Source: Candidatus Dadabacteria bacterium (GTDB taxonomy: Bacteria > Desulfobacterota_D > UBA1144 > Nemesobacterales > Nemesobacteraceae). Taken from it: a stretch of 64,000 bases of DNA. Positions 1-64,000 of this stretch are shown here, piece by piece (position 1 is the first letter of the stretch; each line of letters opens with the position of its first letter). The translations under genes were made by a program, and so were the position numbers. The notes beneath the pieces are model-generated. The model was not told where the DNA came from. It worked only from the letters and a program-made list of their open reading frames with translations, and did no database searches. The stretch is taken from assembly GCA_022822065.1 (NCBI GenBank), contig JAJECI010000007.1, positions 134,346 through 198,345 of the forward strand, given 5' to 3'.

Positions 1-1260
1 ATTTACATTTCTCCCGAGATGGCCTTCTACGCGTTTTTGCCGTTTCCGGCGCTTGCCGTCTTCGTATACAAGTTCGGAAACATGATAGAGAGTAGATTCC
101 AACGCTCCCAGGATTCCTTTTCAGAGCTCACTGAAAGCGCGAGAAAACCAGTCTCGGGAATCAAGGTGGTAAAGGCGTTCAGGCTTGAGCGGGCCGAAGA
201 AGGGGATTTTGACCGCGCCAGCGCGGACTACCTTGAAAAAAACGTACGCCTCGTGAAAATCCGGGCGGCCTTCCAGCCATTTATATATTTTGTGCCCTCA
301 TTAGCGATGGCCCTGTTTCTTTTCTTCGGCGGAAGAGGCGCAATCGGGACCGAAATAACCCTGGGGGAATTCACCGCCATACTCGTCTACCTCATGATGC
401 TCGCCTGGCCCATGATGGCCATGGGATGGGCGATTGACCTTCTAAAAAGGGGAAACGCTTCGATAAACCGGCTAAACAACATTTTCGCTGTCGAACCGAA
501 AGACGAAACGCGAGCAGGGGAAAAGGACTACGAACTAAAGGGAGACATAAGTTTCTCCGGGGTTTCCTTCTCCTACGGCTCCACCCAGGCTTTGCGCAAA
601 CTCAACCTCCACATACCCCGCGGAACGACCTTGGGAATAACGGGGCTTGTGGGTTCGGGGAAAACCACGCTGATGAAGCTGCTCATGAAAATCCACGAGG
701 CCGAGTCGGGAGGAATAACAATCGACGGGATCGACATAAGAGAGATATCGAGAAAAAGCCTTCAGGAAACCATCGTCTACGTGCCACAGGAAATAACCGT
801 GTTCAGCGGAACGGTTTCCGACAACATTACCTTCATAAACCCGAGCATAACCCGCGAACAGGTAGAGCAGGCAGCCAAAACGGCTGGGATATACGAACAG
901 ATAATGGAGTTTCAGAAGGGATTCGACACCGTGGTGGGAGAACGGGGACTCAGCCTCTCGGGAGGACAGAGACAACGTCTGGCCATAGCGAGGGCTCTGG
1001 TGCTCAAGCCAGAGGTCCTGATACTCGATGACGTGCTCTCGTCCCTTGATCCGCAGACGGAAAACACCGTGATAACAAACGTGATAGAGGCAATGCGCGG
1101 GCGCACGGTGGTGATAATCTCAAACAGGATATCCTCCGTAGTGGGGCTCTCGCGAATCGCGGTCATGAAAGACGGGGAGATAATCGAGAGCGGAGGGCGC
1201 GGGGAGCTTGTGGAGCGACGCGGAGTCTACTACGCGCTTGAAAAACTGCAGTCTGTCTAG
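1..1260 (+). CDS. ABC exporter subunit (5'-partial, gene continues upstream of window); C-terminal NBD has Walker A GSGKTT, signature LSGGQ, but Walker B ILDD (E->D) and H-loop Asn
   Basis: ORF 19..1260 is open back to nt 1 in frame; ABC NBD motifs are readable in the translation. Confidence 0.85.
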   Translation: MYISPEMAFYAFLPFPALAVFVYKFGNMIESRFQRSQDSFSELTESARKPVSGIKVVKAFRLERAEEGDFDRASADYLEKNVRLVKIRAAFQPFIYFVPSLAMALFLFFGGRGAIGTEITLGEFTAILVYLMMLAWPMMAMGWAIDLLKRGNASINRLNNIFAVEPKDETRAGEKDYELKGDISFSGVSFSYGSTQALRKLNLHIPRGTTLGITGLVGSGKTTLMKLLMKIHEAESGGITIDGIDIREISRKSLQETIVYVPQEITVFSGTVSDNITFINPSITREQVEQAAKTAGIYEQIMEFQKGFDTVVGERGLSLSGGQRQRLAIARALVLKPEVLILDDVLSSLDPQTENTVITNVIEAMRGRTVVIISNRISSVVGLSRIAVMKDGEIIESGGRGELVERRGVYYALEKLQSV

Positions 1261-1269
1261 GATGTACAA

Positions 1270-3297
1270 ATGAGCGACTTGGAGAGAAACAGGAAATCAA
1301 CTTACGATCTTAAGATCCTAGGGTGGATTCTGGGGTTTCTGGGAAAGTACCGCGGTTACTTCGCCCTGTCGCTTATTCTGATGATCGCCACGGCGGCGCT
1401 TGAAATCACGGTTCCCTACCTCATCAAAGTCGCGGTTGATGACTATATCTATCCTACCTGGAGCAGGGCCGAGGGAGGGGAAGAAACGCAGCGGGCGCTC
1501 TCGGGACTCGGGGCGGAATCCACGCTTGAGCTTGCGGACGGAGGATTCCTGGTTGATTTCTCAAAGCTCTCCTCCTCGCAAAAGGACAGAATCGAGCTCT
1601 CGGGCGTCGAGTTCTCCGAGACAAAATACGTCGTGGTCGACTCCGGGGAATTTGAGGGAGATGAAAAGCGGGAGGTTCTGGGAATAATTGCCCGAAACGC
1701 CTCATTGTTTGAAGAAACCGAAAGGGTAGCGTTTCTGGCTCACTCCGACCTTGAGTCACTCGGCAAGGAGGAAGTGTCGCTTCTTCGCTCGAAACAGATA
1801 AAAAGGCTCGGGACCCTCGCTCTCTACGTGGTTTTATCCGTAATCGGAATTTTTATCTTCACCTCCGCTTTTACCTACATTCTTCACTACTCGGGCCAAA
1901 AAATAATGCACGACATGAGAAGCCACACCCTCTCCCACATACTCTCCCTTCCCCAGCAGTATTTCGACCAAAACCCCGTGGGCAGGATAACCACCCGCGT
2001 CACAAACGACGTGAACGCCATAAACGAGATGTACACTTCCGTTCTTATACATTTCATAAAGGACATCATAATCATAATCGGCACCCTGGTGATCATGTTC
2101 AGAATGAACGTCGGGCTTACGCTTATAATTGTCGGGCTCACGGCATTTCTTGCTTTCACGGTCTCCATTTTCCGAATGAAGCTTCGACTGGTGTACAGGG
2201 AGATCCGAAGAACCATAGGCAAGTTAAACGCCTTCGTCGCCGAAAGCATGAGGGGAATAATACTCCTTAAGCTTTACGGAAAAGAAAAAAGAAACTTCGA
2301 GAAATTCTGGGAGGTAAACACGGAGAACTACAGGGCCAACATACAGCAGCTCTGGGTCTACGTGTTTTTCCGCCCTTCCATAGAGTACGTGGGCATAGCT
2401 GCAACTGGGATAATCCTGTGGTACGGTGCAATCGGGGTTATGGACCTCGATCTCTCCCTAGGTGCCCTGCTCGCATTTCTTTACTACGTAAGGATGATAT
2501 TCAAGCCCATCCAGGAGCTTTCAGAAAAATTCAACGTCTTCCAGTCCGCCGTTGCCGCCTCCGAGAACCTCTACGACACTCTGGCGGAAAAGCCCGAGGC
2601 AAGCGGATCTCTGGTGCCCGCGACAACCGAGGGCTCCCTTGAGTTCCGGGGCGTATGGTTTTCGTATAACGAGCTCGAGTGGGTACTCAAGGACGCGTCC
2701 TTCGTAATAGGACCTGGAGAAAGCGCCGCCCTTGTGGGAATCACGGGAGCGGGGAAGACAACCATCGTGAACCTGATCCTTAAATTCTACAAACCCCAGA
2801 GGGGCCAGATTCTCTTTAACGGCGTAGACATCGAGGAGTTGTCAAACCAGTACCTGCGCTCGAACATAACCGCCATCTTCCAGGACCTTTTCCTGTTCGA
2901 AAAGGATGTATCCGACGAGAGAGACGGGCGGGATGTCCCGGCAGCCGAAACCGAAAAGTTTTCTTCGGGAGAAACCCAGGCCCGATCGATCGAAAAAGCG
3001 GTCAGAAAAGATTCGAAACTCCTCATAATGGACGAGGCAACTTCCCACCTGGATGCGGAAACTGAAGAAAGAGTACAGGAAGTGATAAGGAATAATGCGG
3101 GCTCTCAGACAAGGCTAGTGATAACCCACAAGCTCTCAACCCTAAAAAACGTGGATAACGTAATAGTGATCCATAAAGGGGAAGTAGTGGAGCAGGGGAC
3201 TCACGAGAAGCTGGTTCAGAACAAAAACATCTATCACACCCTTTATGAGTTTCTGAGAAAAACCGCGGCGGATCCTCTCCCGGGCTCCGGCGCGTGA
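1270..3297 (+). CDS. ABC exporter permease/ATPase subunit (TMD+NBD); signature motif degenerate (FSSGE), Walker B LIMDEATS and H-loop His intact; partner of upstream subunit
   Basis: 675-aa ORF; 6-TM N-terminal half then NBD with GAGKTT; 10-nt gap from upstream gene. Confidence 0.85.
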   Translation: MSDLERNRKSTYDLKILGWILGFLGKYRGYFALSLILMIATAALEITVPYLIKVAVDDYIYPTWSRAEGGEETQRALSGLGAESTLELADGGFLVDFSKLSSSQKDRIELSGVEFSETKYVVVDSGEFEGDEKREVLGIIARNASLFEETERVAFLAHSDLESLGKEEVSLLRSKQIKRLGTLALYVVLSVIGIFIFTSAFTYILHYSGQKIMHDMRSHTLSHILSLPQQYFDQNPVGRITTRVTNDVNAINEMYTSVLIHFIKDIIIIIGTLVIMFRMNVGLTLIIVGLTAFLAFTVSIFRMKLRLVYREIRRTIGKLNAFVAESMRGIILLKLYGKEKRNFEKFWEVNTENYRANIQQLWVYVFFRPSIEYVGIAATGIILWYGAIGVMDLDLSLGALLAFLYYVRMIFKPIQELSEKFNVFQSAVAASENLYDTLAEKPEASGSLVPATTEGSLEFRGVWFSYNELEWVLKDASFVIGPGESAALVGITGAGKTTIVNLILKFYKPQRGQILFNGVDIEELSNQYLRSNITAIFQDLFLFEKDVSDERDGRDVPAAETEKFSSGETQARSIEKAVRKDSKLLIMDEATSHLDAETEERVQEVIRNNAGSQTRLVITHKLSTLKNVDNVIVIHKGEVVEQGTHEKLVQNKNIYHTLYEFLRKTAADPLPGSGA

Positions 3298-3311
3298 CAT
3301 CCGCCCGGCGT

Positions 3312-4073
3312 CTAAAACACCCCGAGAAGCTTAAGAGCCATAAGCCCGACGGCAACGACAAGGGCCAGCCTTATGTATTTTTCGCCGCCCCTTACGGAAA
3401 ACGTGGCGCCGAACCATCCGCCGACCGAATTTCCCGCAGCGAGACAGATGCCTATGAACCAGCTTATGTTGCCGCTTAGAAAAAATATGAGGATCGCGGG
3501 AATCGTGTAGATAAGCACCACAATCACCTTGTGCGCATTTACCTTGGCAAGCGATGCCCCCATAAGGTGGTAAATAGCCGCCATTATGAGAATCCCCACG
3601 CCGACCTGGATAAAGCCGCCGTAAAAACCTATAAGCACAAGTGCAGGGTAAAGAACCCACCCCCGCCCCTCTCTGTCGAGTCCGCCAAGCAACTTGCCGA
3701 AAGAATCAACTTTAAAAAAGAAGGAAGCGCAGACAAAGATAAGCACGACGGCCAGGATCTTCTCGAAAAGCTCATCCCCCACCCGTACCGCCGCGAAAGC
3801 TCCCACAAGAACGCCGGGAAGGGTGAAAATCGCCAGCTTGATGCTGGTTTTCATGTCGGCAACGCCCTCTTTTCTAAAAGAGAGAGTCGCAAAGAAATTC
3901 TGAAACAGGATCGCCACCCTGTTTGTTCCGTTTGCAACAGTGGGATCGATTCCAAGAAATATGAGCACCGGCAGAACGATGCTGCTTCCGCCGCCCGCCA
4001 TCACGTTTATTACTCCTGCCAGAACACCTGTGAAGAAAAGCAGGGTTAGAGAGAGAAGATCGTATTCATACAT
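3312..4073 (-). CDS. TauE/SafE (DUF81) family sulfite/anion exporter membrane protein
   Basis: 253-aa polytopic membrane protein with GGGSSIVLP-type motif typical of TauE/SafE. Confidence 0.7.
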   Translation of the reverse strand: MYEYDLLSLTLLFFTGVLAGVINVMAGGGSSIVLPVLIFLGIDPTVANGTNRVAILFQNFFATLSFRKEGVADMKTSIKLAIFTLPGVLVGAFAAVRVGDELFEKILAVVLIFVCASFFFKVDSFGKLLGGLDREGRGWVLYPALVLIGFYGGFIQVGVGILIMAAIYHLMGASLAKVNAHKVIVVLIYTIPAILIFFLSGNISWFIGICLAAGNSVGGWFGATFSVRGGEKYIRLALVVAVGLMALKLLGVF

Positions 4074-4107
4074 GTTGCTCAGCTACCTGACTAGTATAAT
4101 CGTTCGG

Positions 4108-4479
4108 TTAGAGCTCTGGAAGGTCGTAGTAATCGCCGGCGTCCTCGGTGTAGATATGGCTCTCGATTGCGAGCCCGGTCGCGCCGTCGAGGGTACCGGC
4201 AGCAATCGAGACGCGATCCTCGCCCGTCGGTTCCCAGAACAGGTTGCCGCCGCAGCGCCCGCAGAATCCGCGCCTAGCTAAATCGGAAGACTTGAACCAG
4301 ACGAGGGTCTCGTCAGACTCGAAAATGAGGTTGGCACGGGGTACCGAGGTCATGGCCGTATGATGGCCGGATGTCTTGCGGCACTGCGTACAGTGGCAGG
4401 CGATCACTGAGCGCAGGGGGCCGGTAGCCTTGTATCTGACGCCGCCGCATAGGCAGCTGCCGGTGTGAATGTCCGTCAT
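4108..4479 (-). CDS. GFA-family protein (glutathione-dependent formaldehyde-activating/CENP-V-like Zn-binding)
   Basis: CLCGGVRY...CHCTQCRK...CGRCGG cysteine pattern. Confidence 0.7.
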   Translation of the reverse strand: MTDIHTGSCLCGGVRYKATGPLRSVIACHCTQCRKTSGHHTAMTSVPRANLIFESDETLVWFKSSDLARRGFCGRCGGNLFWEPTGEDRVSIAAGTLDGATGLAIESHIYTEDAGDYYDLPEL

Positions 4480-4610
4480 GTCGCCCTCCTGACCTTATTT
4501 TCCCCATAACATAATTGGAAAATCGCCTTTTACAAAATAAATCGAAAAGTCGCATGTAGAAGCTGTTTCATCTTCTTTTATTATCTTCCTTTGGGAGTTA
4601 TCGTATTCGC

Positions 4611-5507
4611 ATGAGCGCTTTTAAAGTCGCCCTTGTTCAGACACGGGTGCATAAAGACAGAGAAGAAAACCTGGAGGAAGCCATATTAAATGTAGAAAAA
4701 GCTTCCGCACTCGGAGCGAACATAGTCTGTCTTCCTGAGCTCTTTCTCACTAGGTACTTCTGCCAGTCTGAGGACACAGACTGTTTCGACCTCGCCGAAC
4801 CCATACCCGGACCCACAACGGACAGATTCTGCGGGGAAGCGAAAAAAAGAGGAGTTTTCATCGTGTGCCCGCTTTTTGAAAAAAGAGCCTCCGGAGTTTA
4901 TCACAACTCCCTTGTCCTTATCGACCCTGCGGGAGAGGTTTCCGGCATTTACAGAAAAATGCATATACCGGATGACCCCGGCTATTTCGAGAAATTCTAT
5001 TTTGCTCCCGGAGATACGGGTTTTTCATGCTTTGAAACCGGCTTTGCGAAAATAGGCACGCTTATCTGCTGGGACCAGTGGTATCCCGAAGCGGCGCGTA
5101 TAGCCTCGCTCAGAGGAGCGGACCTTATCTTCTATCCGACCGCCATAGGGTGGCACACAAACGAGGATGAACACTCGAAAAACACTCAGCTTGAAGCATG
5201 GAGAACTGTTCAGCGCGCCCACGCGATCTCAAACGGAATCTATGTCGCGGCCGTAAACAGGGTAGGCTTCGAGGAATCGGGAGAAAACGGCGGAGGAATA
5301 GATTTCTGGGGAAATTCCTTTGTGTGCGACCCGGAAGGGGCAGTGATTTCCGAGGCGTCGGGCGAAAAGGAAGAGATCATACTGGCCGACATCGATCTTC
5401 GGAAGCTTGAGGAAACAAGAAGAAACTGGCCCTTTCTTCGGGACCGACGAATTGACGCCTACTCCGAGCTTCAGCAAAGGTTTATCGACAATGATTCCGG
5501 TACCTGA
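4611..5507 (+). CDS. aguB: N-carbamoylputrescine amidase (carbon-nitrogen hydrolase)
   Basis: CN-hydrolase fold with catalytic Cys in LICWDQWYPE; directly followed by agmatine deiminase. Confidence 0.8.
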   Translation: MSAFKVALVQTRVHKDREENLEEAILNVEKASALGANIVCLPELFLTRYFCQSEDTDCFDLAEPIPGPTTDRFCGEAKKRGVFIVCPLFEKRASGVYHNSLVLIDPAGEVSGIYRKMHIPDDPGYFEKFYFAPGDTGFSCFETGFAKIGTLICWDQWYPEAARIASLRGADLIFYPTAIGWHTNEDEHSKNTQLEAWRTVQRAHAISNGIYVAAVNRVGFEESGENGGGIDFWGNSFVCDPEGAVISEASGEKEEIILADIDLRKLEETRRNWPFLRDRRIDAYSELQQRFIDNDSGT

Positions 5508-5509
5508 AA

Positions 5510-6565
5510 TTGAGTGATTCTCCGGCGGTTCGCTACAGGCTTCCGGCTGAGTGGGAACCTCATAACGCCACGTGGCTTGTGTGGCCGCAGAACGTAAGCG
5601 ACTGGCCGGGAAAATTCTCAAGAATCAAGCGGATTTACCGCGAAATCGTAAGCCATCTCTCAGAATCGGAAAAGGTAAAAATAATAGTTGACCCCGGGGA
5701 AACACGAAAGCGGGCCGAGGGTTTTCTTAGAGAAGGGCCAACTGATCTTGCCAACGTGGAGTTCTACAAGTGGCCCACGGACAGATCCTGGATACGGGAT
5801 TCCGGTCCCTTCTTCGTAAGAAATGATTCCGGGGAGCTGAGCGTCCTTGATTTCGGGTTTAACGGATGGGCCAAGTACGCAGACTGGGAAAACGACGACA
5901 TGGTTCCGGGATTCGTGGCCGAGACCCTTCGTCTCGACTCGGAAACCCCCGCACGTCTGGGAAAGAAAATCATTCTTGAGGGCGGAAGCATTGACGTAAA
6001 CGGAGAGGGATCCCTGATCACGACTAAGCAGTGTCTTCTAAGCACGGATAAACAGGCAAGGAATCCTTCTCTCGAGAAAAACGACTACGAGGCGGTGTTC
6101 TCCGAGTATTTTGGCGCAACAAACGTTCTCTGGCTTAACGGAGGCATAGAGGGAGATGATACCAACGGCCATGTTGACGATATATGCAGGTTTACGGATC
6201 CCAGCACGGTTGTCTTATGCCTTGAGAACAGTGCCGAAGACCCGAATTACCGCCCGCTTCGCGAAAACCTCGAGATACTCCAGGATCTAAGGCTCGAGGA
6301 CGGAGGAAAAATTGAGATTGTCCCCCTACCGATGCCCTCGCCGCTTTTTTTCGAAGGCGAGAGACTTCCGGCAACTTACGCCAATTTCTACGTCTCGAAC
6401 GAAAAAGTTCTAGTTCCCGTCTATAGCGATCCGAAAGACCGGGAGGCACTAGGCATAATGTCGGAGCTTTTTCCCGAAAAACATATCGTGGGAATTGACT
6501 GCGTCGATCTTGTGTGGGGATTCGGAGCTATCCACTGCATGACAAAGGAGGAGCCTCTTCGCTGA
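5510..6565 (+). CDS. aguA: agmatine deiminase
   Basis: LPAEWEPH...WLVWPQ N-terminal motif and C-terminal catalytic Cys (IHCMT) of the agmatine deiminase family; 3-nt gap from aguB. Confidence 0.8.
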   Translation: MSDSPAVRYRLPAEWEPHNATWLVWPQNVSDWPGKFSRIKRIYREIVSHLSESEKVKIIVDPGETRKRAEGFLREGPTDLANVEFYKWPTDRSWIRDSGPFFVRNDSGELSVLDFGFNGWAKYADWENDDMVPGFVAETLRLDSETPARLGKKIILEGGSIDVNGEGSLITTKQCLLSTDKQARNPSLEKNDYEAVFSEYFGATNVLWLNGGIEGDDTNGHVDDICRFTDPSTVVLCLENSAEDPNYRPLRENLEILQDLRLEDGGKIEIVPLPMPSPLFFEGERLPATYANFYVSNEKVLVPVYSDPKDREALGIMSELFPEKHIVGIDCVDLVWGFGAIHCMTKEEPLR

Positions 6566-6589
6566 CCGCGCAAACTCAGACTGAATTCG

Positions 6590-7240
6590 TCACTGCGAGA
6601 GCAGATTAACCCCTTCGTATTCGAGGATTGCCCTTTTCACGTCAAGTCCCCAGCGGTAGCCGTGAAGATTCCCCGTCTTTCCTATAACACGGTGGCAAGG
6701 CACCAAATAAGCAACCGGATTTCCCGCCACGGCGTTTGAGACGGCCCTTACGGCAGTGGGCATTCCTACCGACTCCGCAAGTTCTGAATAGGACAAGGTC
6801 TCTCCCTCCCGGACCTCCATCAGCTTTTCCCATACCTTGAGTTGAAATCGTGTTCCAAGGAGCAGTATCGCCGGCGGCTGTCTTCCAGGGGAAAACAGCA
6901 AGTTCCGCAATACTTCGGCCGTCTTTTGGTCATCTCTTCGATTCCTCGGGTTCTGCCATACCTTCCTGAATTCTTCCAAGTGGGTTTCAGTGCCGGTGCG
7001 GAAAAAACTCATATGACATATGCCTTCTTCGCAGACCCCGATAAGGCATTTTCCAAACGGGGTGCCGTGAATTCCGTAGACAAGGCGCATCCCGGACCTG
7101 GCTTCTTTCTTTTTCCCGGAGGATATCTCTTTCGTGTTAACCACAATATCCCGCCATAAGTGATTCGGGGGGCTTTTCAAGACTCCGTTATCGCGGGTTT
7201 TCTCATTTATCGACTGCATAGCAAACCTACCTTTTTCCAA
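6590..7240 (-). CDS. ogt: methylated-DNA--protein-cysteine methyltransferase (start may be an internal Met)
   Basis: C-terminal PCHRV active-site motif and HTH of the MGMT family. Confidence 0.75.
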   Translation of the reverse strand: MEKGRFAMQSINEKTRDNGVLKSPPNHLWRDIVVNTKEISSGKKKEARSGMRLVYGIHGTPFGKCLIGVCEEGICHMSFFRTGTETHLEEFRKVWQNPRNRRDDQKTAEVLRNLLFSPGRQPPAILLLGTRFQLKVWEKLMEVREGETLSYSELAESVGMPTAVRAVSNAVAGNPVAYLVPCHRVIGKTGNLHGYRWGLDVKRAILEYEGVNLLSQ

Positions 7241-8441
7241 AAATCGATCTCGCTATTATCATCTTGTGTATCTCGTTTGTGCCTTCGTATATCTCCCCGA
7301 CCTTGGAATCCCTGTAAATCTCCTCGACCTTGTAGGTGGAAGAGTCGTGGGCAAGTTCCACCATAAGCCCGAGACCCCCGAATATCTGAACGGCGTCGCG
7401 GGCCATGGTAACGCTTATCTCCGAGCCGTAGTACTTGGCGGCGGATGTCTCAAAAGTAGGGAAAGAATCCCCGCTGTCCAGGCAGAGCGCGGCCTTCAGA
7501 TACAGATTCCTAGCGTTTTCTATCTCAACGGCCCTCTGCGCTAGCAAAAACTGCCAGTGCTGAAAATCGGCTATCTTTTTTCCGAAAGCCTCCCTATTGT
7601 TCATGAACTCCACGCACTCATCGAACGCCGACTGCGCCATGCCCACGCCGCTTGCCCCGATTCCCGTCCTTCCGTAAAGAAGGGAATTAACAGCGACCCG
7701 AAGTCCATCTCCTTCCTTCCCTATCAGGTTTTCCCGGGGCACCTCCACGTCTTCAAGGTATATGTCGTAGGTAAGCTCTCCCCTGTTTCCGAGTTTTTTA
7801 TCCGGAGCGCTCACGGAACAGCCCGGCGAATCAAGATCAACCACTATCATTATGGACTTGTCCCCCGCCGAGGCCAGCAGGGTCACGAAATCAGCCACCC
7901 CGGCGTTGGTTATGTAGCGCTTGCGGCCGTTTATAATATATTTTTTACCCTTCCTGCGGGCTTTCGTTACAAGAGACTCGGTCCTTACGTCAGAACCCGA
8001 CTGGGGCTCCGTCATCGCAAACGACCCTACCGAGGTTCCGTCAAGAGCCGCGGCGAGATACTTTTCCTTTATGTAGGGCAACCCCATAGCCAAGGTTTTT
8101 CCAGAGAGCAGAAAATGGGCGTTTATCGTTCCCGCGACGCTCGCGCTTATGTAGGCGAGCTCCTCTGCCATGACCGCCGCCGCGCACGCGGGGTAGGAAA
8201 GACCCAGTCCCCCGTCCTTTTTTGAATACGGAATCCGAAAAAAACCCTCTGCGGCCATCTTGCTGAAAAGATCACGGGGGAAATTCTCGTTTTTCTCGCT
8301 TTTCTCTCCTATGTCCCGGGCAAGCGGAAAAACCTCTTTTTCGGCAAAATCCCTCACCTTCTGCCTGATTTCCCTCGTTTCTTCGGGAAAAAGATGCTCC
8401 TTGTAGAGCTTTGTCTGCATTCTTGGGGGTAGTTTGCGCAT
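7227..8441 (-). CDS. acyl-CoA dehydrogenase
   Basis: 404-aa ORF with ACAD N/M/C domain pattern (GSDV...YEGTNEI). Confidence 0.8.
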   Translation of the reverse strand: MRKLPPRMQTKLYKEHLFPEETREIRQKVRDFAEKEVFPLARDIGEKSEKNENFPRDLFSKMAAEGFFRIPYSKKDGGLGLSYPACAAAVMAEELAYISASVAGTINAHFLLSGKTLAMGLPYIKEKYLAAALDGTSVGSFAMTEPQSGSDVRTESLVTKARRKGKKYIINGRKRYITNAGVADFVTLLASAGDKSIMIVVDLDSPGCSVSAPDKKLGNRGELTYDIYLEDVEVPRENLIGKEGDGLRVAVNSLLYGRTGIGASGVGMAQSAFDECVEFMNNREAFGKKIADFQHWQFLLAQRAVEIENARNLYLKAALCLDSGDSFPTFETSAAKYYGSEISVTMARDAVQIFGGLGLMVELAHDSSTYKVEEIYRDSKVGEIYEGTNEIHKMIIARSIFGKR

Positions 8442-8622
8442 TTTGCTAACTCCAGTAGTTAAGAATTGTGCTTCTGCGAGGACAGGCTGGCAGATGTTCT
8501 CTAAACAGTTTAACCAACTTATCGGATGAACGTTAAAAGCGTCTCAGGAGAACCGAGATCCGGAAGGGAAAACAAGAACCCTAAGTGCTCTGTGCTTCCC
8601 ACGGTCTTCGCTCTCAAGTAGA

Positions 8623-9627
8623 ATGAACCCGAGCAAACCCGCATTTGGGAGGAAGCAATTGTCTCTTACCGGAATCGTCGTTCCCTACTGGGCCGACGTA
8701 AAAAAAGACGATCTCACCTATTTCTCGAAACTGGCAGAAGATCTGGGCTATCACTCCATCTGGGTTCCCGAGATGTGGGGACGAGACGCATTTTCCCTGA
8801 TATCCCACATTGCATCGGTCACAGAAAGGATAAATCTGGCCACCGGCATCATTTCCGTTTACAGCAGGTCTCCAGCACTCATAGCCCAGACGGCGGCCAC
8901 CGTGGATGAGTACTGCGGGGGAAGATTCATACTCGGACTGGGCATAAGCAGCGTTTACCTCAACGAATACTGGCACGGCACGAAATTCGAGCGGCCCCTG
9001 AGACGGACGCTTGAGTGCGTCGAGATAGTAAGGACGATACTCGCGGGAAAGAGGGTTGAATACGAGGGGGAGATTTTCAGGCTTAGAAACTTCAAACTTC
9101 TTTTTAAGCCGCAAAGAAGCGAGATTCCAATATATATCGCATCCATGGGACCGAAAAACATCGAACTTACCTCCCGGGTCGCTGACGGCTGGATTCCCTA
9201 TCTCTGCCCCGTAGACCTTATAAACGAAAGAAAAAAGGTACTTGCTTCCGGCGGAAGAAAAATTACCGTGGCCCCGTTTCTTCCAGCGATGGTTTCTGAG
9301 AACCGAAGCGAATCAAGAGAAATCGTAAGGGAGTTCGTGGCCCTTTACGTATGCTCCATGGGAGATTACTACCACAATCTCGTAAGCAGTTACGGATTCG
9401 GGGATGAAGCGGACAGGGCGAAAAAGCTCTGGAGGGAAAACAGAGCGGAGGCTATAAAAAGCATAAGTGATGAACTGCTTGATCTTGTTTCCGTGAGCGG
9501 TTCCCCGGAAGAAGGAAGAGCAAGGCTCGGGGAGTTCGCCGAGAGCTCCGATCTTCCCATTCTCATGTTTCCCTACAACGCTTCGAGGGAGCAGATAGCT
9601 TTCGCAATGAAAGCGCTGGCTCCTTGA
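8623..9627 (+). CDS. LLM-class (luciferase-like) flavin/F420-dependent oxidoreductase
   Basis: TIM-barrel LLM family pattern (WVPEMWGRDAF..., GLGISSV). Confidence 0.7.
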   Translation: MNPSKPAFGRKQLSLTGIVVPYWADVKKDDLTYFSKLAEDLGYHSIWVPEMWGRDAFSLISHIASVTERINLATGIISVYSRSPALIAQTAATVDEYCGGRFILGLGISSVYLNEYWHGTKFERPLRRTLECVEIVRTILAGKRVEYEGEIFRLRNFKLLFKPQRSEIPIYIASMGPKNIELTSRVADGWIPYLCPVDLINERKKVLASGGRKITVAPFLPAMVSENRSESREIVREFVALYVCSMGDYYHNLVSSYGFGDEADRAKKLWRENRAEAIKSISDELLDLVSVSGSPEEGRARLGEFAESSDLPILMFPYNASREQIAFAMKALAP

Positions 9628-9655
9628 GAAAGCAATCCGATTCAAGGGTCAGGTC

Positions 9656-9684
9656 TTGACATAGCTTTTCGTCCACATTATAAT
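9656..9684 (+). promoter_or_regulatory. sigma70 consensus promoter TTGACA-17nt-TATAAT; start codon 8 nt after the -10, implying a leaderless mRNA
   Basis: TTGACA at 9656-9661, 17-nt spacer, TATAAT at 9679-9684, ATG at 9692. Confidence 0.6.
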
Positions 9685-9691
9685 CTTTTTC

Positions 9692-10537
9692 ATGGCAAGG
9701 CCATTAAGACCGGAATACGCGGGGGCCGTCTATTACGTCTCCTCAGTCGGAAACAGGGGGCAGAGCGTCTTTCAGAACTCAGATGACGGCAATGCATGGA
9801 TAGAAATCCTCGAGGGGGTATGCGGAAGGTTCAGATGCCGCTGCTTTGGTTACTGCCTCATGTCCGACGGATACCATCTGGTCATCGAAACCCCCAAGCC
9901 TAACCTCTCAAAAGCCATAAGACAGCTAAACGGCGTTTACACCCAGCGCTCAAACAGGCTGCACGACACAGACGGCCACGTTTTCCGGGGAAGATACAAA
10001 TCCATAGTTGTCCAGAGGGAAAAATATCTTCTGCCGCTTATGGCCCATATTTTTCTTCTCCCTCTTCGAGCCGGGTTCGTAAAACATCCCAACCAGTTCA
10101 AATGGAGCAGTTGCAGGTATCTCTACGGAAAAGATGAAGCGCCAGGATACGTAGACCTCGAATGGTTCTCAGAAGGTTTCTCTTCGGATACAAGCACTTT
10201 TGATGAGTTTCTGGAAGAGAACAGTTCGCGCGACGTAATCTCGGAAGCCCGAAAGCAGATATATCTCGGCGATGATGAATTCATAGAGCTTGTGCAGGAA
10301 AAAACAAAAGGGAGTTCGCGGTCAAAGGATATTCCCAGGTATCAGCTCACAAAACCCTTACCGGGCATGATAAACGGCTTCATGCAAAATGGACACTCAA
10401 GGGAGGAAGCAATAGCGAAAACCTACCTTACGGGGGACTACACGCTGAGAGAGGTCGCCGCCGCGGTTTCAGTTCACTACTCGGTTGTGAGCAAGATCGT
10501 AAGCGAATACGAGAAAATCTCTTCCCGCTCCCAGTAA
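9692..10537 (+). CDS. Y1 HUH transposase homolog (IS200/IS605 TnpA / RayT-like) fused to a C-terminal DnaA domain IV-like HTH
   Basis: HUH-like GYHLVIET and catalytic Tyr context GHVFRGRYKS; C-terminal ...YTLREVAAAVSVHYSVVSKIV resembles DnaA_C. Confidence 0.65.
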   Translation: MARPLRPEYAGAVYYVSSVGNRGQSVFQNSDDGNAWIEILEGVCGRFRCRCFGYCLMSDGYHLVIETPKPNLSKAIRQLNGVYTQRSNRLHDTDGHVFRGRYKSIVVQREKYLLPLMAHIFLLPLRAGFVKHPNQFKWSSCRYLYGKDEAPGYVDLEWFSEGFSSDTSTFDEFLEENSSRDVISEARKQIYLGDDEFIELVQEKTKGSSRSKDIPRYQLTKPLPGMINGFMQNGHSREEAIAKTYLTGDYTLREVAAAVSVHYSVVSKIVSEYEKISSRSQ

Positions 10538-10543
10538 AAACCC

Positions 10544-12343
10544 TCAGCCGAGTCCGGACTGCTCGGCGAGTTCCTCGACCTCGTCCACCATCGCACCTAT
10601 CACGTCAAGTCCCCTCTGCCAGAAACCGGGGTCGTTTATATCCACCCCGACTCGGGAGAGAAGTTCCGCGGGCGAAGCGCTTCCCCCGGACTGAAGAAGC
10701 CCCATGTAATCGGGCACGAAAGACTTTCCCCGTTCCAAGAACATTCCGTAAAGAGCTAGGGTTAGCAGCTCACCGAAGGAGTACGCATAGCAGTAAAAGG
10801 GAGAGTGTATGAAATGGGGAATGTAAAGCCACCAGTAAGAGTAGTTTTCGGTCAGGGTAACGGAATCTCCGAACATTTCTCGGTTAGCCTCGATCCAAAG
10901 CTCGCTTATTCTTGCGGTCGTAAGCTCCCCCTGATCTCTTCTTTCGCGGTGCAGGCTCTGCTCGAACCTTGTAAGCACCGCCTGTCTGAAGACCGTGGCC
11001 ATTATGTCCTCGAGTTTTTCCGCTACCAGAACCAGCCTGCCTTCGCTTCGCGTTTCTTCCTCCTTGAGACGGTGAAACACGAGCATCTCCGCAAAGACGC
11101 TTGCGGTCTCGGCCGTGGTAAGGGGCGTGTGGGCCTGGAAATAACCCTGCCGCCTCGAAAGATACTGGTGCACGCCGTGGCCAAGCTCGTGAGCCAGAAC
11201 CATCACGTCTCTCGGCTTTCCGGTGTAGTTCATAAAAACATAGGGATGCACGCCGGGAACCGTACCGTGGCTGAAAGCACCCCCTCTTTTCCCGTCCCGA
11301 AGCTCGGCGTCTATCCAGTTTTTCTCGAAGAACAAAGACGCGGTCTTTTTCATCTTGGGTGAAAATTCACCGAATGAAGAAAGCACGATTTCCTCTGCCC
11401 TGTCCCATGGGACCGGCTCCCTTTCCGAACCAAGGGGAGCGTAGCGGTCGTAGTCGTAGAATGTGCGGTACCCGAGAAGTCTTCCCTTGAGCCCGTAGTA
11501 GCGGCTTACGAATCCGAAGTTTCGCTCGCACGATTCAAGCAGAGCCTCAACGGCACCGTGGGATATCTCGTTGCTTAGGTGACGTGCCGACATGGGGTCC
11601 TCGTAGCTTCTAAGCCTGTCGTTTATCGAGTGGTCGTTTACAAGCGTGTTGAATACGTAGGTAAGTACGTGGGAATTCTCCTTAAGTCCCCTTGTGAGAC
11701 CGGACCAAGCCGCCTTTCTTTTCTTCCTGTCCGGGTCGTAAAGAAGCGAGAGGGTACGGGACTGGTTCAGCCTTTCGGTCTTGCCCGAGAGCCTCACACG
11801 AAACTGGATATTATTCACGACCTCGTCAAAAAGCCTTGAAAACGCCCTTTGGCCGGTGTTTGATTTCTCCTGAAGTATTTTCTCCTCAGGCTCCGAGAGA
11901 GTGTGGTCTCTGTACTGTCTTTCCTGCTCGAGAAAATGCCTGTACTCCGAAAGTTTCGGGTTGTTAAGAAGTTTCTTCGCTCTTTTCTTCGGAACCGAGA
12001 CCCATTCAACGTAAAAGAAAATAAGCTTTTTCTGAACTTCCGTCGCCTTCTGCTGCATTGACGAACGAAAGGCGCCGTTTTTGGGATCCCGCGTGTCGGC
12101 CGCAAAAACAAGGTGAGCGAAGGAAAGTATCTTTCCGATTCCTTCCGACAAGCGCTCAAGCTCCCTTACCGCTTCCGCGAGCTTCCCCGAGGTAAGCGAA
12201 GGAGATTTTATCTTCCCCCTGTACTTTTTTTCAAACCTGTCGGCACGCGCCGATATCCTCTTGAAATCCTTCTCCACGCGCAGGTCGGAAATCCCTTCGT
12301 AAAGGTCTGAGAGATCCCATTTTATGTTTTTCGCTTTCGCCAT
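10544..12343 (-). CDS. pepF: oligoendopeptidase F (M3B metallopeptidase)
   Basis: 599 aa, HELGHGVH zinc motif. Confidence 0.85.
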   Translation of the reverse strand: MAKAKNIKWDLSDLYEGISDLRVEKDFKRISARADRFEKKYRGKIKSPSLTSGKLAEAVRELERLSEGIGKILSFAHLVFAADTRDPKNGAFRSSMQQKATEVQKKLIFFYVEWVSVPKKRAKKLLNNPKLSEYRHFLEQERQYRDHTLSEPEEKILQEKSNTGQRAFSRLFDEVVNNIQFRVRLSGKTERLNQSRTLSLLYDPDRKKRKAAWSGLTRGLKENSHVLTYVFNTLVNDHSINDRLRSYEDPMSARHLSNEISHGAVEALLESCERNFGFVSRYYGLKGRLLGYRTFYDYDRYAPLGSEREPVPWDRAEEIVLSSFGEFSPKMKKTASLFFEKNWIDAELRDGKRGGAFSHGTVPGVHPYVFMNYTGKPRDVMVLAHELGHGVHQYLSRRQGYFQAHTPLTTAETASVFAEMLVFHRLKEEETRSEGRLVLVAEKLEDIMATVFRQAVLTRFEQSLHRERRDQGELTTARISELWIEANREMFGDSVTLTENYSYWWLYIPHFIHSPFYCYAYSFGELLTLALYGMFLERGKSFVPDYMGLLQSGGSASPAELLSRVGVDINDPGFWQRGLDVIGAMVDEVEELAEQSGLG

Positions 12344-12382
12344 GTCCGTCTCCGTAGCCCTTTGTCGTGAGCAAGAATAAAG

Positions 12383-12928
12383 TCACTCCTGAAGCAGGTA
12401 TATATCCTCAAGCAATCTTCCCTTTTCCATGTAATCCATTCCGTAGCCCACAAGGAATCCCTCATTTACTCTAAAACCCACATAATTAGGTTCCGGACCC
12501 CCTGCGTCTTTTCCCCTTTTGTCTACAAGCGCGCATATCCGGAGCGAACCCGGGTTTTTCGACTCCACGTGGCGCAGGACAAATTCTGCCGTCTTTGAGG
12601 TATCGATTATATCTTCAATTATTATAACGTCCCGGCCCTCCACGTCGCATTCAATGTCCGCCAGAAGCTCTAGGTGCCCCGGTCGTGTCGCCTTTCTGTA
12701 GCTTGAGGCCCTGAGAAACTGCTTTTCGACCGTAACGGTCACCTGCGCCAGAAGATCCTCAAAAAAGGGGCGCGCTCCCTTGAGAACGCAGACCGCAACG
12801 GGATTTTTTCCCTCGTAGTCCCCCGAAATTTGCTTGGCGAGCCTCGAAACGGCGGTTTTTATATCGTCTTTTGAGAGAAACTTTTTAAGTGCAACGCCTT
12901 CCAGGATTTCGGTTTCTTCAGTCAGGAT
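12383..12928 (-). CDS. hpt: hypoxanthine phosphoribosyltransferase; non-ATG start (ATC at 12928 or CTG at 12925) 6-9 nt after AGGAGGAG, overlapping the folK stop
   Basis: ORF-track Met at 12742 is internal. Frame stays open upstream and encodes the conserved HPRT N-terminus (LKKFLSKDDIKTAVSRLAKQISGDYEGKNPVAVCVLKGARPFFEDL). PRPP motif VIIIEDIIDTSKT. Confidence 0.75.
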   Translation of the reverse strand: MLTEETEILEGVALKKFLSKDDIKTAVSRLAKQISGDYEGKNPVAVCVLKGARPFFEDLLAQVTVTVEKQFLRASSYRKATRPGHLELLADIECDVEGRDVIIIEDIIDTSKTAEFVLRHVESKNPGSLRICALVDKRGKDAGGPEPNYVGFRVNEGFLVGYGMDYMEKGRLLEDIYLLQE

Positions 12929-13328
12929 CCCGCTCCTCCTTCAACGTTTTTTCAAGTTCAGGACAAAGTTCGATCACGGAGCGGCGAAGAAATTCCCGCT
13001 CGTAAACATCAGAATCGGCAATCTGCCCGTTCCACACGAGTATATCCAGGTCAATTTTTCTCGGGCCGTAGCGATCCTCCCCGGCACCTCTTCCAAGGGC
13101 AACCTCCACTCCCTTGAGCAAAGTTTTCAGCTGCTTACGGCCAAGACGGGTTTCTATCAGCAAGGAACCGTTTAGAAAATCCTTCTGCTCCCGGGATCCT
13201 ATGGGCTTGGTTCTCACGAATTTCGATTCCCCGAGAACACTGAGTTTCTCCCCGAGCATTCGTTTGGCGACGCTTACGTTCCTTTCGGCATCTATGTTTG
13301 AACCGACTCCGATAATGACCGTATTCAT
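12918..13328 (-). CDS. folK: 2-amino-4-hydroxy-6-hydroxymethyldihydropteridine pyrophosphokinase (HPPK)
   Basis: MNTVIIGVGSNI...DLDIL HPPK pattern; AAGGAGAAG RBS before ATG 13328. Confidence 0.85.
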   Translation of the reverse strand: MNTVIIGVGSNIDAERNVSVAKRMLGEKLSVLGESKFVRTKPIGSREQKDFLNGSLLIETRLGRKQLKTLLKGVEVALGRGAGEDRYGPRKIDLDILVWNGQIADSDVYEREFLRRSVIELCPELEKTLKEERDPD

Positions 13329-13535
13329 GCCCTGACAACTTCTCCTTGCGCCGACAAACCGGTCCCCAGACCACACAAGACCAAACTTCTCTCAGCCACC
13401 TGAGCCGACATCCGCGCCTAATCGGAACCGTATTTTACATTTAGACAACTGAATGTTAAACATGGTTTAAAAAACCGCGGGAAAGTCTTCCGCTCGACGC
13501 CTTCGAGAGAACCAGCAAGACGGTATCCGTCCCGC

Positions 13536-13883
13536 CTACCTTTCTCTCGCTTCGGTCACTGAAACGGAATCGGCAAAGCGAAGCGCCCCGGGTTTCTCCA
13601 CTTTCACCGACGCCCACCTCACCGCCGGATCCTCAAAAATTATATCGCATATGCCCCCGGCGACCCTCTCAAGCAGGTTAAAATCGTTTGTCTCCACAAA
13701 GCTTATGATCTTTTTGTTTATGGCCTTGTAGTCCAAAGTATCGTCTATGCTGTCGCTCTCGGCCGCCTTGCGTCCGTCAAAATCGATGGTGACGTTTATG
13801 ACCAGGTCTTGGGGGTTCTCCTTCTCCCAGTCATAAACCCCTATTATCGTGCGAAGTCTCAGGTTTTCGATTTTTATTATCAT
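13536..13883 (-). CDS. folB: dihydroneopterin aldolase
   Basis: 115 aa, conserved FolB pattern (IIGVYDWEK...VKVEKP). Confidence 0.85.
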   Translation of the reverse strand: MIIKIENLRLRTIIGVYDWEKENPQDLVINVTIDFDGRKAAESDSIDDTLDYKAINKKIISFVETNDFNLLERVAGGICDIIFEDPAVRWASVKVEKPGALRFADSVSVTEARER

Positions 13884-13887
13884 CTTA

Positions 13888-14601
13888 TCAGGTAAGGCTC
13901 ATGCCTCCGTCAACGAAAAGACACTCTCCGGTGACGTAATTGTTCTCCAGAAGATAGTTAAACGCGTTAATTATATCCTCAACAGAGCCCGGACGCTTCA
14001 TCGGAGCTCCCTGCGCCATCTTGTGAAGATAGTCATCCCCGAACCCCGGGGGAGCGAGAACGGCTCCGGGGCAAACGGCGTTCACCCGAAAATCGGGAGC
14101 GAGTTCCCTCGCAAGCATTTTCGTCAAGTGGTAAAGGCATTTCTTGCTCAGGTTGTAGCAGAAATGCTCAACGGGATTTCTTCTGACTCTCGTGTCAAGG
14201 AAATTAACGATAAGCCCCCCGCTTGTCTCGGCGGAAAAAGACTGGGAGAGAAAAAAAGGGGCCTTGAAGTTTATAGACATATCGGTTTCAAGAAATTCGG
14301 GAGTCACGTCACGGAATCCGACGTTCTCGAAAACCGAGGCGTTGTTAACGAGAACGCAGAGCCCCCCGAAGCTTTTCGTGACTTCCGGGATGAGCTCCCT
14401 TGTGTCATCAGGCGACGAAAGGTCGCACCTGAAAAGCTCGCACTCAACGCCGGTACTGAGAATAAGTTCCCTTGTAGCCAGGGCCTCTTTTTCGGAGGAA
14501 TTGTAGTGAAGAGCGATATAGTAGCCCTTTCGGGCAAGATTCAGAGATATCTCCTTTCCTATTCTCACCGCCCCGCCTGTAACCAAAGCCGCTTTTTTCA
14601 T
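13888..14601 (-). CDS. pteridine reductase / FolM-like SDR (likely start at MKKAALVTGG, nt 14601)
   Basis: TGGAVRIG (TGxxxRxG variant typical of the PTR1/FolM branch) and YNLSK catalytic motif; immediately upstream of folB-folK. Confidence 0.7.
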   Translation of the reverse strand: MKKAALVTGGAVRIGKEISLNLARKGYYIALHYNSSEKEALATRELILSTGVECELFRCDLSSPDDTRELIPEVTKSFGGLCVLVNNASVFENVGFRDVTPEFLETDMSINFKAPFFLSQSFSAETSGGLIVNFLDTRVRRNPVEHFCYNLSKKCLYHLTKMLARELAPDFRVNAVCPGAVLAPPGFGDDYLHKMAQGAPMKRPGSVEDIINAFNYLLENNYVTGECLFVDGGMSLT

Positions 14602-14789
14602 TTCGCATGGGAAACGGCGGTTTTCATGTCGGACATACCGCAAAAACCGCCTCTGGATATATGTTGATATATTATTCCCATTGTTTATTATAAGTAAATT
14701 TAAAAACGGCCCGCGAAAGCGAAATCCCGGCCGTCGTTTCATATGAATCCGACGCGCGCTGCCGCGGATTTCTCCCCGAGGATAAAGAA

Positions 14790-16784
14790 TTGGAGAACCT
14801 TGTAATCAACTGCATAAGAACTCTCGCGATGGACGCCGTGGAAAAAGCGAAGTCCGGCCATCCGGGAACCCCGATGGCTCTCGCTCCCACGGCTTTCGTA
14901 CTTTTCGACAAGTTCTTAAGGCATAACCCCGAGAACCCGAGTTGGTACAACCGCGACCGCTTTGTCCTTTCCGCCGGTCATGCTTCCATGCTTCTCTACG
15001 CCGCCCTCTACGTAAACGGATACGACATCTCGATTGACGATATAAAAAAATTCCGAAGCCTCCACAGCCGCTGTCCCGGTCACCCTGAACTGGGAATCAC
15101 GGCCGGAGTCGAGACCACGACCGGGCCTCTGGGGCAGGGAGTATCGAATTCGGTCGGAATGGCCATAGCGAGCAAATGGCTTTCGGAGCACTTTAACCGT
15201 CCCGGCTACGACATAATAAATCATCATGTGTATTCAATCTGCAGCGACGGGGACATGATGGAAGGAATTTCCTCAGAAGCCGCATCCATAGCGGGACATC
15301 TGGGGCTCGGAAACCTGATCTGGATATACGACAGCAACAGCATAACAATCGAGGGCAGCACCTCGCTTGCGTATTCCGAGGACACGGAAATGCGGTTCGG
15401 TTCCTACAACTGGCACGTGGAGAAAGTCTCGGACGCAAACAATCTTGGGGAAATTGAAAAAGCCCTCGCGCGCGCGCGGTCCGAAACCGAGAAGCCTTCC
15501 ATTGTCATACTAGAAAGTCAGATAGCCTACGGAAGCCCCAACAAGCAGAACACGTGCGAGGCCCACGGAGCGCCGCTTGGAGAGGAGGAAGTCAGTCTGA
15601 CGAAGGAATTTTACGGATGGGACGCCCCGGGGAACTTTCACATCCCCGAGGAGATCCTTTCCTACAGGGAAGAAGCGACCGCCAGAGGGAACGATGCCGA
15701 AGCGGCCTGGGAGGAGAATTTCAGGAAGTATTCAAACGAATATCCAGAACTTGCTCGCGACTTTGAGATGCTTGATAAAAGGAAGCTGCCTGAGGGATGG
15801 GACAGCGATATTCCGTCTTTTTCCTATCCCGCAGATCCGGTTGCGACCCGTTCCGCAAACTCAAGCATAATTAACGCCATAGGAAAAAAAGTGCCGTGGT
15901 TCATGGGCGGCGCCGCGGATGTTGGCTCTTCGACTAAGACCTATCTTAAGTGTGCGACGAGTTTCTCCGCCGAGGACCGTGAGGGAAGAAACTTTCATTT
16001 TGGAGTCAGGGAACATTCAATGGCCGCGATAGCAAGCGGCATGTGTCTCAGCGGACTCAGAGCATACGCCTCGACCTATTTCGTGTTTGCCGATTACATG
16101 AAACCCTCGATAAGACTTGCGGCGCTGATGAAACTTCCCGTAATTTACATTTTCACTCATGACAGCATAGGAGTCGGCGAGGACGGACCCACTCATCAAC
16201 CCATAGAGCATCTGGCAGCCCTCAGAGTAACACCCAACATCGACGTCATCCGTCCCTGCGACGCAAACGAGCTTGCGATTCTTTGGAAACACGTGATGGG
16301 ACTTTCTGACCGTCCCGCCGCGTTTGTTCTCACAAGACAGAACGTTCCGGTAATAGACAGGGACCGCTACGCCGCGGCCGAGGGAGCGCTCGCGGGCGGT
16401 TATGTACTTGCGGACTCAGACGGCACGCCTGACATCATACTGATATCCACGGGTTCTGAGGTTCACATCTGTCTTGAAGTTTATGAAAAGCTGCGCGGTA
16501 TGGAGAAAAATCCGAGAGTTGTGAGCCTTCCGTGCTGGAGTCTTTTCGAAACTCAGTCCCAGAAGTACAAAGACAGCGTCCTGCCGCCTTCTGTCGGCAC
16601 AAGACTAAGTGTAGAGGCCGGAGCGACGTTCGGATGGGAAAAATTCACGGGACCGGGGCCCGCTGCCAAGGCCTACGGAATAGATTGCTTCGGAGAATCC
16701 GCGCCATACCGCGACGTGATGAACAACTTCGGTTTCAACGCGGACACCATCCTAAAGGAATGCCTCAAGCTGCTTGGTAACTAG
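14790..16784 (+). CDS. tkt: transketolase
   Basis: 664 aa, SGHPG TPP-binding N-terminus, full TKT architecture. Confidence 0.9.
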   Translation: MENLVINCIRTLAMDAVEKAKSGHPGTPMALAPTAFVLFDKFLRHNPENPSWYNRDRFVLSAGHASMLLYAALYVNGYDISIDDIKKFRSLHSRCPGHPELGITAGVETTTGPLGQGVSNSVGMAIASKWLSEHFNRPGYDIINHHVYSICSDGDMMEGISSEAASIAGHLGLGNLIWIYDSNSITIEGSTSLAYSEDTEMRFGSYNWHVEKVSDANNLGEIEKALARARSETEKPSIVILESQIAYGSPNKQNTCEAHGAPLGEEEVSLTKEFYGWDAPGNFHIPEEILSYREEATARGNDAEAAWEENFRKYSNEYPELARDFEMLDKRKLPEGWDSDIPSFSYPADPVATRSANSSIINAIGKKVPWFMGGAADVGSSTKTYLKCATSFSAEDREGRNFHFGVREHSMAAIASGMCLSGLRAYASTYFVFADYMKPSIRLAALMKLPVIYIFTHDSIGVGEDGPTHQPIEHLAALRVTPNIDVIRPCDANELAILWKHVMGLSDRPAAFVLTRQNVPVIDRDRYAAAEGALAGGYVLADSDGTPDIILISTGSEVHICLEVYEKLRGMEKNPRVVSLPCWSLFETQSQKYKDSVLPPSVGTRLSVEAGATFGWEKFTGPGPAAKAYGIDCFGESAPYRDVMNNFGFNADTILKECLKLLGN

Positions 16785-18504
16785 TACCGTGTCTACCGAG
16801 AACAAAACCGGTTCGGAGTCACAAAACTACATCGAATACGCAGGCGATTACGGAAATATAATCCAATCCCAGCTCCTCGAACTTGAGAAAAACCGCTTTG
16901 CCGAAAGATTCTTCGACTATGATCATCTGCTCTGGGCAGATAATCCCTCCGAGATCACGAATCGCCTCGGCTGGGTCCACCTTCCGAAGCAGATGCTCGC
17001 GGTAATAAACGAAATCGATGACTTCTCAGAATCGACAAGAAAAAAAGAGTTTACCGACGTCGTTGTTTTAGGCATGGGGGGCTCAAGTCTCTCCTCCGAG
17101 GTGTTCAGAAACATATTCACCCTCCGCGACGGCTTTTTGCGCCTCACTCTTCTCGACACAACGGATCCCGACTTCATTCTTAAGACCCGGGAGAGCATAG
17201 ATCTTCTGAGAACTCTTTTCGTAGTCTCCTCAAAATCAGGTTCGACCGTGGAAACCGTTTCCCTCATGAAATACTTTTACGGCGAACTCGCGAGAAAAAC
17301 CGGATCCCCGGGAGAACATTTCATCTGCATAACAGACCCCGGTTCAGGACTGATAAAAACGGCTGATGAACATGGCTTTAGCAGGGTGTTTATCAGTGAT
17401 CCGAATGTCGGCGGGAGGTTCAGCGCGCTTTCTTATTTCGGTCTCGTCCCCGCATCCCTCGCGGGAGTCGATATACGCAAGATACTTCAATCGGCCTTTT
17501 CCGTGCTCCTTGAACTTGAAAACTCAGTCGGAGGAAAATACCACGAGAGTCCTTCCTTTCGCCTAGGAACCTTTCTCGGGGTCATGGCCGAACAGGGAAG
17601 AGACAAACTGGGTTTTGTTTTTTCGGAAAAACTTTTTCCTTTCGGTTACTGGGTTGAGCAACTGATCGCCGAAAGTACCGGGAAAAACGGCGTCGGCATC
17701 CTTCCGCTGCTTAATGAAGAGGTCTCGGATTGTCCGCGGCCTGGAGATGACAGGGCATACATTCTTCTTTCCCTGAGGGAAGACAGAACCCTGGATACAG
17801 TCGCCTCGCGCATCAAGAACTCCAAGGTTCCCTTCGTGAAAATAGTAGTTGACAGTCCCGACCAGATAGCCGCAGAACTCTTCCGCTTTGAGTTTGCCGT
17901 CGCACTCGCCGGAAGCATAATGGGGATAAATCCCTTCGACCAGCCCGATGTCGAATCCGCGAAGGCCTTCGCAAGAAGCTTTCTCAAGCTCTACAGAGAA
18001 ACGGGCAAGCTTGAATCCGAAGAACCCGATTTTTCCAAAAACGGACTTGTCTTTTCAAGTAACAGGAACATAGAATCCCTGAGACAGCTAAGAGATATCA
18101 TCTCTTCCAAGAAAAAGGGTTACGTATCGATTCAGGCCTACGTAGACCCCGCAGAAGAGAATTCAAGGGAACTTCTTTCCCTCCGAGCGCAGATCGAAGG
18201 CATATCATCCGTGCCCGTAACCCTGGGTTTCGGTCCAAGGTTTCTCCACTCAACGGGTCAGCTTCACAAAGGAGACTCGGGAGAAGGGTTTTTCATTCAA
18301 ATTGTAAGCGATAGTGAAAACGACCTGCAGATACCTGACGATGTCGGTTCTACAGAATCAGTATTCTCCTTCCAAGTACTCAAAGTGGCTCAGGCCACGG
18401 GAGACTTCAAGTCTCTTGACCAGATGGGAAGGGGCATTGTAAGAATCGGCACTCCGTCTGACGTCTCAGATAGCATACGGAAAATCGCCCGTTTTTTTGT
18501 CTGA
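16774..18504 (+). CDS. pgi: glucose-6-phosphate isomerase
   Basis: 576 aa, SIS-domain motifs (VVLGMGGSSL, CITDPGSG); 11-nt overlap with tkt. Confidence 0.8.
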   Translation: MVTSTVSTENKTGSESQNYIEYAGDYGNIIQSQLLELEKNRFAERFFDYDHLLWADNPSEITNRLGWVHLPKQMLAVINEIDDFSESTRKKEFTDVVVLGMGGSSLSSEVFRNIFTLRDGFLRLTLLDTTDPDFILKTRESIDLLRTLFVVSSKSGSTVETVSLMKYFYGELARKTGSPGEHFICITDPGSGLIKTADEHGFSRVFISDPNVGGRFSALSYFGLVPASLAGVDIRKILQSAFSVLLELENSVGGKYHESPSFRLGTFLGVMAEQGRDKLGFVFSEKLFPFGYWVEQLIAESTGKNGVGILPLLNEEVSDCPRPGDDRAYILLSLREDRTLDTVASRIKNSKVPFVKIVVDSPDQIAAELFRFEFAVALAGSIMGINPFDQPDVESAKAFARSFLKLYRETGKLESEEPDFSKNGLVFSSNRNIESLRQLRDIISSKKKGYVSIQAYVDPAEENSRELLSLRAQIEGISSVPVTLGFGPRFLHSTGQLHKGDSGEGFFIQIVSDSENDLQIPDDVGSTESVFSFQVLKVAQATGDFKSLDQMGRGIVRIGTPSDVSDSIRKIARFFV

Positions 18505-18561
18505 TCCTTTCCCCCGCAAACCCAACTAAGAAGATCGGAAATTATATACTTTGTTCACCGC

Positions 18562-19026
18562 TCAAAGACCTAATTCTTCTACCTTGCTAAGTATCTCTTC
18601 GGCATGGGACGAGAGGTTAACTTTGTTCCAAATATAGGCTATCCTACCACCTTTCTCTATAAGGAAAGTTACCCTGCGAGCGACGAAGGGTAAGAATCTC
18701 CACCTCGCCCCGTACAGATCCACTATCTCCCTTTTTTTGTCGCTCAACAACGGGAAATTGAGTGAAAACTTGTCTCTGAACTTCTCATGGGACTTTACCC
18801 CGTCTGTGCTTACCCCCAATATCTGCACTCCAAGAGACATAAGTTCCTGCTCCGCGTCGCGAAGCGAGCAGGCCTCCATAACACAACCCGTAGTGTTGTC
18901 CCTGGGATAAAAGTAAAGCACCACAGGCCCTTTAGAATAAAAGTCGCTCAACCTTACCTTTTCCGCTCCGTAGGTTTCGGCTTCAAAGTCAGGAGCCTGA
19001 CTTCCTATCTCAAGATTTCTTCCCAT
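18562..19026 (-). CDS. bcp: thiol peroxidase / peroxiredoxin (Bcp type)
   Basis: FYPRDNTTGC peroxidatic Cys motif. Confidence 0.85.
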   Translation of the reverse strand: MGRNLEIGSQAPDFEAETYGAEKVRLSDFYSKGPVVLYFYPRDNTTGCVMEACSLRDAEQELMSLGVQILGVSTDGVKSHEKFRDKFSLNFPLLSDKKREIVDLYGARWRFLPFVARRVTFLIEKGGRIAYIWNKVNLSSHAEEILSKVEELGL

Positions 19027-19051
19027 AATCGTTCCTTCTTTACGGAGAACC

Positions 19052-19753
19052 TTAACTCCCCGGGCTTGTCACAAAGTGCTTCACTTCCTGGGAAAAAGCC
19101 ACTATGATATCGCTTGCGGTACCTATGAAAAGACCGTGCTCAACTATCCCGGCCCTTGCCGACAATCGATCGGCAAAAAAAGAAGGGTCGTCCATCTCTC
19201 CAGAACCCCAGTCGACAATAAGATTGCCCTGATCCGTCGAAAATGGGGAACCGTCGCGAGCGAGTCGCAAGCGGACCTCTCCTCCAAGGCTCTCCAGGTA
19301 GCCCTTTTCAGCTTCAAGGGCAAACTGAAGTACCTCTACGGGAACGGGAAAACGCTCTCCAAGCCGCCGCGAGAGCTTCGATTCGTCGGCGACGACTATG
19401 TTTCTTTTGCTGTTCTGTGCGAGAACTTTCTCCCTTAAAAGGGCGCCTCCGCCCCCTTTTATGAGGTTGAAATCGGAATCGATTTCATCCGCTCCGTCAA
19501 TAGTAACGTCGATCCTCCTTGCCGAATCGAGCTCAACGAGATCGAGCCCCATGGCCTCGGCGAAATTTTTCGTCCTCTCGGAGCTTGGAACGCAGGATAT
19601 GCCTGAAAGCCGGCCGTCTCTCATCCGCCTTGAGATCTCTTCTATTGCAAACTCCGCCGTCGACCCGGTGCCGAGCCCGACAAGCATTCCCGCGCGCACG
19701 AAGTCGACGGCTCTTACGCCTGCGGCTTTTTTAAGTTCTTCGGTCTTACCCAT
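19052..19753 (-). CDS. rpiA: ribose-5-phosphate isomerase A
   Basis: GLGTGSTA and DGADEID motifs. Confidence 0.85.
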   Translation of the reverse strand: MGKTEELKKAAGVRAVDFVRAGMLVGLGTGSTAEFAIEEISRRMRDGRLSGISCVPSSERTKNFAEAMGLDLVELDSARRIDVTIDGADEIDSDFNLIKGGGGALLREKVLAQNSKRNIVVADESKLSRRLGERFPVPVEVLQFALEAEKGYLESLGGEVRLRLARDGSPFSTDQGNLIVDWGSGEMDDPSFFADRLSARAGIVEHGLFIGTASDIIVAFSQEVKHFVTSPGS

Positions 19754-20019
19754 CGCGAAAAAAAGTTAGTTAAGTTACCCCGCGCACCCCGACAATTAAC
19801 ACAGATATAATTCCCACATAATACTATACGAATAATTTCCAGATACCGTAAGAAAAGAGATGAAATATCCTGAAGGCAACCACGAAAAGCAAGTGTCGGT
19901 TCCCGGTATTTCAAGCCCGCTTCGGGCACCCCGCCTTGTGTACGTATGCCGTTTGTCTTGCCGCAAAAAACTTATATACTTGATAATATAGATGCGAAAC
20001 GTGAGAAACAGAGTGGGTT

Positions 20020-20454
20020 ATGGAAAATCTAAGACACATACTTAAAGACAAGGGCAGCAGCGTATGGTCGATAGGGCCTGATGAGACTGTGTACAAGGCC
20101 CTGCAAATGATGGCGGAAAAGGAAATAGGTGCTCTGCTCGTGCTTGACGGGGAAAAGGTCGTTGGGATATTCTCCGAGCGCGACTACGCAAGGAAGGTTA
20201 TCCTCCAGGGAAGGTCTTCGGCTAACACAAAAATAAGCGAACTCATGATAAAGGAGGTTATCTACGGTTCGCCCGACGATCCGATCCAGGAAAGCATGGC
20301 TGTCATGACGGCGAACAAGATAAGGCACCTTCCGGTAATAGAAGATGGGAAGCTTTGCGGGATGGTGACAAGCGGCGACATCATAAACCACATTATCTCC
20401 CGTCAGAAATTCGAGATCGAAGCGCTCAAAAAATATATAACCGGAGGCTATTAA
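20020..20454 (+). CDS. CBS-pair domain protein
   Basis: two CBS repeats. Confidence 0.7.
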   Translation: MENLRHILKDKGSSVWSIGPDETVYKALQMMAEKEIGALLVLDGEKVVGIFSERDYARKVILQGRSSANTKISELMIKEVIYGSPDDPIQESMAVMTANKIRHLPVIEDGKLCGMVTSGDIINHIISRQKFEIEALKKYITGGY

Positions 20455-20472
20455 GCCGCGCCTGAATCAGCC

Positions 20473-22599
20473 TTACGCGATCAACTGCTCCTGAACCTTC
20501 TCGCAGTCGGAGTGGAAACTCTTTGCGACTTCAAGGAATTCTATGGCTTTTGACGCCGAGGCCTCCCCTTCCCTGTATTCGCTGAACTTGCGCGAGAGGT
20601 CAAGCCATTTCTCGTCGGTCTCCCCGGTTCTCACGACAAGGTTTTCAAACTCCCATATCGTCTGCTCCGGAGTGAACGGGTCGACAAGCTTGGTGTAAAG
20701 AGGAACATGGGCGCTCTCTGAGCACGCAATGTAAAGCTCGTTTATGCATGCCTCGTAGTCGCCGTGGAGAAAAAGAGCCTGTGCCTGCTCAAGACGTCTC
20801 TCGGCATCTGAGAAGACCGGGATTTTTTCCTCGACGGTAACCCCCGCGCACTCCCCTCTTACTCCCTGCTGCACGGCGAATTTTTCCTCCTCGTGTCCCC
20901 AATCGGTGTAAAAATCAGGATCATCCTCGTACGAGGGAATCTTGTTGAACTCGGAGACCGCTTCCTTGATGTACTTGGCGCCGAGTCTTTTCATCGTAAG
21001 GTCAAAATGCTCGCCGTCTTCTTTTTCCCTCTCGTATATATCAAGCAGTCTCTGGACAACCTTGGGAGCGTTTCTGGTCGGAATCTTGGTGACCGGCATG
21101 GCAAGGCGCGAGTCGTCTCCGTAGAGCCCTCCTCCGAGGAAAAGCATCTCCGCCGGAACGCTTCTCCCTTCCCTGGTTATGGACGCTCCCTGGAACCCTA
21201 TGCTGGCCGAGACATGCTGGGCGCACGCGTTGGGACAGCCGGATATCTTGATCCTGAGGTCCCCGAGAGTCTCCTTGTATTTTCCAAGACCGTTATCCAT
21301 CATGCTGGTAAGCTTCGTCGCAAGACCCTTGGCCGAAGTAATGCCCAGACGGCAGGTATCGGCACCCGGGCAGGCGGTTACGTCTTCAAACGTGTCCGCG
21401 CCAGAATCAGAAATACCCGACTCTTTAAGTCCTGCGTAAAGCGAGGAAATCGCTTGGTCAGGAACCCATCTCACAACGAAATTCTGCTGGATCGTTATCC
21501 TTATCGAACCGTCGGCGAAAGTATCTATCATGTCCGCAAGCGCCCTTGCGGTATCGGACGGAACGTCTCCCAGAAGCACTCTCACGTTAACGATTGAATA
21601 ACCATCGACTCCCGCCGGAGAAACGTTTTTCTGCCGCCACTCCGTAAAATCCGGGTCATCCTCCACCCAGCCAGGAGCCTCCGGAAGGTCGTGTCCGTTG
21701 GGCCTAGGGGTTTCGTGCTCCCGGTCAATTGCCTCAAGATAGTCATTCCACGAAGGATCGACCTCAAGCGAAGCCCTTTCCTGCTCGACTACCTCTCTGA
21801 ACTTCTCAAAGCCGAGTTTTCTCACAAGGAACTTCATTCTGGCCTTCATCCTCACCTTTCTCTCGCCGTACCTGTCAAACACCCTGACAACCGAAGCCGA
21901 AAAAGGTATCATCTCCTCAACCGGCATGAACTCCGTCCAAAGATGTCCGAGCGAAGGCGAAGCGCCAAGCCCCCCGCCGACATAGACCTGAAAGCCAAGC
22001 TTTCCGTCCTCTTCCCTTACCCTAGCGCGAAAACCCAGATCGTGAATGCGCACTCCCGCGTTATCGACATCCGGATTACTCTCGAAGCAGACCTTGAACT
22101 TCCTTCCCATGTTCTGGCATATGGGGTTTCGGAGCATAAACTGCTTAAACGCCTCGGCGTAAGGAGTCACGTCAAAGGTTTCCGTAGGCGAAGCCCCGGT
22201 TATCGGAGAAGCCGTGACGTTTCTTACTGTGTTGCCGCAGGCCTCACGCGTGGTGATCCCCGCACTCGCAAGATCCCTCATCATGTCGGGAACCGTTTCA
22301 AGATTGACGTAGTAAAGCTGTGCGTCCTGGCGGGTCGTAAGGTGAAAGAAGCCGCTTGCGTACTTGTCTGAAACGTCCGCAAGCTTTCTCAACTGAGCAG
22401 AGCTCAGTTTCCCGTAGGGAATCTTTATCCTCTGCATCTGGACTCCTTCCTGGCGCTGCGCGTACACTCCCAGCTGGAGTCTTATTTTCTGGAACTTCAC
22501 CTCGCTTATCTTCCCGTTCATGTAGTCGGAGATCTGCTGTTCGAATTCGTCGATCTCGTCCTTTATAAGTTCGGGTAGGGCGGCTGTTTCTTCGTCCAT
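20473..22599 (-). CDS. ferredoxin-dependent sulfite/nitrite reductase (siroheme-4Fe4S hemoprotein)
   Basis: 708 aa; CPGADTCRLG...SGCPNACAQH cysteine cluster of the NiR/SiR family. Confidence 0.8.
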   Translation of the reverse strand: MDEETAALPELIKDEIDEFEQQISDYMNGKISEVKFQKIRLQLGVYAQRQEGVQMQRIKIPYGKLSSAQLRKLADVSDKYASGFFHLTTRQDAQLYYVNLETVPDMMRDLASAGITTREACGNTVRNVTASPITGASPTETFDVTPYAEAFKQFMLRNPICQNMGRKFKVCFESNPDVDNAGVRIHDLGFRARVREEDGKLGFQVYVGGGLGASPSLGHLWTEFMPVEEMIPFSASVVRVFDRYGERKVRMKARMKFLVRKLGFEKFREVVEQERASLEVDPSWNDYLEAIDREHETPRPNGHDLPEAPGWVEDDPDFTEWRQKNVSPAGVDGYSIVNVRVLLGDVPSDTARALADMIDTFADGSIRITIQQNFVVRWVPDQAISSLYAGLKESGISDSGADTFEDVTACPGADTCRLGITSAKGLATKLTSMMDNGLGKYKETLGDLRIKISGCPNACAQHVSASIGFQGASITREGRSVPAEMLFLGGGLYGDDSRLAMPVTKIPTRNAPKVVQRLLDIYEREKEDGEHFDLTMKRLGAKYIKEAVSEFNKIPSYEDDPDFYTDWGHEEEKFAVQQGVRGECAGVTVEEKIPVFSDAERRLEQAQALFLHGDYEACINELYIACSESAHVPLYTKLVDPFTPEQTIWEFENLVVRTGETDEKWLDLSRKFSEYREGEASASKAIEFLEVAKSFHSDCEKVQEQLIA

Positions 22600-22674
22600 T
22601 TCTCCTAGCTCCGTAACATAAACTCCTTAAGATACCTCACGATATTCTAACACAAAACAAATTTTTTTTGGAAA

Positions 22675-23061
22675 TCACTCTTGCGGACCGCTATGGGCAG
22701 AGAGCCACTTCTCAATCACCAGAAGAATATAATCAATTTCCCGCTCCGTAAGCTTTCTTTTCTTAGGGATGCCATGCCACTTCAGCAGACAGCTCCGACA
22801 GCACGTGGCTGTGGCATGCTGGGCACGAAACACGGGATGTCCACCCCATGGAGTCTGCTTCCCGTCGTTAGGGGGTAGAGCAGGGGCAAGTCTTTTCTCA
22901 AGAAAATCCCTTCCGTGCGAGAGCACCTCGGGGAGCCCCTTTTGGCTGAGATAAAGCGCTTCCTTGGCATTCAGCCTGAACCCAGAACGGAACCGGGACC
23001 TGCTCAGTCTTCCGAAAACATTCTCCAGACGTTCCTTTTCGCCGCTTCTCGCTCTATCCAT
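22675..23061 (-). CDS. conserved hypothetical protein (DUF4186-like, CCRSCLLKWHGIPK motif)
   Basis: 128-aa ORF; family assignment is from memory of the motif, not verified. Confidence 0.5.
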   Translation of the reverse strand: MDRARSGEKERLENVFGRLSRSRFRSGFRLNAKEALYLSQKGLPEVLSHGRDFLEKRLAPALPPNDGKQTPWGGHPVFRAQHATATCCRSCLLKWHGIPKKRKLTEREIDYILLVIEKWLSAHSGPQE

Positions 23062-23070
23062 GTAATAAAC

Positions 23071-25575
23071 TCAGTGTTCCCGCTCCTCAGAGAAAAAATC
23101 CCGCATCCGCCCGAGTATCTGTTCCGTCTTTGCGCAGAAGAAGTTGCTCCCCGCAACGGAGCTGATAAAGAATTTCCCGTAGTACTTCGACACGATACGC
23201 TTATCAAGAACCATAACAACACCGCGGTCCGTCTTGGTGCGTATGAGTCTCCCGAAGCCCTGTTTGAACCTGAGCACTGCATGGGGAAGTATGTATTCGC
23301 GGAACGAATCTATATCCTGTCTTTCCATGTACTCGATTTTCGCCTCCGTAACCGGGTCCGTGGGGACCTTGAAGGGAAGTCTGCATATGACAACCATCCT
23401 CAGGGAATCCCCGGGAATGTCTACTCCTTCCCAGAAGCTATCGGTCGCGAAAAGCACTGAATTCCCAAGCGTTTTGAATTTCTCAAGCAACAGGCCCCTG
23501 GGCATTTCCCCCTGCTTGAAAAGACTGACCGGTACGGACCCGATGCTCTCAAGGATTTTTCCTGTCTTTTCATAAACCCTGTTAAGCGAGGAGTAGGATG
23601 TGAAAAGCACGAGGGCGTTTCCGTTCGTTACGGAGATCGAGTCTGAGAGTATCCGCGCAAGGGAGTCTTCGTAGTCCTCGTGCCCGGGCTCGGGCATGTC
23701 CGACGGGACCAGCAGCAGGGACTGCGTTCGGAAATCAAACGGTGAATCAACAATAAGCCCCCTGAATCTTTCATTATCCGAAAGTCCGATGTTTTTCCTC
23801 TGAAAATCGAAATTCTTATCCACGGCAAGCGATGCGGAAGTCATAACGACGGTTTTGGTCTTCGAGTAGAGCTTTTCCGAAAGCTCTTTGGATACATCAA
23901 GGGGGGAAAGGTTGATAGAGCAGAAAATCGCCGCGCGCCTGCGGTTCCCCTCAAACCACCTTATATAACTCTCGTCCTTCTCACCAAAAAACCTTCCTAT
24001 GGCTTCGCGGAAAGCAAGGGATCTCTTGGCGATGCCACCAAGTTCAGCGGTGAGTTTTATGTGGGAATCCGCATGCGGTGAGCCCTCGACTACTCCCAGA
24101 AGGTGGGCAATCTCCTTTTCAAGCGAAAAGAGGGATTTTTCAAGTGCCCCGAAGCGCTCCTCAACGGCAGGCCATTTCTCGTGCCGCACAACCTTCTCTG
24201 TGAGCCTCAGGCTTATCGCTGTCTCACCCGAGAGCTCCGCACCAAAACCGTAAAGTGAATTAAAGACCTCCTCGCTTACAACTTCTATACGCTCAACGGC
24301 CCTCGCAAGCCCGCCGCCCGAGCGTTCGAAAACCTCCCTGAGGGCGGAATCTTTTTCTTTCTGCGCAAGGTGCGAGATGTAGGATACAAGCCCCTTGTCC
24401 TTGTTTTTCCGGGAACGGAGCTTTGAGAGGGTTTTCGCAATCCCGTGCTTGCTAAGTTTCAGGCTGAAATGCGAAGTGGCCGCCTCGGCGATATTGTGCG
24501 CCTCGTCGAAAACAACCTTCGCGTAGCGGGGAATTATCCCGAAATCCGAATCGGGTCCCGCAGTTCCTTTTATCGCAATATCGGAAAAAAGCATGTGGTG
24601 GTTGGCAACCAGCACCGAAGCCCTCGACAGCTCCCTCCGCGACTTGAAGAAAAAGCAGCTTGAATAATGAGGGCACTTGGTTGCCGGACAGCTTTCGCTT
24701 TCCGCAGATACCCTGTCCCACACGTCGTCAGGGGGTGTAAACGCAAGATCGGAAAGTGAACCGTCCGCGGTGGTCTTGGCCCACTCAAGCACATCCTTCA
24801 TCGACCCTCTTTCCCCATCGTCTATAAAATCGAAAAGATCCTGCCCGACGGCTTCGCCCCGGAGAAGACAGAAGTAGTTTCTCATTCCTTTAACTAGAGC
24901 ATAATCAAACTTCCTCGGAAAAAGATCCCGAAGGAGAGGAAGGTCCTTGTTTATCAGCTGTTCCTGAAGATTGATGGTATTTGTTGAGACCAAAACCCTC
25001 TCACTGTTGCTAATTGACCAGAGAATGGAAGGTATGAGATAGGAAAGAGTTTTCCCGGTGCCCGTGCCGGCCTCTATCATCGAGAGGTGCTCGTCATTGA
25101 ATGCCTCGATCACGTTTGAAAGAACTTCGAGCTGTTCGTCCCTGTGCTCGTATTTTTCTCCCAGGACACGGGCCACGGGACCTGCAGGCAGGAGATATTC
25201 TCTCGCGGATTCATTGTCAACGCGTACCGTCTCCCCCGGAATAAAGGGCTCAACCACTACGTACACCCTCTCGACCTCGCTGTCCACTATGTAGAAACCG
25301 ACGCCCTTGTTTCCGAAAGCCGAAGCAACCGCCACGTCCTGAGGTGAAGGCTCGAGGTTGCCTGAGGGATGATTGTGCACGACGACGTTCCCCGTCTTCG
25401 CCGCGTCAAGGATGGCCGGAACCGCTTGGCGGTTGCCGCGTGCAAGGACTTTCACATCACACACCAGAGAGCTTTCGTTTATCCTGCCGACGAAAAAAAC
25501 CTCGTTTCCATGGGCTTCCGTTATTGACTCTCTGATGAATTCCGCAGCCTCGGGGGTAAAGTAGCTTTCAATCAT
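23071..25575 (-). CDS. dinG: DinG-family (Rad3/XPD-like) ATP-dependent DNA helicase with N-terminal RadC-like JAB/MPN domain
   Basis: N-terminal HNHPSGNLEPSPQD matches JAMM HxHx7Sx2D; then Walker A AGTGTGKT, DEAH box and the DinG helicase core; 834 aa. Confidence 0.8.
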   Translation of the reverse strand: MIESYFTPEAAEFIRESITEAHGNEVFFVGRINESSLVCDVKVLARGNRQAVPAILDAAKTGNVVVHNHPSGNLEPSPQDVAVASAFGNKGVGFYIVDSEVERVYVVVEPFIPGETVRVDNESAREYLLPAGPVARVLGEKYEHRDEQLEVLSNVIEAFNDEHLSMIEAGTGTGKTLSYLIPSILWSISNSERVLVSTNTINLQEQLINKDLPLLRDLFPRKFDYALVKGMRNYFCLLRGEAVGQDLFDFIDDGERGSMKDVLEWAKTTADGSLSDLAFTPPDDVWDRVSAESESCPATKCPHYSSCFFFKSRRELSRASVLVANHHMLFSDIAIKGTAGPDSDFGIIPRYAKVVFDEAHNIAEAATSHFSLKLSKHGIAKTLSKLRSRKNKDKGLVSYISHLAQKEKDSALREVFERSGGGLARAVERIEVVSEEVFNSLYGFGAELSGETAISLRLTEKVVRHEKWPAVEERFGALEKSLFSLEKEIAHLLGVVEGSPHADSHIKLTAELGGIAKRSLAFREAIGRFFGEKDESYIRWFEGNRRRAAIFCSINLSPLDVSKELSEKLYSKTKTVVMTSASLAVDKNFDFQRKNIGLSDNERFRGLIVDSPFDFRTQSLLLVPSDMPEPGHEDYEDSLARILSDSISVTNGNALVLFTSYSSLNRVYEKTGKILESIGSVPVSLFKQGEMPRGLLLEKFKTLGNSVLFATDSFWEGVDIPGDSLRMVVICRLPFKVPTDPVTEAKIEYMERQDIDSFREYILPHAVLRFKQGFGRLIRTKTDRGVVMVLDKRIVSKYYGKFFISSVAGSNFFCAKTEQILGRMRDFFSEEREH

Positions 25576-25670
25576 ATCCGCTTAAGTTTACACAGAGGCC
25601 TTAATAACTAAACTTCCCGACAGATGTTGCCTTGCCCCTCGGGCTTCGGTAGCCTGTTTTGCGTGTCGGG

Positions 25671-25761
25671 GGAGGGATGGCCGAGCGGTTTAAGGCGCTG
25701 GTCTCGAAAACCAGTGGGGTCTTTATGGCCCTCGTGGGTTCGAATCCCACTCCCTCCGCCA
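25671..25761 (+). tRNA. tRNA-Ser (anticodon CGA), long variable arm, CCA encoded
   Basis: GGAGGGA acceptor stem, anticodon loop CTCGAAA, long extra arm, TTCGAAT T-loop. Confidence 0.9.
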
Positions 25762-25816
25762 TTAATTAACCGCAAAGCATTCTGGCTCACCTGCGAGGTC
25801 AAAAGAGTCTGAGTGG

Positions 25817-25840
25817 AACCCGCCCGGCGTCGGGTTTTTA
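25817..25840. terminator. bidirectional intrinsic terminator (AACCCG-loop-CGGGTT + T-run) between tRNA-Ser and convergent rnr
   Basis: stem AACCCG/CGGGTT with 8-nt loop, followed by TTTTT. Confidence 0.5.
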
Positions 25841-25858
25841 ACAAGCAGAAAGAAGCGG

Positions 25859-27811
25859 TCAGGATGCTAGATTGAAAGTAAGCCTTCTTCTCTCCATATC
25901 CGCTGACACGAGCTTCACGCGAACTTCCTCTCCGAGTTCGAACCACTTTCTTTTCCTGCCCTTGATCTTGTAAAAGTGCTCGGGGATGAGCCCCTCGACG
26001 AAGTGCTCTTCTATTTCTATGAAAACCCCGAAGGGGTGTATGCTCAGTATTTTCCCGTGGAATACGTCACCCACGCGGCTTTTCATGAAATTCGCCGTTT
26101 CAAGGTTCATAAACTGGCGCTCCGCATCCTCGGCCGTTCTCTCCAGAAGCGAGCAGCGTTCAGCTATGCGCTTGAGACTGGCGGAGTCGTAGGAAGGTGT
26201 TCTTTTCTGCAGTATCTCATCGATAATTCTGTGAACAACAAGGTCAGGATACCTTCTTATGGGGGAAGTGAAGTGAGTGTAATCGTCTATAGCGAGACCG
26301 AAGTGGGGAACATGCTTTGTTGAGTAAACGGCTTTTTTGAGTGCGCGTAGAATCATAAAGTTTATCTGTTCCCGGTCCTTTCTTCCCGAAGCGGCTTTTA
26401 TCACCGCCTGGATGTCCTGCTGCTTGACCCGTCCTCCTAGGTTTGCCTTGATGCCTATCTTGAGAAGGTTTTCACGCAGTTGTTCTATGGAATCCGGATC
26501 CGGGGATTCGTGAATCCTGTAAATCGATTCGAAACCGTTTCTGAAAACAAACTCTGCGACAACGGAGTTGGCCATGATCATGAACTCCTCTATTATCTCA
26601 TGGGCGACATTCCGCTTAAGTCTGTCGACGTCGCTTACCTCTCCCTTGGAATCGCGAAGCAGCACAGCCTCGGGAAAATCAAAGTCAAGGCCTCCTTTGC
26701 CGATCCTAAGCTCCTTGAGCTTGCAGTAAAGCTCTTTCATCAAAAGCAGGGAAGAAACGATGTTTTTGCCGCGGGAGGATGAAGCAGTGCCGCTTCCTTC
26801 CAAAACGGCCGCGACTTCGGAGTATGTAAGCCTCGCACAGCTTTTTATCACGCTGTTGTATATCCTCGAGTCCTTGAGCCTTCCCGAGGAATCGAAATCC
26901 ATCTCGACCGTCTTGGTAAGCCGTCTTCTCTTGGGGCGCAGGCTGCAAAGATCGTTTGAAAGCCTCTTGGGAAGCATGGGAATCACCCTGTCTGAAAGGT
27001 AGGTGCTGGTGGCCCTGCGGGCGGCTTCCTCGTCACACGCGCTTCCGCAAGCCACGTAATGAGAAACGTCCGCGATACTTACCCGGAGTCTATACCCCTT
27101 GCGGATTTTTTTTATGCCTACAGCATCGTCAAAATCTTTTGCGTCATCCCCGTCTATGGTGAAAATAGTCTCTTTCTCAAGATTCACCCTCGAAGAGAGA
27201 TCCCCGTTTGGTAACTCTGCGCTTAGGCCACCTACCTCTCTTGCCACGTTACGAGAAAAACCCTTCGCAAGACCATATTCTGAGATGATCCCCTTTTTTT
27301 CAGTTTCGATTTCTCCGGACATCCCCAAGCGCTCCGTAACTCTGGCCGACTGTTTCCCCGGCTTAATCTCTATGACTACTAGTTCCCCATCGGAAAAACT
27401 CTTTTTCCACCCTCCGGTTTCAATCTCATACTCAGAGAAATCCACTTTTCTGGGACAGGCGACGAATCCCCTCGAGGCTTCTCTCAGGTCAGCCAGGACC
27501 CTCTGTGAGCTACCGTTTGAGAGGCCGGTTGGAACGATCTTCTTGCGGTTCCCATTAAGAAGGGACACGGGGGAATCCAGGTGCCGACCGTCTTTCCCGG
27601 CACTTTTTTTCCAACGCCCTTGAAGACGGTACCGGCCCTTGGAGGTTTTTTTGAGCTTCCCCTCGAGAACCATTCTCTTCAGCACGGCCCGGATCTTCTC
27701 TCTTTTTCTCTCGGGCATATCAAGCCCCCTGAGAATATTGCCCTCGGAGAGGCTTCTTCCCTCTTTTTCGCTGAGCAGTTTTAGAATCCGCGATTCCCTT
27801 TTGCTTAACAT
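25859..27811 (-). CDS. rnr: ribonuclease R (RNB family 3'-5' exoribonuclease with S1 domain)
   Basis: 650 aa; RNB catalytic region and C-terminal S1. Confidence 0.85.
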   Translation of the reverse strand: MLSKRESRILKLLSEKEGRSLSEGNILRGLDMPERKREKIRAVLKRMVLEGKLKKTSKGRYRLQGRWKKSAGKDGRHLDSPVSLLNGNRKKIVPTGLSNGSSQRVLADLREASRGFVACPRKVDFSEYEIETGGWKKSFSDGELVVIEIKPGKQSARVTERLGMSGEIETEKKGIISEYGLAKGFSRNVAREVGGLSAELPNGDLSSRVNLEKETIFTIDGDDAKDFDDAVGIKKIRKGYRLRVSIADVSHYVACGSACDEEAARRATSTYLSDRVIPMLPKRLSNDLCSLRPKRRRLTKTVEMDFDSSGRLKDSRIYNSVIKSCARLTYSEVAAVLEGSGTASSSRGKNIVSSLLLMKELYCKLKELRIGKGGLDFDFPEAVLLRDSKGEVSDVDRLKRNVAHEIIEEFMIMANSVVAEFVFRNGFESIYRIHESPDPDSIEQLRENLLKIGIKANLGGRVKQQDIQAVIKAASGRKDREQINFMILRALKKAVYSTKHVPHFGLAIDDYTHFTSPIRRYPDLVVHRIIDEILQKRTPSYDSASLKRIAERCSLLERTAEDAERQFMNLETANFMKSRVGDVFHGKILSIHPFGVFIEIEEHFVEGLIPEHFYKIKGRKRKWFELGEEVRVKLVSADMERRRLTFNLAS

Positions 27812-27925
27812 GATATAAACCCGGCCTTCCAGCCGCAGGAGATTCCCTGTTTTAAGAATTGAAATTTACGGGGTCTCGTATACAATAGTGCCGTTTTTCA
27901 TTAATTCTGCTTTCTGGAGCTTCTT

Positions 27926-28108
27926 ATGCTTAGAACAAACATCCTCGGAGGGATTCTCATAACCGCGCTCGTTCTCTTTATAGTAGGTTTTGGAATCTCT
28001 CTCAAATTTTCACTCGACTGGTCTTTCTACTTTAAGGTTCTCTCGGTAGTCGGCGCGGTCGCGCTTGCGGTTTCTCTGATAGTCCACCTTATACCTTCAA
28101 GAAACTGA
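27926..28108 (+). CDS. small two-TM membrane protein (hypothetical)
   Basis: 60-aa ORF, two hydrophobic helices. Confidence 0.4.
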   Translation: MLRTNILGGILITALVLFIVGFGISLKFSLDWSFYFKVLSVVGAVALAVSLIVHLIPSRN

Positions 28109-28146
28109 TCCGGTACGCGGAATTTCTTACCAGCTTTTTCTTCTAT

Positions 28147-29154
28147 TCACAAACCCCTGAGCGCAAGCCCCACCGCAACCGCCATTTTCGGGGCCAGATG
28201 TTCAATGTATTCAGGATCAAAACGCGAATCCGAAACGGTGATGTTTCGAAAAGGATTCGAAATCTCGACCGGAACCCCGGTGGCCTCTCCAAGCGCATCG
28301 GCGAGAGTTGCTATTCTTGAAGACCCCCCGGAAAGAATTATTCGGTCGATTACGTCTTCTGCTTCGTCAAGAACCGTCTTTATCTCATCTGTGGCACGAG
28401 CAACGAAATCAGCGAAAACACTCTCTATCTCGTCATACCTGCCGTAACCCTTAATGCTGAATTTTATTCTCTCCGCCTCCTCGTAGGTAATTTTGAATTT
28501 CTCCATCAAACGAAGCGTAATCCATTGCCCTCCAAGCGGAATATCCTTCAGTACAAAAGGCACTGTGCCATCCAGAACGCTCAAGTTAGTCCCTGACGCT
28601 CCGATGTTCACAAGCGCCACCCTTTGACCGCGACCTCGGCAAAAAACTGCGTAGCCGTTTGAAAGGGCCATGGCATCAATATCAACTATCTGGGCGCGAA
28701 GGCCTGCCGAAAAAAGCGAACTTTTATACTCCTGCGCCGTTTTTTTCGAAACCGCAGCAATCAGCACCTGGGTCTCCTCGGATTTTCCATTGTGCCGGAA
28801 AAGCGGAGTGTAGCTGTAATTAACTCCGCTGACGTTTCTGCGAAGACTGGTTCTCACAAGGTCCGGAACAAGCTTTTCCATGTCCTCTCTGAGAAAAATT
28901 CTGGGAACATTGACGATTTTTAAAGCAACGGCTTCGCCGGAAACCCCTATAACCGCCTTTTTCGTTTTTACACCGAGCCTGGAAACCAGACTTGATACAA
29001 CCCCCGAAACTATGTCATCCCTTGAAATCGACTTGCGGATTATCGCACCGCTCGGAAGCATGGCCTCTCCCATATTCTCAAGCCGATAATTTCCACCCTC
29101 GTAGGAAAGTTCCACAGCCTTAACGGAACTTGAACCTATATCTATCCCAACCAT
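28147..29154 (-). CDS. pilM: PilM-like actin-fold ATPase (type IV pilus assembly PilM family)
   Basis: MVGIDIGSSSVKAVEL phosphate-1 motif and full PilM/FtsA-like fold pattern; no pilNOPQ downstream. Confidence 0.8.
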   Translation of the reverse strand: MVGIDIGSSSVKAVELSYEGGNYRLENMGEAMLPSGAIIRKSISRDDIVSGVVSSLVSRLGVKTKKAVIGVSGEAVALKIVNVPRIFLREDMEKLVPDLVRTSLRRNVSGVNYSYTPLFRHNGKSEETQVLIAAVSKKTAQEYKSSLFSAGLRAQIVDIDAMALSNGYAVFCRGRGQRVALVNIGASGTNLSVLDGTVPFVLKDIPLGGQWITLRLMEKFKITYEEAERIKFSIKGYGRYDEIESVFADFVARATDEIKTVLDEAEDVIDRIILSGGSSRIATLADALGEATGVPVEISNPFRNITVSDSRFDPEYIEHLAPKMAVAVGLALRGL

Positions 29155-29246
29155 AGCATCTCTTCCTCAAGGAACGAATCTGGGCTGCGAAGTTTACCGA
29201 AAGCCGGTTTTTTAAAAGGAAAAGTCAACGAAACGGGAATTGGAAA

Positions 29247-29612
29247 CTACTCTTCCACAAGATCGTAATATATCTCTACTTCCCTGGAATGGGCTTCCGG
29301 GGGAAGGTCATCGAAACTGGCCGTGAAGAAGAAGCTTTCCGCCGGATCAAGTCTTTCCCCTTCCTCGACAAGCGCGGAGGTCGCGGCAAGGGCATTCCCA
29401 TCCGAATCCTTTATGAATATAACGACGTAAACCGACTGCACAGGGAAATTCGCCGTATTCACCACGGCGCCGTTAAAATCCACACTTCCGTCAAAGTTCT
29501 CGGTCTGGAGAACCGGTCCGTCGAGCTCGACGGTGGATTCCTCCGCGACGCAGGACGCAAGAAGGAACCCCGCAAGGATAAGTGATAATGTGATCAGAAA
29601 GCTTTTCTTCAT
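29247..29612 (-). CDS. small lipoprotein (hypothetical)
   Basis: signal peptide with lipobox LLASC; 4-nt overlap with upstream gene. Confidence 0.55.
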   Translation of the reverse strand: MKKSFLITLSLILAGFLLASCVAEESTVELDGPVLQTENFDGSVDFNGAVVNTANFPVQSVYVVIFIKDSDGNALAATSALVEEGERLDPAESFFFTASFDDLPPEAHSREVEIYYDLVEE

Positions 29613-30370
29613 TGTTCCAGTTTAGTGCCGGCGTTTGAAATCGAAATTACGTTTGGCGTATCTGCGGTTTCCTCTTTCGCAGTTTTTTTATCTTCAGAGG
29701 TGTGATCCTCTATTATGTCTCCGAGCACCTTGTGCATCAGCTTGAGCGCGCTTATTGAATGCTCCTTTAAATAGCCCTCGCTAAAAGGTATTTCCTCCTT
29801 TTTCCTTCTGAGGAACAGATGAAGAATGAAAGCCTGGTTATTGAGCACCAACAAAATAGCTGCGTAAAGCAGGAAGTTGTCGGCGAAAACCTTTTTCATC
29901 AGTGTTTTCGTGTCGGAATCGATTTTAACTATGCCGAGCGGTCCATCGGCCTGGGGAGCGAGGAACGGAACGGAAACGGAAATTTTCCCGGCGTATTTTT
30001 CAACCGAATACCCCTCGGGTGGATAAGTGCTTTCCATAAAGTGCCCGGAAGCCAATTCGTTCTCAGGCTGTTTGGTGAAAGTGACGCTGAAAAACTTCGG
30101 CGAGACTCCGAAGGTGTTAAACAGCTTCTCCCTGCCCAGCCTTTCGTCAAGAAAAAGATAGAACTCGTCGCTCGTGGGTGCCTCCCCGTGATCCTGGTAG
30201 AAACTGGTTGCCTGGTCTCCTATCGTCTCTGCTATGGCTCTGGTCTTAGTGACAAAGTCTTTTTTGGCGTTGTCAAACTGAAAATAGAACACCAGCCCTA
30301 TAAGGGCTATGATGCCCAGCTCAACCATTGATATTTTGAACAGCAGTCCAAATTTTTGGTTCAGGCGCAT
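29609..30370 (-). CDS. two-TM membrane protein with ~130-aa periplasmic domain (hypothetical)
   Basis: TM helices at about residues 15-37 and 172-195; overlaps the XRE gene by 10 nt. Confidence 0.55.
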   Translation of the reverse strand: MRLNQKFGLLFKISMVELGIIALIGLVFYFQFDNAKKDFVTKTRAIAETIGDQATSFYQDHGEAPTSDEFYLFLDERLGREKLFNTFGVSPKFFSVTFTKQPENELASGHFMESTYPPEGYSVEKYAGKISVSVPFLAPQADGPLGIVKIDSDTKTLMKKVFADNFLLYAAILLVLNNQAFILHLFLRRKKEEIPFSEGYLKEHSISALKLMHKVLGDIIEDHTSEDKKTAKEETADTPNVISISNAGTKLEQ

Positions 30371-30774
30371 TTTACAAACTCTTCAAGTATTTTGCGTAGC
30401 TTTTTGTCCTGGGAATGTCGGAGAAGCATGAATACCATTCCGGCAAAATCCTTTTTTATTTCTCCGTCAAGGCTTCTGTAAAGCTTGACGAGCATCTTCT
30501 CCTCGTTTGTGAGAACCTCGAGTTCCTGTTCGGATATGGCCTCTTTTTCGATGAATCTTTTTAGTCTCTCCGCCCTTGAAACGCTCCAGACCTCTTCAAC
30601 CTTGACCCCCAAGATTGAAGATATCTGCTGGCAGCGGTCAAAGGAGGGCGCGTCAACCTTTCCGGTTTCAAGCTGATGTATGTACACGCTCGAAACCTCA
30701 AGAGATCGAGCGAGGTTCTCCTGGGTAATCTTCCTTCTCTTCCTTATCCTCTTTAGATAATCTCCAAACTTCAT
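30361..30774 (-). CDS. XRE-family HTH transcriptional regulator
   Basis: N-terminal ITQENLARSLEVSSVYIHQLETGK HTH. Confidence 0.75.
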   Translation of the reverse strand: MKFGDYLKRIRKRRKITQENLARSLEVSSVYIHQLETGKVDAPSFDRCQQISSILGVKVEEVWSVSRAERLKRFIEKEAISEQELEVLTNEEKMLVKLYRSLDGEIKKDFAGMVFMLLRHSQDKKLRKILEEFVKCA

Positions 30775-30974
30775 TCAAAACTCCTCCGAGAATAAAATAG
30801 TACTTCGTAGCTAATTCTAACCTAATGTGCATAACAAAACAATCTAGTCAGACGCATCTTAGGGCCACGGGTTAAAAACGGGAAGAAGCAGGGGGAGGAT
30901 ACTTCGGTCTACGGCCACTGCGATCCCTGGCTGCGCAACTTAGCCTTCAGCAAGTGCCGGGTCGGAACAAAGAG

Positions 30975-31430
30975 TCAGAACGATGCGCAGGTATCTATCA
31001 CTTGGCGCAGCACCGCCCCCCGGGCAAACCTTTGTTTGTATTCCTCAATAATTGTGTCTATCTTGGGAGCAGAATCAGCATCCGGCGGGACGAGAATTAT
31101 AAGTACCTTAGTGTGCTCTCTTATCAGATCTCCAGAAGCATCCGTGTACTGTCCCTTGGCATCCAGAACGGTAAGGCCGTCTGGAAACTCAGAAGTTACG
31201 GGACTTTCCAAGAATTCACTCCAAGCCTCGTCGCTAACGGCTTTGGGATTATTTCCGTCCCCACGCCCGAAAAAAAGCTTGTATTCGGTATAAGGCTCGG
31301 TGCCGGCCGGACACGGGTTTGTCCGGGCTTCAGAAGAACATGACAGGATGAAAGCGCAGGCCGCAAGAGCCACGACAGTGACTAGTGCGCCAACCGTTTG
31401 ATTAAAGGTCCTCAGCATAAACTCCCTCAC
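30975..31430 (-). CDS. lipoprotein (hypothetical, possibly DUF3574-like)
   Basis: signal peptide plus lipobox ILSCSS. Confidence 0.5.
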   Translation of the reverse strand: MREFMLRTFNQTVGALVTVVALAACAFILSCSSEARTNPCPAGTEPYTEYKLFFGRGDGNNPKAVSDEAWSEFLESPVTSEFPDGLTVLDAKGQYTDASGDLIREHTKVLIILVPPDADSAPKIDTIIEEYKQRFARGAVLRQVIDTCASF

Positions 31431-31487
31431 TTAAGCGGAGAGCCGTAAGAATTCCGTTCTCCCCGCGAGAACACTACGGAAATGGTG

Positions 31488-31560
<73 letters not shown>

Positions 31561-31636
31561 AGAAACAAACGGGCTTTAATTCTACCCGAAGAAAATATTT
31601 TGTTTCAAGAAACGAAACTTCTTCGTTCATAAACAA

Positions 31637-31657
31637 AGGGGCCCCGGCCCTTTTCTA
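31637..31657. terminator. GC-rich palindrome AAAGGGGCC/GGCCCTTTT; likely terminator downstream of the minus-strand porin gene
   Basis: perfect palindrome flanked by A/T runs. Confidence 0.45.
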
Positions 31658-31738
31658 AAGAACCGAAGCCCCTGAACACAGAAAAAAGAGGTATGGAGAG
31701 ATGGTTTTTTCTTCTGCGTTGTGTTTAGTTTCCTCTAC

Positions 31739-32833
31739 TTATACGTCAAGCCAGTAAAGAAGCTGTACGGCAAATCCGTGCTGATCCTCTTCGCCGGCGA
31801 AATAAGCGTCGTCGCCGTCCGCCTTGTCGTATCTGTACTCAAGCCTCGTCTCGAAATTCCCCACGGACTCGAAAGGAGTCAGTATAAAAGTCGAGGTGAA
31901 CTCGTAAAGCTCAAGGTCCGGCGTATCAACTCTTTCCGACTCATCAACGTACTCACCCCTGAGAGCGAGCGACATGGAGTCCGCAAGACTTACTATCGCG
32001 TAACCGGCGAAACCCCAGCGGTCTCCCCCCGCGTCATGCGACGTATACTCGAAATCGGCTATCAAGGTGACCTTCTCCATGAGGGTCATGGTACCAACGA
32101 CCGTGACAAGAGTCCTGGTATCGCCATCAGTGTCGCCGAAGTATCCTGTAACGCCGAGCCAGCCGTCGTTCGCGAAATTAAGCGCAATCTGCGATTCAAA
32201 CGTCTTGCCGTCGTCCACATCATCAACCGCGTCCCAGTCGTTGCTTAAACCGAGAGCAAAATCAAGTGATCCGGCACTGAAGGTGGCCCGAACGCCGCTG
32301 TGCGCAAACGGAATCCTGTAAAAAAGCAGGGATCTCGTTATGTTGGTGTTGTCCTTGGCCTCTATAAGTTCCCAGCCCGCAAGCGTGGTGAACTGACCGG
32401 CGTAGATGTTAAGACCGCCGGCGCCCGATGGAACAAGCACGTTTATGTAAGCCTGATAAGGACTTACCGCGCCGTCGCCGTCGCTGTTAAAACCGAAGCC
32501 GAGACGTTCAGCCTGCTCGCCGAAAAGAACATCGGCCCTGAAACCCACCAAGTCCATTACTCCATCGCCGACGGTTGGAACCTTTTCAAGCGAAAGGGTA
32601 AAGGCGTCTATCGAGAAATCGTTGTGTTCGGGATAAAGACCCCTTTCAGCGATACCCTCTCCGACTTCCCCGTTCGAAACATACTGATAAGTCGTGTCAA
32701 GGGAAAAGCCGAGTCCAATTGACTCGAGATTTCCGAGATCGAGGGCGTTTGCCCTCGGGGCCCCGAACTGGGTCCCGAGCAGCAAAGCCGCCGCGATCAT
32801 CATCAATGAAATTTTAGAAACTACACTTCTCAT
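31739..32833 (-). CDS. outer-membrane beta-barrel porin-like protein
   Basis: cleavable signal peptide (ALA-LD), alternating amphipathic beta-strand pattern, C-terminal aromatic. Confidence 0.6.
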   Translation of the reverse strand: MRSVVSKISLMMIAAALLLGTQFGAPRANALDLGNLESIGLGFSLDTTYQYVSNGEVGEGIAERGLYPEHNDFSIDAFTLSLEKVPTVGDGVMDLVGFRADVLFGEQAERLGFGFNSDGDGAVSPYQAYINVLVPSGAGGLNIYAGQFTTLAGWELIEAKDNTNITRSLLFYRIPFAHSGVRATFSAGSLDFALGLSNDWDAVDDVDDGKTFESQIALNFANDGWLGVTGYFGDTDGDTRTLVTVVGTMTLMEKVTLIADFEYTSHDAGGDRWGFAGYAIVSLADSMSLALRGEYVDESERVDTPDLELYEFTSTFILTPFESVGNFETRLEYRYDKADGDDAYFAGEEDQHGFAVQLLYWLDV

Positions 32834-32890
32834 TTTTTCTCCTCCTATAGAGTTGTTTTTCTCTACTTTTTTCCTTGTTTTGATACTTAA

Positions 32891-34243
32891 TTAACCCTGC
32901 GTTACGCCCTGGAAATCCGGATAGGACTCCATTCCGTGCTCGGTTATGTCGAGTCCTCTTCTCTCCTCTTCCTCGCTCACCCTTATACCCATAACCATCT
33001 TGATGGCGTAGAAGATGATGAAAGCGCAGACAACCGTGAAGGCACCGTATGCCAGAACTCCGATAAGCTGAACCATAAAGCTGAAATCGGGCCCTCCGAA
33101 GATTCCCACGGCAAGTGTTCCCCAGATGCCGCAGACGAGGTGAACTGAAATCGCACCCACCGGATCATCTATCCTTATCTTGTCGAAGAAACTGACCGCG
33201 AAAACCACTATTATTCCGGCCACAAGTCCTATGATGACCGCCTCTCCGGGAGAGACCACGTCGGCTCCCGCCGTGATTCCAACAAGACCCGCAAGCACAC
33301 CGTTTAGGGCCATGGAAAGATCAGGGTACTTAAAAGTCCCCCACGAAGTGAAAGCCGCTCCCAAAGCACCGGCCGCAGCCGCAAGCGAAGTCGTCACTAT
33401 GACAAGCGAAATAAGTTCTGGATCCGCGCTCAGAACCGAACCGCCGTTAAAACCGAACCATCCCATCCAGAGCAGGAACACGCCGATGGCAAGAAGAGGC
33501 AGCGAGTGGCCAGGAATCGGCCTCATGGCTCCCGAGGAAAGATATTTCCCTAGGCGTGGGCCGAGAAGATAGGCCCCGACAAGTCCTCCCCATCCGCCGA
33601 CGCTGTGAACGAGCGTGGAACCGGCGAAATCGTAAAAACCCATCTGATCAAGCCATCCTCCGCCCCACTTCCAAGATCCGGCTATGGGATACACGATTGC
33701 GACGAATATTGTCGCGAAGATGAGAAAGCTTGAAAGCTTTATACGCTCGGCAACAGCTCCGGAGACAATCGTGGCCGCCGTTGCGGCAAACATTGCCTGG
33801 AATATGAAATCTGTGTAGTAGGTGTAGCCACCGTCTGCATACTCTATGAGCCCCTCAGCCCCGGCAGGCGCCGAGATGCCAAAGCCCGCGAACCCGAAGA
33901 TACCACCACCTATAATACCAAAATCCCCCGGGTACATAAGGTTAAAACCCATAAGCGCGTAAGTGAGGATACCCGCCGAGATGATGAACGTGTTTTTAAA
34001 CAGTATGTTTACCGTGTTCTTCGATCTGGTAAGTCCGGTCTCAAGAGCGGCAAATCCGAGATGCATTATAAAGACAAGAAAAGTCGCAAGCAGCATCCAC
34101 ACGTTGTTCGCCACGAAAACGGAATGCGCTGAACCTTCCGACGCAAAAGCTGAATAGCCCCCCAGAACAACAAAAGCAAAAACCGAAAGAAACAGCACGC
34201 GGCTGCATCCGAAGGGTTTTCTTAAAAAATCTGCGATATTCAT
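32891..34243 (-). CDS. amt: ammonium transporter (Amt family); start probably the second ATG (MNIADF) preceded by GGAGGAG
   Basis: 11-TM Amt pattern with conserved D...FGF/His motifs. Confidence 0.85.
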   Translation of the reverse strand: MNIADFLRKPFGCSRVLFLSVFAFVVLGGYSAFASEGSAHSVFVANNVWMLLATFLVFIMHLGFAALETGLTRSKNTVNILFKNTFIISAGILTYALMGFNLMYPGDFGIIGGGIFGFAGFGISAPAGAEGLIEYADGGYTYYTDFIFQAMFAATAATIVSGAVAERIKLSSFLIFATIFVAIVYPIAGSWKWGGGWLDQMGFYDFAGSTLVHSVGGWGGLVGAYLLGPRLGKYLSSGAMRPIPGHSLPLLAIGVFLLWMGWFGFNGGSVLSADPELISLVIVTTSLAAAAGALGAAFTSWGTFKYPDLSMALNGVLAGLVGITAGADVVSPGEAVIIGLVAGIIVVFAVSFFDKIRIDDPVGAISVHLVCGIWGTLAVGIFGGPDFSFMVQLIGVLAYGAFTVVCAFIIFYAIKMVMGIRVSEEEERRGLDITEHGMESYPDFQGVTQG

Positions 34244-34287
34244 AACCAACTCCTCCATGTTTGGACAATTTTCTTCTCAATACCTTT

Positions 34288-34303
34288 TGCAATTAAGGGG
34301 CCA
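34288..34303 (-). promoter_or_regulatory. sigma54 (-24/-12) promoter TGGCCC-N5-TTGCA upstream of amt
   Basis: minus strand reads TGGCCCCTTAATTGCA, one mismatch to TGGCAC-N5-TTGCA; about 45 nt before the amt start. Confidence 0.55.
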
Positions 34304-34412
34304 CAAGACCAAGAGACAGGGAGTATTCGCTCTAACCCTTTGAAATAATTAGAAAAAAATAAACTCCCAACGGTCCGGGATTTTCAAGTAGACTTAGAGC
34401 CTGCAAACCATG

Positions 34413-34428
34413 CCTAAAAAATGTGCAC
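34413..34428. promoter_or_regulatory. palindrome GTGCAC-GGT-GTGCAC (NtrC-like TGCACC half-sites), candidate enhancer for the amt sigma54 promoter
   Basis: about 125 nt upstream of the -24/-12 element. Confidence 0.4.
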
Positions 34429-34522
34429 GGTGTGCACCGAAAAAAACTGTTTAGAACAAAAATCGTATGCGGGCACGGGAAATGAAAACTGAAGCAATCA
34501 GTTCCTTTGGAAACACGGAAAA

Positions 34523-35476
34523 ATGAGAATCCTATTCGCCGGAACACCAGAATTCGCCGTACCATCGCTCGTGGCGCTCTGCGACTCCCCCCATGAGATA
34601 ATCGGTCTTCTCTCAAGACCGGACAGGCCAAGGGGAAGAAGCAAAAAACTCGTATGGCCGGAGACAAAAAGAGTCGCCATGGAGCGCGGAGTGCCCGTCT
34701 TTCAGCCCCAGGACTTGAAAACACCTGAGTTCGAAGAGACGCTGAAGACTCTTTCTCCCGATATGATAGCGGTCGCGGCTTACGGAAAGATATTCCCCGC
34801 CGCCGTGCTTGACGCGCCCCCTTTCGGTTGCGTAAACGTTCACGCATCGCTGCTTCCCCGCTACAGGGGAGCGGCGCCCATTAACTGGGCCATAGCAAAC
34901 GGAGAGAAAAAAACGGGAGTTACGATCATGCAGGTGGAAGAGGAAATGGACACAGGAGACATCCTCTCCCAAAGAGAGGTACAGATAGGGGATGAGGAAA
35001 CCGCCGGAGAACTTTCAAAAAGACTCTCGCTTGAAGGAGCACAACTTCTTTTGGAAACGATCGACCGCATCGCAAAAAATGACATATCTCCCGTAAAGCA
35101 GGATCCGGCCGCGGCCACCTACGCGCCTCTTCTCTCGAGAAAAGACGGCCGGGTGGACTGGAACCGGAACGCGGATGAGATAAAAAACCTGGTAAGGGCG
35201 ATGATTCCGTGGCCGTGCGCCCACACCACGCTCGGAGGGAAAAACCTTAAGATATTAAGGGCGCTTTCCGGCCTGGGGCAGGGAAGACCTGGAGAAATAG
35301 TATCGCTCGGGGGAGAAAGCCTGGACGTCGCAACGGGCGATGGAGTCTTGCAGATACTCTCCCTTCAGATAGAAGGCGGGAGAAAAATGGACGTTCCTGA
35401 ATTCAAGCGCGGCAGAAAAGATCTTCGGGAAGGACAGTTCATGGGAACGCCCGGCAGCTCCCTATATCCTGATTGA
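34523..35476 (+). CDS. fmt: methionyl-tRNA formyltransferase
   Basis: MRILFAGTPEFAVPSL..., HASLLPRYRG motif. Confidence 0.9.
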   Translation: MRILFAGTPEFAVPSLVALCDSPHEIIGLLSRPDRPRGRSKKLVWPETKRVAMERGVPVFQPQDLKTPEFEETLKTLSPDMIAVAAYGKIFPAAVLDAPPFGCVNVHASLLPRYRGAAPINWAIANGEKKTGVTIMQVEEEMDTGDILSQREVQIGDEETAGELSKRLSLEGAQLLLETIDRIAKNDISPVKQDPAAATYAPLLSRKDGRVDWNRNADEIKNLVRAMIPWPCAHTTLGGKNLKILRALSGLGQGRPGEIVSLGGESLDVATGDGVLQILSLQIEGGRKMDVPEFKRGRKDLREGQFMGTPGSSLYPD

Positions 35477-35830
35477 GACCTCGAAAGTTCCTATTTTCAC
35501 TTTGCCGGCAAGCCCGCATTTCCAGCAAAGATCTGTAGCGTGAGTCTTTGACTTTGCAGGAACAAGCAGAATAAGCTGGACCGAAAGCTCCGAGAGCGCT
35601 TTCCAGTACTCGCTTCTTTTCTCGTCGATAGTGGCTTCGGTCTCAACCTCGATAATCTGCACGACCTGCCCGTAGGAACCGAGAATTACGTCGGGGAAAA
35701 AACCCTCGAACTCGCAGAGTTGCTCTTCGCCGGGATTGGTGCGTATCTCATTATAAAGCGAGGAGTACTTGTGCTCCACCTGCGTTATTACCCAGTCATG
35801 AATCAATTTCTCCTCACTCGGAATTTTCAT
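35462..35830 (-). CDS. hypothetical protein (122 aa), last gene of the prfB-nadK operon
   Basis: 17-nt overlap with the nadK stop. Confidence 0.45.
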   Translation of the reverse strand: MKIPSEEKLIHDWVITQVEHKYSSLYNEIRTNPGEEQLCEFEGFFPDVILGSYGQVVQIIEVETEATIDEKRSEYWKALSELSVQLILLVPAKSKTHATDLCWKCGLAGKVKIGTFEVSIRI

Positions 35831-36680
35831 ATCTCCCGCTCCACATAAGCTTTGTCTTCAGAATGTTGAAATAATCCCTGAAAGGAGACTTTATGATATT
35901 CACGTAACTCTCCGAACCTTCAAGAACAACTTCGTCGCCGAGATAAAGAGGTACTCCCACCTGACCGTCAAGCGTGAGGTAGGTGTTCTGTATGTCGGTA
36001 AGCACCCTCGTCCTTATCTTCTTCGTGTTGGGCACCACGATAGGCCTGTTGGTGAGAATGTGCGGGCATATTGGAGTAACGGTTATCACGGGCAGCGTCG
36101 GAAAAATTATGGGCCCGCCCGCTGAAAGAGAATAGGCGGTTGAGCCGGTAGGGGTCGCGAAGATGATTCCGTCAGCCTTAAAGGTCGTAACGTATCTTTC
36201 GTTTATATATATGGAGAGATCCACAACCTTGGAGATTGGGCCGTTGTTTATTACGATGTCGTTCAGCACCGTGAACTCTTCCTGCTCCCCGTCCTTTCTG
36301 ACTACATGGCACGATATCATGTCCCTTTTCTCTATCTCGTAGTCTCCGGCGAGTACTCTTTCCATCATCGGAAAAAACTCATCCACGGTAAATTCCGTGA
36401 GAAACCCGAGTCCGCCGAGGTTGCAGCCCAGGATTGAAACGTCTTGCCCCTGCGCTATTCGTGAAACCCAGATAAAGGAACCGTCGCCGCCGAACACGAC
36501 TATTATGTCAACGGCCGCAGCCAAGTCTGGCTCCGCAAGCAGGTTTTCCGCATCTATGCTCCGCCCAAGCCTCTCTTCGACGAAAAACTCTATGTCTCTT
36601 TCGCGAAGCCACTCGCACAGTCGCCTGGCAATCTCGTAGACTTCAGCGCTATCCTTCTTACCCGTTATACCAAACTTCAA
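35814..36680 (-). CDS. nadK: NAD kinase
   Basis: GGDGS motif. Confidence 0.85.
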   Translation of the reverse strand: MKFGITGKKDSAEVYEIARRLCEWLRERDIEFFVEERLGRSIDAENLLAEPDLAAAVDIIVVFGGDGSFIWVSRIAQGQDVSILGCNLGGLGFLTEFTVDEFFPMMERVLAGDYEIEKRDMISCHVVRKDGEQEEFTVLNDIVINNGPISKVVDLSIYINERYVTTFKADGIIFATPTGSTAYSLSAGGPIIFPTLPVITVTPICPHILTNRPIVVPNTKKIRTRVLTDIQNTYLTLDGQVGVPLYLGDEVVLEGSESYVNIIKSPFRDYFNILKTKLMWSGRYENSE

Positions 36681-37799
36681 GTTGCTTCCTCCTCTGGATT
36701 TCCAGTCGCGTTATGCAGAAGATACGATTCTATAAAATCGTCTATCTCCCCGTCAAGTATCGCATCCACTCCCGAGGACTCGAAATCGGTGCGGTGATCC
36801 TTCACCATGCGATAGGGATGCATGACATAAGATCTTATCTGGCTTCCCCAGCCGATTTCCTTTTTCGAGGAGTTGAGTTCCTCTTCTTTTTGTTTTTCCT
36901 CCATCCTGCGCAGTTCGTAGAGCCTCGCCTTGAGTATCTTCATGGCGCTTTCCTTGTTCTGGCGCTGCGACCTCTCGTTCTGGCAGCTGACCGCGACTCC
37001 GGTGGGCAGATGGGTGATGCGGACTGCGGAATCCGTCTTGTTAACATGCTGTCCGCCCTTTCCGCTCGCGCGGTAAGTATCTATCCTGAGATCTTTTTCC
37101 TCTATGTTTACCTCTATTGAATCATCTATCTCGGGAGAAACGAAAACTGAGGCGAACGACGTGTGCCTCCTTTTATTCGAGTCAAACGGGGATATCCTCA
37201 CCAGCCTGTGAACCCCGGTCTCCGCCTTGAGATAACCGAAGGCGAACTCCCCCTGGGCAAGAATAGTGGCGCTCTTTATACCGGCTTCCTCTCCGTCCTG
37301 AGTCTCAAGCAGTTTCGCGGAAAATCCCTTCCTCTCAACATACCGAAGGTACATGCGAAGAAGCATCTCGGCCCAGTCCTGAGCCTCCGTCCCTCCTGCC
37401 CCGGCGTTTACTGATACGATGGCGTTTCGCCCATCGTCAGGACCGCCTAGAATCCGTGCAAACTCAAGTTCGGAAAGCCTTACGTCAACAGACGCAAGCA
37501 TTCGGTGCGACTCTTCGATCGAATCCTGGTCGTCTTCACCGAGCGCAAGTTCGAAAAGGCACGCCGCGTCCTCCATGTCGGAGCGGAGCTTATTGAATCC
37601 CGAAATACGATCCTTGATTTCGGACTGCTCCTGAAGCGTTTTGCGCGCTAGTTCGGAGTTATCCCAAAAGCCGGGACCCGCCGTAATTTCTTCAAGTTCT
37701 CTGAGTCTTTCAGTCTTGGCAGGCAGGTCAAAGACAGTCTCCTGTCCTGTCGATTCTGCTTCTCAGATCCTCTATTAAACCGCGCAGTTCTTCTTTCAT
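36677..37799 (-). CDS. prfB: peptide chain release factor 2, expressed via programmed +1 ribosomal frameshift (frame 0 ATG 37799 ... CTT TGA, shift site 37727-37733, then the frame of ORF 36677..37576)
   Basis: Minus-strand mRNA reads AAGGAGGTGTCTCAG ATG AAA GAA ... GAC TGT CTT TGA C. After the +1 shift it reads LDLPAKTERLRELEEITAGPGFWDNSELARKTLQEQSEIKDRISGFNKLRSDMEDAAC, joining the annotated 299-aa ORF. SPF and GGQ motifs present. Confidence 0.85.
37727..37733 (-). other. prfB +1 frameshift site CTT-TGA-C with upstream SD-like GGAG
   Basis: classical autoregulatory RF2 recoding site. Confidence 0.8.
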
Positions 37800-37951
37800 C
37801 TGAGACACCTCCTTAAAACGCACGAAACATAGTACGCAAATAACCGGTGAATTCAAAAAAACTGCGCATAGATCAATTGAAACGCCGCAGGTTTGTGGGT
37901 ATTTTATCCGCTTTGATTCAATCCCCTAATTAATTTGAGGAGAAACACCAA

Positions 37952-39091
37952 ATGAAAAGATTGCTGCTGACCCCGGGCCCCGTGGCGGTCTCAAGCGAAA
38001 TAATGGTTGAGATGGCAAGACCGCTCATTCATCACAGAACCAAGGAGTTCGAAGCCATATTTGAGCGGACAAGAGAAGGGCTGAAACACGTTTTTCAGAC
38101 CGAAAACGAAGTTTTCATACTGGCGGCTTCGGGAACCGGCGCGATGGAAGGAGCGGTGGTGAACACCCTTTGCGCGGGCGATAAGGTAATCACGGTAAAC
38201 GGCGGGAAATTCGGAGAGAGGTGGGGAAAGATCGCTAGGGCCTACGGACTCGAGGTGGACGAGATAGACGTTACGTGGGGCGAAGCAGTTTCTCCCGCAA
38301 TCATAGAGGAAAAACTTGATAGCGATCCTTCGATAAGAGCTGTTCTGATGCAGGCAAGCGAAACCTCCACAGGTGTTAAGCATCCCACCGACCAAGTCGC
38401 GGCGATCACCTCGAAAAGAGACGACGTGCTGCTGATAGTCGACGGTATAACAGCCGTCGGAGTGTTTCCCCTCCCGTTTGACGATCTGGGAATAGACGTT
38501 CTCGTGGGCGGTTCGCAGAAGGCTTTCATGCTCCCCCCGGGACTTTCATTCGCAACGATGAGCGAGAAAGCCTGGGAATTCAACAAGACCTCGGACCTCC
38601 CGAAATTCTATCTTAACTTTACCGACTACCAGAAAAGCGCCCAGAAAAACACGACGCCCTGGACTCCCGCCGTCACGCTCGTAGTAGGCCTCGGCAAGGT
38701 TATAGAGGGATTCATGGAAGAGGGAATGGAGAACATTTACAGAAAACGTGAACTGATGTCGCTTGCGACCCGCGAGGCACTCCGAGCAATCAATATAGAT
38801 CTTTTCACCACTGACGCCGCAAGCCCGGCCCTTACCGTGGGAGTAGCTCCAGAAGAAATAGGAGCGGGGAAGATTATCTCCGATCTCCAATCGAAATTCG
38901 GTATGACCGTCGCAGGCGGACAGGACCACGCCAAGGGGAAGATCTTCAGAGTATCCCACATAGGGGACGTCGACCGAAACGACATGGTGGCGTTTATTTC
39001 GGCCCTTGAATCCATTTTGGGATCTCTGGGACACGACTTCTCAAGCGGAGCCGGTGTTGCCAAGGTATCGGAAATGCTGGGAACGGCATAG
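37952..39091 (+). CDS. class V aminotransferase (alanine/serine--glyoxylate aminotransferase family)
   Basis: 379 aa, PLP-fold class V pattern (SQKAFMLPPGLS lysine region). Confidence 0.75.
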   Translation: MKRLLLTPGPVAVSSEIMVEMARPLIHHRTKEFEAIFERTREGLKHVFQTENEVFILAASGTGAMEGAVVNTLCAGDKVITVNGGKFGERWGKIARAYGLEVDEIDVTWGEAVSPAIIEEKLDSDPSIRAVLMQASETSTGVKHPTDQVAAITSKRDDVLLIVDGITAVGVFPLPFDDLGIDVLVGGSQKAFMLPPGLSFATMSEKAWEFNKTSDLPKFYLNFTDYQKSAQKNTTPWTPAVTLVVGLGKVIEGFMEEGMENIYRKRELMSLATREALRAINIDLFTTDAASPALTVGVAPEEIGAGKIISDLQSKFGMTVAGGQDHAKGKIFRVSHIGDVDRNDMVAFISALESILGSLGHDFSSGAGVAKVSEMLGTA

Positions 39092-39148
39092 ATACCGTTA
39101 CTATGTGACGTCCGCAAGCCAAGCGGACTGAATCCAGACAACACCACC

Positions 39149-39820
39149 ATGAAGCACTTCTCCTCAGAAACCTTCCGTTTTCTAAAGGACCTCGGCAGTC
39201 CACGCGACAAGACATGGTTTGAGGAAAATCGCGGGCGGTACGAAGAAAGCCTTCTCGGCCCCCTGCGCCAAGCTGTTACAGACATAGGTCCCAGTCTCCG
39301 CGAGGTGATCAAAGACTGCGAGATACGTCCCGCCGTCAACAAAACGATTACCCGGATAAACCGGGACATGCGTTTCGCTAAGGGACAGAGTCCTTACAAA
39401 GACAACATGCTCGCTCTTTTTTACAGAGAGGGACGCAAAAGGCTCGACGCTCAATTGTTTTTGGGTTTTCAGTCGGAAGGCGTATGGCGGGGACTTTACG
39501 TGCCCACCCCGCTGCTCGCCCCCGATACACCGATGGCCAAGAAAATTGAAAATGATCCACAGGCAGCCGTCGACTTGGCCCAAGAAATCGGCCTCGGAGC
39601 TGATATCGCTCTGGTCGCGTGCAAAAAGTATGGTGAGATTGACCGGACGCTTGACCCGGCAAAGGCGGAAAGCTTCCTTGAAGGACCGCATCTTTGCGCC
39701 CTGCAGATATGTGAACCGGATGAAGTCGCAGTCGATCCCGCCGCCTTTATCCGTGAAACACGGGACTTGTTAGTTCGACTCGTTCCCCTCTGGTATCTGT
39801 ATTCAGGAAAAATGCTTTGA
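39149..39820 (+). CDS. TIGR02453/DUF2461 family protein
   Basis: N-terminal FRFLKDLGSPRDKTWFEENRGRYE is typical of the family. Confidence 0.6.
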   Translation: MKHFSSETFRFLKDLGSPRDKTWFEENRGRYEESLLGPLRQAVTDIGPSLREVIKDCEIRPAVNKTITRINRDMRFAKGQSPYKDNMLALFYREGRKRLDAQLFLGFQSEGVWRGLYVPTPLLAPDTPMAKKIENDPQAAVDLAQEIGLGADIALVACKKYGEIDRTLDPAKAESFLEGPHLCALQICEPDEVAVDPAAFIRETRDLLVRLVPLWYLYSGKML

Positions 39821-40141
39821 GACAAGCGGGTCATTATCTATTTCCGAGATCAGGTAGCCGATCCCGTAATAGTCGCCCGAGTTGTGGTAAAGTCGTATTC
39901 CTTGGGGAGTAGTAAGGTAGTTTCCCGTTTTTACGGTTTGCTCAGGAAGATCGACCTCGTACACCGTGTAGCCGATCGTCCCGCTTCCTATGTTAACTTT
40001 TTTCCGCTCTTCCCTTAGCCTCTTAACGCTTTTCGCAATCTCCCGCGCCTTGGGATAGATGTGTCCTTTAACGAGAAACTTCATGACAGCCTGAAAAACT
40101 AAAGAACCTCCATCTCCACGCGGTCTATCAAACCGATGCAC
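39803..40141 (-). CDS. hypothetical protein
   Basis: 112-aa ORF. Confidence 0.35.
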   Translation of the reverse strand: MHRFDRPRGDGGSLVFQAVMKFLVKGHIYPKAREIAKSVKRLREERKKVNIGSGTIGYTVYEVDLPEQTVKTGNYLTTPQGIRLYHNSGDYYGIGYLISEIDNDPLVSKHFS

Positions 40142-40443
40142 ATCATTATCTTGTCTATCCCCGGATTCCTTTCATGAACGAAAGTTTCCGAGAACTCTCC
40201 ATCGCAGTCCCCGCACGCACCTCCCTCATCAGACTCCTTTTCGCAATCCCCGCAGTAATATGTCTTCAGGTTATACCAATGTAAAGAGGAATAAATAAGT
40301 TCCCTGAAACCGCTTTTGCTGAGACACTCTCCCCACTCGGAAATCGCTTCAACCAGATTGCTGCGGTAGTAATCGGGTATATCCTCCAAGTGTCCCGAGT
40401 ATATCTCTTCCTCTCCTACATAGATTCTGAACAGTTCCGACAT
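40099..40443 (-). CDS. hypothetical Zn-ribbon protein (CGDC...CGDCDG)
   Basis: 114-aa ORF with two CxxC pairs; overlaps the downstream ORF by 43 nt. Confidence 0.4.
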   Translation of the reverse strand: MSELFRIYVGEEEIYSGHLEDIPDYYRSNLVEAISEWGECLSKSGFRELIYSSLHWYNLKTYYCGDCEKESDEGGACGDCDGEFSETFVHERNPGIDKIMMCIGLIDRVEMEVL

Positions 40444-40453
40444 GGCAGTTAAA

Positions 40454-41524
40454 TCAGATAGTCGACAGTTTTGAGATCAGCAGGTGATCAACCAGAACGA
40501 GATTGACCATGGCCTCCGCTATTGGAACCGCCCTGGGGCAAAGACAGGGGTCGTGCCTCCCCTTTACCCGCAGTTGGGTTTTTTCTCCTTTTTTATCCAC
40601 GGTGTCCTGAACCTGGGATATGGAAGAAGTGGGTTTTATGGCGATTCTCACGACCAAGTCCGCCCCGCTTGTTATTCCGCCCAGAAGACCGCCCGAGTTG
40701 TTCGTCCTGAAGCCGAGGGTCCCGTCTTCCTTTTTATACATGAGATCGTTTACCTGCGAACCTTTTTTCTCGACGACCCCGAAACCCATCCCCACTTCGA
40801 AGCCCCTTATCCCTCCTATGCTCATAAGAGCGCGCGCAAGGTCCGCGTCAAGCTTGTTAAACACGGGCTCCCCAAGACCCGAAGGAAGCCCTTGGGACAC
40901 TACCTCGACGGTGCCTCCGACGGAATCTCCCTCCTTCCTGACCGATTCTATAAGGTCGATCATCCTCTCCGCAGCTTGCGGGTCAGGGCAGCGGACGGGG
41001 TTTTCCTCGATCTGGTCAAGATCAATATCCTGGGCGACTATGTCTCCCACCTGCTTTACGTACCCCGTGGTAGTCACCCCGTGGGAACTAAGAATTTTTT
41101 TGGCTATCGCAGCGGCAGCTACCCTGCCAACCGTTTCCCGTGCCGAAGAGCGGCCGCCCCCCCGGTGGTCCCTGCGCCCGTACTTCTCGTCGTAGGTGAA
41201 ATCGGCGTGGCCGGGACGGTAGACGTCCTTTATGTCCTCGTAGGATTTCGATATGGCATCCGTGTTTCTTACCATCATGGATATGGGAGTTCCGAGAGTT
41301 TTTCCTTCAAAAACGCCCGAAAGTATCTCGATTGCGTCGGCTTCCTTTCTCTGGGTCGTAATTCTGCTCTGCCCCGGACGCCTTCTGTCAAGTTCGTACT
41401 GTATGTCCTCGGCGCAAATCTCAAGTCCTGCAGGACAGCCGTCAACAATAACTCCCAAGGCAAGGCCGTGGGATTCTCCCCAAGTAGTAATTCTGAAAAA
41501 TCTTCCGAAACTGTTTCCCGCCAC
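40454..41524 (-). CDS. aroC: chorismate synthase
   Basis: GESHG N-terminus, full AroC pattern. Confidence 0.9.
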   Translation of the reverse strand: MAGNSFGRFFRITTWGESHGLALGVIVDGCPAGLEICAEDIQYELDRRRPGQSRITTQRKEADAIEILSGVFEGKTLGTPISMMVRNTDAISKSYEDIKDVYRPGHADFTYDEKYGRRDHRGGGRSSARETVGRVAAAAIAKKILSSHGVTTTGYVKQVGDIVAQDIDLDQIEENPVRCPDPQAAERMIDLIESVRKEGDSVGGTVEVVSQGLPSGLGEPVFNKLDADLARALMSIGGIRGFEVGMGFGVVEKKGSQVNDLMYKKEDGTLGFRTNNSGGLLGGITSGADLVVRIAIKPTSSISQVQDTVDKKGEKTQLRVKGRHDPCLCPRAVPIAEAMVNLVLVDHLLISKLSTI

Positions 41525-41537
41525 TTTATTCCCTTTT

Positions 41538-42524
41538 TTACTTCAGATAGCCGTTTTCCCTGAACCACTCCACGGTCTTCCGTATAGTCTGCTCGATCGG
41601 AGTCACTGTGAATCCGAGTTCCCTTACAGCCTTCGAGTTGTCAGCGTGCCAGTTGTACCTTGAAAGTTTTATGGAATCTATGTCCAGCGTGGAATAATTG
41701 GGAAATCCGAGTCCCAGAACCCTCTCAAGGAGAAACGCAGTAGTGTAAGCGAATACGTAGGGAATCTTGATTTTGGGAGCAGAGATGCCGGTTATCTCTT
41801 CTAGAAGGGCGAAATAACCTCGCACATTGACGTTCTCGTTTGCGAGTATGTAGCGCTCTCCCGGCTTTCCGTTCTTTTCCGCAAGCAGATGTCCGTTCGC
41901 GACGTCCTCAACGTCGACAACGTTAAAGGTGCCGTCCATGTAACCAGGGAATCTTTTCTTGCAGAACCAGAGAACCGATCCCGAGCTTGAAAGATAGATG
42001 TCCCCCGCACCGAGAACCACCGAAGGGTTCGTTATAACCACCGGGAGTCCTTTTTCGCTGAAGCTTTTTGCCTCTCTTTCCGCGAGATACTTGCAGTTCA
42101 TATAGCCTATTCCGTCGGAGTAAAGATCGTACTGGGTAGATTCGGTTACCGGAGAACCGTCCCGCTCGACCCCGATGGCGGCAACGCTGCTTGTGAAAAC
42201 AACCTTGGATATCCCCACGTCCATGGCTGAGGAGAGAACGTTCGAAGCGCCGCGCACGTTTATATCCAGCATTTTCTGGTGGTCCGATTTCTTAAACGAC
42301 ACGAATCCGGCCGTGTGGAAGAGCGTGTCGCATCCGGAAAAAGCGGCCTTAAGAGAGTCCGGATCTCCAACATCCCCGTAGACCTTCTCGACATCGAGAG
42401 AATCTATGTTCTTGGTATTGCTCGTCTTTCTGACGAGAACCTTGACCCTGTCTCCTCTCTCAACCAGTTTTCTGGTTATGTGCGATCCTATAAACCCGGT
42501 CGCTCCCGTAACTACTGTCGCCAT
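41538..42524 (-). CDS. NAD-dependent epimerase/dehydratase (extended SDR)
   Basis: VVTGATGFIGSH Rossmann motif. Confidence 0.75.
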   Translation of the reverse strand: MATVVTGATGFIGSHITRKLVERGDRVKVLVRKTSNTKNIDSLDVEKVYGDVGDPDSLKAAFSGCDTLFHTAGFVSFKKSDHQKMLDINVRGASNVLSSAMDVGISKVVFTSSVAAIGVERDGSPVTESTQYDLYSDGIGYMNCKYLAEREAKSFSEKGLPVVITNPSVVLGAGDIYLSSSGSVLWFCKKRFPGYMDGTFNVVDVEDVANGHLLAEKNGKPGERYILANENVNVRGYFALLEEITGISAPKIKIPYVFAYTTAFLLERVLGLGFPNYSTLDIDSIKLSRYNWHADNSKAVRELGFTVTPIEQTIRKTVEWFRENGYLK

Positions 42525-42638
42525 TTGCTATTTTCCTCCGGGAAAATTGACTGAAGAAAAAGATTTTCTCCAAGAGTATAACAATTCCACCTTATAATGT
42601 ACAAAAACAAGCGCAAGGCTGTGCACGGTCAAGACCCG

Positions 42639-43649
42639 TCACATTATCATCATCGAGTCGCCGTAACTCAAGAACCTGTAACCGTGCGATTTCGCCTCCT
42701 CATAAGCGGCGAGGGCCAGTTCCTTTGTGCCACAGAACGCAGAGACAAGCATAAGAAGGGTTGAACGGGGCATGTGGAAATTGGTTATGAGAACGTCTAC
42801 AAACCGGAATTCGTACGGAGGTCTTATGAAAAGATCCGTCCTTCCGGAAAAAGGCCGCATCTCCCCGACGGTTCCGTCCGCCGACTCAAGGGCTCTCGTA
42901 ACCGTGGTCCCGACGGAAATAATTCTCCTTTTCTGCGCCTTGGCTTCATTTACCGCATCCACGGTCTCCCGTGGAACCGAGACGCGTTCTGAATGCATTG
43001 CGTGGTTATCGATAAGTTCTTCTTTTACGGGCCTGAAGGTCCCCTCTCCCACATGCAGAGTGACATATTCCATCAGAACGCCCTTTTCGCGAAGATCCGA
43101 GATAAGTTCCGGGTCGAAATGAAGCCCCGCGGTCGGAGCGGCCACCGCTCCCTCCTCGGTCGCGTAAACAGTCTGATAGGTCTTTTTATCCGCTGGTTCG
43201 GGCTCTCTCGCTATGTAGGGCGGAAGCGGCATACGTCCCGCGCTGCTGATGACCCGCTCGACGGGTTCGCTGAATCTTATCGTCCAGCTTTTATCGGGTT
43301 CCCTCTCGAGGCTGCCCGACACCCCTCCGTCAAGGGAAACCCGAAGACCCTCGGCCGGATTTTTAAAAAGCACCTTCCACCGGGTCTCATCCTTTTTCTC
43401 CGTAAGGAGGAACTCAACTATTCCCCTTCGTTCCACATGCCCTGCAAGTCTCGCGGGTATCACCCTGGTGTTGTTAAGAACCATGAGGTCGCCGGGGCGG
43501 AGCAGGTTCCTTAGATCAGAGAACTTGGCGTGGGAGAACCCTTGCGTTTCTCTGTCAACCACAAGAAGCCTTGAAGAACTGCGCTCAGAAAGCGGGTACT
43601 GGGCGATCAGCCGCTGGGGAAGATCGTAGTCGAATTGATCCGTTCTCAT
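42639..43649 (-). CDS. queA: S-adenosylmethionine:tRNA ribosyltransferase-isomerase
   Basis: FDYDLPQRLIAQYP N-terminus. Confidence 0.85.
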   Translation of the reverse strand: MRTDQFDYDLPQRLIAQYPLSERSSSRLLVVDRETQGFSHAKFSDLRNLLRPGDLMVLNNTRVIPARLAGHVERRGIVEFLLTEKKDETRWKVLFKNPAEGLRVSLDGGVSGSLEREPDKSWTIRFSEPVERVISSAGRMPLPPYIAREPEPADKKTYQTVYATEEGAVAAPTAGLHFDPELISDLREKGVLMEYVTLHVGEGTFRPVKEELIDNHAMHSERVSVPRETVDAVNEAKAQKRRIISVGTTVTRALESADGTVGEMRPFSGRTDLFIRPPYEFRFVDVLITNFHMPRSTLLMLVSAFCGTKELALAAYEEAKSHGYRFLSYGDSMMIM

Positions 43650-43661
43650 CCGCGAAAGGAG

Positions 43662-44864
43662 CTATTTCCCCTCGAGAAGTTTTTTCACGGAAAGCCGGAG
43701 GGAGTTTAGCCTTATGAACCCGGTAGCGTCGGACTGGTCGTAAACCGAATCCTCCTCGAAGGTCGCCAGGTTCTCGCTGTAGAGGGAATTCGGGGATTTT
43801 CTCCCGCAGACTATAACGTTTCCCTTGTAAAGCTTAAGCCTCACCGTGCCGCTTACATCCTTCTGGCTCTGGCGGACGGCGGCACTCAGCATTTCCATCT
43901 CGGGAGAAAACCAGAAGCCATAGTAGATAAGTTCCGATATCTTCGGAATCAGGGAATCCCTGAGGCGCATCACTTCCCTGTCCATGGTAATCGACTCAAG
44001 AGCCCTGTGGGCCACGTGAAGAACAGTGCCGCCGGGGGTCTCGTACACTCCCCTTGATTTCATCCCGACGAACCTGTTTTCGACAATGTCTACCCTCCCG
44101 ATGCCGTTCGCGCCGGCAAGATCATTTAGGCAACCAAGAAGTGCCGAGGGAGAAAGGTTCTTTCCGTCAACTGAAACGGGAATGCCGCTTTCAAACCCGA
44201 TTTCCACGTAAACCGGCTGATCGGGAGCAGCCTCGGGAGAAACCGTCATCTCGAACATGTCCTCAGGCGCTTCGGCCCACGGATCTTCCAAGATTCCCCC
44301 CTCATAACTGATATGAAGAAGGTTGCGGTCACAGCTGTAGGGTTTTTTCTCGGTCACCGTAACGTCTATCCCGTTTTCCCCGGCGTAATTTATGAGGTCG
44401 GTTCTTGATTTGAAATCCCACTCGCGCCACGGGGCTATGATCTTTATGTCGGGGTGTAACGCATAGAAGGTAAGCTCGAAGCGGACCTGATCGTTTCCCT
44501 TGCCTGTCGCTCCGTGGGAAACTGCGAAGGCTCCCTCTTGCTTGGCTATTTCAATCTGCCTTTTCGCAATAAGGGGACGCGCTATGGAAGTGCCCAGAAG
44601 ATAGCTGCCTTCATACACCGCGTTTGCGCTTATCGCGGGGAAAACGTAGTCCCTGACGAACTCCTCTCTTAGGTCCTCGATGAATACTGCGCACGCACCG
44701 GTATCCCAGGCTTTCTGCTCCGCCTCCTGTAAATCCTCTTTCTGTCCTATGTCAGCCACATAGGCTATAACATCAGAGTCGTACTCGTTTACAAGCCACT
44801 TCAGGATTACCGATGTGTCAAGTCCCCCGGAATAGGCGAGAACTATCTTATTTTTCTCAGACAT
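43662..44864 (-). CDS. argG: argininosuccinate synthase
   Basis: [11 protein letters not shown]-loop. Confidence 0.9.
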
Positions 44865-44906
44865 ATTACTGGTACTCCGGTATTTCTTCGCGTATGAAAA
44901 GCTAAA

Positions 44907-45404
44907 TCAAGGCATGTCCTGATTCTGCTCGGAAATCGGGCGAAGATCTAGAAGGTAGAATTTTACTCCCTTGTTCTGGTAGAACTTTTCAAGCGAAAGA
45001 CCGGCATATTCTATTTTCTGGAGTTCATCTCCGGTGTAGGTAAGGTTCTTTACCTCTCCCGAGAGGGTGCACGAAAACGGTACGTCCTTATCCGGTCTTT
45101 CCTGACAGATAAAACCCATGTCTATCTGCCCGCTCAAATCCATGCTCAAAGGAACAATGAATCCCACCACCATCTTCACGCTCTGCAGTTCGACCACCAT
45201 GATCTTTATCTTGCTCGAATCGTCCTCGTCTCCGACCTCCATCACGTAGCCGTAGTAGTTTATTTCCTTGTTCTGCTCGCTTAGGGAATTCATGTACCAG
45301 TAATCTTCCGAATCGAGCCAGGACATTATTTTCATTGTTTTTTCCTCCAAGGATTCACATGGATATTTTGGGAAATTATATACTATTATCCCATCTTTAG
45401 GCAA
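44907..45404 (-). CDS. hypothetical protein (165 aa), intermediate GC
   Basis: ORF only; no recognisable motif. Confidence 0.4.
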   Translation of the reverse strand: MPKDGIIVYNFPKYPCESLEEKTMKIMSWLDSEDYWYMNSLSEQNKEINYYGYVMEVGDEDDSSKIKIMVVELQSVKMVVGFIVPLSMDLSGQIDMGFICQERPDKDVPFSCTLSGEVKNLTYTGDELQKIEYAGLSLEKFYQNKGVKFYLLDLRPISEQNQDMP

Positions 45405-45638
45405 CGATGCGAGACTGATTTAAACTGTCTTTTCCGTCATGCTCTTGAGAATTCCGAGAAAATCTCTTTCTCGTTCTATAGTTTCTATGACGAAATAATT
45501 GCCATTTTTTATATGTCTTATACATTTATTAAGTCATTACAGGACAAAACGAACTATTATTCTCGGACAAAATCTGTGCCGGAAAATACAAAAAACACAT
45601 CTACGAGCGATGAGATCAGTTTTGCTTAGAGGTACGCC

Positions 45639-46832
45639 ATGCGAAAATTCGCAATCCGTCTTCTCGCCTTGTTTCGACAGACATCTCTTTTCATCTGGAA
45701 GCTGCGCGGCAAAACGGAAGCCGACTTAGCCGCTCAACGTGTAGTTAGTGGAAAGTCCTGGGATGAGTTCTGCGACACTTTAAAAGCTGCGGGTGCAGCT
45801 TTAAATTTCCCAAAGGCACCTCAAGACGCATTCAATCAGGCAGAAGGATATCGGTACTTAAGCCGCATCGCCCGGGCCGGACTGATGGCATTTATCGAGC
45901 ATGCCGATCCGAAAGCACCTGTACTTCATCGCGTCGTCAACGAAACAACCAAGCTAGGTGCGGACAATCCTGATAACTTCTACCAGACAGCAGCCCTGAG
46001 CGGCGAGTACGAATACAAAATCACGGGGTGGCGCAACAACATTGCATACTTAAGCTTCGGCACTCAATCCGGCAACTATGGGCAAGGACGAGGGCTGCCT
46101 CCCACAGGACATATAGAGTCCGACCAGATAGAAACCGACGAAAATGGGTACTTTGAGCTGATACTTAGCTGTAAACCTCAGAGTAAGAACTGGCTTCCCA
46201 TGAAACCGGAGACCGGCACATTAGTGGTACGTCAGACTTTCCTTGACCGCAAAACAGAAACTCCGGCAGACTTGCGAATAGAACGGATCAATTGTTCCGA
46301 AGATGAGCGCAGCCCTTCTCCATTGACTCCGAAACAGCTCGACGAAGGATTAAAAACTGTTGGAACGCTCGTGGCAGGAGCACCATTGCTGTTCGCCAAG
46401 TGGGCCCGTGGTTTTCAAAAGCACACCAATGAACTGCCAATGTTTGATCCGGAAGTATCGCTGGCCGCCGGGGGTGATCCCAATATCGTTTACTACCACA
46501 GTCACTGGAAAGTAGCGGAAGGGGAAGCACTTTTGATAGAAGTAATGCCGCCGGAATGCGAACACTGGAACTTCCAGTTAAACAACTATTGGATGGAATC
46601 GCTGGACTACCGTTATCACACGATACACACTAACAAGCATCTTGCCCACTATGAAGATGACGGTTCTGTGCGCCTGGTAGTGGCTCACGAAAACCCCGGT
46701 CATCCCAATTGGCTCGAAACAGCTGGCCATTGTTCCGGCACGATGTGCTTTAGATGGGTGCGGGCGAAGGAACATCCTCAACCGCGGACCAAATTGATCA
46801 AGTCGACTGACCTTAAGCAGTTGCTGAGTTGA
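45639..46832 (+). CDS. hypothetical protein (397 aa; His-rich C-terminal region HSHW...HENPGHPNW)
   Basis: AGAGGT RBS; ATGA start/stop overlap with the sulfotransferase gene. Confidence 0.55.
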   Translation: MRKFAIRLLALFRQTSLFIWKLRGKTEADLAAQRVVSGKSWDEFCDTLKAAGAALNFPKAPQDAFNQAEGYRYLSRIARAGLMAFIEHADPKAPVLHRVVNETTKLGADNPDNFYQTAALSGEYEYKITGWRNNIAYLSFGTQSGNYGQGRGLPPTGHIESDQIETDENGYFELILSCKPQSKNWLPMKPETGTLVVRQTFLDRKTETPADLRIERINCSEDERSPSPLTPKQLDEGLKTVGTLVAGAPLLFAKWARGFQKHTNELPMFDPEVSLAAGGDPNIVYYHSHWKVAEGEALLIEVMPPECEHWNFQLNNYWMESLDYRYHTIHTNKHLAHYEDDGSVRLVVAHENPGHPNWLETAGHCSGTMCFRWVRAKEHPQPRTKLIKSTDLKQLLS

Positions 46833-48097
46833 ACAACGCTATGGCTAAAAAGAATCTGGCGACTTCTACAGACTATGAAAATCCCTACCGCCCTCTTCCC
46901 GTTAAGATTTTCAATTCCATCGGGAAGTTAAGTGAAAACCTCGGATTGTCGAGTTCTTTGAATATTGAGAAGCTCACCGCCAGCGCGATTAGAAAAACGA
47001 GGCTTGAGGATTTTGGTGACGACGGTCACTTTGAGGCATTGGAAGTTCTCATAAATTCGATTAATAACGAAGCTGAGCTAACCCCAACCGGCAGCCTGAT
47101 ACAAAAAATTCGACTTACAAGCGCATTAGTTCATCGCCTGCGAATTGAAGAGCTACTGAAACAACACCCTGAAATAGATGACATCAATTTAGGGAAGATT
47201 ATCCTGATCACGGGATTGCAGCGTACTGGAACGACAATATTGCACAGGCTGCTGAATTCTCATCCGAATATTCGAGGTGTATCAGGGGTGGAAGCGCTCA
47301 ACCCGCTACCACCAGGCAAAAACGCCGAAGGAGTGATCACTCGAAATACGCATGCGGCCCTCGCACAACGACTGATTGCCTATTTGTCACCGCAGTTCAT
47401 GGCAGTTCACCCTATTAACCATAATGAGCCGGAAGAAGACGTAATGCTTCTTGATCTGAACTTTATGAGCCAGGCTCCGGAGGCCACGATGCATGTGCCG
47501 AGTTACTCCCGGTGGCTTGAGGAGCAGGACCATACGCAGACCTACGAATATTTCCATAAGGTGCTGAAGATTCTGTGCTGGCACCGCCCCAGCGACAACT
47601 GGGTACTCAAAACGCCGCATCATATGGAATATCTGGATGTATTTCTTAAGGTTTTCCCCACTGCGACAGTCGTGCAGACCCACCGCGACCCCCGAAAAAC
47701 CATGCCTTCTTTCTGCAGTATGGTTGCTCACAACCGCGGCATATTCAGCGATCGGGTGGATCCAGAGGAAATCGCCAGACACTGGTCGAGAAAGACTCGC
47801 AGGATGATCGAGTTAACCATCCAATCCCGAGCTAAGGCAGATGCCGACCGATTTGTCGACGTTTCGTACTACGACTTGATGAAGGACCCGATTTCCCAGC
47901 TTCGCCGGATTTATCTAAAGGCGGGGGTCGACTTTGATACCGAAGCGGAGCAGCAAGCCGAGACTTTTATGAAAAAAAATCCGCAAAATCGCTTTGGTAG
48001 ACACGTCTACCATTTGAGTGATTTCGGATTGAGCGAGAAAATTATTGAAGATCATTTCTCCTTTTATCGGGAGAAATATGAAATTCCTTTCGAATAG
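46829..48097 (+). CDS. sulfotransferase family protein (PAPS-dependent, P-loop LQRTGTT)
   Basis: 5'-PSB loop ITGLQRTGTTILHRLL plus downstream 3'-PB-like region; 422 aa. Confidence 0.7.
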   Translation: MNNAMAKKNLATSTDYENPYRPLPVKIFNSIGKLSENLGLSSSLNIEKLTASAIRKTRLEDFGDDGHFEALEVLINSINNEAELTPTGSLIQKIRLTSALVHRLRIEELLKQHPEIDDINLGKIILITGLQRTGTTILHRLLNSHPNIRGVSGVEALNPLPPGKNAEGVITRNTHAALAQRLIAYLSPQFMAVHPINHNEPEEDVMLLDLNFMSQAPEATMHVPSYSRWLEEQDHTQTYEYFHKVLKILCWHRPSDNWVLKTPHHMEYLDVFLKVFPTATVVQTHRDPRKTMPSFCSMVAHNRGIFSDRVDPEEIARHWSRKTRRMIELTIQSRAKADADRFVDVSYYDLMKDPISQLRRIYLKAGVDFDTEAEQQAETFMKKNPQNRFGRHVYHLSDFGLSEKIIEDHFSFYREKYEIPFE

Positions 48098-48153
48098 CCT
48101 ATGCGAGTTCAAGCAACTGCAAAAAACCGGGAAACAATACGGAGAAGCTCACC

Positions 48154-49155
48154 ATGAAGCGAAAAACAAACCAAATGGGTGATGGTTCTTTCATAGACGC
48201 TATAACCATCGCAATTCGAGATCTGGCGCAACCCAAGGTATCTGAAGTAAATCCTGTTCCAAAGGATGTACGGATCGACGGCAAAACTTGTCTGATAACC
48301 GGGGCGAACAGCGGACTGGGCAAAGCCGCCGCCATTGAACTTGCAAGGCGTGGCGCAACCATGATTTTAGCTTGTCGGCCCGGTCACACGGAAACATGCG
48401 ACGAAATAAAAACGTTGTCCGGTTCCCAGAATGTAGAAATGATGGAAGTAGACCTCTCAGATCTTCGGTCGGTACACCGTCTATGCGATGGTCTGAGCAA
48501 CCGCAACATCAAAATTGACATTGCGGTTTTAAACGCAGGCCTGATGCCCAAAAGGGCAACTAAAACACCGCAAGGATACGAAGCAATGTTCGCGGTTCAT
48601 TTCTTGTCGAATCGCATCATGGTTGACCGGTGGCTGAAAGACGGCGTGGTCTGTCCATCCAGTCAAGCCGGTAAGACGCCGCGAATCATCTTCGTTTCAT
48701 CTGAGGCTCACCGGTCCTCTCATACCATCGATTTCGACCATCTCGGGAAATTTACCGACTATGGACTCATGGATGGCTTCAAGTATTACGGTATCAGCAA
48801 ACTTATCTTGTGCATGTTCGCAACCGAACTCTCACGCCGTTTGAATACAGGCAGCGAAACTGAAGTCGCGGTTCACTCAATGTGTCCCGGAGGCGTCGCT
48901 ACCAACCTTTCACGGGGAACACCGTTGATCCTGAAACCTATAGTTAATCCGTTGCTAAGACATTTCTTTCAATCTCCGGAAGAAGCTATTGGGCCGGTAA
49001 CTTACCTATGCTGCGCGGAAGAAGCCGGTACCGAAACAGGAATCTACTTGCATCTAATGCAGCGAAAGTCCGTGTCTCCTACGGCATTGGATGAGGAAAA
49101 CGGAACTAAGTTGTGGGAAGCAAGCGAGTCCTTAGTCGCTAATTCCCAAGAGTGA
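48154..49155 (+). CDS. SDR-family oxidoreductase (retinol-dehydrogenase-like classical SDR)
   Basis: TGANSGLGKAAA, NAGL, YGISK catalytic triad. Confidence 0.75.
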   Translation: MKRKTNQMGDGSFIDAITIAIRDLAQPKVSEVNPVPKDVRIDGKTCLITGANSGLGKAAAIELARRGATMILACRPGHTETCDEIKTLSGSQNVEMMEVDLSDLRSVHRLCDGLSNRNIKIDIAVLNAGLMPKRATKTPQGYEAMFAVHFLSNRIMVDRWLKDGVVCPSSQAGKTPRIIFVSSEAHRSSHTIDFDHLGKFTDYGLMDGFKYYGISKLILCMFATELSRRLNTGSETEVAVHSMCPGGVATNLSRGTPLILKPIVNPLLRHFFQSPEEAIGPVTYLCCAEEAGTETGIYLHLMQRKSVSPTALDEENGTKLWEASESLVANSQE

Positions 49156-49202
49156 GTCCTATAACTAGGGAGATCACATCTTATACATAACGTTGTTTCC
49201 AC

Positions 49203-50219
49203 ATGCCTAACACGTTCTCAAAATCCGTCTCAAAATTCGTAACTCATACCCTACAGTTGCTTACGGGCAAGCCGACGGCGGAAGAAGTTGATATGTCGGG
49301 TCGGAACGTCATTGTGACGGGTGCTTGCCCTAATTCAATCGGTTATGAAACGGCTAAGATCCTTGCAAGCTGGGGTGCTACAGTTGTTGTCACCAGTATT
49401 GACAGTATTGAATTGATGGAAAGCTCTCTGAGGAGAGACTTGCGAATCATCGGCGCTGACGAAAAAAAGATTACGGCCCATATATTAGATCTGTGCGATG
49501 TTGATAGTGTTAATAATTTCACAACTTGGTACCGAAAAAACTACAACGACCGACTGCACGTACTTGTCAATAACGCAGGGATTCACAAGAACATTCTTAA
49601 GCCAAGAGAAAAGCCGCCCATGACAAAAGACGGTTTCGAAATTCATTGGCGAACCAATTTCCTCGGAACTTTTCACCTGACGAGTCTGTTGCTTCCGATT
49701 CTTAAGCAAAGTGGGTTAGAAAGCGGAGATGCGCGAGTCGTCAACCTGACTTCCCACTTGCACGACAGAGTGAAAAACAAGAGTATGTTTAACGATGATG
49801 GAGACTACCACTCCTGGGACGCTTACGCGCTGTCAAAATTAGCGCTGATCCACCTTACTTTCGAGATCCAGAGACGGTTTGCCAAAAAGTACAACCTCCA
49901 ATCGGTAGCACTACACCCCGGGTCTGCTAAGACTAATCTTACGCCGATTGAAGAATTCGAAGGAAAGATCGGGTATCTTCTAAACCAAATCTGTTCCACG
50001 TTCACATCTCTTTTCTTGCTACGCCCAATAGTGGGCGCGCAAACTTCCGTGATGTGCGCTAGCAAATACCCGCTTCAAGGTGGAAGTTATTACGAACGCT
50101 GCGAAGTAGCGAAATCATCCGACGATACAAAAGACCAAGATGTGTCGAAACTTCTATGGGACAACTCAGACGCATGGGTTAAAACCCTAGTTAAGACAGG
50201 CAGAGACAGGCATGAATAG
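49203..50219 (+). CDS. SDR-family oxidoreductase (second paralog-like copy)
   Basis: VTGACPNSIGYETA, NNAGI, YALSK. Confidence 0.75.
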   Translation: MPNTFSKSVSKFVTHTLQLLTGKPTAEEVDMSGRNVIVTGACPNSIGYETAKILASWGATVVVTSIDSIELMESSLRRDLRIIGADEKKITAHILDLCDVDSVNNFTTWYRKNYNDRLHVLVNNAGIHKNILKPREKPPMTKDGFEIHWRTNFLGTFHLTSLLLPILKQSGLESGDARVVNLTSHLHDRVKNKSMFNDDGDYHSWDAYALSKLALIHLTFEIQRRFAKKYNLQSVALHPGSAKTNLTPIEEFEGKIGYLLNQICSTFTSLFLLRPIVGAQTSVMCASKYPLQGGSYYERCEVAKSSDDTKDQDVSKLLWDNSDAWVKTLVKTGRDRHE

Positions 50220-50670
50220 TTCTACTGTACGTACCGACCGCATTCAGATCAACGCACCCATTGACTTCGTTTGGGAAATCCTGACTGACGTTGAAAAATA
50301 TGGTGAGTGGAATCCATTCACATCCCGGGCCAGAACCGATTTTAAAATTGGGTCGCCAGCTCGTCTGTTGGTAAGAATGGGGCCCACAAAATTCAGAATA
50401 ACCGAAACCGTATGTGCATTTGAAAAACCACGCCTTATTTCCTGGAGCAGGAAATTCGGAACTTCTTGGCTCTTGTTTGTGGTGCGAGAGCAACATCTAG
50501 AACCTATAAATGATGAAAGTTGCAGTTACCATAATGTCGACCTGATGAGCGGCGTGCTTTCACCAATAATTTCACTGCTCTTCGGCGGTTATATACGCCG
50601 CGGTTTTACCGATGTAGGCGTGGGATTAAAACTTCGCGCGGAAACTCTGTATCGGGAGATGAAAAACTAA
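50212..50670 (+). CDS. SRPBCC (Bet v1/START-like, polyketide_cyc2) ligand-binding protein
   Basis: 152 aa; pattern INAPIDFVWEILTDVEKYGEWNP; 8-nt overlap with the upstream SDR. Confidence 0.65.
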   Translation: MNSSTVRTDRIQINAPIDFVWEILTDVEKYGEWNPFTSRARTDFKIGSPARLLVRMGPTKFRITETVCAFEKPRLISWSRKFGTSWLLFVVREQHLEPINDESCSYHNVDLMSGVLSPIISLLFGGYIRRGFTDVGVGLKLRAETLYREMKN

Positions 50671-50744
50671 AGATCTGCCGAAATGCAGTGTTCCTCCCCG
50701 GTGTTAAACTGCACCGCTTCGCTGAAAGAAGGAAAAAGAATCCG

Positions 50745-51422
50745 CTAAGGGGAAATCCCGACAAAGCTAATCATCTTGTCCGTACCGGAACCGTCTCTTC
50801 TGTATGAAGGAAGGCCCTGACAACAAGTGCACAGATTCATTATCTCGATTTCCGGAACTCCCGCATCGCAAAGCTCGATTCTGTTAAGTTCCACGAGATC
50901 AAGAAGAAACTTCCCGTCGCCTTTTTCAAGAAGCCAGTCCGCTTCGCCGCTGAACTTTGAGACGAATTGTGACGCCACATCGTCCCGAACCTCGTAGCAG
51001 CATCCCCATATGGCCGGACCTATTACGGCCACGGCGTCCTGCGGCTTCAAAGAGTATTCTTCACAGACGGCCCCAAGGCAGTTTCTAACCGCACGCAGTG
51101 AGGTTCCGCGCCATCCCGCGTGGACAGCGCAAACGCATCCGGAATCGGGAAAGCAGAGAAGAACAGAAACGCAGTCGGCCGTGATGACCCCGACACCTAC
51201 ACCTTTTTGCTGAGTAACGATCGAATCGGCTTCGGCAGGTTCCTCCGCCATCGCGCTGTCGGCGAAAAAAACAGTGTTGCCGTGAACCTGGTTCACAGTA
51301 AGGATATTCTCAAGCCCGTGCATAGAGGCGATTTTCAGGATATCCGGCCCTCCGGGATCATGAACGAAACCGTGGATAACGCCGTTGCACTCCTCAAGCA
51401 GGGCCGAACGAAAAACCCTCAT
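50745..51422 (-). CDS. pgeF: YfiH/PgeF laccase-domain protein (purine nucleoside phosphorylase/peptidoglycan editing factor)
   Basis: DUF152 pattern (HGxxV, CxxH, AGWRG). Confidence 0.8.
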   Translation of the reverse strand: MRVFRSALLEECNGVIHGFVHDPGGPDILKIASMHGLENILTVNQVHGNTVFFADSAMAEEPAEADSIVTQQKGVGVGVITADCVSVLLCFPDSGCVCAVHAGWRGTSLRAVRNCLGAVCEEYSLKPQDAVAVIGPAIWGCCYEVRDDVASQFVSKFSGEADWLLEKGDGKFLLDLVELNRIELCDAGVPEIEIMNLCTCCQGLPSYRRDGSGTDKMISFVGISP

Positions 51423-52375
51423 CAGTTCTGCCTCCCTAAAAAATCGATCACTGAAACCATGTCCTCGGGGATTTCCGCTGAAAGCTCAATCCGCTTTCCG
51501 GTCGCCGGATGGGTAAATCCGAGGCTTCTTGCGTGAAGCGCGTGTCTTTTTATTAACGCTCCCAATACCCCGGAATTTTTTGGGCGACTTTTTTTGCCTC
51601 CATAAACTTTATCGGCAAGCACCGGGAACCCGTTTTCAGAAAAATGAACCCTTATCTGGTGAGTTCTCCCGGTCTTCGGCCAGACACTCACAAGAGTCGC
51701 TCCACGCAGTCTCTCGATTACCTCCCAACGGGTTTCGGCATCTCTTCCAGTCCTGGAAAAAGAGGTCATCTTTATCCTGTTCGAGGGACTCCTTCCTATG
51801 GGGGACCTGAAAGTCCCTGAGTTTTTCTTCATTTCACCGGAGACAATAGCCACGTATTCCTTTTCCGTCTCCCTGGTCTTGAACTGCTCGGAAAGACTTT
51901 TGTGTGCCCGGTCGTTTTTAGCAACGACCATGATCCCGGAGGTCTCCTTGTCGAGGCGGTGAACGATCCCCGGGCGCATCTCGCCTCCTATCCCCGAAAG
52001 ATCCTCGCACATATAAACAAGAGCGTTCACAAGCGTGCCGCTCGTCACTCCCGCTCCGAGGTGAACCACCATGCCGGCGGGTTTGTTGACGACGATTATG
52101 TCACTATCCTCGTAAACAACCTCGACATCGATCTCCTCTCCCTTGATGCCGCAGGGTTCGGGAGGCGGAATGTTAACGCTCAGGCTTTCCCCGCCGTTTA
52201 TTATCCTAGAAGGCTTAAACATTTTGCGGTCAATAAGTATGTTCCCAAGCTCTATGTGTTTTTTTATGCTCGAGCGGCTAAGTTCCGTCAGGAAGCCCGA
52301 GAGGAACACGTCGGCTCTTTGGCCGGCAAATTCCCTAGGGATTTCCGTTACCGTTTTTTCTTTCGCAGGTTCCAT
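51422..52375 (-). CDS. rluD: 23S rRNA pseudouridine synthase, RluA family (RluD-like, S4 + catalytic domain)
   Basis: VVNKPAGMVVH and HRLDKETSG motifs; classic rluD-yfiH pairing. Confidence 0.85.
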   Translation of the reverse strand: MEPAKEKTVTEIPREFAGQRADVFLSGFLTELSRSSIKKHIELGNILIDRKMFKPSRIINGGESLSVNIPPPEPCGIKGEEIDVEVVYEDSDIIVVNKPAGMVVHLGAGVTSGTLVNALVYMCEDLSGIGGEMRPGIVHRLDKETSGIMVVAKNDRAHKSLSEQFKTRETEKEYVAIVSGEMKKNSGTFRSPIGRSPSNRIKMTSFSRTGRDAETRWEVIERLRGATLVSVWPKTGRTHQIRVHFSENGFPVLADKVYGGKKSRPKNSGVLGALIKRHALHARSLGFTHPATGKRIELSAEIPEDMVSVIDFLGRQN

Positions 52376-52384
52376 GAATTTCTC

Positions 52385-53167
52385 TCAGCCGCTTTCCTCA
52401 ACAATAATGACTTCCGGCGGGACTTCGCCGAAAATATCGCATGCTCGCCCCTGGTTGACCGATATTTCTATATATCCCCCGCTTCCCCCGACGATAACGA
52501 TTTCACCGGGTTTCGCGGAAGAATACGATTCCGAGATTCCCGTGACCCGCTTCCCTCCAACTGTTACCACAGCCCGAGCCCCGTCGCTTACAGCCTCCGT
52601 TGGTATGCTGGTTACAAGGTTCCCGAACTTGTCGGTGTAAACGATGCTTCCGCGGATCTCGGCCCCTTTTACCGAATATCCGTCGCTGGGAAGGAGTTCG
52701 GGATCACGGATTTGCGGCCCGATCTCCGAGAGCGAAACCCCGAGCGAGAGATGCGCGGCGACCGGGGAGAATATATCCCTCCCGTGAAAAGTCGAGCTCA
52801 CCTCTTTTAGAAAATAGTCGCGGTTTTTTATTTCACGGGCACTGAAATCTTCACAGGAACGAATGACCGAACTGAAAACACCGTTATCAGGCCCCACGAA
52901 AAAATGACCGTCCGCAAAGAGCGCCAGAGGCCTTCGTCTGCTTCCGACTCCCGGGTCTACCACGACCAGATGCACGGTATTTTTCGGAAAATAGCGGTAT
53001 GAGTTGCCTATAACAAAAGACGCGGCGCGGATGTCATGAGACTCAATGCAGTGGGTTATATCAACCGGGTGGACGTTTTCGTTTACGGAGAGCATAACCC
53101 CTTTCATCGCCCCTACGTAATGATCTCTTGCCCCGAAATCAGTTGTCAGTGTTATAATTCTTCTCAT
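52385..53167 (-). CDS. SAM hydrolase/SAM hydroxide adenosyltransferase (DUF62 family)
   Basis: N-terminal ITLTTDFG...DHYVG pattern. Confidence 0.7.
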   Translation of the reverse strand: MRRIITLTTDFGARDHYVGAMKGVMLSVNENVHPVDITHCIESHDIRAASFVIGNSYRYFPKNTVHLVVVDPGVGSRRRPLALFADGHFFVGPDNGVFSSVIRSCEDFSAREIKNRDYFLKEVSSTFHGRDIFSPVAAHLSLGVSLSEIGPQIRDPELLPSDGYSVKGAEIRGSIVYTDKFGNLVTSIPTEAVSDGARAVVTVGGKRVTGISESYSSAKPGEIVIVGGSGGYIEISVNQGRACDIFGEVPPEVIIVEESG

Positions 53168-53222
53168 CCAAGCCGCTCCGCGAGTAAAAGTATGGAACGG
53201 AGACGGGATTATATCAAGTCAG

Positions 53223-53987
53223 ATGGTGAAACTTACAGTTTTGGGTTCGGGCACCTGCGTGCCCCACAAAAAAAGAGGCTCTTCCGGATATCTTCTCGGC
53301 ACCGATACCGGTTCCGCTCTCTTTGACTGCGGGAACGGTGTGGTATGGAAGCTTGAGAAAATAGGAGTCGACTATCTTGGGATCGACAATGTTTTCATAA
53401 CGCATTTTCACCCAGACCACACTTCCGACCTGATCCCACTTCTTTTCGCTACCAGGCATCCCTACAGGAAGAAAAGAGAGAAGACGCTCGGGATATGGGG
53501 GCCGGAAGGATTTTCGGAATTTGTCGAAGAACTGCGTGTGCCCTACAGGGAGTGGGTAAGACCCGAACTCGTGGAAATCCATGAGATAGGAAAAAAGAAA
53601 CAGAAAATCGGCGACCTTGAAATAAAAGCCTTCAAAACCGTTCACACTGAAAACAGTATTGGCTATATTGTACGCTCCGGCGGAAAGAAAATCGTTTATA
53701 CGGGAGACACGGGTTATTTCCCCGGACTTCAAAAGGTGGCCTCGGATGCAGACATATTCGTCACGGAATGTGCGCTTCCGGATTCAGAGAAAATGGCCGT
53801 TCACATGACTCCTTCAGACATAGCGGAGATTCTTCGGGAAAGCAGTCCCAAAAAAATCGTCCTTTCGCACCTTTATCCATCAATGGACCAAAGAAATCTT
53901 CCGGAAGAAATAAAAACGCTTTCGGGAAACAGCGAAACGGAAATAATAGTGGCCGAAGACCTGATGGAAGTTGTTGCGGGACCATAG
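53223..53987 (+). CDS. MBL-fold metallo-hydrolase (RNase Z/BN-like)
   Basis: HFHPDH motif. Confidence 0.75.
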   Translation: MVKLTVLGSGTCVPHKKRGSSGYLLGTDTGSALFDCGNGVVWKLEKIGVDYLGIDNVFITHFHPDHTSDLIPLLFATRHPYRKKREKTLGIWGPEGFSEFVEELRVPYREWVRPELVEIHEIGKKKQKIGDLEIKAFKTVHTENSIGYIVRSGGKKIVYTGDTGYFPGLQKVASDADIFVTECALPDSEKMAVHMTPSDIAEILRESSPKKIVLSHLYPSMDQRNLPEEIKTLSGNSETEIIVAEDLMEVVAGP

Positions 53988-54039
53988 CAAACGATCAATT
54001 GCAGGCCACAACACGATAGCAACTAAGGGAATAACTTCT

Positions 54040-54579
54040 TCATATTTCATCCAGAAGAGAAAGCAATCTGGTCGTCGTGTTCCAGTTGCGTATTGTCATG
54101 TGCTGGTATTCCGGTTTTGAGCCGATTTTCGAGAATCTGCTCTTTGTGGCCTTTGCGGCAAGACGTTTGAAATAGAGCACGTGTTGCCCTCGATACGCAT
54201 TGTCTACGCCGTCACGTGTTTCGACGGCTTGCATGGCTTTGGCAGGCGTTAGAGGTTTCTTGATAAAAACTACGTCATATCGGTACTTTTCCGGTTCTTC
54301 GCCAAACTCTCCCGGTGCCCTTTGAACGACGCTCTCAAGCCTGCGTTGCGAGAGAACAAGTGCGCGTGCGTGGTACGCAAATCTTTTTGAGAGCGTTTCT
54401 TCTATTTTCCTCTCTAGTGCCTCGGCAGATTCCGAAGCAGTAAAAAGCACGTTGCCGCTTTGTATATATGTCCGCACGTTGGCAAACCCCATATCATCAA
54501 AACACTTTTTAAGATCAGCCATTTTGATGATGTTGTTCCCGCCAACGTTGATACCCCGTAGCAGTGAGACATATTTCAT
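54040..54579 (-). CDS. DUF1697 family protein
   Basis: MKYVSLLRGINVGGNN N-terminus is typical. Confidence 0.6.
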   Translation of the reverse strand: MKYVSLLRGINVGGNNIIKMADLKKCFDDMGFANVRTYIQSGNVLFTASESAEALERKIEETLSKRFAYHARALVLSQRRLESVVQRAPGEFGEEPEKYRYDVVFIKKPLTPAKAMQAVETRDGVDNAYRGQHVLYFKRLAAKATKSRFSKIGSKPEYQHMTIRNWNTTTRLLSLLDEI

Positions 54580-55319
54580 AAATTCCTATCGGTGAAAGCC
54601 TCGTTAGCTTCCCTGATTATGGCATCCGCAATCCCAAGACTGTCATTTGCCTCAGTAACCGGGCGTCCCACGACCAGATAATCGGCTCCGTATTCGATAG
54701 CCATTTTCGGAGTTAGCGCCCTTTTGTGGTCGTTTCTGCTTTTTCCCTCGGGGCGTATCCCGGGAGCGACTATGACGAGGCGGTTCCCAAATTCCCGCCT
54801 GATTTCACGTATTGACTCTCCCGAAGCCACGACTCCATCACAGCCGGCTTCAATAGACCTTCGCGTAAAAACCCGCACGTATTCATCAAGCTCCAGATCC
54901 TCGTTCATCATAAGCGCCCGAAGATCATCCTGATCAAGACTCGAGAGAAAAGTGAGGGAAAGAATAAGAGGCCGGTCTCTTTCGCCGCGGCCTTCCTTCG
55001 CGGCAGCCACTGTTGCCTTTCCGCCGTTTATGGTAACAAACTCCACTCCTTCCGGCACCGCCCGAAGCGCGGCCGCAATCGTACGGTCTATGTCTCCCAT
55101 CTTAAGATCAAGAAAAACCTTCTTCCCAAGTCCCACAAGCTCCTTTATGAAACTCATCCCCTCGCGCATAAAAAGCTGGTAGCCGACCTTGTAGATACCG
55201 ACTCTTTCGCCGAGAAGTTCCACGAGGGCAAGAGCTTTCTCCCTTGAGTCAAAGTCAAGCGCTATTATCAGCCTCTCGCAACTCTGCGGCGAGTTTTCTC
55301 CATTTTTCTCCGGTGACAT
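54576..55319 (-). CDS. pyrF: orotidine 5'-phosphate decarboxylase (start probably MSPEKNGE at 55319; ORF is open to 55400)
   Basis: IIALDF...K(V)GYQLF motif. Confidence 0.85.
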   Translation of the reverse strand: MSPEKNGENSPQSCERLIIALDFDSREKALALVELLGERVGIYKVGYQLFMREGMSFIKELVGLGKKVFLDLKMGDIDRTIAAALRAVPEGVEFVTINGGKATVAAAKEGRGERDRPLILSLTFLSSLDQDDLRALMMNEDLELDEYVRVFTRRSIEAGCDGVVASGESIREIRREFGNRLVIVAPGIRPEGKSRNDHKRALTPKMAIEYGADYLVVGRPVTEANDSLGIADAIIREANEAFTDRNL

Positions 55320-55500
55320 AGCTCGAAAATTCCTTTGTGTTTTGTGCCGGGCCGTTATATCGCTCCGGCGAGAATAAACGGGATAAAGCATACCCGGCAA
55401 ACGCGTGCTGTGCTTGTGGTTACAACCCGATCTACCCCATGTTAACCGGAAAGCCGTTTTGCTTGACCTGCGTTGTCACGGCGTTATCATCTACGGTGAC

Positions 55501-56442
55501 ATGCGAGTCGTAGTCGCTAAACCCAGAGGATTCTGCGCCGGAGTTGAAAGGGCAATAGAAATAGTCGAAAGGGCCCTTGAGATGTACGGTCCCCCTATCT
55601 ACGTCCGCCACGCGATAGTTCACAATAAAAGGGTAGTGGATTCTTTGAGGGAAAAAGGCGCAGTCTTCGTCGAGGAACTAGACGAAATCAACGATCCTGA
55701 GGCGCGAGTCATCTTCAGTGCCCACGGCGTAAGCCCCGCGGTTATCGACGAAGCCAAAAGACGGGGCTTTCAGATAGTGGACGCCGTCTGTCCGCTCGTA
55801 ACCAAGGTCCACAACGAAGTAAGGCACTACTCCGAAATGGGGTACACGATAATACTCGTAGGCCACAGGGATCACGTAGAAGTCATAGGAACAAAGGGCG
55901 AGGCTCCAGACAGCGTTGTGGTTGTGGAATCGGTAAGCGAGGCCCTCTCGGTTAACGTCCCGGACCCAGAGAAAGTAGCCTATGTGACGCAGACTACCCT
56001 CAGTGTCGACGACACAAAGGAAATAGTGGCGGCGCTTGAAAGGCGCTTTCCGAAAATAGCAAAACCCTCGAAGCTTGATATCTGCTACGCGACCCAGAAC
56101 CGCCAGGACGCCGTAAAGGAGCTCGCCGAGATCTCAGACGTCATCTTTATCGTCGGGTCCCCTGAAAGCTCAAATTCAAACAGACTCGTCGAAGTCGCCA
56201 AATCCTGCGGCGTCAAAGATGCCTACCTTATTGAAGACACAGACGGGTTCGACAACGTGGGAACGCTTGAGCGGAACATGACCGTGGGGATAAGTTCCGG
56301 CGCGTCGACCCCCGAGGTGATAATCGAGGAGCTGCTCTCAAAGCTAAAAGACCTGGGAGCCACCACTTTCGAAGAATTCAGCTTGAAGGAGGAGTCCACC
56401 AAATTTCCCTTCCCTCACTCGCTTGAATTCTCAACCGGCTGA
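55501..56442 (+). CDS. ispH: 4-hydroxy-3-methylbut-2-enyl diphosphate reductase (start probably MRVVVAKPRGFCAGV at 55501; ORF is open from 55405)
   Basis: three conserved Cys (GFCAGV, VCPLV, ICYATQNRQ). Confidence 0.85.
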   Translation: MRVVVAKPRGFCAGVERAIEIVERALEMYGPPIYVRHAIVHNKRVVDSLREKGAVFVEELDEINDPEARVIFSAHGVSPAVIDEAKRRGFQIVDAVCPLVTKVHNEVRHYSEMGYTIILVGHRDHVEVIGTKGEAPDSVVVVESVSEALSVNVPDPEKVAYVTQTTLSVDDTKEIVAALERRFPKIAKPSKLDICYATQNRQDAVKELAEISDVIFIVGSPESSNSNRLVEVAKSCGVKDAYLIEDTDGFDNVGTLERNMTVGISSGASTPEVIIEELLSKLKDLGATTFEEFSLKEESTKFPFPHSLEFSTG

Positions 56443-56453
56443 GTTCAGCGAAA

Positions 56454-56750
56454 ATGCAGGAAAAAGCCCTAAGGTTCGTAGCCGACATAGAAGTCCCGGA
56501 GGGGATAGTGTCCATAGACTGCGAAGTGAGAAGCGGGGAAAAAACGGAGATCCTCTTTATCCTTAACAGCTCAACATGCGAGCTAGATGAAGACTCTTCC
56601 GCCGGGAATTTTCGGGATTCTCTTGAGAGCCGAGGAGAAATCCTGGTTGAAGCCGAAACGGATGACCCCGAAGCCTTTATAAGGAGAACTCTCTCCGTTG
56701 CGTACGGACCCCTCGCGGATATAACCCTTACGGATACAGATACCGACTGA
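56454..56750 (+). CDS. hypothetical acidic protein (98 aa)
   Basis: ORF downstream of ispH. Confidence 0.4.
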   Translation: MQEKALRFVADIEVPEGIVSIDCEVRSGEKTEILFILNSSTCELDEDSSAGNFRDSLESRGEILVEAETDDPEAFIRRTLSVAYGPLADITLTDTDTD

Positions 56751-56776
56751 CGGGTCCGGGTACTGAAGCAGTTTCC

Positions 56777-57547
56777 CTAGTTGGCTATCCAGCCGCCGTC
56801 AACGGAAAGCTCAGCTCCCGTCATGTACGCCACGTTTTCAGTGTCGCAGAGGAAAAGCACTGCGTGCGCCATCTCTTCAGGGGTCGCGAAACGGCCCAAG
56901 TGTCCAGTTATCGGCTGAAGTCCCTTCAGATACTCATCAAGCTCCGGGGGCGAATTGTCAAGAAAAGCCTGCACCATCGGAGTCAGGGTAGTGCCGGGAT
57001 TTATGGCGTTTACCCTGATGCCGTTTGCCCCGTACTCAAGGGCCATGCTTCTTGTGAGCTGCGATACCGCTCCCTTGGTGGAATTATATGCAGCGGTACC
57101 CGGTATGGCCTTAATTCCCAGTATAGAGGAATTGTTGATTATTGTGCCTCCACCCTGCTCGATCATATGAGGAATCGAGAACTTGGACATCAGGAAAGTG
57201 CCCCTTACGTTAATGGCAAACACCTGATCCCAGTCCTCAATAGATGTCTCGTGAGTAATTGAGAGAGGAAGCACCCCTGCGTTATTAAACAGTATGTCGA
57301 TTTTGCCGAAAAGCTTCATGGCGTGCTCGACAGCCTCCTTGCAGTCCTCCTCCTTTGATACGTCGCTTACGATATACTCTATATTGCCGGGAGCATCTTT
57401 GGCCAGCTCCGCAGCCTCCGCAAGAGTACTTTCGGTTCTGCCGGTTATAAGAACATCTGCTCCCTGGTTTGCGAAAAGAAGCGCCGTGACCTGTCCTATT
57501 CCCAGACTGCCACCCGTGATTATCGCGGATTTACCCTCAAGTTTCAT
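56777..57547 (-). CDS. SDR-family oxidoreductase (glucose 1-dehydrogenase/FabG-like)
   Basis: TGGSLGIG, NNAG, YNSTK. Confidence 0.8.
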   Translation of the reverse strand: MKLEGKSAIITGGSLGIGQVTALLFANQGADVLITGRTESTLAEAAELAKDAPGNIEYIVSDVSKEEDCKEAVEHAMKLFGKIDILFNNAGVLPLSITHETSIEDWDQVFAINVRGTFLMSKFSIPHMIEQGGGTIINNSSILGIKAIPGTAAYNSTKGAVSQLTRSMALEYGANGIRVNAINPGTTLTPMVQAFLDNSPPELDEYLKGLQPITGHLGRFATPEEMAHAVLFLCDTENVAYMTGAELSVDGGWIAN

Positions 57548-57717
57548 TTTACCCCTCCTTGGTATGTTATTTATGCGGGCGACAAGCGCCCGCAACCTCA
57601 GGGTTAGTTTAAAACATCATGGGTAGTTGCGTCAATTCCCAGATGGCTTTTTTCACCGTCCCTGATACAAGACACGGAAAATACGGAAGACATCGGTCAA
57701 AAGAAAGTGGAAGAACT

Positions 57718-57792
57718 GGTAGCCCCAACGGGATTCGAACCCGTGTTTCAGCCTTGAGAGGGCTGCGTCCTAAACCCCTAGACGATGGGGCC
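57718..57792 (-). tRNA. tRNA-Glu (anticodon CUC), CCA encoded
   Basis: reverse complement GGCCCCATCGTCTAGGGGTTTAGGACGCAGCCCTCTCAAGGCTGAAACACGGGTTCGAATCCCGTTGGGGCTA+CCA. Confidence 0.8.
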
Positions 57793-57907
57793 AAACTCAA
57801 AAGGAACTATCAAGCTATCATAAAAAGAATTCAATTTCAAAAATGCCCCGTGGAGGTATCAAAGGACCTAGCTGCGTTTCGTGTGGTTTTTCGCGGGGAA
57901 TATGCTG

Positions 57908-57913
57908 TATAAT
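57908..57913 (+). promoter_or_regulatory. candidate -10 element (TG-TATAAT) for the pgmB-GH65 operon
   Basis: ctgTATAATt about 50 nt upstream of the pgmB ATG; -35 weak. Confidence 0.3.
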
Positions 57914-57963
57914 TAATCCGCGGCAAAAATGCTCTGGGTGAGACTCCTCTTCGGAAAACGGAC

Positions 57964-58749
57964 ATGAAAGCACACGCTCTTAAAACAGAACTTCTGAACG
58001 GAGAAAGCGTCTTCTCAAAAAACAACTGCGACGCGGTTCTTTTCGATCTTGACGGAGTAATTACCACGACTGAAAAAATTCACTCAGCCTGCTGGAAAAA
58101 GACATTTGACGAGTTCCTTCGCACCTGGGCAAGCAAGCGGGGCGAGGATTTCGTCCCCTTCAACGAAACGGACGACTACCTTGAGCATGTCGACGGCAAG
58201 CCCCGCTATGAGGGCGTGCGCAGCTTTCTGCTCGCTCGCGCAATAGAACTTCCCGAGGGCAATACAAACTCCCCTCCGGGCGAGCAATCGGTTTTCGGAC
58301 TAGGGAACAGGAAAAACCAGCTGTTCACGGAAACCCTTGAAAAAGAGTCGCCTGGAATCTACCCGACATCCGTCGCGCTAGCGCGCCATCTTAAGGAAGC
58401 CGGGCTTCGCCTGGCAGTCGTATCTTCAAGCAGAAACTGCCGGGCAGTAATGGAGGCCGCGGGAATAGAGGACCTTTTCGAGGTAACGGTGGACGGGGTA
58501 ACGGCAGCCGAAAAAGGTCTTCGGGGAAAACCGCAACCTGATACGTTCATTGAAGCCGCCTCGGCTCTTGGAATCAAGCCCGCAAGGAGCATCGTTATCG
58601 AGGATGCGATGGCAGGAGTGGCGGCGGGAGCGAGTGGGGGGTTCGGGATGGTAATCGGCGTAGCCAGAAAACAAAACGAAGAGGAACTTTTTTCAAACGG
58701 AGCGGACATGGTCGTCAGAGACCTGGGGGAGTTCGGATTTGGGGAGTAA
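57964..58749 (+). CDS. pgmB: beta-phosphoglucomutase (HAD superfamily)
   Basis: FDLDGVIT HAD motif I; directly upstream of the GH65 phosphorylase. Confidence 0.8.
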   Translation: MKAHALKTELLNGESVFSKNNCDAVLFDLDGVITTTEKIHSACWKKTFDEFLRTWASKRGEDFVPFNETDDYLEHVDGKPRYEGVRSFLLARAIELPEGNTNSPPGEQSVFGLGNRKNQLFTETLEKESPGIYPTSVALARHLKEAGLRLAVVSSSRNCRAVMEAAGIEDLFEVTVDGVTAAEKGLRGKPQPDTFIEAASALGIKPARSIVIEDAMAGVAAGASGGFGMVIGVARKQNEEELFSNGADMVVRDLGEFGFGE

Positions 58750-58767
58750 CGTGCGAGGAGAGCAGGG

Positions 58768-61161
58768 ATGATAAAAAGAGATAGAAAAGGAATATATGCG
58801 GCACAGCACATATATCCACCGGATCCGTGGAGAATAACGGAAAAGCAGTTTTATCCCGAATTAATCGGCCTTGCGGAAACCATTTTTTGTACCTCAAACG
58901 GCTACATAGGAATGCGGGGCGCCTTCGAAGAGGGAAACCCGAGCTACCAGAATTTCACCATAGTAAACGGCTTCTACGAAACGTGGCCCATCATATACGG
59001 AGAGGAAGCTTTCGGATTCACGAAGATGGGACAGACCATAGTAAACGTTCCGGACTCGAAGATAATCAAGCTTTACGTGGACGACGAGCCCTTTTACATA
59101 CCGACCGCGACCCTCCTTCACTTCGAGCGGTTCCTCGACATGAGAAACGGCGTGGTAGAGAGAAACCTCATATGGGAAATGTTCTCGGGCAAACAGATAT
59201 CGATAAGATCGAAAAGACTGGTTTCGATGGAGCACCGCCACCTAGCCGCCATATCCTACGAAGTAACGGTTCTCAACGACAAAGCCCCCGTAATCATATC
59301 TTCGGAAATAATTGACCACGAAAACTATGTGGAAGAAGACGAGGAACAGCAGGTGCAGGGCAACGGAGGAGATCCGCGAAGGGCAAGCAGGCTTGAGCAC
59401 CGCGTTCTTGAACCCTGCCTGAATGACGTGCGGGACACGAGCGTGATTCTCTGCCACTCGACCCGAAACAGCAAGATGACGATAACATCGGGAATCGAGC
59501 ACACGCTTGAGACAAACTGCGATTTCTCCCATACGAGCAGGGCGGCAGATGACCGAGGAAAAGTAGTTTTCATGGTTGACGCCCAAAAGGGAGAACCGAT
59601 AACTCTTACCAAGTACATGACCTATCACACTACGAGAACCGCGCCGCACACAAACGAGGAACTTCGGGAGAGAGCCAGAAGAAGCCTTAAAAGAGCCAAG
59701 AAGTTCGGGTTTTCGGATCTGCTTGAGGGCCAGCGCAAGTATCTCGACAAATTCTGGGAAAGAAGCGACGTGTGCGTGGAAATGGACAGCGATGAGAGGA
59801 CGGTGTCTTTTCAGCAGGCGATAAGATTCAGCCTTTTCCAGATGCACCAGTCGTCGGCAAGGGTCGAAGGAGCCGGAGTCCCGTCCAAGGGTCTTACCGG
59901 GGCGGGCTACGACGGCCATTATTTCTGGGACATGGAAATATACTTAATGCCCTTTCTTACCTACACTTCACCCACTATCGCCGAGAACCTTCTCAAGTTT
60001 CGCTACAGCATGCTCGACAAGGCGAGGGAATACGCAAGAAGACTTAACCAGAAAGGAGCGATGTTTCCCTGGAGGACCATAAACGGGGAAGAGGCTTCAG
60101 CTTACTACGCGGCGGGAACCGCACAGTACCATATAAATGCCGACATAGTCTACGCGCTCAAAAAATACGTTAATGTCACGGGAGATCACGATTTTGTCTC
60201 CAAGTACGGAGCTGAGATCCTGATTGAAACGGCAAGACTCTGGAGCGATCTTGGATTCTACTCGAACTCGGGAGAAGAAAAGTTCGAAATACACGGCGTT
60301 ACCGGTCCGGACGAGTACAACACCGTGGTAAACAACAATACCTACACTAATTTCATGGCCCGCGAGAACCTAAGACTCGCCGCCGCCACGGTTGAAAAAC
60401 TCGAGGAAGCCGAACCCGAACTCTTTAAAAGCCTCGCCCACAAAACCAACCTCCGCATCTCGGAAATAGAGGACTGGAAAAAAGCCGCCGAGCACATGTA
60501 CATACCGTATGATGAAGAACTCGGAATACACCCTCAGGACGACCATTTTCTCGAGAAGGAAAAATGGGATTTTGAAAACGTCCCGGAGGACAAGTATCCC
60601 ATACTGCTCCACTACCACCCGCTGGTCATTTACCGCCACAAAGTAGTCAAGCAGTCGGATCTCGTACTTGCGATGTTTCTTCTTGAAAAGGAGTTCTCGC
60701 AAGAAGAAAAAAGACGGAACTTTGATTACTACGACCCTCTTACAACCGGAGACTCTTCACTTTCAGCCTGCATACAGGGAATAGCCGCCGCCAAGGTCGG
60801 ACACATGGACAAGGCGATGGAATACGCGGAAAACGCGGTTTTCATGGATCTGGGAGACATGGGACGAAACACAGTTGACGGCTGTCACATAGCTTCAATG
60901 GGAGGAACGTGGATGATGTTCGTGTTCGGATTCGCCGGGCTCGCCAACAGCAGGAAAAAACCCGAATTCATCCCCAATCTTCCCCAGGAGATGCTGAGGC
61001 TCAACTTTTCCATCTCGATTCTGGGCAATCTGATAGAGGTGGACCTGAACCACTCGGAAACCAGATACACGCTTAAAAATGGAGACGGAATAGCTCTTCG
61101 CCACGCGGGAGTCGATTTTGAAATTTCGCCGGAGAGCCCGACATTCTCAGCGAAAACCTGA
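58768..61161 (+). CDS. glycoside hydrolase family 65 disaccharide phosphorylase (kojibiose/trehalose/maltose phosphorylase type)
   Basis: 797 aa; GH65 N-terminal beta-sandwich and (alpha/alpha)6 catalytic domain pattern. Confidence 0.8.
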   Translation: MIKRDRKGIYAAQHIYPPDPWRITEKQFYPELIGLAETIFCTSNGYIGMRGAFEEGNPSYQNFTIVNGFYETWPIIYGEEAFGFTKMGQTIVNVPDSKIIKLYVDDEPFYIPTATLLHFERFLDMRNGVVERNLIWEMFSGKQISIRSKRLVSMEHRHLAAISYEVTVLNDKAPVIISSEIIDHENYVEEDEEQQVQGNGGDPRRASRLEHRVLEPCLNDVRDTSVILCHSTRNSKMTITSGIEHTLETNCDFSHTSRAADDRGKVVFMVDAQKGEPITLTKYMTYHTTRTAPHTNEELRERARRSLKRAKKFGFSDLLEGQRKYLDKFWERSDVCVEMDSDERTVSFQQAIRFSLFQMHQSSARVEGAGVPSKGLTGAGYDGHYFWDMEIYLMPFLTYTSPTIAENLLKFRYSMLDKAREYARRLNQKGAMFPWRTINGEEASAYYAAGTAQYHINADIVYALKKYVNVTGDHDFVSKYGAEILIETARLWSDLGFYSNSGEEKFEIHGVTGPDEYNTVVNNNTYTNFMARENLRLAAATVEKLEEAEPELFKSLAHKTNLRISEIEDWKKAAEHMYIPYDEELGIHPQDDHFLEKEKWDFENVPEDKYPILLHYHPLVIYRHKVVKQSDLVLAMFLLEKEFSQEEKRRNFDYYDPLTTGDSSLSACIQGIAAAKVGHMDKAMEYAENAVFMDLGDMGRNTVDGCHIASMGGTWMMFVFGFAGLANSRKKPEFIPNLPQEMLRLNFSISILGNLIEVDLNHSETRYTLKNGDGIALRHAGVDFEISPESPTFSAKT

Positions 61162-61203
61162 AAAGCCTCTGAAGCTTGGTTCTAAACACGGAATCTGATA
61201 CAA

Positions 61204-62199
61204 ATGGGCTTTGAACTGGAAAAAAAAGCGGGGATTGACGCCGTAACCAAAGCGGCAAGGGCCTGCGTACAAATGCACGAGGAACCCGAGTTCCGCGAAG
61301 CGCTTTACAAAACAGATGGCTCCCCGGTCACCCTCGCGGACTTTTTCGTACAGGCGTTAATAAACGAGGAACTCACAACCTCTTTTCCCGAAATTCCCAT
61401 AGTAGCCGAAGAAACCTCACTCTGTCTTGAGGGGAGCTGCGGAGAAAAACTCAGAAAAAATCTCGAGAAATTCCTGTCCGGAAAAAGTCCGGATGAAATA
61501 TTCTGCGCGATCAACAGGGGAAATCACGGGGGCGGAGGCCGCGGCAGATTCTGGACGCTTGACCCGATTGACGGAACAAGAGGGCTTCTCGCAAAACGCC
61601 AGTACGCAATCGCGCTCGCGCTTATTGAAGACGGAGAGGTCGTCCTCGGAGTACTGGGGTGTCCGGAACTGGGGCCAGATGCAAGAAACGGTGCAGGTCG
61701 GGAGAAGGGATTTGTGTTTTTCGCCGAGAGGGGACAGGGTTCCTATCAGGTAGCGCTCTCGAACGGTATACAGACACGTATTTCGGTATCGGGAATCGCA
61801 AGAGCCTCAGAGGCCGTTATGTGCGAATCGGTCGAAGCTCCGGATTCATCCTATGAATTCTCGGGAAAAATTTCCCGTTTTCTCGATATAACCGCAGAAC
61901 CCGTAAGAATGGACAGCCAATGTAAATATGCGGTCTTGGCCAGGGGAGATACTTCCATCTACCTTCGCCCGCCGCTGCAAAAAAATTACAAGGAAAACAT
62001 ATGGGATCATGCAGCGGGATACATAATCGTCAGGGAAGCCGGCGGAACTGTGACAGACTCTTCAGGTAAGCCGCTTGATTTCTCCATCGGCAAAAAACTC
62101 CGCGAGAACAAAGGGATCTTAGCAACCAATGGCGTCATCCATGAAGCAGTGCTGCGGGCTGTGAAAAAGACCGTCTCCAAAAAAAGGCATCCGGGTTAA
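61204..62199 (+). CDS. 3'(2'),5'-bisphosphate nucleotidase (HAL2/SAL1-type PAP phosphatase, inositol monophosphatase superfamily)
   Basis: WTLDPIDGT metal-binding motif; 331 aa, longer than CysQ. Confidence 0.7.
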   Translation: MGFELEKKAGIDAVTKAARACVQMHEEPEFREALYKTDGSPVTLADFFVQALINEELTTSFPEIPIVAEETSLCLEGSCGEKLRKNLEKFLSGKSPDEIFCAINRGNHGGGGRGRFWTLDPIDGTRGLLAKRQYAIALALIEDGEVVLGVLGCPELGPDARNGAGREKGFVFFAERGQGSYQVALSNGIQTRISVSGIARASEAVMCESVEAPDSSYEFSGKISRFLDITAEPVRMDSQCKYAVLARGDTSIYLRPPLQKNYKENIWDHAAGYIIVREAGGTVTDSSGKPLDFSIGKKLRENKGILATNGVIHEAVLRAVKKTVSKKRHPG

Positions 62200-62308
62200 C
62201 AGATCAAATTTCTTGTGAGCCAGAAAACGGCATCTCCTGAATCCGGTTTAATTAAAACCTTCTAAAAAGTTAGTGCCACGCCTACAGGCTCATAAGGCAT
62301 AATTATTT

Positions 62309-63112
62309 TTACACCCACAAATAAACCCCAATTATCACAGCGGAAAGAATCACCCTGTAAACTACAAAAAGAGTGAATGACCTTGTCTTAACGTAATCCA
62401 GCAGAAACCGGATAGCGAAAAGGGCCGAGATAAAAGAAGTAGCCACACCGAGAACGAAAGACCATCTGAACATCTCCGCGTATCCGAGATGCCTTATCTC
62501 GAAAACCCCGGCCGCAACTATTACAGGTATGGCCAAAAGAAATGAGAAACGCGCGGCTTCTTCTCTTTTGTAGTTCCTGAAAAGCCCCCCGGTAATCGTA
62601 ACCCCCGCTCTTGAAGCTCCGGGCAGAATCGCAAATGCCTGCGCCACGCCGAAAAAAAGCGCATCTGCAAGGTTCATGTCCCGAAGGGTCTTGGTTGCGG
62701 TCGTCTTCCTGTCGGAGATGTAGAGAAGCACCCCGAAACCCAGAAGAAACGCGGCCACAGGAACAGGGTCGCGAAGCATCCCTGAGGCGTACTCCTCGAA
62801 CAAAAACCCGGCCGCAACAGCGGGCAGGGTAGCGATCACGAGGTAAACTCCGATTTTTCCATCTTGGCGGCCCTCAAAGGAAAAAGACCTCAAGCCGCAG
62901 AAAAAATCCCGTATGATGAGCGCAAGCTCTCCCCTGAAGCAGTAAAGGATCGCAAAGAGGCTCCCTACGTGAAGCGCCACCGTGAAAGGCAGTCCCTGGT
63001 CCTGCCAGGAAAAAAGCCACGGAACCAGAAACAGGTGGGCAGTGCTGCTTACGGGGAAGAATTCGGTTATTCCCTGTATGAGTCCGAGTATTATCGACTG
63101 CGCTATCTCCAA
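62309..63112 (-). CDS. uppP: undecaprenyl-diphosphatase
   Basis: GITEFFPVSSTAHL motif. Confidence 0.9.
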   Translation of the reverse strand: MEIAQSIILGLIQGITEFFPVSSTAHLFLVPWLFSWQDQGLPFTVALHVGSLFAILYCFRGELALIIRDFFCGLRSFSFEGRQDGKIGVYLVIATLPAVAAGFLFEEYASGMLRDPVPVAAFLLGFGVLLYISDRKTTATKTLRDMNLADALFFGVAQAFAILPGASRAGVTITGGLFRNYKREEAARFSFLLAIPVIVAAGVFEIRHLGYAEMFRWSFVLGVATSFISALFAIRFLLDYVKTRSFTLFVVYRVILSAVIIGVYLWV

Positions 63113-63115
63113 TCT

Positions 63116-64000
63116 CTAGCTCCCCGTAACACCGTTTTCCAAAACGTCCCTGAGATAAAAAGCCGTGTGAGAACCGCTTACCCCGCATATCTCCTCCGGA
63201 GTGCCGCAGGCAACAAGCTCTCCACCGTCTTCTCCACCTCCGGGACCGAGATCAATCACGTGGTCCGCGCACTTTATGATGTCAAGATTATGCTCTATGA
63301 CAACCACGGTGTTTCCAATATCCACGAGCCTTTGTATTACCGAAACGAGCTTCTGTATATCATCGAAATGAAGCCCGACCGACGGTTCGTCAAGTATGTA
63401 GAGGGTCTTTCCAGAAGCTTTTTTCCCAAGTTCTCTGGCAAGTTTTATGCGCTGCGCCTCCCCTCCGGAAAGAGTGGTTACCCTCTGCCCGAGCCTTACG
63501 TAACCGAGCCCGACGTCGTTTAGCAACCTGAGCTTCCCCGAAATTTTCGGTATGTTCTCGAAAAAATCCGCCGCCTCTTCTATGGTCATCTCAAGAACGT
63601 CCGACATGTTCTTTCCCTTGTACCTGATCGCCAAGGTCTCCTCATTGTACCTTCTTCCTCCGCACACCTCGCACGTGACGTAAACATCGGGGAGAAAATG
63701 CATCTCGATCCTGACGGTTCCGCTTCCCCTGCATCCCGCACAGCTTCCCTGGGAAAGATTGAAACTGAATCTGCCCGGTCCGTATCCCATCACCTTCGAC
63801 TCGGGAAGCATGGAGAAGATTTTTCTTATCTCGGTGAGCACGCCGGTGTAGGTTGCGGGGTTCGATCTCGGAGTTCTGCCTATCGGGCTCTGATCGACCT
63901 TGATGACCTTGTCCAGATTTTCGATGCCGATGATTTCTCCGTGTGGAGCTGCCCGGTTTTTGCTCCGGTTAAGCTTTCTTGACAGACCGTTATAAAGGGT
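63116..64000 (-). CDS. uvrA: excinuclease ABC subunit A, C-terminal portion (gene continues beyond window end)
   Basis: C-terminal ABC NBD and Zn-finger (CAGCRGSG...CEVCGGRRY); ORF is open to nt 64000 on the minus strand. Confidence 0.85.

Follow-up and report, generated by a model that had tools for sequence, protein, structure and literature searches.

A pilM gene retained without pilNOPQ next to an XRE, membrane protein and lipoprotein trio in Candidatus Dadabacteria

PilM is usually regarded as an obligate member of the PilMNOP alignment complex, in which its 1A/1C groove binds the N-terminal peptide of PilN. Regulators of the XRE type, with a helix-turn-helix (HTH) domain, can form a pair with a membrane protein or be part of one, as in CylR1/CylR2 and BcrR, and NlpE-CpxA is an example of a lipoprotein-assisted envelope sensor. 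In Helicobacter pylori, which is reported to lack a type IV pilus, homologues of PilM, PilN and PilO are found in the flagellar motor cage (PMC10823254). For pili of Dadabacteria, the literature that was searched offers one remark on type II secretion only and nothing on an orphan pilM, and the supplements of Graham and Tully (PMC8115339) contain no pilus KEGG entries. Here, we describe a locus of a Candidatus Dadabacteria bacterium in which pilM is present without pilN, pilO, pilP and pilQ and follows three genes for an XRE regulator, a membrane protein with two transmembrane segments (two-TM protein) and a lipoprotein. The stretch of DNA that was analysed, 64,000 nucleotides in total, is called the window.

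The locus and its PilM protein

The features of the locus are:

31487-31560, minus strand: tRNA-Phe(GAA), which as a conserved landmark precedes the XRE gene and is no island border
30975-31430, minus strand: DUF3574 gene (PF12098, 106 bits), outside the conserved block
30814-30842, minus strand: promoter-like element ahead of the trio (TTGTTT and TAGAAT, 17 nt apart)
30783-30787, minus strand: GGAGG ribosome binding site (RBS) of the XRE gene, read from the sequence
30361-30774, minus strand: XRE gene, 137 aa
29609-30370, minus strand: gene of the two-TM protein, 253 aa
29247-29612, minus strand: lipoprotein gene, 121 aa, lipobox LLASC
29155-29246, minus strand: lipoprotein-pilM spacer, 92 nt, without the canonical pilM promoter
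28147-29154, minus strand: pilM, 335 aa, N-terminus MVGIDIGSSSVKAVEL
28109-28146, no strand: deletion junction, where 38 bp separate the pilM stop codon from that of the convergent 60-aa gene
27926-28108, plus strand: 60-aa two-TM gene, conserved, between pilM and rnr
25859-27811, minus strand: rnr (RNase R), the conserved distal flank of the locus
25671-25761, plus strand: tRNA-Ser(CGA), a conserved landmark past rnr

The four minus-strand reading frames and both tRNA genes lie where an earlier sequence-only reading of this DNA had placed them, and the tight overlaps and the gap before pilM that it described were measured as 10 nt (XRE/two-TM), 4 nt (two-TM/lipoprotein) and 92 nt. Its gene inventory between the tRNAs was right for the four frames, but overlooked the conserved 60-aa gene and the DUF3574 gene. 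The product of rnr scores slightly under the curated cut-off of TIGR02063 (576 bits vs 597.85), passes the VacB/RNase II superfamily model TIGR00358 (445.3 vs 368.6) and matches PF00773 with 359 bits. Apart from the tRNAs, this region gave no matches to Rfam models of structured RNA. In loci L001-4 and L043, too, a DUF3574 gene occupies the slot that separates tRNA-Phe from the XRE gene; other cargo found there consists of FitA/PIN genes, an IS1595 transposase and a collagen/hemolysin-type gene, and in L005 there are five genes. None of the PADLOC defence models matched PilM, the two-TM protein or the lipoprotein, the XRE protein gave generic HTH matches and the 60-aa protein a sub-threshold match to CARF_TM (E 0.0012, 16.6 bits); the idea that the locus is an anti-phage defence system was dropped on this result.

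The 335-aa protein is a true PilM with a complete fold, in agreement with its initial identification. It exceeds the curated cut-offs of TIGR01175 (175.1 bits vs 133) and PF11104 (174.3 bits vs 27, residues 3-334), and scores far under the FtsA cut-offs (42 bits vs 176). Its AF2 model (pLDDT 90.7, pTM 0.90) displays an actin-like (ASKHA) fold with the 1C subdomain of the PilM/FtsA type, gives Foldseek TM-scores of 0.90 to 2YCH and 3JC8 and 0.87 to 5EOU as compared to 0.70-0.76 for FtsA, and superposes best on PilN-bound PilM. The nucleotide-binding motifs GIDIGSSSVK (phosphate 1), VNIGASGT (phosphate 2) and LSGGSS (adenosine) are conserved in the orphan clade, to which the window belongs, and 65 of the 91 positions conserved throughout PilM proteins are kept, including DIGS, NIGAS and GGSS. 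The 26 positions that are lost cluster at residues 75-114 (W->D, E->R, P->F, D->S), where the 1C helix motif W-E-x-E-Q-Y-I-P has given way to a different motif that is conserved within the clade. Furthermore, the window PilM has no N-terminal extension ahead of strand 1 and begins directly with MVGIDIGS, and it carries a 7-residue deletion following EIKxxLD. Its identity to canonical PilM is 36%, against 58-69% for the XRE and two-TM proteins and 44-46% for the lipoprotein.

Loss of the pilus genes and retention of pilM

The origin of this arrangement can be read from a comparison with about 110 related Dadabacteria loci. The ancestral order is tRNA-Phe, XRE, two-TM, lipoprotein, pilM, pilN, pilO, pilP, pilQ, u1, u2, a Cys-rich gene, the 60-aa gene, rnr and tRNA-Ser. 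The order (amt-porin-tRNA-Phe)-XRE-two-TM-lipoprotein-pilMNOPQ-u1-u2-...-60aa-rnr was found in 20 genome and 29 metagenome loci, whereas the trio is inverted, on the strand opposite to pilM, in 2 further genome loci (L026, L027) and in 6 of the 29 metagenome loci. The window and loci L001-4, L010-12, L043 and L048 have the ancestral order minus everything from pilN through the Cys-rich gene, which in relatives encodes 212 aa at the deletion site. Thus, by its position the 335-aa gene is orthologous to pilM of the pilM-pilN-pilO-pilP-pilQ-u1-u2 operon, and not a paralog as had been proposed, and in the lineage of the window the block from pilN through the Cys-rich gene was deleted, leaving pilM as the sole survivor of that operon. 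As a consequence, pilM now ends 38 bp from the convergent 60-aa gene. A pilN remnant downstream of pilM is excluded by this short distance and by the negative tblastn search. The initial statement that no pilN/O/P/Q is nearby holds for the 64-kb window (tblastn with queries from related Dadabacteria, best E 0.2); ten further open reading frames of the window contain no pilus domains, and pilN/O/P/Q were not found within 10 kb in L001, L010-12, L043 and L048. In the related loci compared, no pilus ATPase genes were found.

The same comparison bears on the proposal, made from the position between two tRNA genes, that the segment is a horizontally acquired island. The presence of tRNA genes on both flanks and the variable cargo beside tRNA-Phe (DUF3574, toxin-antitoxin genes, IS elements) would fit such an origin. 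However, Dadabacteria share the same succession of genes, both tRNAs included, and this also holds for genomes with full pilus operons. tRNA-Phe lies 130-250 nt upstream of XRE in L009, L011, L012, L030 and L036, and tRNA-Ser is also kept beyond rnr in L001, L010, L030, L036 and L043. Moreover, sequence identities track those of neighbouring housekeeping genes, no integrase was found, and the composition is not atypical, with only a slight dip in GC content (0.47-0.49 across the locus vs 0.51 overall), as the sequence-only reading had itself remarked. Conserved synteny refutes an island made up of the four genes, with only the tRNA-Phe/XRE slot being variable, and horizontal acquisition of the inter-tRNA segment is hardly credible.

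In the lineage of the window, the region upstream of pilM has also changed. A canonical pilM promoter, TATTGCAA-N15-GGTTAAAT, occurs exactly in 18 pilMNOPQ loci; the window lacks it, even when up to 3 mismatches are allowed, and so does every orphan locus. The lipoprotein-pilM spacer measures 92-105 nt, as compared to canonical loci, where it is 400-470 nt long or contains genes; neither a terminator-like nor a sigma70-like site is predicted in the 92-nt spacer. Such a short spacer fits a single transcript, and pilM has probably become the fourth gene in the transcript of the operon upstream. Upstream of XRE, a -10 element (TAGAAT/TAAAAT) and GGAGG are conserved across lineages; the consensus scan did not flag the promoter-like element of the window because of its weak -35 sequence. 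The possibility of a shared XRE operator at XRE and pilM was dropped, since apart from promoter elements no universally conserved palindrome is present upstream of both genes.

It is possible that PilM still works in a machine resembling a pilus or a type II secretion system, with the remaining components encoded at other places in the genome. The intact fold and nucleotide-binding motifs and the best superposition on PilN-bound PilM agree with this, PilM is reported to contact PilB, PilC and PilT, and the reading covered 64 kb plus flanks of each genome. On the other hand, pilN through pilQ are cleanly deleted at the ancestral site, the evolutionary rate of pilM is 2-4 times that in full operons, and its conserved 1C residues and N-terminal extension are lost. 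Two weak searches, both of limited sensitivity, also gave no Dadabacteria-type secretin on contigs of orphan-genome length: one used two peptide patterns only, and the other, with PilQ of L036, also missed the known secretin of L005. Furthermore, type II secretion-type genes were reported only in non-streamlined Dadabacteria clades (Graham and Tully, PMC8115339). A machine encoded elsewhere is therefore considered distinctly unlikely.

The lone pilM is under purifying selection. Its dN/dS values are 0.16-0.22 (0.20 for the window vs L043, 0.16 for L010 vs L011), as compared to 0.04-0.18 for neighbouring genes. All examined members of the window's clade have an intact pilM, with open reading frames of 334-338 aa across pairs in which synonymous sites are saturated. 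The values are 2-4 times those of pilM in full operons, indicating relaxed constraint. A second case is provided by group 2, a low-GC lineage that in neighbour-joining trees, which carry no support values, is nested among full-operon lineages and has lost pilNOPQ while keeping pilM alone. It appears that pilNOPQ was lost twice independently, in the window's clade (group 1) and in group 2, and that pilM was retained both times. In group 2, pilM (dN/dS 0.11-0.13) still has the N-terminal extension and an upstream region of its own; the gene can thus be retained without having joined the trio operon. A sublineage nested in group 2 lost pilM later, which indicates that the gene is dispensable there.

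This dispensability, a dN/dS above that of canonical pilM and the fast divergence to 36% identity might suggest that pilM is a functionless leftover, spared by chance when the distal genes were deleted and heading for loss. We consider this very improbable, as dN/dS values of 0.11-0.22 are far under neutrality, reading frames of constant length have stayed intact in two independent lineages over saturated synonymous divergence, the replacement motifs are conserved within the clade, and the PilM model is confident (pLDDT 90.7). A fairly probable explanation is that pilM is a deletion survivor that has been kept by selection and now stands behind a separate sensor-regulator unit, which suggests that it can be useful without its pilus partners.

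The XRE, two-TM and lipoprotein trio

The first gene of the trio encodes an XRE regulator, as had been recognized (PF01381, HTH_3, 44.1 bits vs 23, residues 7-61), with PDB matches to HTH domains of the PbsX family and CylR2. Its C-terminal half is helical and strongly conserved and ends in an invariant K-C-A; even in the most distant trios the protein is 38-48% identical over its full length. In the two-TM protein, about 130 residues lie between two hydrophobic segments, which have positive charges on their flanks. The predicted topology is a 12-residue cytoplasmic N-terminus, TM1 at about 13-32, a periplasmic alpha/beta domain at about 33-160, TM2 with polar NNQ at about 161-187, and a 65-residue cytoplasmic tail with one conserved helix, GYLKEHSI(S/G)ALKLMHKVLGDIIEDH, and a C-terminal NVISIS motif. 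The protein belongs to no Pfam or NCBIfam family, gives no match to Pfam Cache models and carries no kinase, HAMP, MCP, GGDEF or other cytoplasmic transmitter domain; a set of 1.84 billion representative proteins held only 29 clusters of it. Among the top 30 or so matches in Foldseek, nearly all are Cache/PDC sensor domains, with one GAF exception, but they are weak (E 2.8e-4 to 0.1, TM 0.27-0.41) and based on a model with pLDDT 61.7. The lipoprotein is beta-rich, with a borderline score for the FxLYD-domain family NF038353 (22.2 bits vs a cut-off of 23), and has a homologue in the distant trio of L044 (32% identity, E 3e-10). Profiles of the two-TM protein and the lipoprotein gave no matches to PDB sequences.

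XRE, two-TM protein and lipoprotein form an autonomous trio. Homologues occur together at 30% identity of the two-TM protein without pilM, trios without nearby pilM are present in L007/8, L044, L045 and L080-83, and the trio also adjoins complete pilMNOPQ operons that have their own promoter. Contrary to what had been suggested, the two-TM protein and lipoprotein are thus no PilM-specific partner set. The sequence-only reading had also considered that they could be diverged PilN and PilO (PF05137/PF04350). In hhalign comparisons, the two-TM protein gave probabilities of 0.4% with PilN and 3.9% with PilO (TM segment only), and the lipoprotein 0.5% with PilO, and neither protein matched a PilN or PilO model of Pfam or NCBIfam. 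Since these probabilities are at most 4% and some 50 loci contain both proteins next to genuine PilN and PilO, without mutual exclusion, they are not PilN or PilO. The trio may instead be an autonomous signalling module that contains no pilus parts. The Cache/PDC-like domain of the two-TM protein and the lipoprotein would sense an envelope or external cue, and the conserved cytoplasmic helix might control XRE, e.g. by holding the regulator at the membrane; these steps are put forward with moderate to low confidence. Because most of the Dadabacteria examined have the trio at a fixed place beside the pilus operon, it is also a candidate regulator of pilus biogenesis in this uncultured group.

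The original proposal was that PilM, the two-TM protein and the lipoprotein form a dedicated envelope-spanning machine under XRE control, with the two-TM protein as a substitute for PilN as anchor. In every genome of the window's clade that was examined (window/L001, L002-4, L010-12, L043, L048) the four genes do occur in the same order, they are contiguous in all group-1 loci, and the spacer of 92 nt contains no terminator. The remodelling of the PilM 1C helix to a new clade-conserved motif also speaks for this proposal. The 12-residue N-terminus of the two-TM protein (MRLNQK[LF]GLL) has an entropy of 0.33 bits in the clade, matching structured regions, while in canonical lineages it is among the most variable parts (1.50 bits), a contrast in which the sampling of the orphan clade, being narrower, is a confounding factor. 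However, the trio is older than the orphan state and occurs together with genuine PilN/PilO and with a pilM that has a promoter of its own, it is found without pilM, group 2 keeps pilM without operon fusion, and the two-TM protein has no similarity to PilN or PilO. We therefore regard a dedicated machine as rather unlikely.

Another candidate anchor is the 60-aa protein, of which the N-terminus MLRTNILG resembles the PilM-binding N-terminus of PilN, MIRINLLP. Its gene is always paired divergently with rnr, has a promoter-like site at 27859-27886 and a GGAG RBS, and shows dN/dS values of 0-0.1. A role as obligate PilM anchor is weakened by loci without pilM, where the protein keeps most of the N-terminal motif. 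The family alignment was too variable to yield patterns for a metagenome scan.

With PilN gone, PilM might still be a nucleotide-binding adaptor in the cytoplasm, docked on a short cytoplasmic peptide that belongs to a membrane protein. Tentative candidates are the two-TM protein, with its N-terminus or C-tail, and the 60-aa protein with its PilN-like N-terminus, and the role of PilM would then need no pilus. A pilus-independent job would explain how pilM outlived pilNOPQ twice. That such a PilM was captured, in its transcription and perhaps also physically, by the XRE/Cache-like/lipoprotein module and, docked on a peptide, is the actin-like nucleotide-binding centre of a new kind of envelope-signalling complex is a speculative and rather unlikely extension.

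Whatever its partners, the natural deletion series, in which pilNOPQ disappeared twice and pilM stayed under selection each time, argues for activities or partners of PilM beyond PilN, and the orphan loci provide concrete sequences for probing PilN-independent PilM. The trio adds a small, previously unannotated three-gene module. For annotation, when these genomes have a lone gene labelled "type IV pilus assembly protein PilM", this should not be taken as a sign that the organism forms pili.

Comparison with known systems

The trio resembles CylR1/CylR2 of Enterococcus faecalis and BcrR in that an XRE-type HTH protein and a membrane protein make up a non-canonical signalling unit. The membrane components are not homologous, and the trio differs by its large periplasmic sensor-like domain, its lipoprotein partner and the extra conserved C-terminal domain of the regulator. 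With Cache/PDC sensors such as WalK (with YycH/YycI), Mlp37, PctA and DctB, the two-TM protein shares the TM-sensor-TM layout and weak fold matches, but it has a 65-residue tail instead of a kinase, HAMP, MCP or GGDEF output, and its model is of low confidence. The presence of an accessory extracytoplasmic partner and the possibility of lipoprotein-assisted envelope sensing are reminiscent of RcsF-IgaA and NlpE-CpxA.

The PilM proteins of PilMNOP(Q) systems from T. thermophilus (2YCH), P. aeruginosa (5EOU) and M. xanthus (3JC8) have the same four-subdomain actin-like fold, including 1C. The window PilM differs from these by the lack of pilN/O/P/Q at the locus, of a private promoter and of the N-terminal extension, as well as by its replaced 1C motif, the 7-residue deletion and the 2-4 times faster evolution. 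FtsA, with its FtsN and FtsZ peptides, is similar as a 1C-bearing adaptor on short peptides of membrane or division proteins, whereas for PilM no C-terminal amphipathic membrane helix was noted and the context is not a division cluster. Finally, the H. pylori PilM stays with PilN and PilO, both in operon and complex, whereas the window PilM is alone and no flagellar link was seen; H. pylori, in which alignment-complex proteins are kept and used despite the reported lack of a type IV pilus, offers a precedent for a pilus-independent PilM.

The locus and its ancestral operon

The four minus-strand open reading frames described in the sequence-only reading are present where it placed them, as are both tRNA genes, but two further genes had been overlooked, one encoding a 60-aa protein with two transmembrane (TM) segments and one belonging to DUF3574. 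The landmarks of the locus are:

25671-25761, plus strand, tRNA-Ser, following rnr
27926-28108, plus strand, 60-aa two-TM gene, lying between pilM and rnr in opposite orientation to both
between the XRE gene and tRNA-Phe, DUF3574 gene
31487-31560, minus strand, tRNA-Phe

The genes for the XRE regulator and the 253-aa two-TM protein overlap by 10 nt, those for the 253-aa protein and the 121-aa lipoprotein by 4 nt, and a gap of 92 nt separates this trio from pilM. The assignment of the 335-aa protein to PilM is confirmed by scores above the curated cut-offs (175 bits versus 133 for TIGR01175, 174 bits versus 27 for PF11104). Its description as a lone PilM also holds: pilN, pilO, pilP and pilQ are undetectable anywhere in the 64 kb, and ten further open reading frames of the window lack pilus domains. 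The window sequence is identical to a portion of a 528-kb metagenome scaffold, and its homologues carry the names Candidatus Dadabacteria, Thermodesulfobacteriota and Deltaproteobacteria, among others.

Contigs encoding divergent homologues of the 253-aa protein were looked up for gene context. In a 3.1-Mb genome (L005; L numbers denote related Dadabacteria loci) and in bacterium HR37 (L009), the trio lies directly upstream of a complete pilM-pilN-pilO-pilP-pilQ operon, and two conserved genes, u1 and then u2, follow pilQ. A scan of a genome collection with the Dadabacteria secretin as anchor returned 30 loci, 20 of which show the order trio-pilMNOPQ-u1-u2, then 0-5 kb, then the 60-aa gene on the opposite strand and rnr; the trio is inverted in two. 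Anchoring a metagenome scan on the 253-aa protein gave 69 additional loci, with the full operon in 29 and 17 too short to judge. The u1 and u2 genes (L005:16588-18057, L009:17470-18950), found after pilQ in most Dadabacteria, are conserved signal-peptide or lipoprotein genes; u1 is weakly similar to Big_1 Ig-like domains, u2 belongs to no family, and both may encode lineage-specific pilus accessory proteins.

The window and the other loci of its clade (its own scaffold L001, and L002-L004, L010-L012, L043 and L048), hereafter orphan-type loci, have the same flanks, with amt, a BBP2 porin gene and tRNA-Phe on one side and the 60-aa gene, rnr and tRNA-Ser on the other. In all of these the 60-aa gene directly follows pilM; in the window the two stop codons are 38 bp apart. 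In canonical loci, i.e. those with the full operon, and in a second pilM-only lineage (group 2), the 60-aa gene is adjoined by a gene for a Cys-rich 212-aa protein, which neither the window's group nor L036 has. This protein (MKCILCEKRKPKRYCPAKRTSIC...) is conserved in L084:3429-4067 and about 35 other loci. Since the flanks are shared and pilM abuts the 60-aa gene, the window pilM is the positional orthologue of the operonic pilM and not the paralog that had been suggested; a deletion from pilN through the Cys-rich gene left it behind.

The deep-branching lineage L036 looks like an intermediate stage, although its placement is weak. It has a divergent but complete pilMNOPQ-u1 set. As in the window's group, the spacer between the lipoprotein gene and pilM is short, the lipoprotein is 121 aa long, and u2 and the Cys-rich gene are missing. 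All pil genes of this locus are unusually divergent, and its secretin (L036:9530-12688) is enlarged to 1,052 aa and has extra N-terminal domains, including a cadherin-type Pfam match.

Flanking regions and transcription of pilM

The proposal that the segment is an island inserted between tRNA genes is refuted, as both tRNAs are conserved landmarks in relatives and the GC content is not atypical. tRNA-Phe(GAA) lies 130-250 nt upstream of the XRE gene in L009, L011, L012, L030 and L036, and several lineages have tRNA-Ser(CGA) after rnr. Variation is limited to the slot that separates tRNA-Phe from the XRE gene (30775-31486 in the window), a small hot spot whose cargo differs among loci. The window has DUF3574 there, L043 FitA/PIN toxin-antitoxin genes, L012 an IS1595 transposase, L010 a collagen/hemolysin-type gene, and L005 five genes. 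A separate observation concerns the near-identical strains L002 and L003. Their DNA is 99-100% identical to the window over the stretch from DUF3574 to the 60-aa gene inclusive, as well as in the helicase gene, but identity falls to 75-86% in rnr (25850-27800), as if the rnr allele alone had been replaced. The helicase gene (23071-25575, minus strand) encodes an 834-aa DinG-like protein with DEAD_2 and Helicase_C_2 domains and a weak N-terminal RadC/JAB-like match.

Canonical pilM has a strongly conserved private promoter of the sigma70 type, TATTGCAA, 15 nt, GGTTAAAT, followed by GGAGG and a TTG start; the two boxes with their spacing are exact in 18 pilMNOPQ loci (L005:11580-11610 and 17 others). 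Allowing up to three mismatches, the window contains no such promoter, and none of the orphan-type loci has it. In canonical loci the lipoprotein gene and pilM are separated by 400-470 nt or by intervening genes, whereas in L036 and the orphan clade the spacer measures 92-105 nt; neither a terminator nor a sigma70-like site was predicted in that of the window. Together, the loss of the private promoter, the short spacer and the lack of a predicted terminator point to co-transcription of pilM with the trio as the likeliest arrangement, so that the shared transcript proposed earlier is probable. Further conserved blocks occur upstream of the canonical pilM promoter, within the 400-470-nt spacer.

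An autonomous, possibly sensory trio

The upstream proteins had been proposed as a partner set specific for PilM. This does not hold, because the trio stands beside full pilMNOPQ as well as without pilM (L007/L008, L068, L069, L098 and L080-L083). The most distant family members, L044 (30% identity for the 253-aa protein, 44-48% over the full length for XRE, 32% for the lipoprotein) and L045 (homologues of XRE and the 253-aa protein), likewise lack pilM. The trio is thus an autonomous unit. The pilM-less trio of L007/L008 is followed by a pair of paralogous Zn-ribbon proteins (Zn_ribbon_8; 11286-12290), 169 and 160 aa long. The possibility that the 253-aa and 121-aa proteins are diverged PilN and PilO was rejected, since about 50 loci encode them next to genuine PilN and PilO; profile-profile probabilities were 0.4% for the 253-aa protein with PilN, 3.9% with PilO (TM segment only), and 0.5% for the lipoprotein with PilO.

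The XRE protein scores above the PF01381 cut-off, the 121-aa protein carries a lipobox and matches FxLYD at the borderline (22.2 bits, cut-off 23), and no family could be assigned to the 253-aa protein. When 1.84 billion representative proteins were searched exhaustively by profile, relatives of the latter formed only 29 clusters. The N-terminus of the 253-aa protein, 12 residues long, leads into TM1; a periplasmic alpha/beta domain of some 130 residues lies between this and TM2, which contains a polar NNQ. These are followed by a cytoplasmic helix that is nearly invariant (GYLKEHxIGALKxxHKxLGDIIxDH) and by a C-terminal NVISIS motif. The AF2 model is modest (pLDDT 61.7); its top Foldseek matches are, apart from one GAF domain, Cache/PDC sensor domains (among them WalK, Mlp37, PctA/C, CqsR, Tlp3, DctB; E 2.8e-4 to 0.1, TM 0.27-0.41). 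The C-terminal half of XRE is strongly conserved, with a terminal K-C-A invariant in 16 aligned Dadabacteria sequences and a different ending in the distant L044 and L045 homologues. Its C-terminus in the window (gene at 30361-30774, minus strand) includes a conserved hydrophobic stretch, DFxGM[VI][FY]MLLRH, a candidate surface for contact with the tail of the 253-aa protein. A conserved promoter (-10 TAGAAT) and a GGAGG ribosome-binding site precede the XRE gene, and no defence-system signal was found for the genes of the locus. By analogy, we infer that the trio may be a sensor-regulator module, in which the sensor-like 253-aa protein and the lipoprotein would control the XRE regulator via the cytoplasmic helix.

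Retention of PilM after loss of pilNOPQ

Loss of pilNOPQ is not confined to the window's clade. Group 2 comprises nine complete and four truncated metagenome loci (GC 37-41%), with the order trio, gap, intact 344-345-aa pilM, Cys-rich gene, 60-aa gene and rnr. In neighbour-joining trees its trio genes and PilM cluster with the full-operon lineages L005, L016 and L030 and not with the window's group, so pilNOPQ were lost at least twice, with pilM kept under constraint each time. The group-2 pilM still has its own upstream region and the N-terminal extension, and W-E-L-E-Q is partly preserved in it; its dN/dS values are 0.11-0.13, as compared to about 0.05-0.07 for full-operon pilM. In L080-L083, nested within group 2, pilM was later lost too.

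With dN/dS values of 0-0.1, the 60-aa gene is very strongly constrained, and it is always divergent from rnr. The N-terminus of its product, MLRTNILG, resembles the PilM-binding N-terminus of PilN, MIRINLLP, and continues straight into a membrane segment. Among 3,334 six-frame open reading frames, only PilN and the 60-aa family carry M[ILVM][RK]xN[ILV][ILVP], a pattern defined after the fact. Most of the motif is kept in loci lacking pilM; in L080 and L082, which are the loci read of the pilM-less sublineage of group 2, position 3 has N instead of K or R. This sequence resemblance is a lead and not a result.

Two weak secretin searches (one with two peptide patterns only, the other missing a known positive) gave no match on contigs whose length corresponds to an orphan-type genome. 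Type II secretion-type genes in Dadabacteria are reported from non-streamlined clades only, and the supplements of that study list no pilus genes (Graham and Tully, PMC8115339). The best-supported reading is that pilM is a maintained relic of pilMNOPQ, captured by the neighbouring autonomous sensor-regulator operon.

The 335-aa-form PilMs are monophyletic on a long branch, with identities continuous from 92% to 48% and then canonical PilMs at 39% or less. PilM of the window is 36-37% identical to those of L005 and L009, which share 62% with each other; the corresponding values for the window's trio are 58-69% (XRE and the 253-aa protein) and 44-46% (lipoprotein). Nei-Gojobori dN/dS values of pilM (0.20 for window versus L043, 0.16 for L010 versus L011) are the highest of the neighbourhood, yet far below 1. 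The window PilM lacks the N-terminal extension and a 7-residue segment, and retains 65 of 91 conserved canonical positions, including all nucleotide-binding motifs; the lost positions are concentrated in the first helix of subdomain 1C, whose IPWELEQYIP has given way to another sequence, conserved within the clade. Among solved structures, the PilMs of M. xanthus, P. aeruginosa and T. thermophilus are closest to the window PilM, and its confident AF2 model (pLDDT 90.7, pTM 0.90) superposes better on PilN-bound PilM (TM 0.90 for 2YCH and 3JC8, 0.87 for 5EOU) than on PilN-free PilM (0.76-0.79) or FtsA (0.70-0.76).

Follow-up and report, generated by a model that had tools for sequence, protein, structure and literature searches.

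The window, the whole 64-kb stretch of DNA that we analysed, comes from a sponge-type Dadabacterium and contains five open reading frames on the + strand, at 45639-46832, 46829 (TTG start) or 46841 (ATG start)-48097, 48154-49155, 49203-50219 and 50212-50670. They are flanked by argG and queA on one side and by yfiH (Cu-oxidase_4) and rluD on the other. The public record carries the same gene calls, with the second gene starting at ATG 46841. The cassette and its surroundings comprise the following features:

45405..45638, + strand: AT-rich leader, probable promoter region (35.9% GC; kept in 8 syntenic dadabacterial genomes)
45639..46832, + strand: DUF1214-like protein, 397 aa, of the 6ANS/Rv3531c family, best-conserved cassette gene
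46829..48097, + strand: Stf1/Stf9-type sulfotransferase, predicted to be PAPS-dependent (Sulfotransfer_3 5.4e-45; 2ZQ5/2Z6V homology)
48154..49155, + strand: SDR1, classical SDR of 333 aa, PRK06197-like, third core member (adh_short, motifs)
49203..50219, + strand: SDR2, 338 aa, second SDR of SDR1's subfamily, accessory (adh_short, motifs)
50212..50670, + strand: SRPBCC (Bet v1-like) protein of 152 aa, putative hydrophobic-ligand binder, accessory (Polyketide_cyc2; translationally coupled to SDR2)
45601..50704, no strand assigned: relocation unit, the block common to dadabacterial genomes with the cassette at another site (blastn)

The first junction, between the DUF1214-like and sulfotransferase genes, is an overlap with the TTG start or an 8-nt gap with the ATG start. 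Junctions 2 and 3 are gaps of 56 and 47 nt, and the SDR2 and SRPBCC genes share an 8-nt ATGAATAG overlap at 50212. An earlier note on this DNA had described a co-directional five-gene cassette between argG and rluD-yfiH, and the gene calls, the public record and the short junctions bear it out as an operon. Both overlaps it placed at 46829 and 50212 are indeed short and the latter is confirmed, but the former reads TTGA (a TTG start over a TGA stop) rather than ATGA. Its domain predictions all hold (DUF1214, Sulfotransfer_3, adh_short twice and Polyketide_cyc2), as does its statement that the cassette contains no scaffold-synthesis gene; none recurs beside the 80 related loci described below. 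The same is true of transporter or uptake genes, and no hydrophobic segment was seen in the five products.

The 234-nt leader, rightly called AT-rich before, is conserved along its length in the syntenic genomes, and the conserved stretch includes a weak -35/-10 match at 45499-45526 (TTGCCA, a 16-nt spacer, TACATT). Only its last 38 nt (45601-45638, including an AGAGG ribosome-binding site) move to a second chromosomal site. The leader has no Rfam match and no KstR operator.

Protein families and related operons

The sulfotransferase (422 aa if translated from TTG 46829, 418 aa if from ATG 46841) is homologous over its full length to two solved structures, M. tuberculosis STF1 (PDB 2ZQ5, E 2.9e-56) and PDB 2Z6V (E 8e-49); the latter, M. 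avium Stf9, was deposited as 'putative uncharacterized protein'. The 5'-phosphosulfate loop (RTGTT, residue 128) and the 3'-phosphate motif (RDPRKTMPS, residue 282; both in 418-aa numbering) align with the 5'-PSB and 3'-PB motifs of Stf1. The PAPS-binding motifs are thus kept, at an identity of only ~32-35%. As the substrate of STF1 itself is still not known (PMC13449962), the homology tells of fold and cofactor but of no reaction. The olefin-synthase ST domain 4GOX is weakly matched as well (E 3.8e-4). No PAPS-synthesis gene is located within the 64-kb window. Homologous cassettes elsewhere adjoin APS-kinase-type genes (cysNC or cysC alone): in 2 free-living loci, with cysNC divergent from the cassette in Burkholderia and cysD and cysNC in Cupriavidus, and in 9 sponge-type loci (5 Acidimicrobiales, 3 Poriferisodalis and 1 Chloroflexota), where either an APS kinase or cysNC is immediately next to the cassette.

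The first protein, in which no motif had been assignable, is homologous along its entire length to 6ANS, a solved Burkholderia structure, and matches Pfam DUF1214 (33.7 bits; cut-off 25). It shares 47-52% identity, over its full length, with the first proteins of Burkholderia cenocepacia, Cupriavidus, Pseudomonas and Hydrocarboniphaga, and 29% with M. tuberculosis Rv3531c (E 9e-34). The homolog alignment contains many invariant charged residues. A metal site in a histidine-rich C-terminus, as suggested earlier, is not supported: H287 is the sole invariant histidine in 37 homologs, and is an alanine in Rv3531c. Proteins of the sponge clade have an extra N-terminal amphipathic helix, which is absent from the free-living and M. 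tuberculosis versions. We found no characterised relative of the DUF1214-like fold; the structural-genomics DUF1254/DUF1214 proteins VPA0106 (3U07) and VPA0735 (2P3Y) are 9-13% identical to the window protein, differ from it in their DUF1254 + DUF1214 make-up and have no known sulfotransferase link. The gene is the best-conserved component of the cassette and abuts or overlaps the sulfotransferase gene.

SDR1 (adh_short 3e-20; PRK06197 2.5e-39, below that model's cut-off) contains the motifs TGANSGLG, LNAG, SSEAH and YGISK, and SDR2 (adh_short 5.6e-20; PRK06197 3e-44) the motifs TGACPNSIG, NNAG, TSHLH and YALSK; the two are 23% identical to each other. SDR1 is not an ortholog of the SDR (260-263 aa) encoded in the M. 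tuberculosis and Burkholderia operons: identity is 23-26%, and the Rv3530c match covers the N-terminal 91 aa only. Residues 9-80 of the SRPBCC protein match Polyketide_cyc2 (5e-9; 37 bits, cut-off 27.4), and the protein is 34% identical (E 1.7e-24) to the product of an SRPBCC gene beside the Burkholderia cassette.

The cassette represents one version of a widespread, biochemically uncharacterised operon type, which combines a DUF1214-like protein of the 6ANS/Rv3531c family, an Stf1/Stf9-type sulfotransferase and an SDR. The combination, which the earlier note could match to no characterised pathway, does have a counterpart in M. tuberculosis Rv3531c-Rv3530c-Rv3529c (stf1), itself uncharacterised in function, and the same trio is present in M. 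kansasii. Like the window, the M. tuberculosis operon encodes a DUF1214-like protein, an SDR and an Stf1-type sulfotransferase (35% identity, E 3e-64) in co-directional genes that touch or overlap. In contrast to the window, its order is DUF-SDR-ST rather than DUF-ST-SDR, its SDR belongs to the other, 260-aa subfamily, SDR2, SRPBCC and the N-terminal amphipathic extension are missing, and it lies behind a KstR operator in the cholesterol-catabolism region. The DUF1214-like/sulfotransferase pair is also found, with a 4-nt gene overlap, in Burkholderia, Cupriavidus, Pseudomonas and Hydrocarboniphaga. These 6ANS-type operons (B. cenocepacia, Cupriavidus necator and others) keep the window's order of DUF1214-like, sulfotransferase and SDR genes, and in Burkholderia an SRPBCC gene is nearby. 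Unlike the window, they come from free-living hosts, encode a 263-aa Rv3530c-type SDR and no N-terminal extension, are followed by an additional conserved ~320-aa protein lacking a Pfam match, and have cysD/cysNC adjacent. Sphingomonads contain the DUF1214-like gene with an SDR and no adjacent sulfotransferase, amid TonB receptors, NTF2-like proteins and oxidoreductases.

Distribution and transfer of the cassette

We compared 80 related loci, 19 dadabacterial and 61 from other bacteria, one of which (L062) ends at the first gene. In all 79 loci that extend further, the sulfotransferase gene comes next after the DUF1214-like gene, the core order being DUF1214-like, sulfotransferase, SDR1. SDR1 is present in 79/80 loci and in nearly all of them stands immediately behind the sulfotransferase. 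The SRPBCC gene occurs in 19/19 dadabacterial loci and in ~36 of the 61 others; a good SDR2 match (43-67% identity) is found in only about one-third of the non-dadabacterial loci, and SDR2 is deleted in the dadabacterial locus L015. SDR2 and the SRPBCC protein are optional members.

The related loci span nine phyla with unrelated flanks, and outside Dadabacteria their first proteins remain 72-83% identical to that of the window; to our knowledge the housekeeping proteins of these phyla are not equally similar. The phyla are intermixed in the DUF and SDR1 trees, which are mutually congruent, Dadabacteria fall in two separate sub-clades (L047), and the sponge-type clade is separate from the compared free-living proteobacterial homologs. 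Within Dadabacteria, the argG...yfiH slot is occupied by the cassette in 13 of 19 species genomes. At a second site, whose dnaB-side flanks are unrelated to argG...yfiH, blastn homology to six loci (L004, L005, L009, L012, L014, L015) begins at 45601 in 6/6 and stops at 50704 in all but L014 (50672). No terminal repeats, adjacent tRNA or integrase were found at the block ends 45601/50704.

By composition, the cassette (48.2% GC versus 51.4% in the rest of the window) falls below every other 5-kb window sampled at 100-nt steps across the 64 kb (mean 51.3%, sd 0.8, minimum 48.6%). Its genes have a GC3 of 0.44-0.54 (mean 0.505) versus a background of 0.587 (sd 0.044, n=57; Mann-Whitney p=6e-4), a shift that is real though modest. 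The low GC noticed earlier is thus present, but the figures given for it (43-46% versus 52-55%) were overstated, and a mean GC3 of 0.505 is no preference for A/T at third codon positions. The dip of ~3 points is common to most dadabacterial copies and gives no donor, because the nearest non-dadabacterial copies exceed the GC of the dadabacterial host; in other phyla cassette GC tracks host GC. The GC argument for transfer is weak, and the comparative evidence is stronger: near-identical cassettes in nine phyla, unrelated flanks, intermixed trees and two sharply bounded dadabacterial sites indicate a history of horizontal transfer. The shared slot shows that this strain did not acquire the cassette recently. 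The earlier proposal of horizontal acquisition is therefore upheld as to transfer, not as to its GC basis; the syntenic conservation across the host lineage that it would have counted against transfer is found in the 13 genomes, and the cross-phylum comparison still supports transfer. That these are ordinary vertically inherited lineage genes with a noisy GC dip is very improbable, since the common slot, the small GC difference and the agreement with host GC, which all suit it, are set against the cross-phylum identities amid wholly different flanks, the intermixed phyla, the two dadabacterial sub-clades, the exact block ends at the second site and the separate sponge-type clade. The sponge-type variant, marked by its different SDR, its N-terminal extension and the optional genes for SDR2 and SRPBCC, has been exchanged among bacteria of at least nine phyla, most of them recognisable as sponge symbionts (sponge origin being taken from record titles and a few papers), followed by vertical inheritance within lineages such as Dadabacteria.

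Proposed function

We favor, with a probability of roughly 55%, the reading that the five genes form an operon for the PAPS-dependent O-sulfation of a small molecule that is hydrophobic and carries a hydroxyl group, an operon that belongs to a widespread type and has been exchanged among sponge symbionts. Transcription would start in the AT-rich leader and all five products would be cytoplasmic. One or both SDRs may set the oxidation state of a keto/hydroxyl group, the sulfotransferase, judging by its PAPS motifs and Stf1/Stf9 homology, would pass sulfate from PAPS to the hydroxyl, and the SRPBCC protein may hold or hand over the hydrophobic ligand. The DUF1214-like protein could be an obligate partner that presents the same substrate or acts on it, and in the sponge clade may sit at the membrane via its extra helix. 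The tailoring module of redox, sulfation and ligand-binding steps proposed earlier stands in its domains and operon, its biochemistry being inferred. Both the sphingomonad DUF1214-like gene with no adjacent sulfotransferase and the missing PAPS-synthesis gene in the 64-kb window count against O-sulfation.

A sterol or other hydroxylated lipid available inside sponges is the preferred substrate class, a sterol in particular being a tentative choice. This leaning comes from M. tuberculosis, where the operator in the Rv3531c/Rv3532 intergenic region bound KstR (PMC1995591) and Rv3531c transposon mutants grow poorly on cholesterol (cholesterol/glycerol ratio 0.279, p 1e-4; PMC3182942 supplement), from the recurring SRPBCC partner, including that in Burkholderia, from the sphingomonad neighborhoods and from ErSULT. 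This Eubacterium ramulus enzyme has an STF1-like fold and sulfonates hydroxy fatty acids (PMC13449962). ErSULT and the Bacteroides steroid sulfotransferase BtSULT, experimentally shown to be PAPS-dependent on hydrophobic alcohols (PMC13449962), are the nearest functional precedent for the probable role of the cassette, a likeness in function; they come from gut bacteria and have no reported DUF1214-like partner, unlike the window of a sponge symbiont. Rv3531c is in the cholesterol-requirement list and Rv3530c and Rv3529c are not (PMC3182942 supplement), so that the link to sterols may lie with the DUF1214-like protein rather than with sulfation. As neither window SDR is orthologous to the M. 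tuberculosis/Burkholderia SDR, the chemistry may differ.

Less probably, the operon makes a sulfated envelope or signalling lipid of the bacterium itself, comparable to the sulfated menaquinone S881 or sulfolipid-1 of M. tuberculosis, whose Stf enzymes serve its own sulfated metabolites (PMC3141025). Its spread among sponge symbionts would then reflect host tolerance or recognition, not the processing of host compounds. The lack of a transporter or uptake gene, the amphipathic helix, which suggests action at the own membrane, and the dedicated PAPS genes beside several versions, as biosynthesis would predict, are consistent with such a product. However, no scaffold-building gene is linked in any locus examined, the M. 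tuberculosis counterpart has a KstR operator in front of it and sits in the cholesterol-catabolism region, and hosts from nine phyla whose envelopes differ greatly better fit a shared external substrate.

It is improbable that the target is a carbohydrate or glycolipid, such as a trehalose-like sugar or exopolysaccharide, with the beta-sandwich DUF1214-like protein as a sugar-binding partner and sulfated glycans mimicking the sulfated sponge matrix. A little less probable still is transient sulfation, in which sulfate is a leaving group, the DUF1214-like protein catalyses elimination or rearrangement and the end product is unsulfated. CurM and olefin-synthase ST domains install sulfate in this way, and the 4GOX match, the tight coupling of the two genes (overlapping in free-living versions) and the enzyme-like invariant charged residues would agree with it. 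Yet the surroundings include neither a PKS nor a thioesterase, the sulfotransferase has its best homologs in the stand-alone Stf1/Stf9 enzymes, the sphingomonad DUF1214-like gene does without an adjacent sulfotransferase, and the M. tuberculosis cholesterol phenotype belongs to the DUF1214-like gene rather than to the sulfotransferase.

Layout and composition of the cassette

The earlier note had placed five co-directional genes at 45639-50670, and five forward-strand reading frames are indeed present there, in agreement with the public gene calls (ENA ERZ23491298, scaffold_2).

45405-45638, leader
45639-46832 (+), 397-aa DUF1214-like protein
46829 or 46841-48097 (+), sulfotransferase
48154-49155 (+), first short-chain dehydrogenase/reductase (SDR1)
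49203-50219 (+), second short-chain dehydrogenase/reductase (SDR2)
50212-50670 (+), SRPBCC protein
45601-50704, block common to both dadabacterial chromosomal sites

The proposed coupling of the junctions stands as far as short gaps and overlaps are concerned: 56 nt separate the sulfotransferase from SDR1, 47 nt separate SDR1 from SDR2, and SDR2 overlaps the SRPBCC gene by 8 nt (ATGAATAG). The ATGA overlap at 46829 does not stand; the sulfotransferase starts either at TTG 46829, over the TGA stop of the DUF1214-like gene (TTGA), or at ATG 46841 after an 8-nt gap. The 234-nt leader, described as AT-rich, has a GC content of 35.9%. Rfam returned zero matches at E ≤ 1 over 44800-51500, the leader included, which gives no sign of a riboswitch or another structured RNA there, and a promoter and terminator scan gave counts not above those of shuffled sequences, a weak -35/-10 being the sole leader match. 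Upstream of 45601, the leader is kept among syntenic dadabacterial genomes only.

Hand-counted windows had suggested a low GC content. Computed windows confirm the dip but not its size, with 48.2% GC in the cassette versus 51.4% in the rest of the window. Windows of 5 kb sampled across the 64 kb average 51.3% GC (sd 0.8, minimum 48.6%), and none is as low as the cassette. GC3 ranges from 0.44 to 0.54 in the cassette, with a mean of 0.505, and the 57 ORFs outside it average 0.587 ± 0.044 (Mann-Whitney p = 6e-4); the cassette mean contradicts the supposed preference for A or T at third codon positions. The compositional shift of the cassette is real and small.

Predicted activities of the encoded proteins

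Pfam agrees with every domain guess made from the sequence by eye (DUF1214, Sulfotransfer_3, two adh_short and Polyketide_cyc2). The sulfotransferase scores 154.7 bits against Sulfotransfer_3 (cut-off 27, E 5.4e-45) over profile positions 2-215 of 216. It is homologous over its full length to Mycobacterium tuberculosis STF1 (PDB 2ZQ5, E 2.9e-56, query residues 41-407 on chain residues 12-382) and likewise to PDB 2Z6V (E 8e-49). The 5'-phosphosulfate-binding loop, RTGTT at residue 128, aligns with GLVRTGTT of STF1, and the 3'-phosphate-binding motif, RDPRKTMPS at residue 282, aligns with HRPVETIMAS. With its PAPS motifs intact, the protein is predicted to be a PAPS-dependent enzyme of the Stf1/Stf9 type. 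The substrate of STF1 is still unknown, and activity on hydroxy-fatty acids has been shown experimentally for an enzyme with an STF1-like fold (PMC13449962). A PKS-linked sulfotransferase of the CurM or olefin synthase type was rejected: the match to PDB 4GOX is weak (E 3.8e-4), and the cassette has no PKS gene.

No CysN- or CysC-like gene lies within the 64-kb window. PAPS genes (cysNC, cysD or APS kinase) repeatedly adjoin homologous cassettes, and nine sponge-type loci have an APS kinase or cysNC gene abutting the cassette (Acidimicrobiales, Ca. Poriferisodalis and one Chloroflexota MAG).

APS kinase or cysNC beside the cassette in fetched genome loci (coordinates of each locus)
L032, L041, L049, L050 and L051: about 7150-7920
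L048, L060 and L076: about 12460-14960
L063: 3714-4205

The 397-aa first protein matches Pfam DUF1214 with 33.7 bits (cut-off 25) in residues 303-372 only. Its full-length counterpart, in sequence and in fold, is PDB 6ANS, an uncharacterised protein from Burkholderia cenocepacia (E 6.5e-113). Relatives are numerous, with 3,442 clusters at 50% identity reaching E ≤ 1e-3 and 454 reaching E ≤ 1e-30. A metal site suggested for the histidine-rich C terminus finds no support in residue conservation. Residues that do not vary in the family include E69, R72, R76, R79, D109-D112, R198, D203, R204 and W310-R325. At the other end of the protein, a basic amphipathic helix of about 25 residues (45639-45713, residues 1-25; consensus MRKxAIGLLALFRRISLFxWKLRGKT) is conserved in 16 of 16 sponge-clade homologs examined and missing from 21 other aligned homologs, which are of the 6ANS type and mostly free-living; this helix may bind membranes. 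In the open-access literature we found no functional study of DUF1214, DUF1254, VPA0735 or 6ANS, no paper in which DUF1214 and a sulfotransferase appear together and no description of the cassette in sponge symbionts.

Both SDRs score above the adh_short cut-off. SDR1 contains TGANSGLG, LNAG, SSEAH and YGISK, and SDR2 contains TGACPNSIG (with atypical spacing), NNAG, TSHLH and YALSK. With cofactor and catalytic motifs kept, both are classical short-chain dehydrogenase/reductases. Their nearest subfamily is PRK06197, under whose cut-off both fall, and the nearest solved relatives are PDB 3RD5 (uncharacterised, molecule name MYPAA.01249.C) and protochlorophyllide reductase. The putative SRPBCC protein matches Polyketide_cyc2 with 37 bits (cut-off 27.4), residues 9-80 aligning with profile positions 6-79 of 142 only.

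Sharing across phyla and placement in Dadabacteria

We scanned bacteria and archaea, each species represented by a single genome, and found 334 genomes with a relative of the 397-aa protein, of which the best 80 were fetched. Among these best 80 of 334, 19 are Dadabacteria/Thermodesulfobacteriota MAGs with 89-96% identity in this protein, and they mark the host of the window as dadabacterial. The other 61, at 72-83% identity, belong by record title and taxonomy to Pseudomonadota (Gamma and Alpha), Chloroflexota, Acidobacteriota, Actinomycetota, Nitrospirota, Binatia, Bacteroidota, Gemmatimonadota and a second dadabacterial lineage. Judged from their names, many are recognised sponge symbionts (Ca. 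Poriferisodalis, Ca. Porisulfidus, Ca. Palauibacter irciniicola and a 'lac_sponge' scaffold) or members of sponge-metagenome MAG series. Gene presence was scored per locus by tblastn with the window proteins, simple ORF calls having produced antisense shadow ORFs in high-GC loci. By this measure the order DUF1214-like gene, sulfotransferase, SDR1 is found in 79 of 79 loci that reach past the first gene (L062 stops there). Outside Dadabacteria, identities to the window are 50-70% for the sulfotransferase and 53-71% for SDR1; SDR2 and the SRPBCC gene are restricted to some lineages. Apart from the cassette genes themselves, no family is a recurrent neighbour across phyla in the related loci.

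The possibility that these are ordinary lineage genes holds in part within Dadabacteria, where 13 of 19 genomes carry the cassette in the same slot as the window, between argG with its small ORF and yfiH/rluD. It fails for the remaining six, which carry it elsewhere, and across nine phyla, where the same block stands between unrelated flanks. In neighbour-joining trees, the sponge-type copies form one clade apart from free-living proteobacterial homologs. Within this clade phyla are intermixed and Dadabacteria appear at two places, and the tree of the first protein shows broadly the same groups as that of SDR1. These findings together indicate that the cassette moved between phyla as a unit. 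In high-GC hosts the GC content of the cassette tracks that of the host (54-70%), and the transfers are not very recent. High protein identity combined with host-tracking GC therefore points to strong purifying selection. Its sharing across phyla among sponge-associated bacteria is the notable property of the cassette, and a variant of the gene pair passed among nine phyla of apparently sponge-dwelling bacteria under such selection is a candidate trait for sponge life.

Two individual loci deserve mention. L047, from Ca. Dadabacteria p16x57bins.17, is the dadabacterial copy that stands apart; it belongs to another cassette sub-clade (75% identical, no SDR2), and its position among Gemmatimonadota copies implies that this lineage acquired the cassette independently. 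L008 (CAYSDX010000029.1) is labelled 'uncultured Spirochaetia bacterium'. Its gene order is that of Dadabacteria, and its argG and queA share 94% and 87% identity with those of the window, so the label is probably a taxonomic error or the contig was mis-binned.

Six dadabacterial genomes carry the cassette away from this slot, with dnaB as its neighbour in L004. The first window position that these copies match is 45601 in every one of them, and the last is 50704 in five. The block so bounded reaches 38 nt upstream of the first start codon and 34 nt beyond the last stop codon, and such sharp ends define the unit that moves. As in a genomic island or mobile element, the same block does occur in different contexts, but hallmarks in the form of an integrase or transposase, direct repeats or a tRNA site were not found. 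No terminal repeats are found at the block ends, the nearest tRNA lies more than 7 kb from the cassette, and no integrase or recurrent mobility gene sits beside it across the loci. A search of viral contigs by peptide patterns found none with the cassette, and carriage of the sponge-type cassette on plasmids was likewise not found, the only plasmid matches being distant homologs at ≤45% identity.

Local rearrangements are visible in several dadabacterial loci. A 1.3-kb insertion separates SDR1 from SDR2 in L005 (11530-12863), and in L015 (11530-12147) both SDR2 and the beginning of the SRPBCC gene are gone. The intergenic regions flanking the cassette, equivalent to about 45405-45490 and 50670-50745 of the window, are insertion hotspots in other Dadabacteria.

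Insertions at the hotspots (coordinates of each locus)
L003: 4573-7785, encoding a pentapeptide-repeat and a lipoprotein-like protein, plus a piece of SDR2 (5' end)
L016: 6216-7851
L018: 6427-7854 and 13051-15276, with a Fic-domain gene (motif HPFDDGNGR)

Two other genes of the window were also noted.

44907-45404 (-), 165-aa ORF separating argG from the cassette (publicly called at 142 aa), no Pfam or NCBIfam match
53223-53987 (+), metallo-beta-lactamase-fold gene

The product of the first is 77-94% conserved in 13 syntenic dadabacterial genomes, and the ORF is therefore a real lineage-specific gene. The precomputed Pfam matches of the second include Anti-Pycsar_Apyc1 and Lactamase_B, and it may be an ordinary metallo-beta-lactamase hydrolase.

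Mycobacterial and free-living relatives and the likely substrate

We compared the cassette with related operons outside sponges. The STF1 sequence led to a locus of the M. tuberculosis complex in which Rv3531c, Rv3530c (an SDR) and Rv3529c (stf1) overlap and run in the same direction, beside kshA; M. kansasii has the same type of trio. Rv3531c (375 aa, no Pfam match) is 29% identical to the 397-aa protein (E 9e-34). The window thus shares with M. tuberculosis a DUF1214-like gene and an Stf1-type sulfotransferase in one operon, but lacks an ortholog of the 260-aa SDR Rv3530c: SDR1 and SDR2 are only generically similar to Rv3530c and to the Burkholderia SDR (23-26%), the Rv3530c match being limited to the N-terminal 91 aa, whereas the SDRs of the Burkholderia, Cupriavidus and Hydrocarboniphaga operons are 37-40% identical to Rv3530c. 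The intergenic region between Rv3531c and Rv3532 contains a KstR operator and bound KstR (PMC1995591). This operator has no counterpart in the window leader; TAGAACGTGTTCTA, with ≤3 mismatches allowed, is absent from 45405-45638, and its two matches elsewhere in the window are not above chance. Griffin et al., using a transposon screen, list Rv3531c among the genes needed for growth on cholesterol (ratio 0.279, p 1e-4; PMC3182942 supplement, summarised in PMC6429209), and Rv3530c and Rv3529c do not appear in that list (PMC3182942 supplement).

A search with 6ANS recovered the operon in cultivable Burkholderia, Cupriavidus necator, Pseudomonas and Hydrocarboniphaga. In these free-living versions the DUF1214-like gene overlaps the sulfotransferase by 4 nt. 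Next there is usually an ortholog of Rv3530c, an SDR of 263 aa, and in three of four a conserved protein of about 320 aa without a Pfam match comes next. The latter is located at 10150-11136 in L085, 10158-11123 in L086 and 9284-10246 in L087 (Burkholderia, Cupriavidus and Pseudomonas; 57-63% identical). Burkholderia and Cupriavidus carry cysNC divergently upstream, with cysD in addition in Cupriavidus, and the Burkholderia SRPBCC gene is 34% identical to that of the window. In contrast, the sponge-type variant is without the 320-aa protein, its SDR1 belongs to a longer SDR subfamily distinct from Rv3530c, and SDR2 and the SRPBCC gene are often appended. The cassette is not an oddity of one genome; it represents a variant of its own within an operon type that is widespread and uncharacterised.

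The functional sketch of the earlier note remains reasonable. The operon would O-sulfate a hydrophobic alcohol, with the SDRs adjusting the oxidation state of the target carbon and the SRPBCC protein probably serving as ligand carrier; the DUF1214-like protein would be an obligate partner. Unusual sterols are abundant in sponges, from which sulfated lipids and sterols are also known. We lean towards a sterol or lipid substrate because of these sponge sterols, the mycobacterial evidence on KstR and cholesterol, neighbours of the SRPBCC and NTF2 types and the hydroxy-fatty-acid activity, with the caveat that the M. tuberculosis cholesterol phenotype attaches to Rv3531c alone. A bolder reading, which we consider unlikely as it stands, makes the cassette a 'symbiosis cassette' of the sponge holobiont that spread through at least nine bacterial phyla owing to its action on a compound common in sponge tissue, most attractively by converting host sterols to or from sterol sulfates, with the extremely conserved DUF1214-like protein a new sterol or lipid enzyme or carrier; it would also explain Rv3531c and stf1 of the cholesterol regulon. 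The pair of a DUF1214-like and an Stf-type protein is a widespread orphan set that includes these two M. tuberculosis genes. Knowing its product would bear on whether symbionts have a share in the sulfated lipids and sterols of sponges and would give a function to a large domain-of-unknown-function family, and the cultivable C. necator, Burkholderia and Pseudomonas operons together with the 6ANS crystal structure provide experimental handles.

The pairing of sulfotransferase and DUF1214-like gene is strict in every locus examined but the sphingomonad ones. Large plasmids or chromids, from sphingomonads and elsewhere, carry distant homologs that have an SDR partner and no directly paired sulfotransferase. 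On two sphingomonad megaplasmids, Novosphingobium sp. ES2-1 plasmid p1 (L089) and N. aromaticivorans pNL2 (L090), homologs about 42% identical to the 397-aa protein follow an SDR gene; no sulfotransferase is adjacent, and a CysQ or sulfotransferase gene lies about 6 kb away, amid TonB receptors, NTF2-like genes and oxidoreductases.
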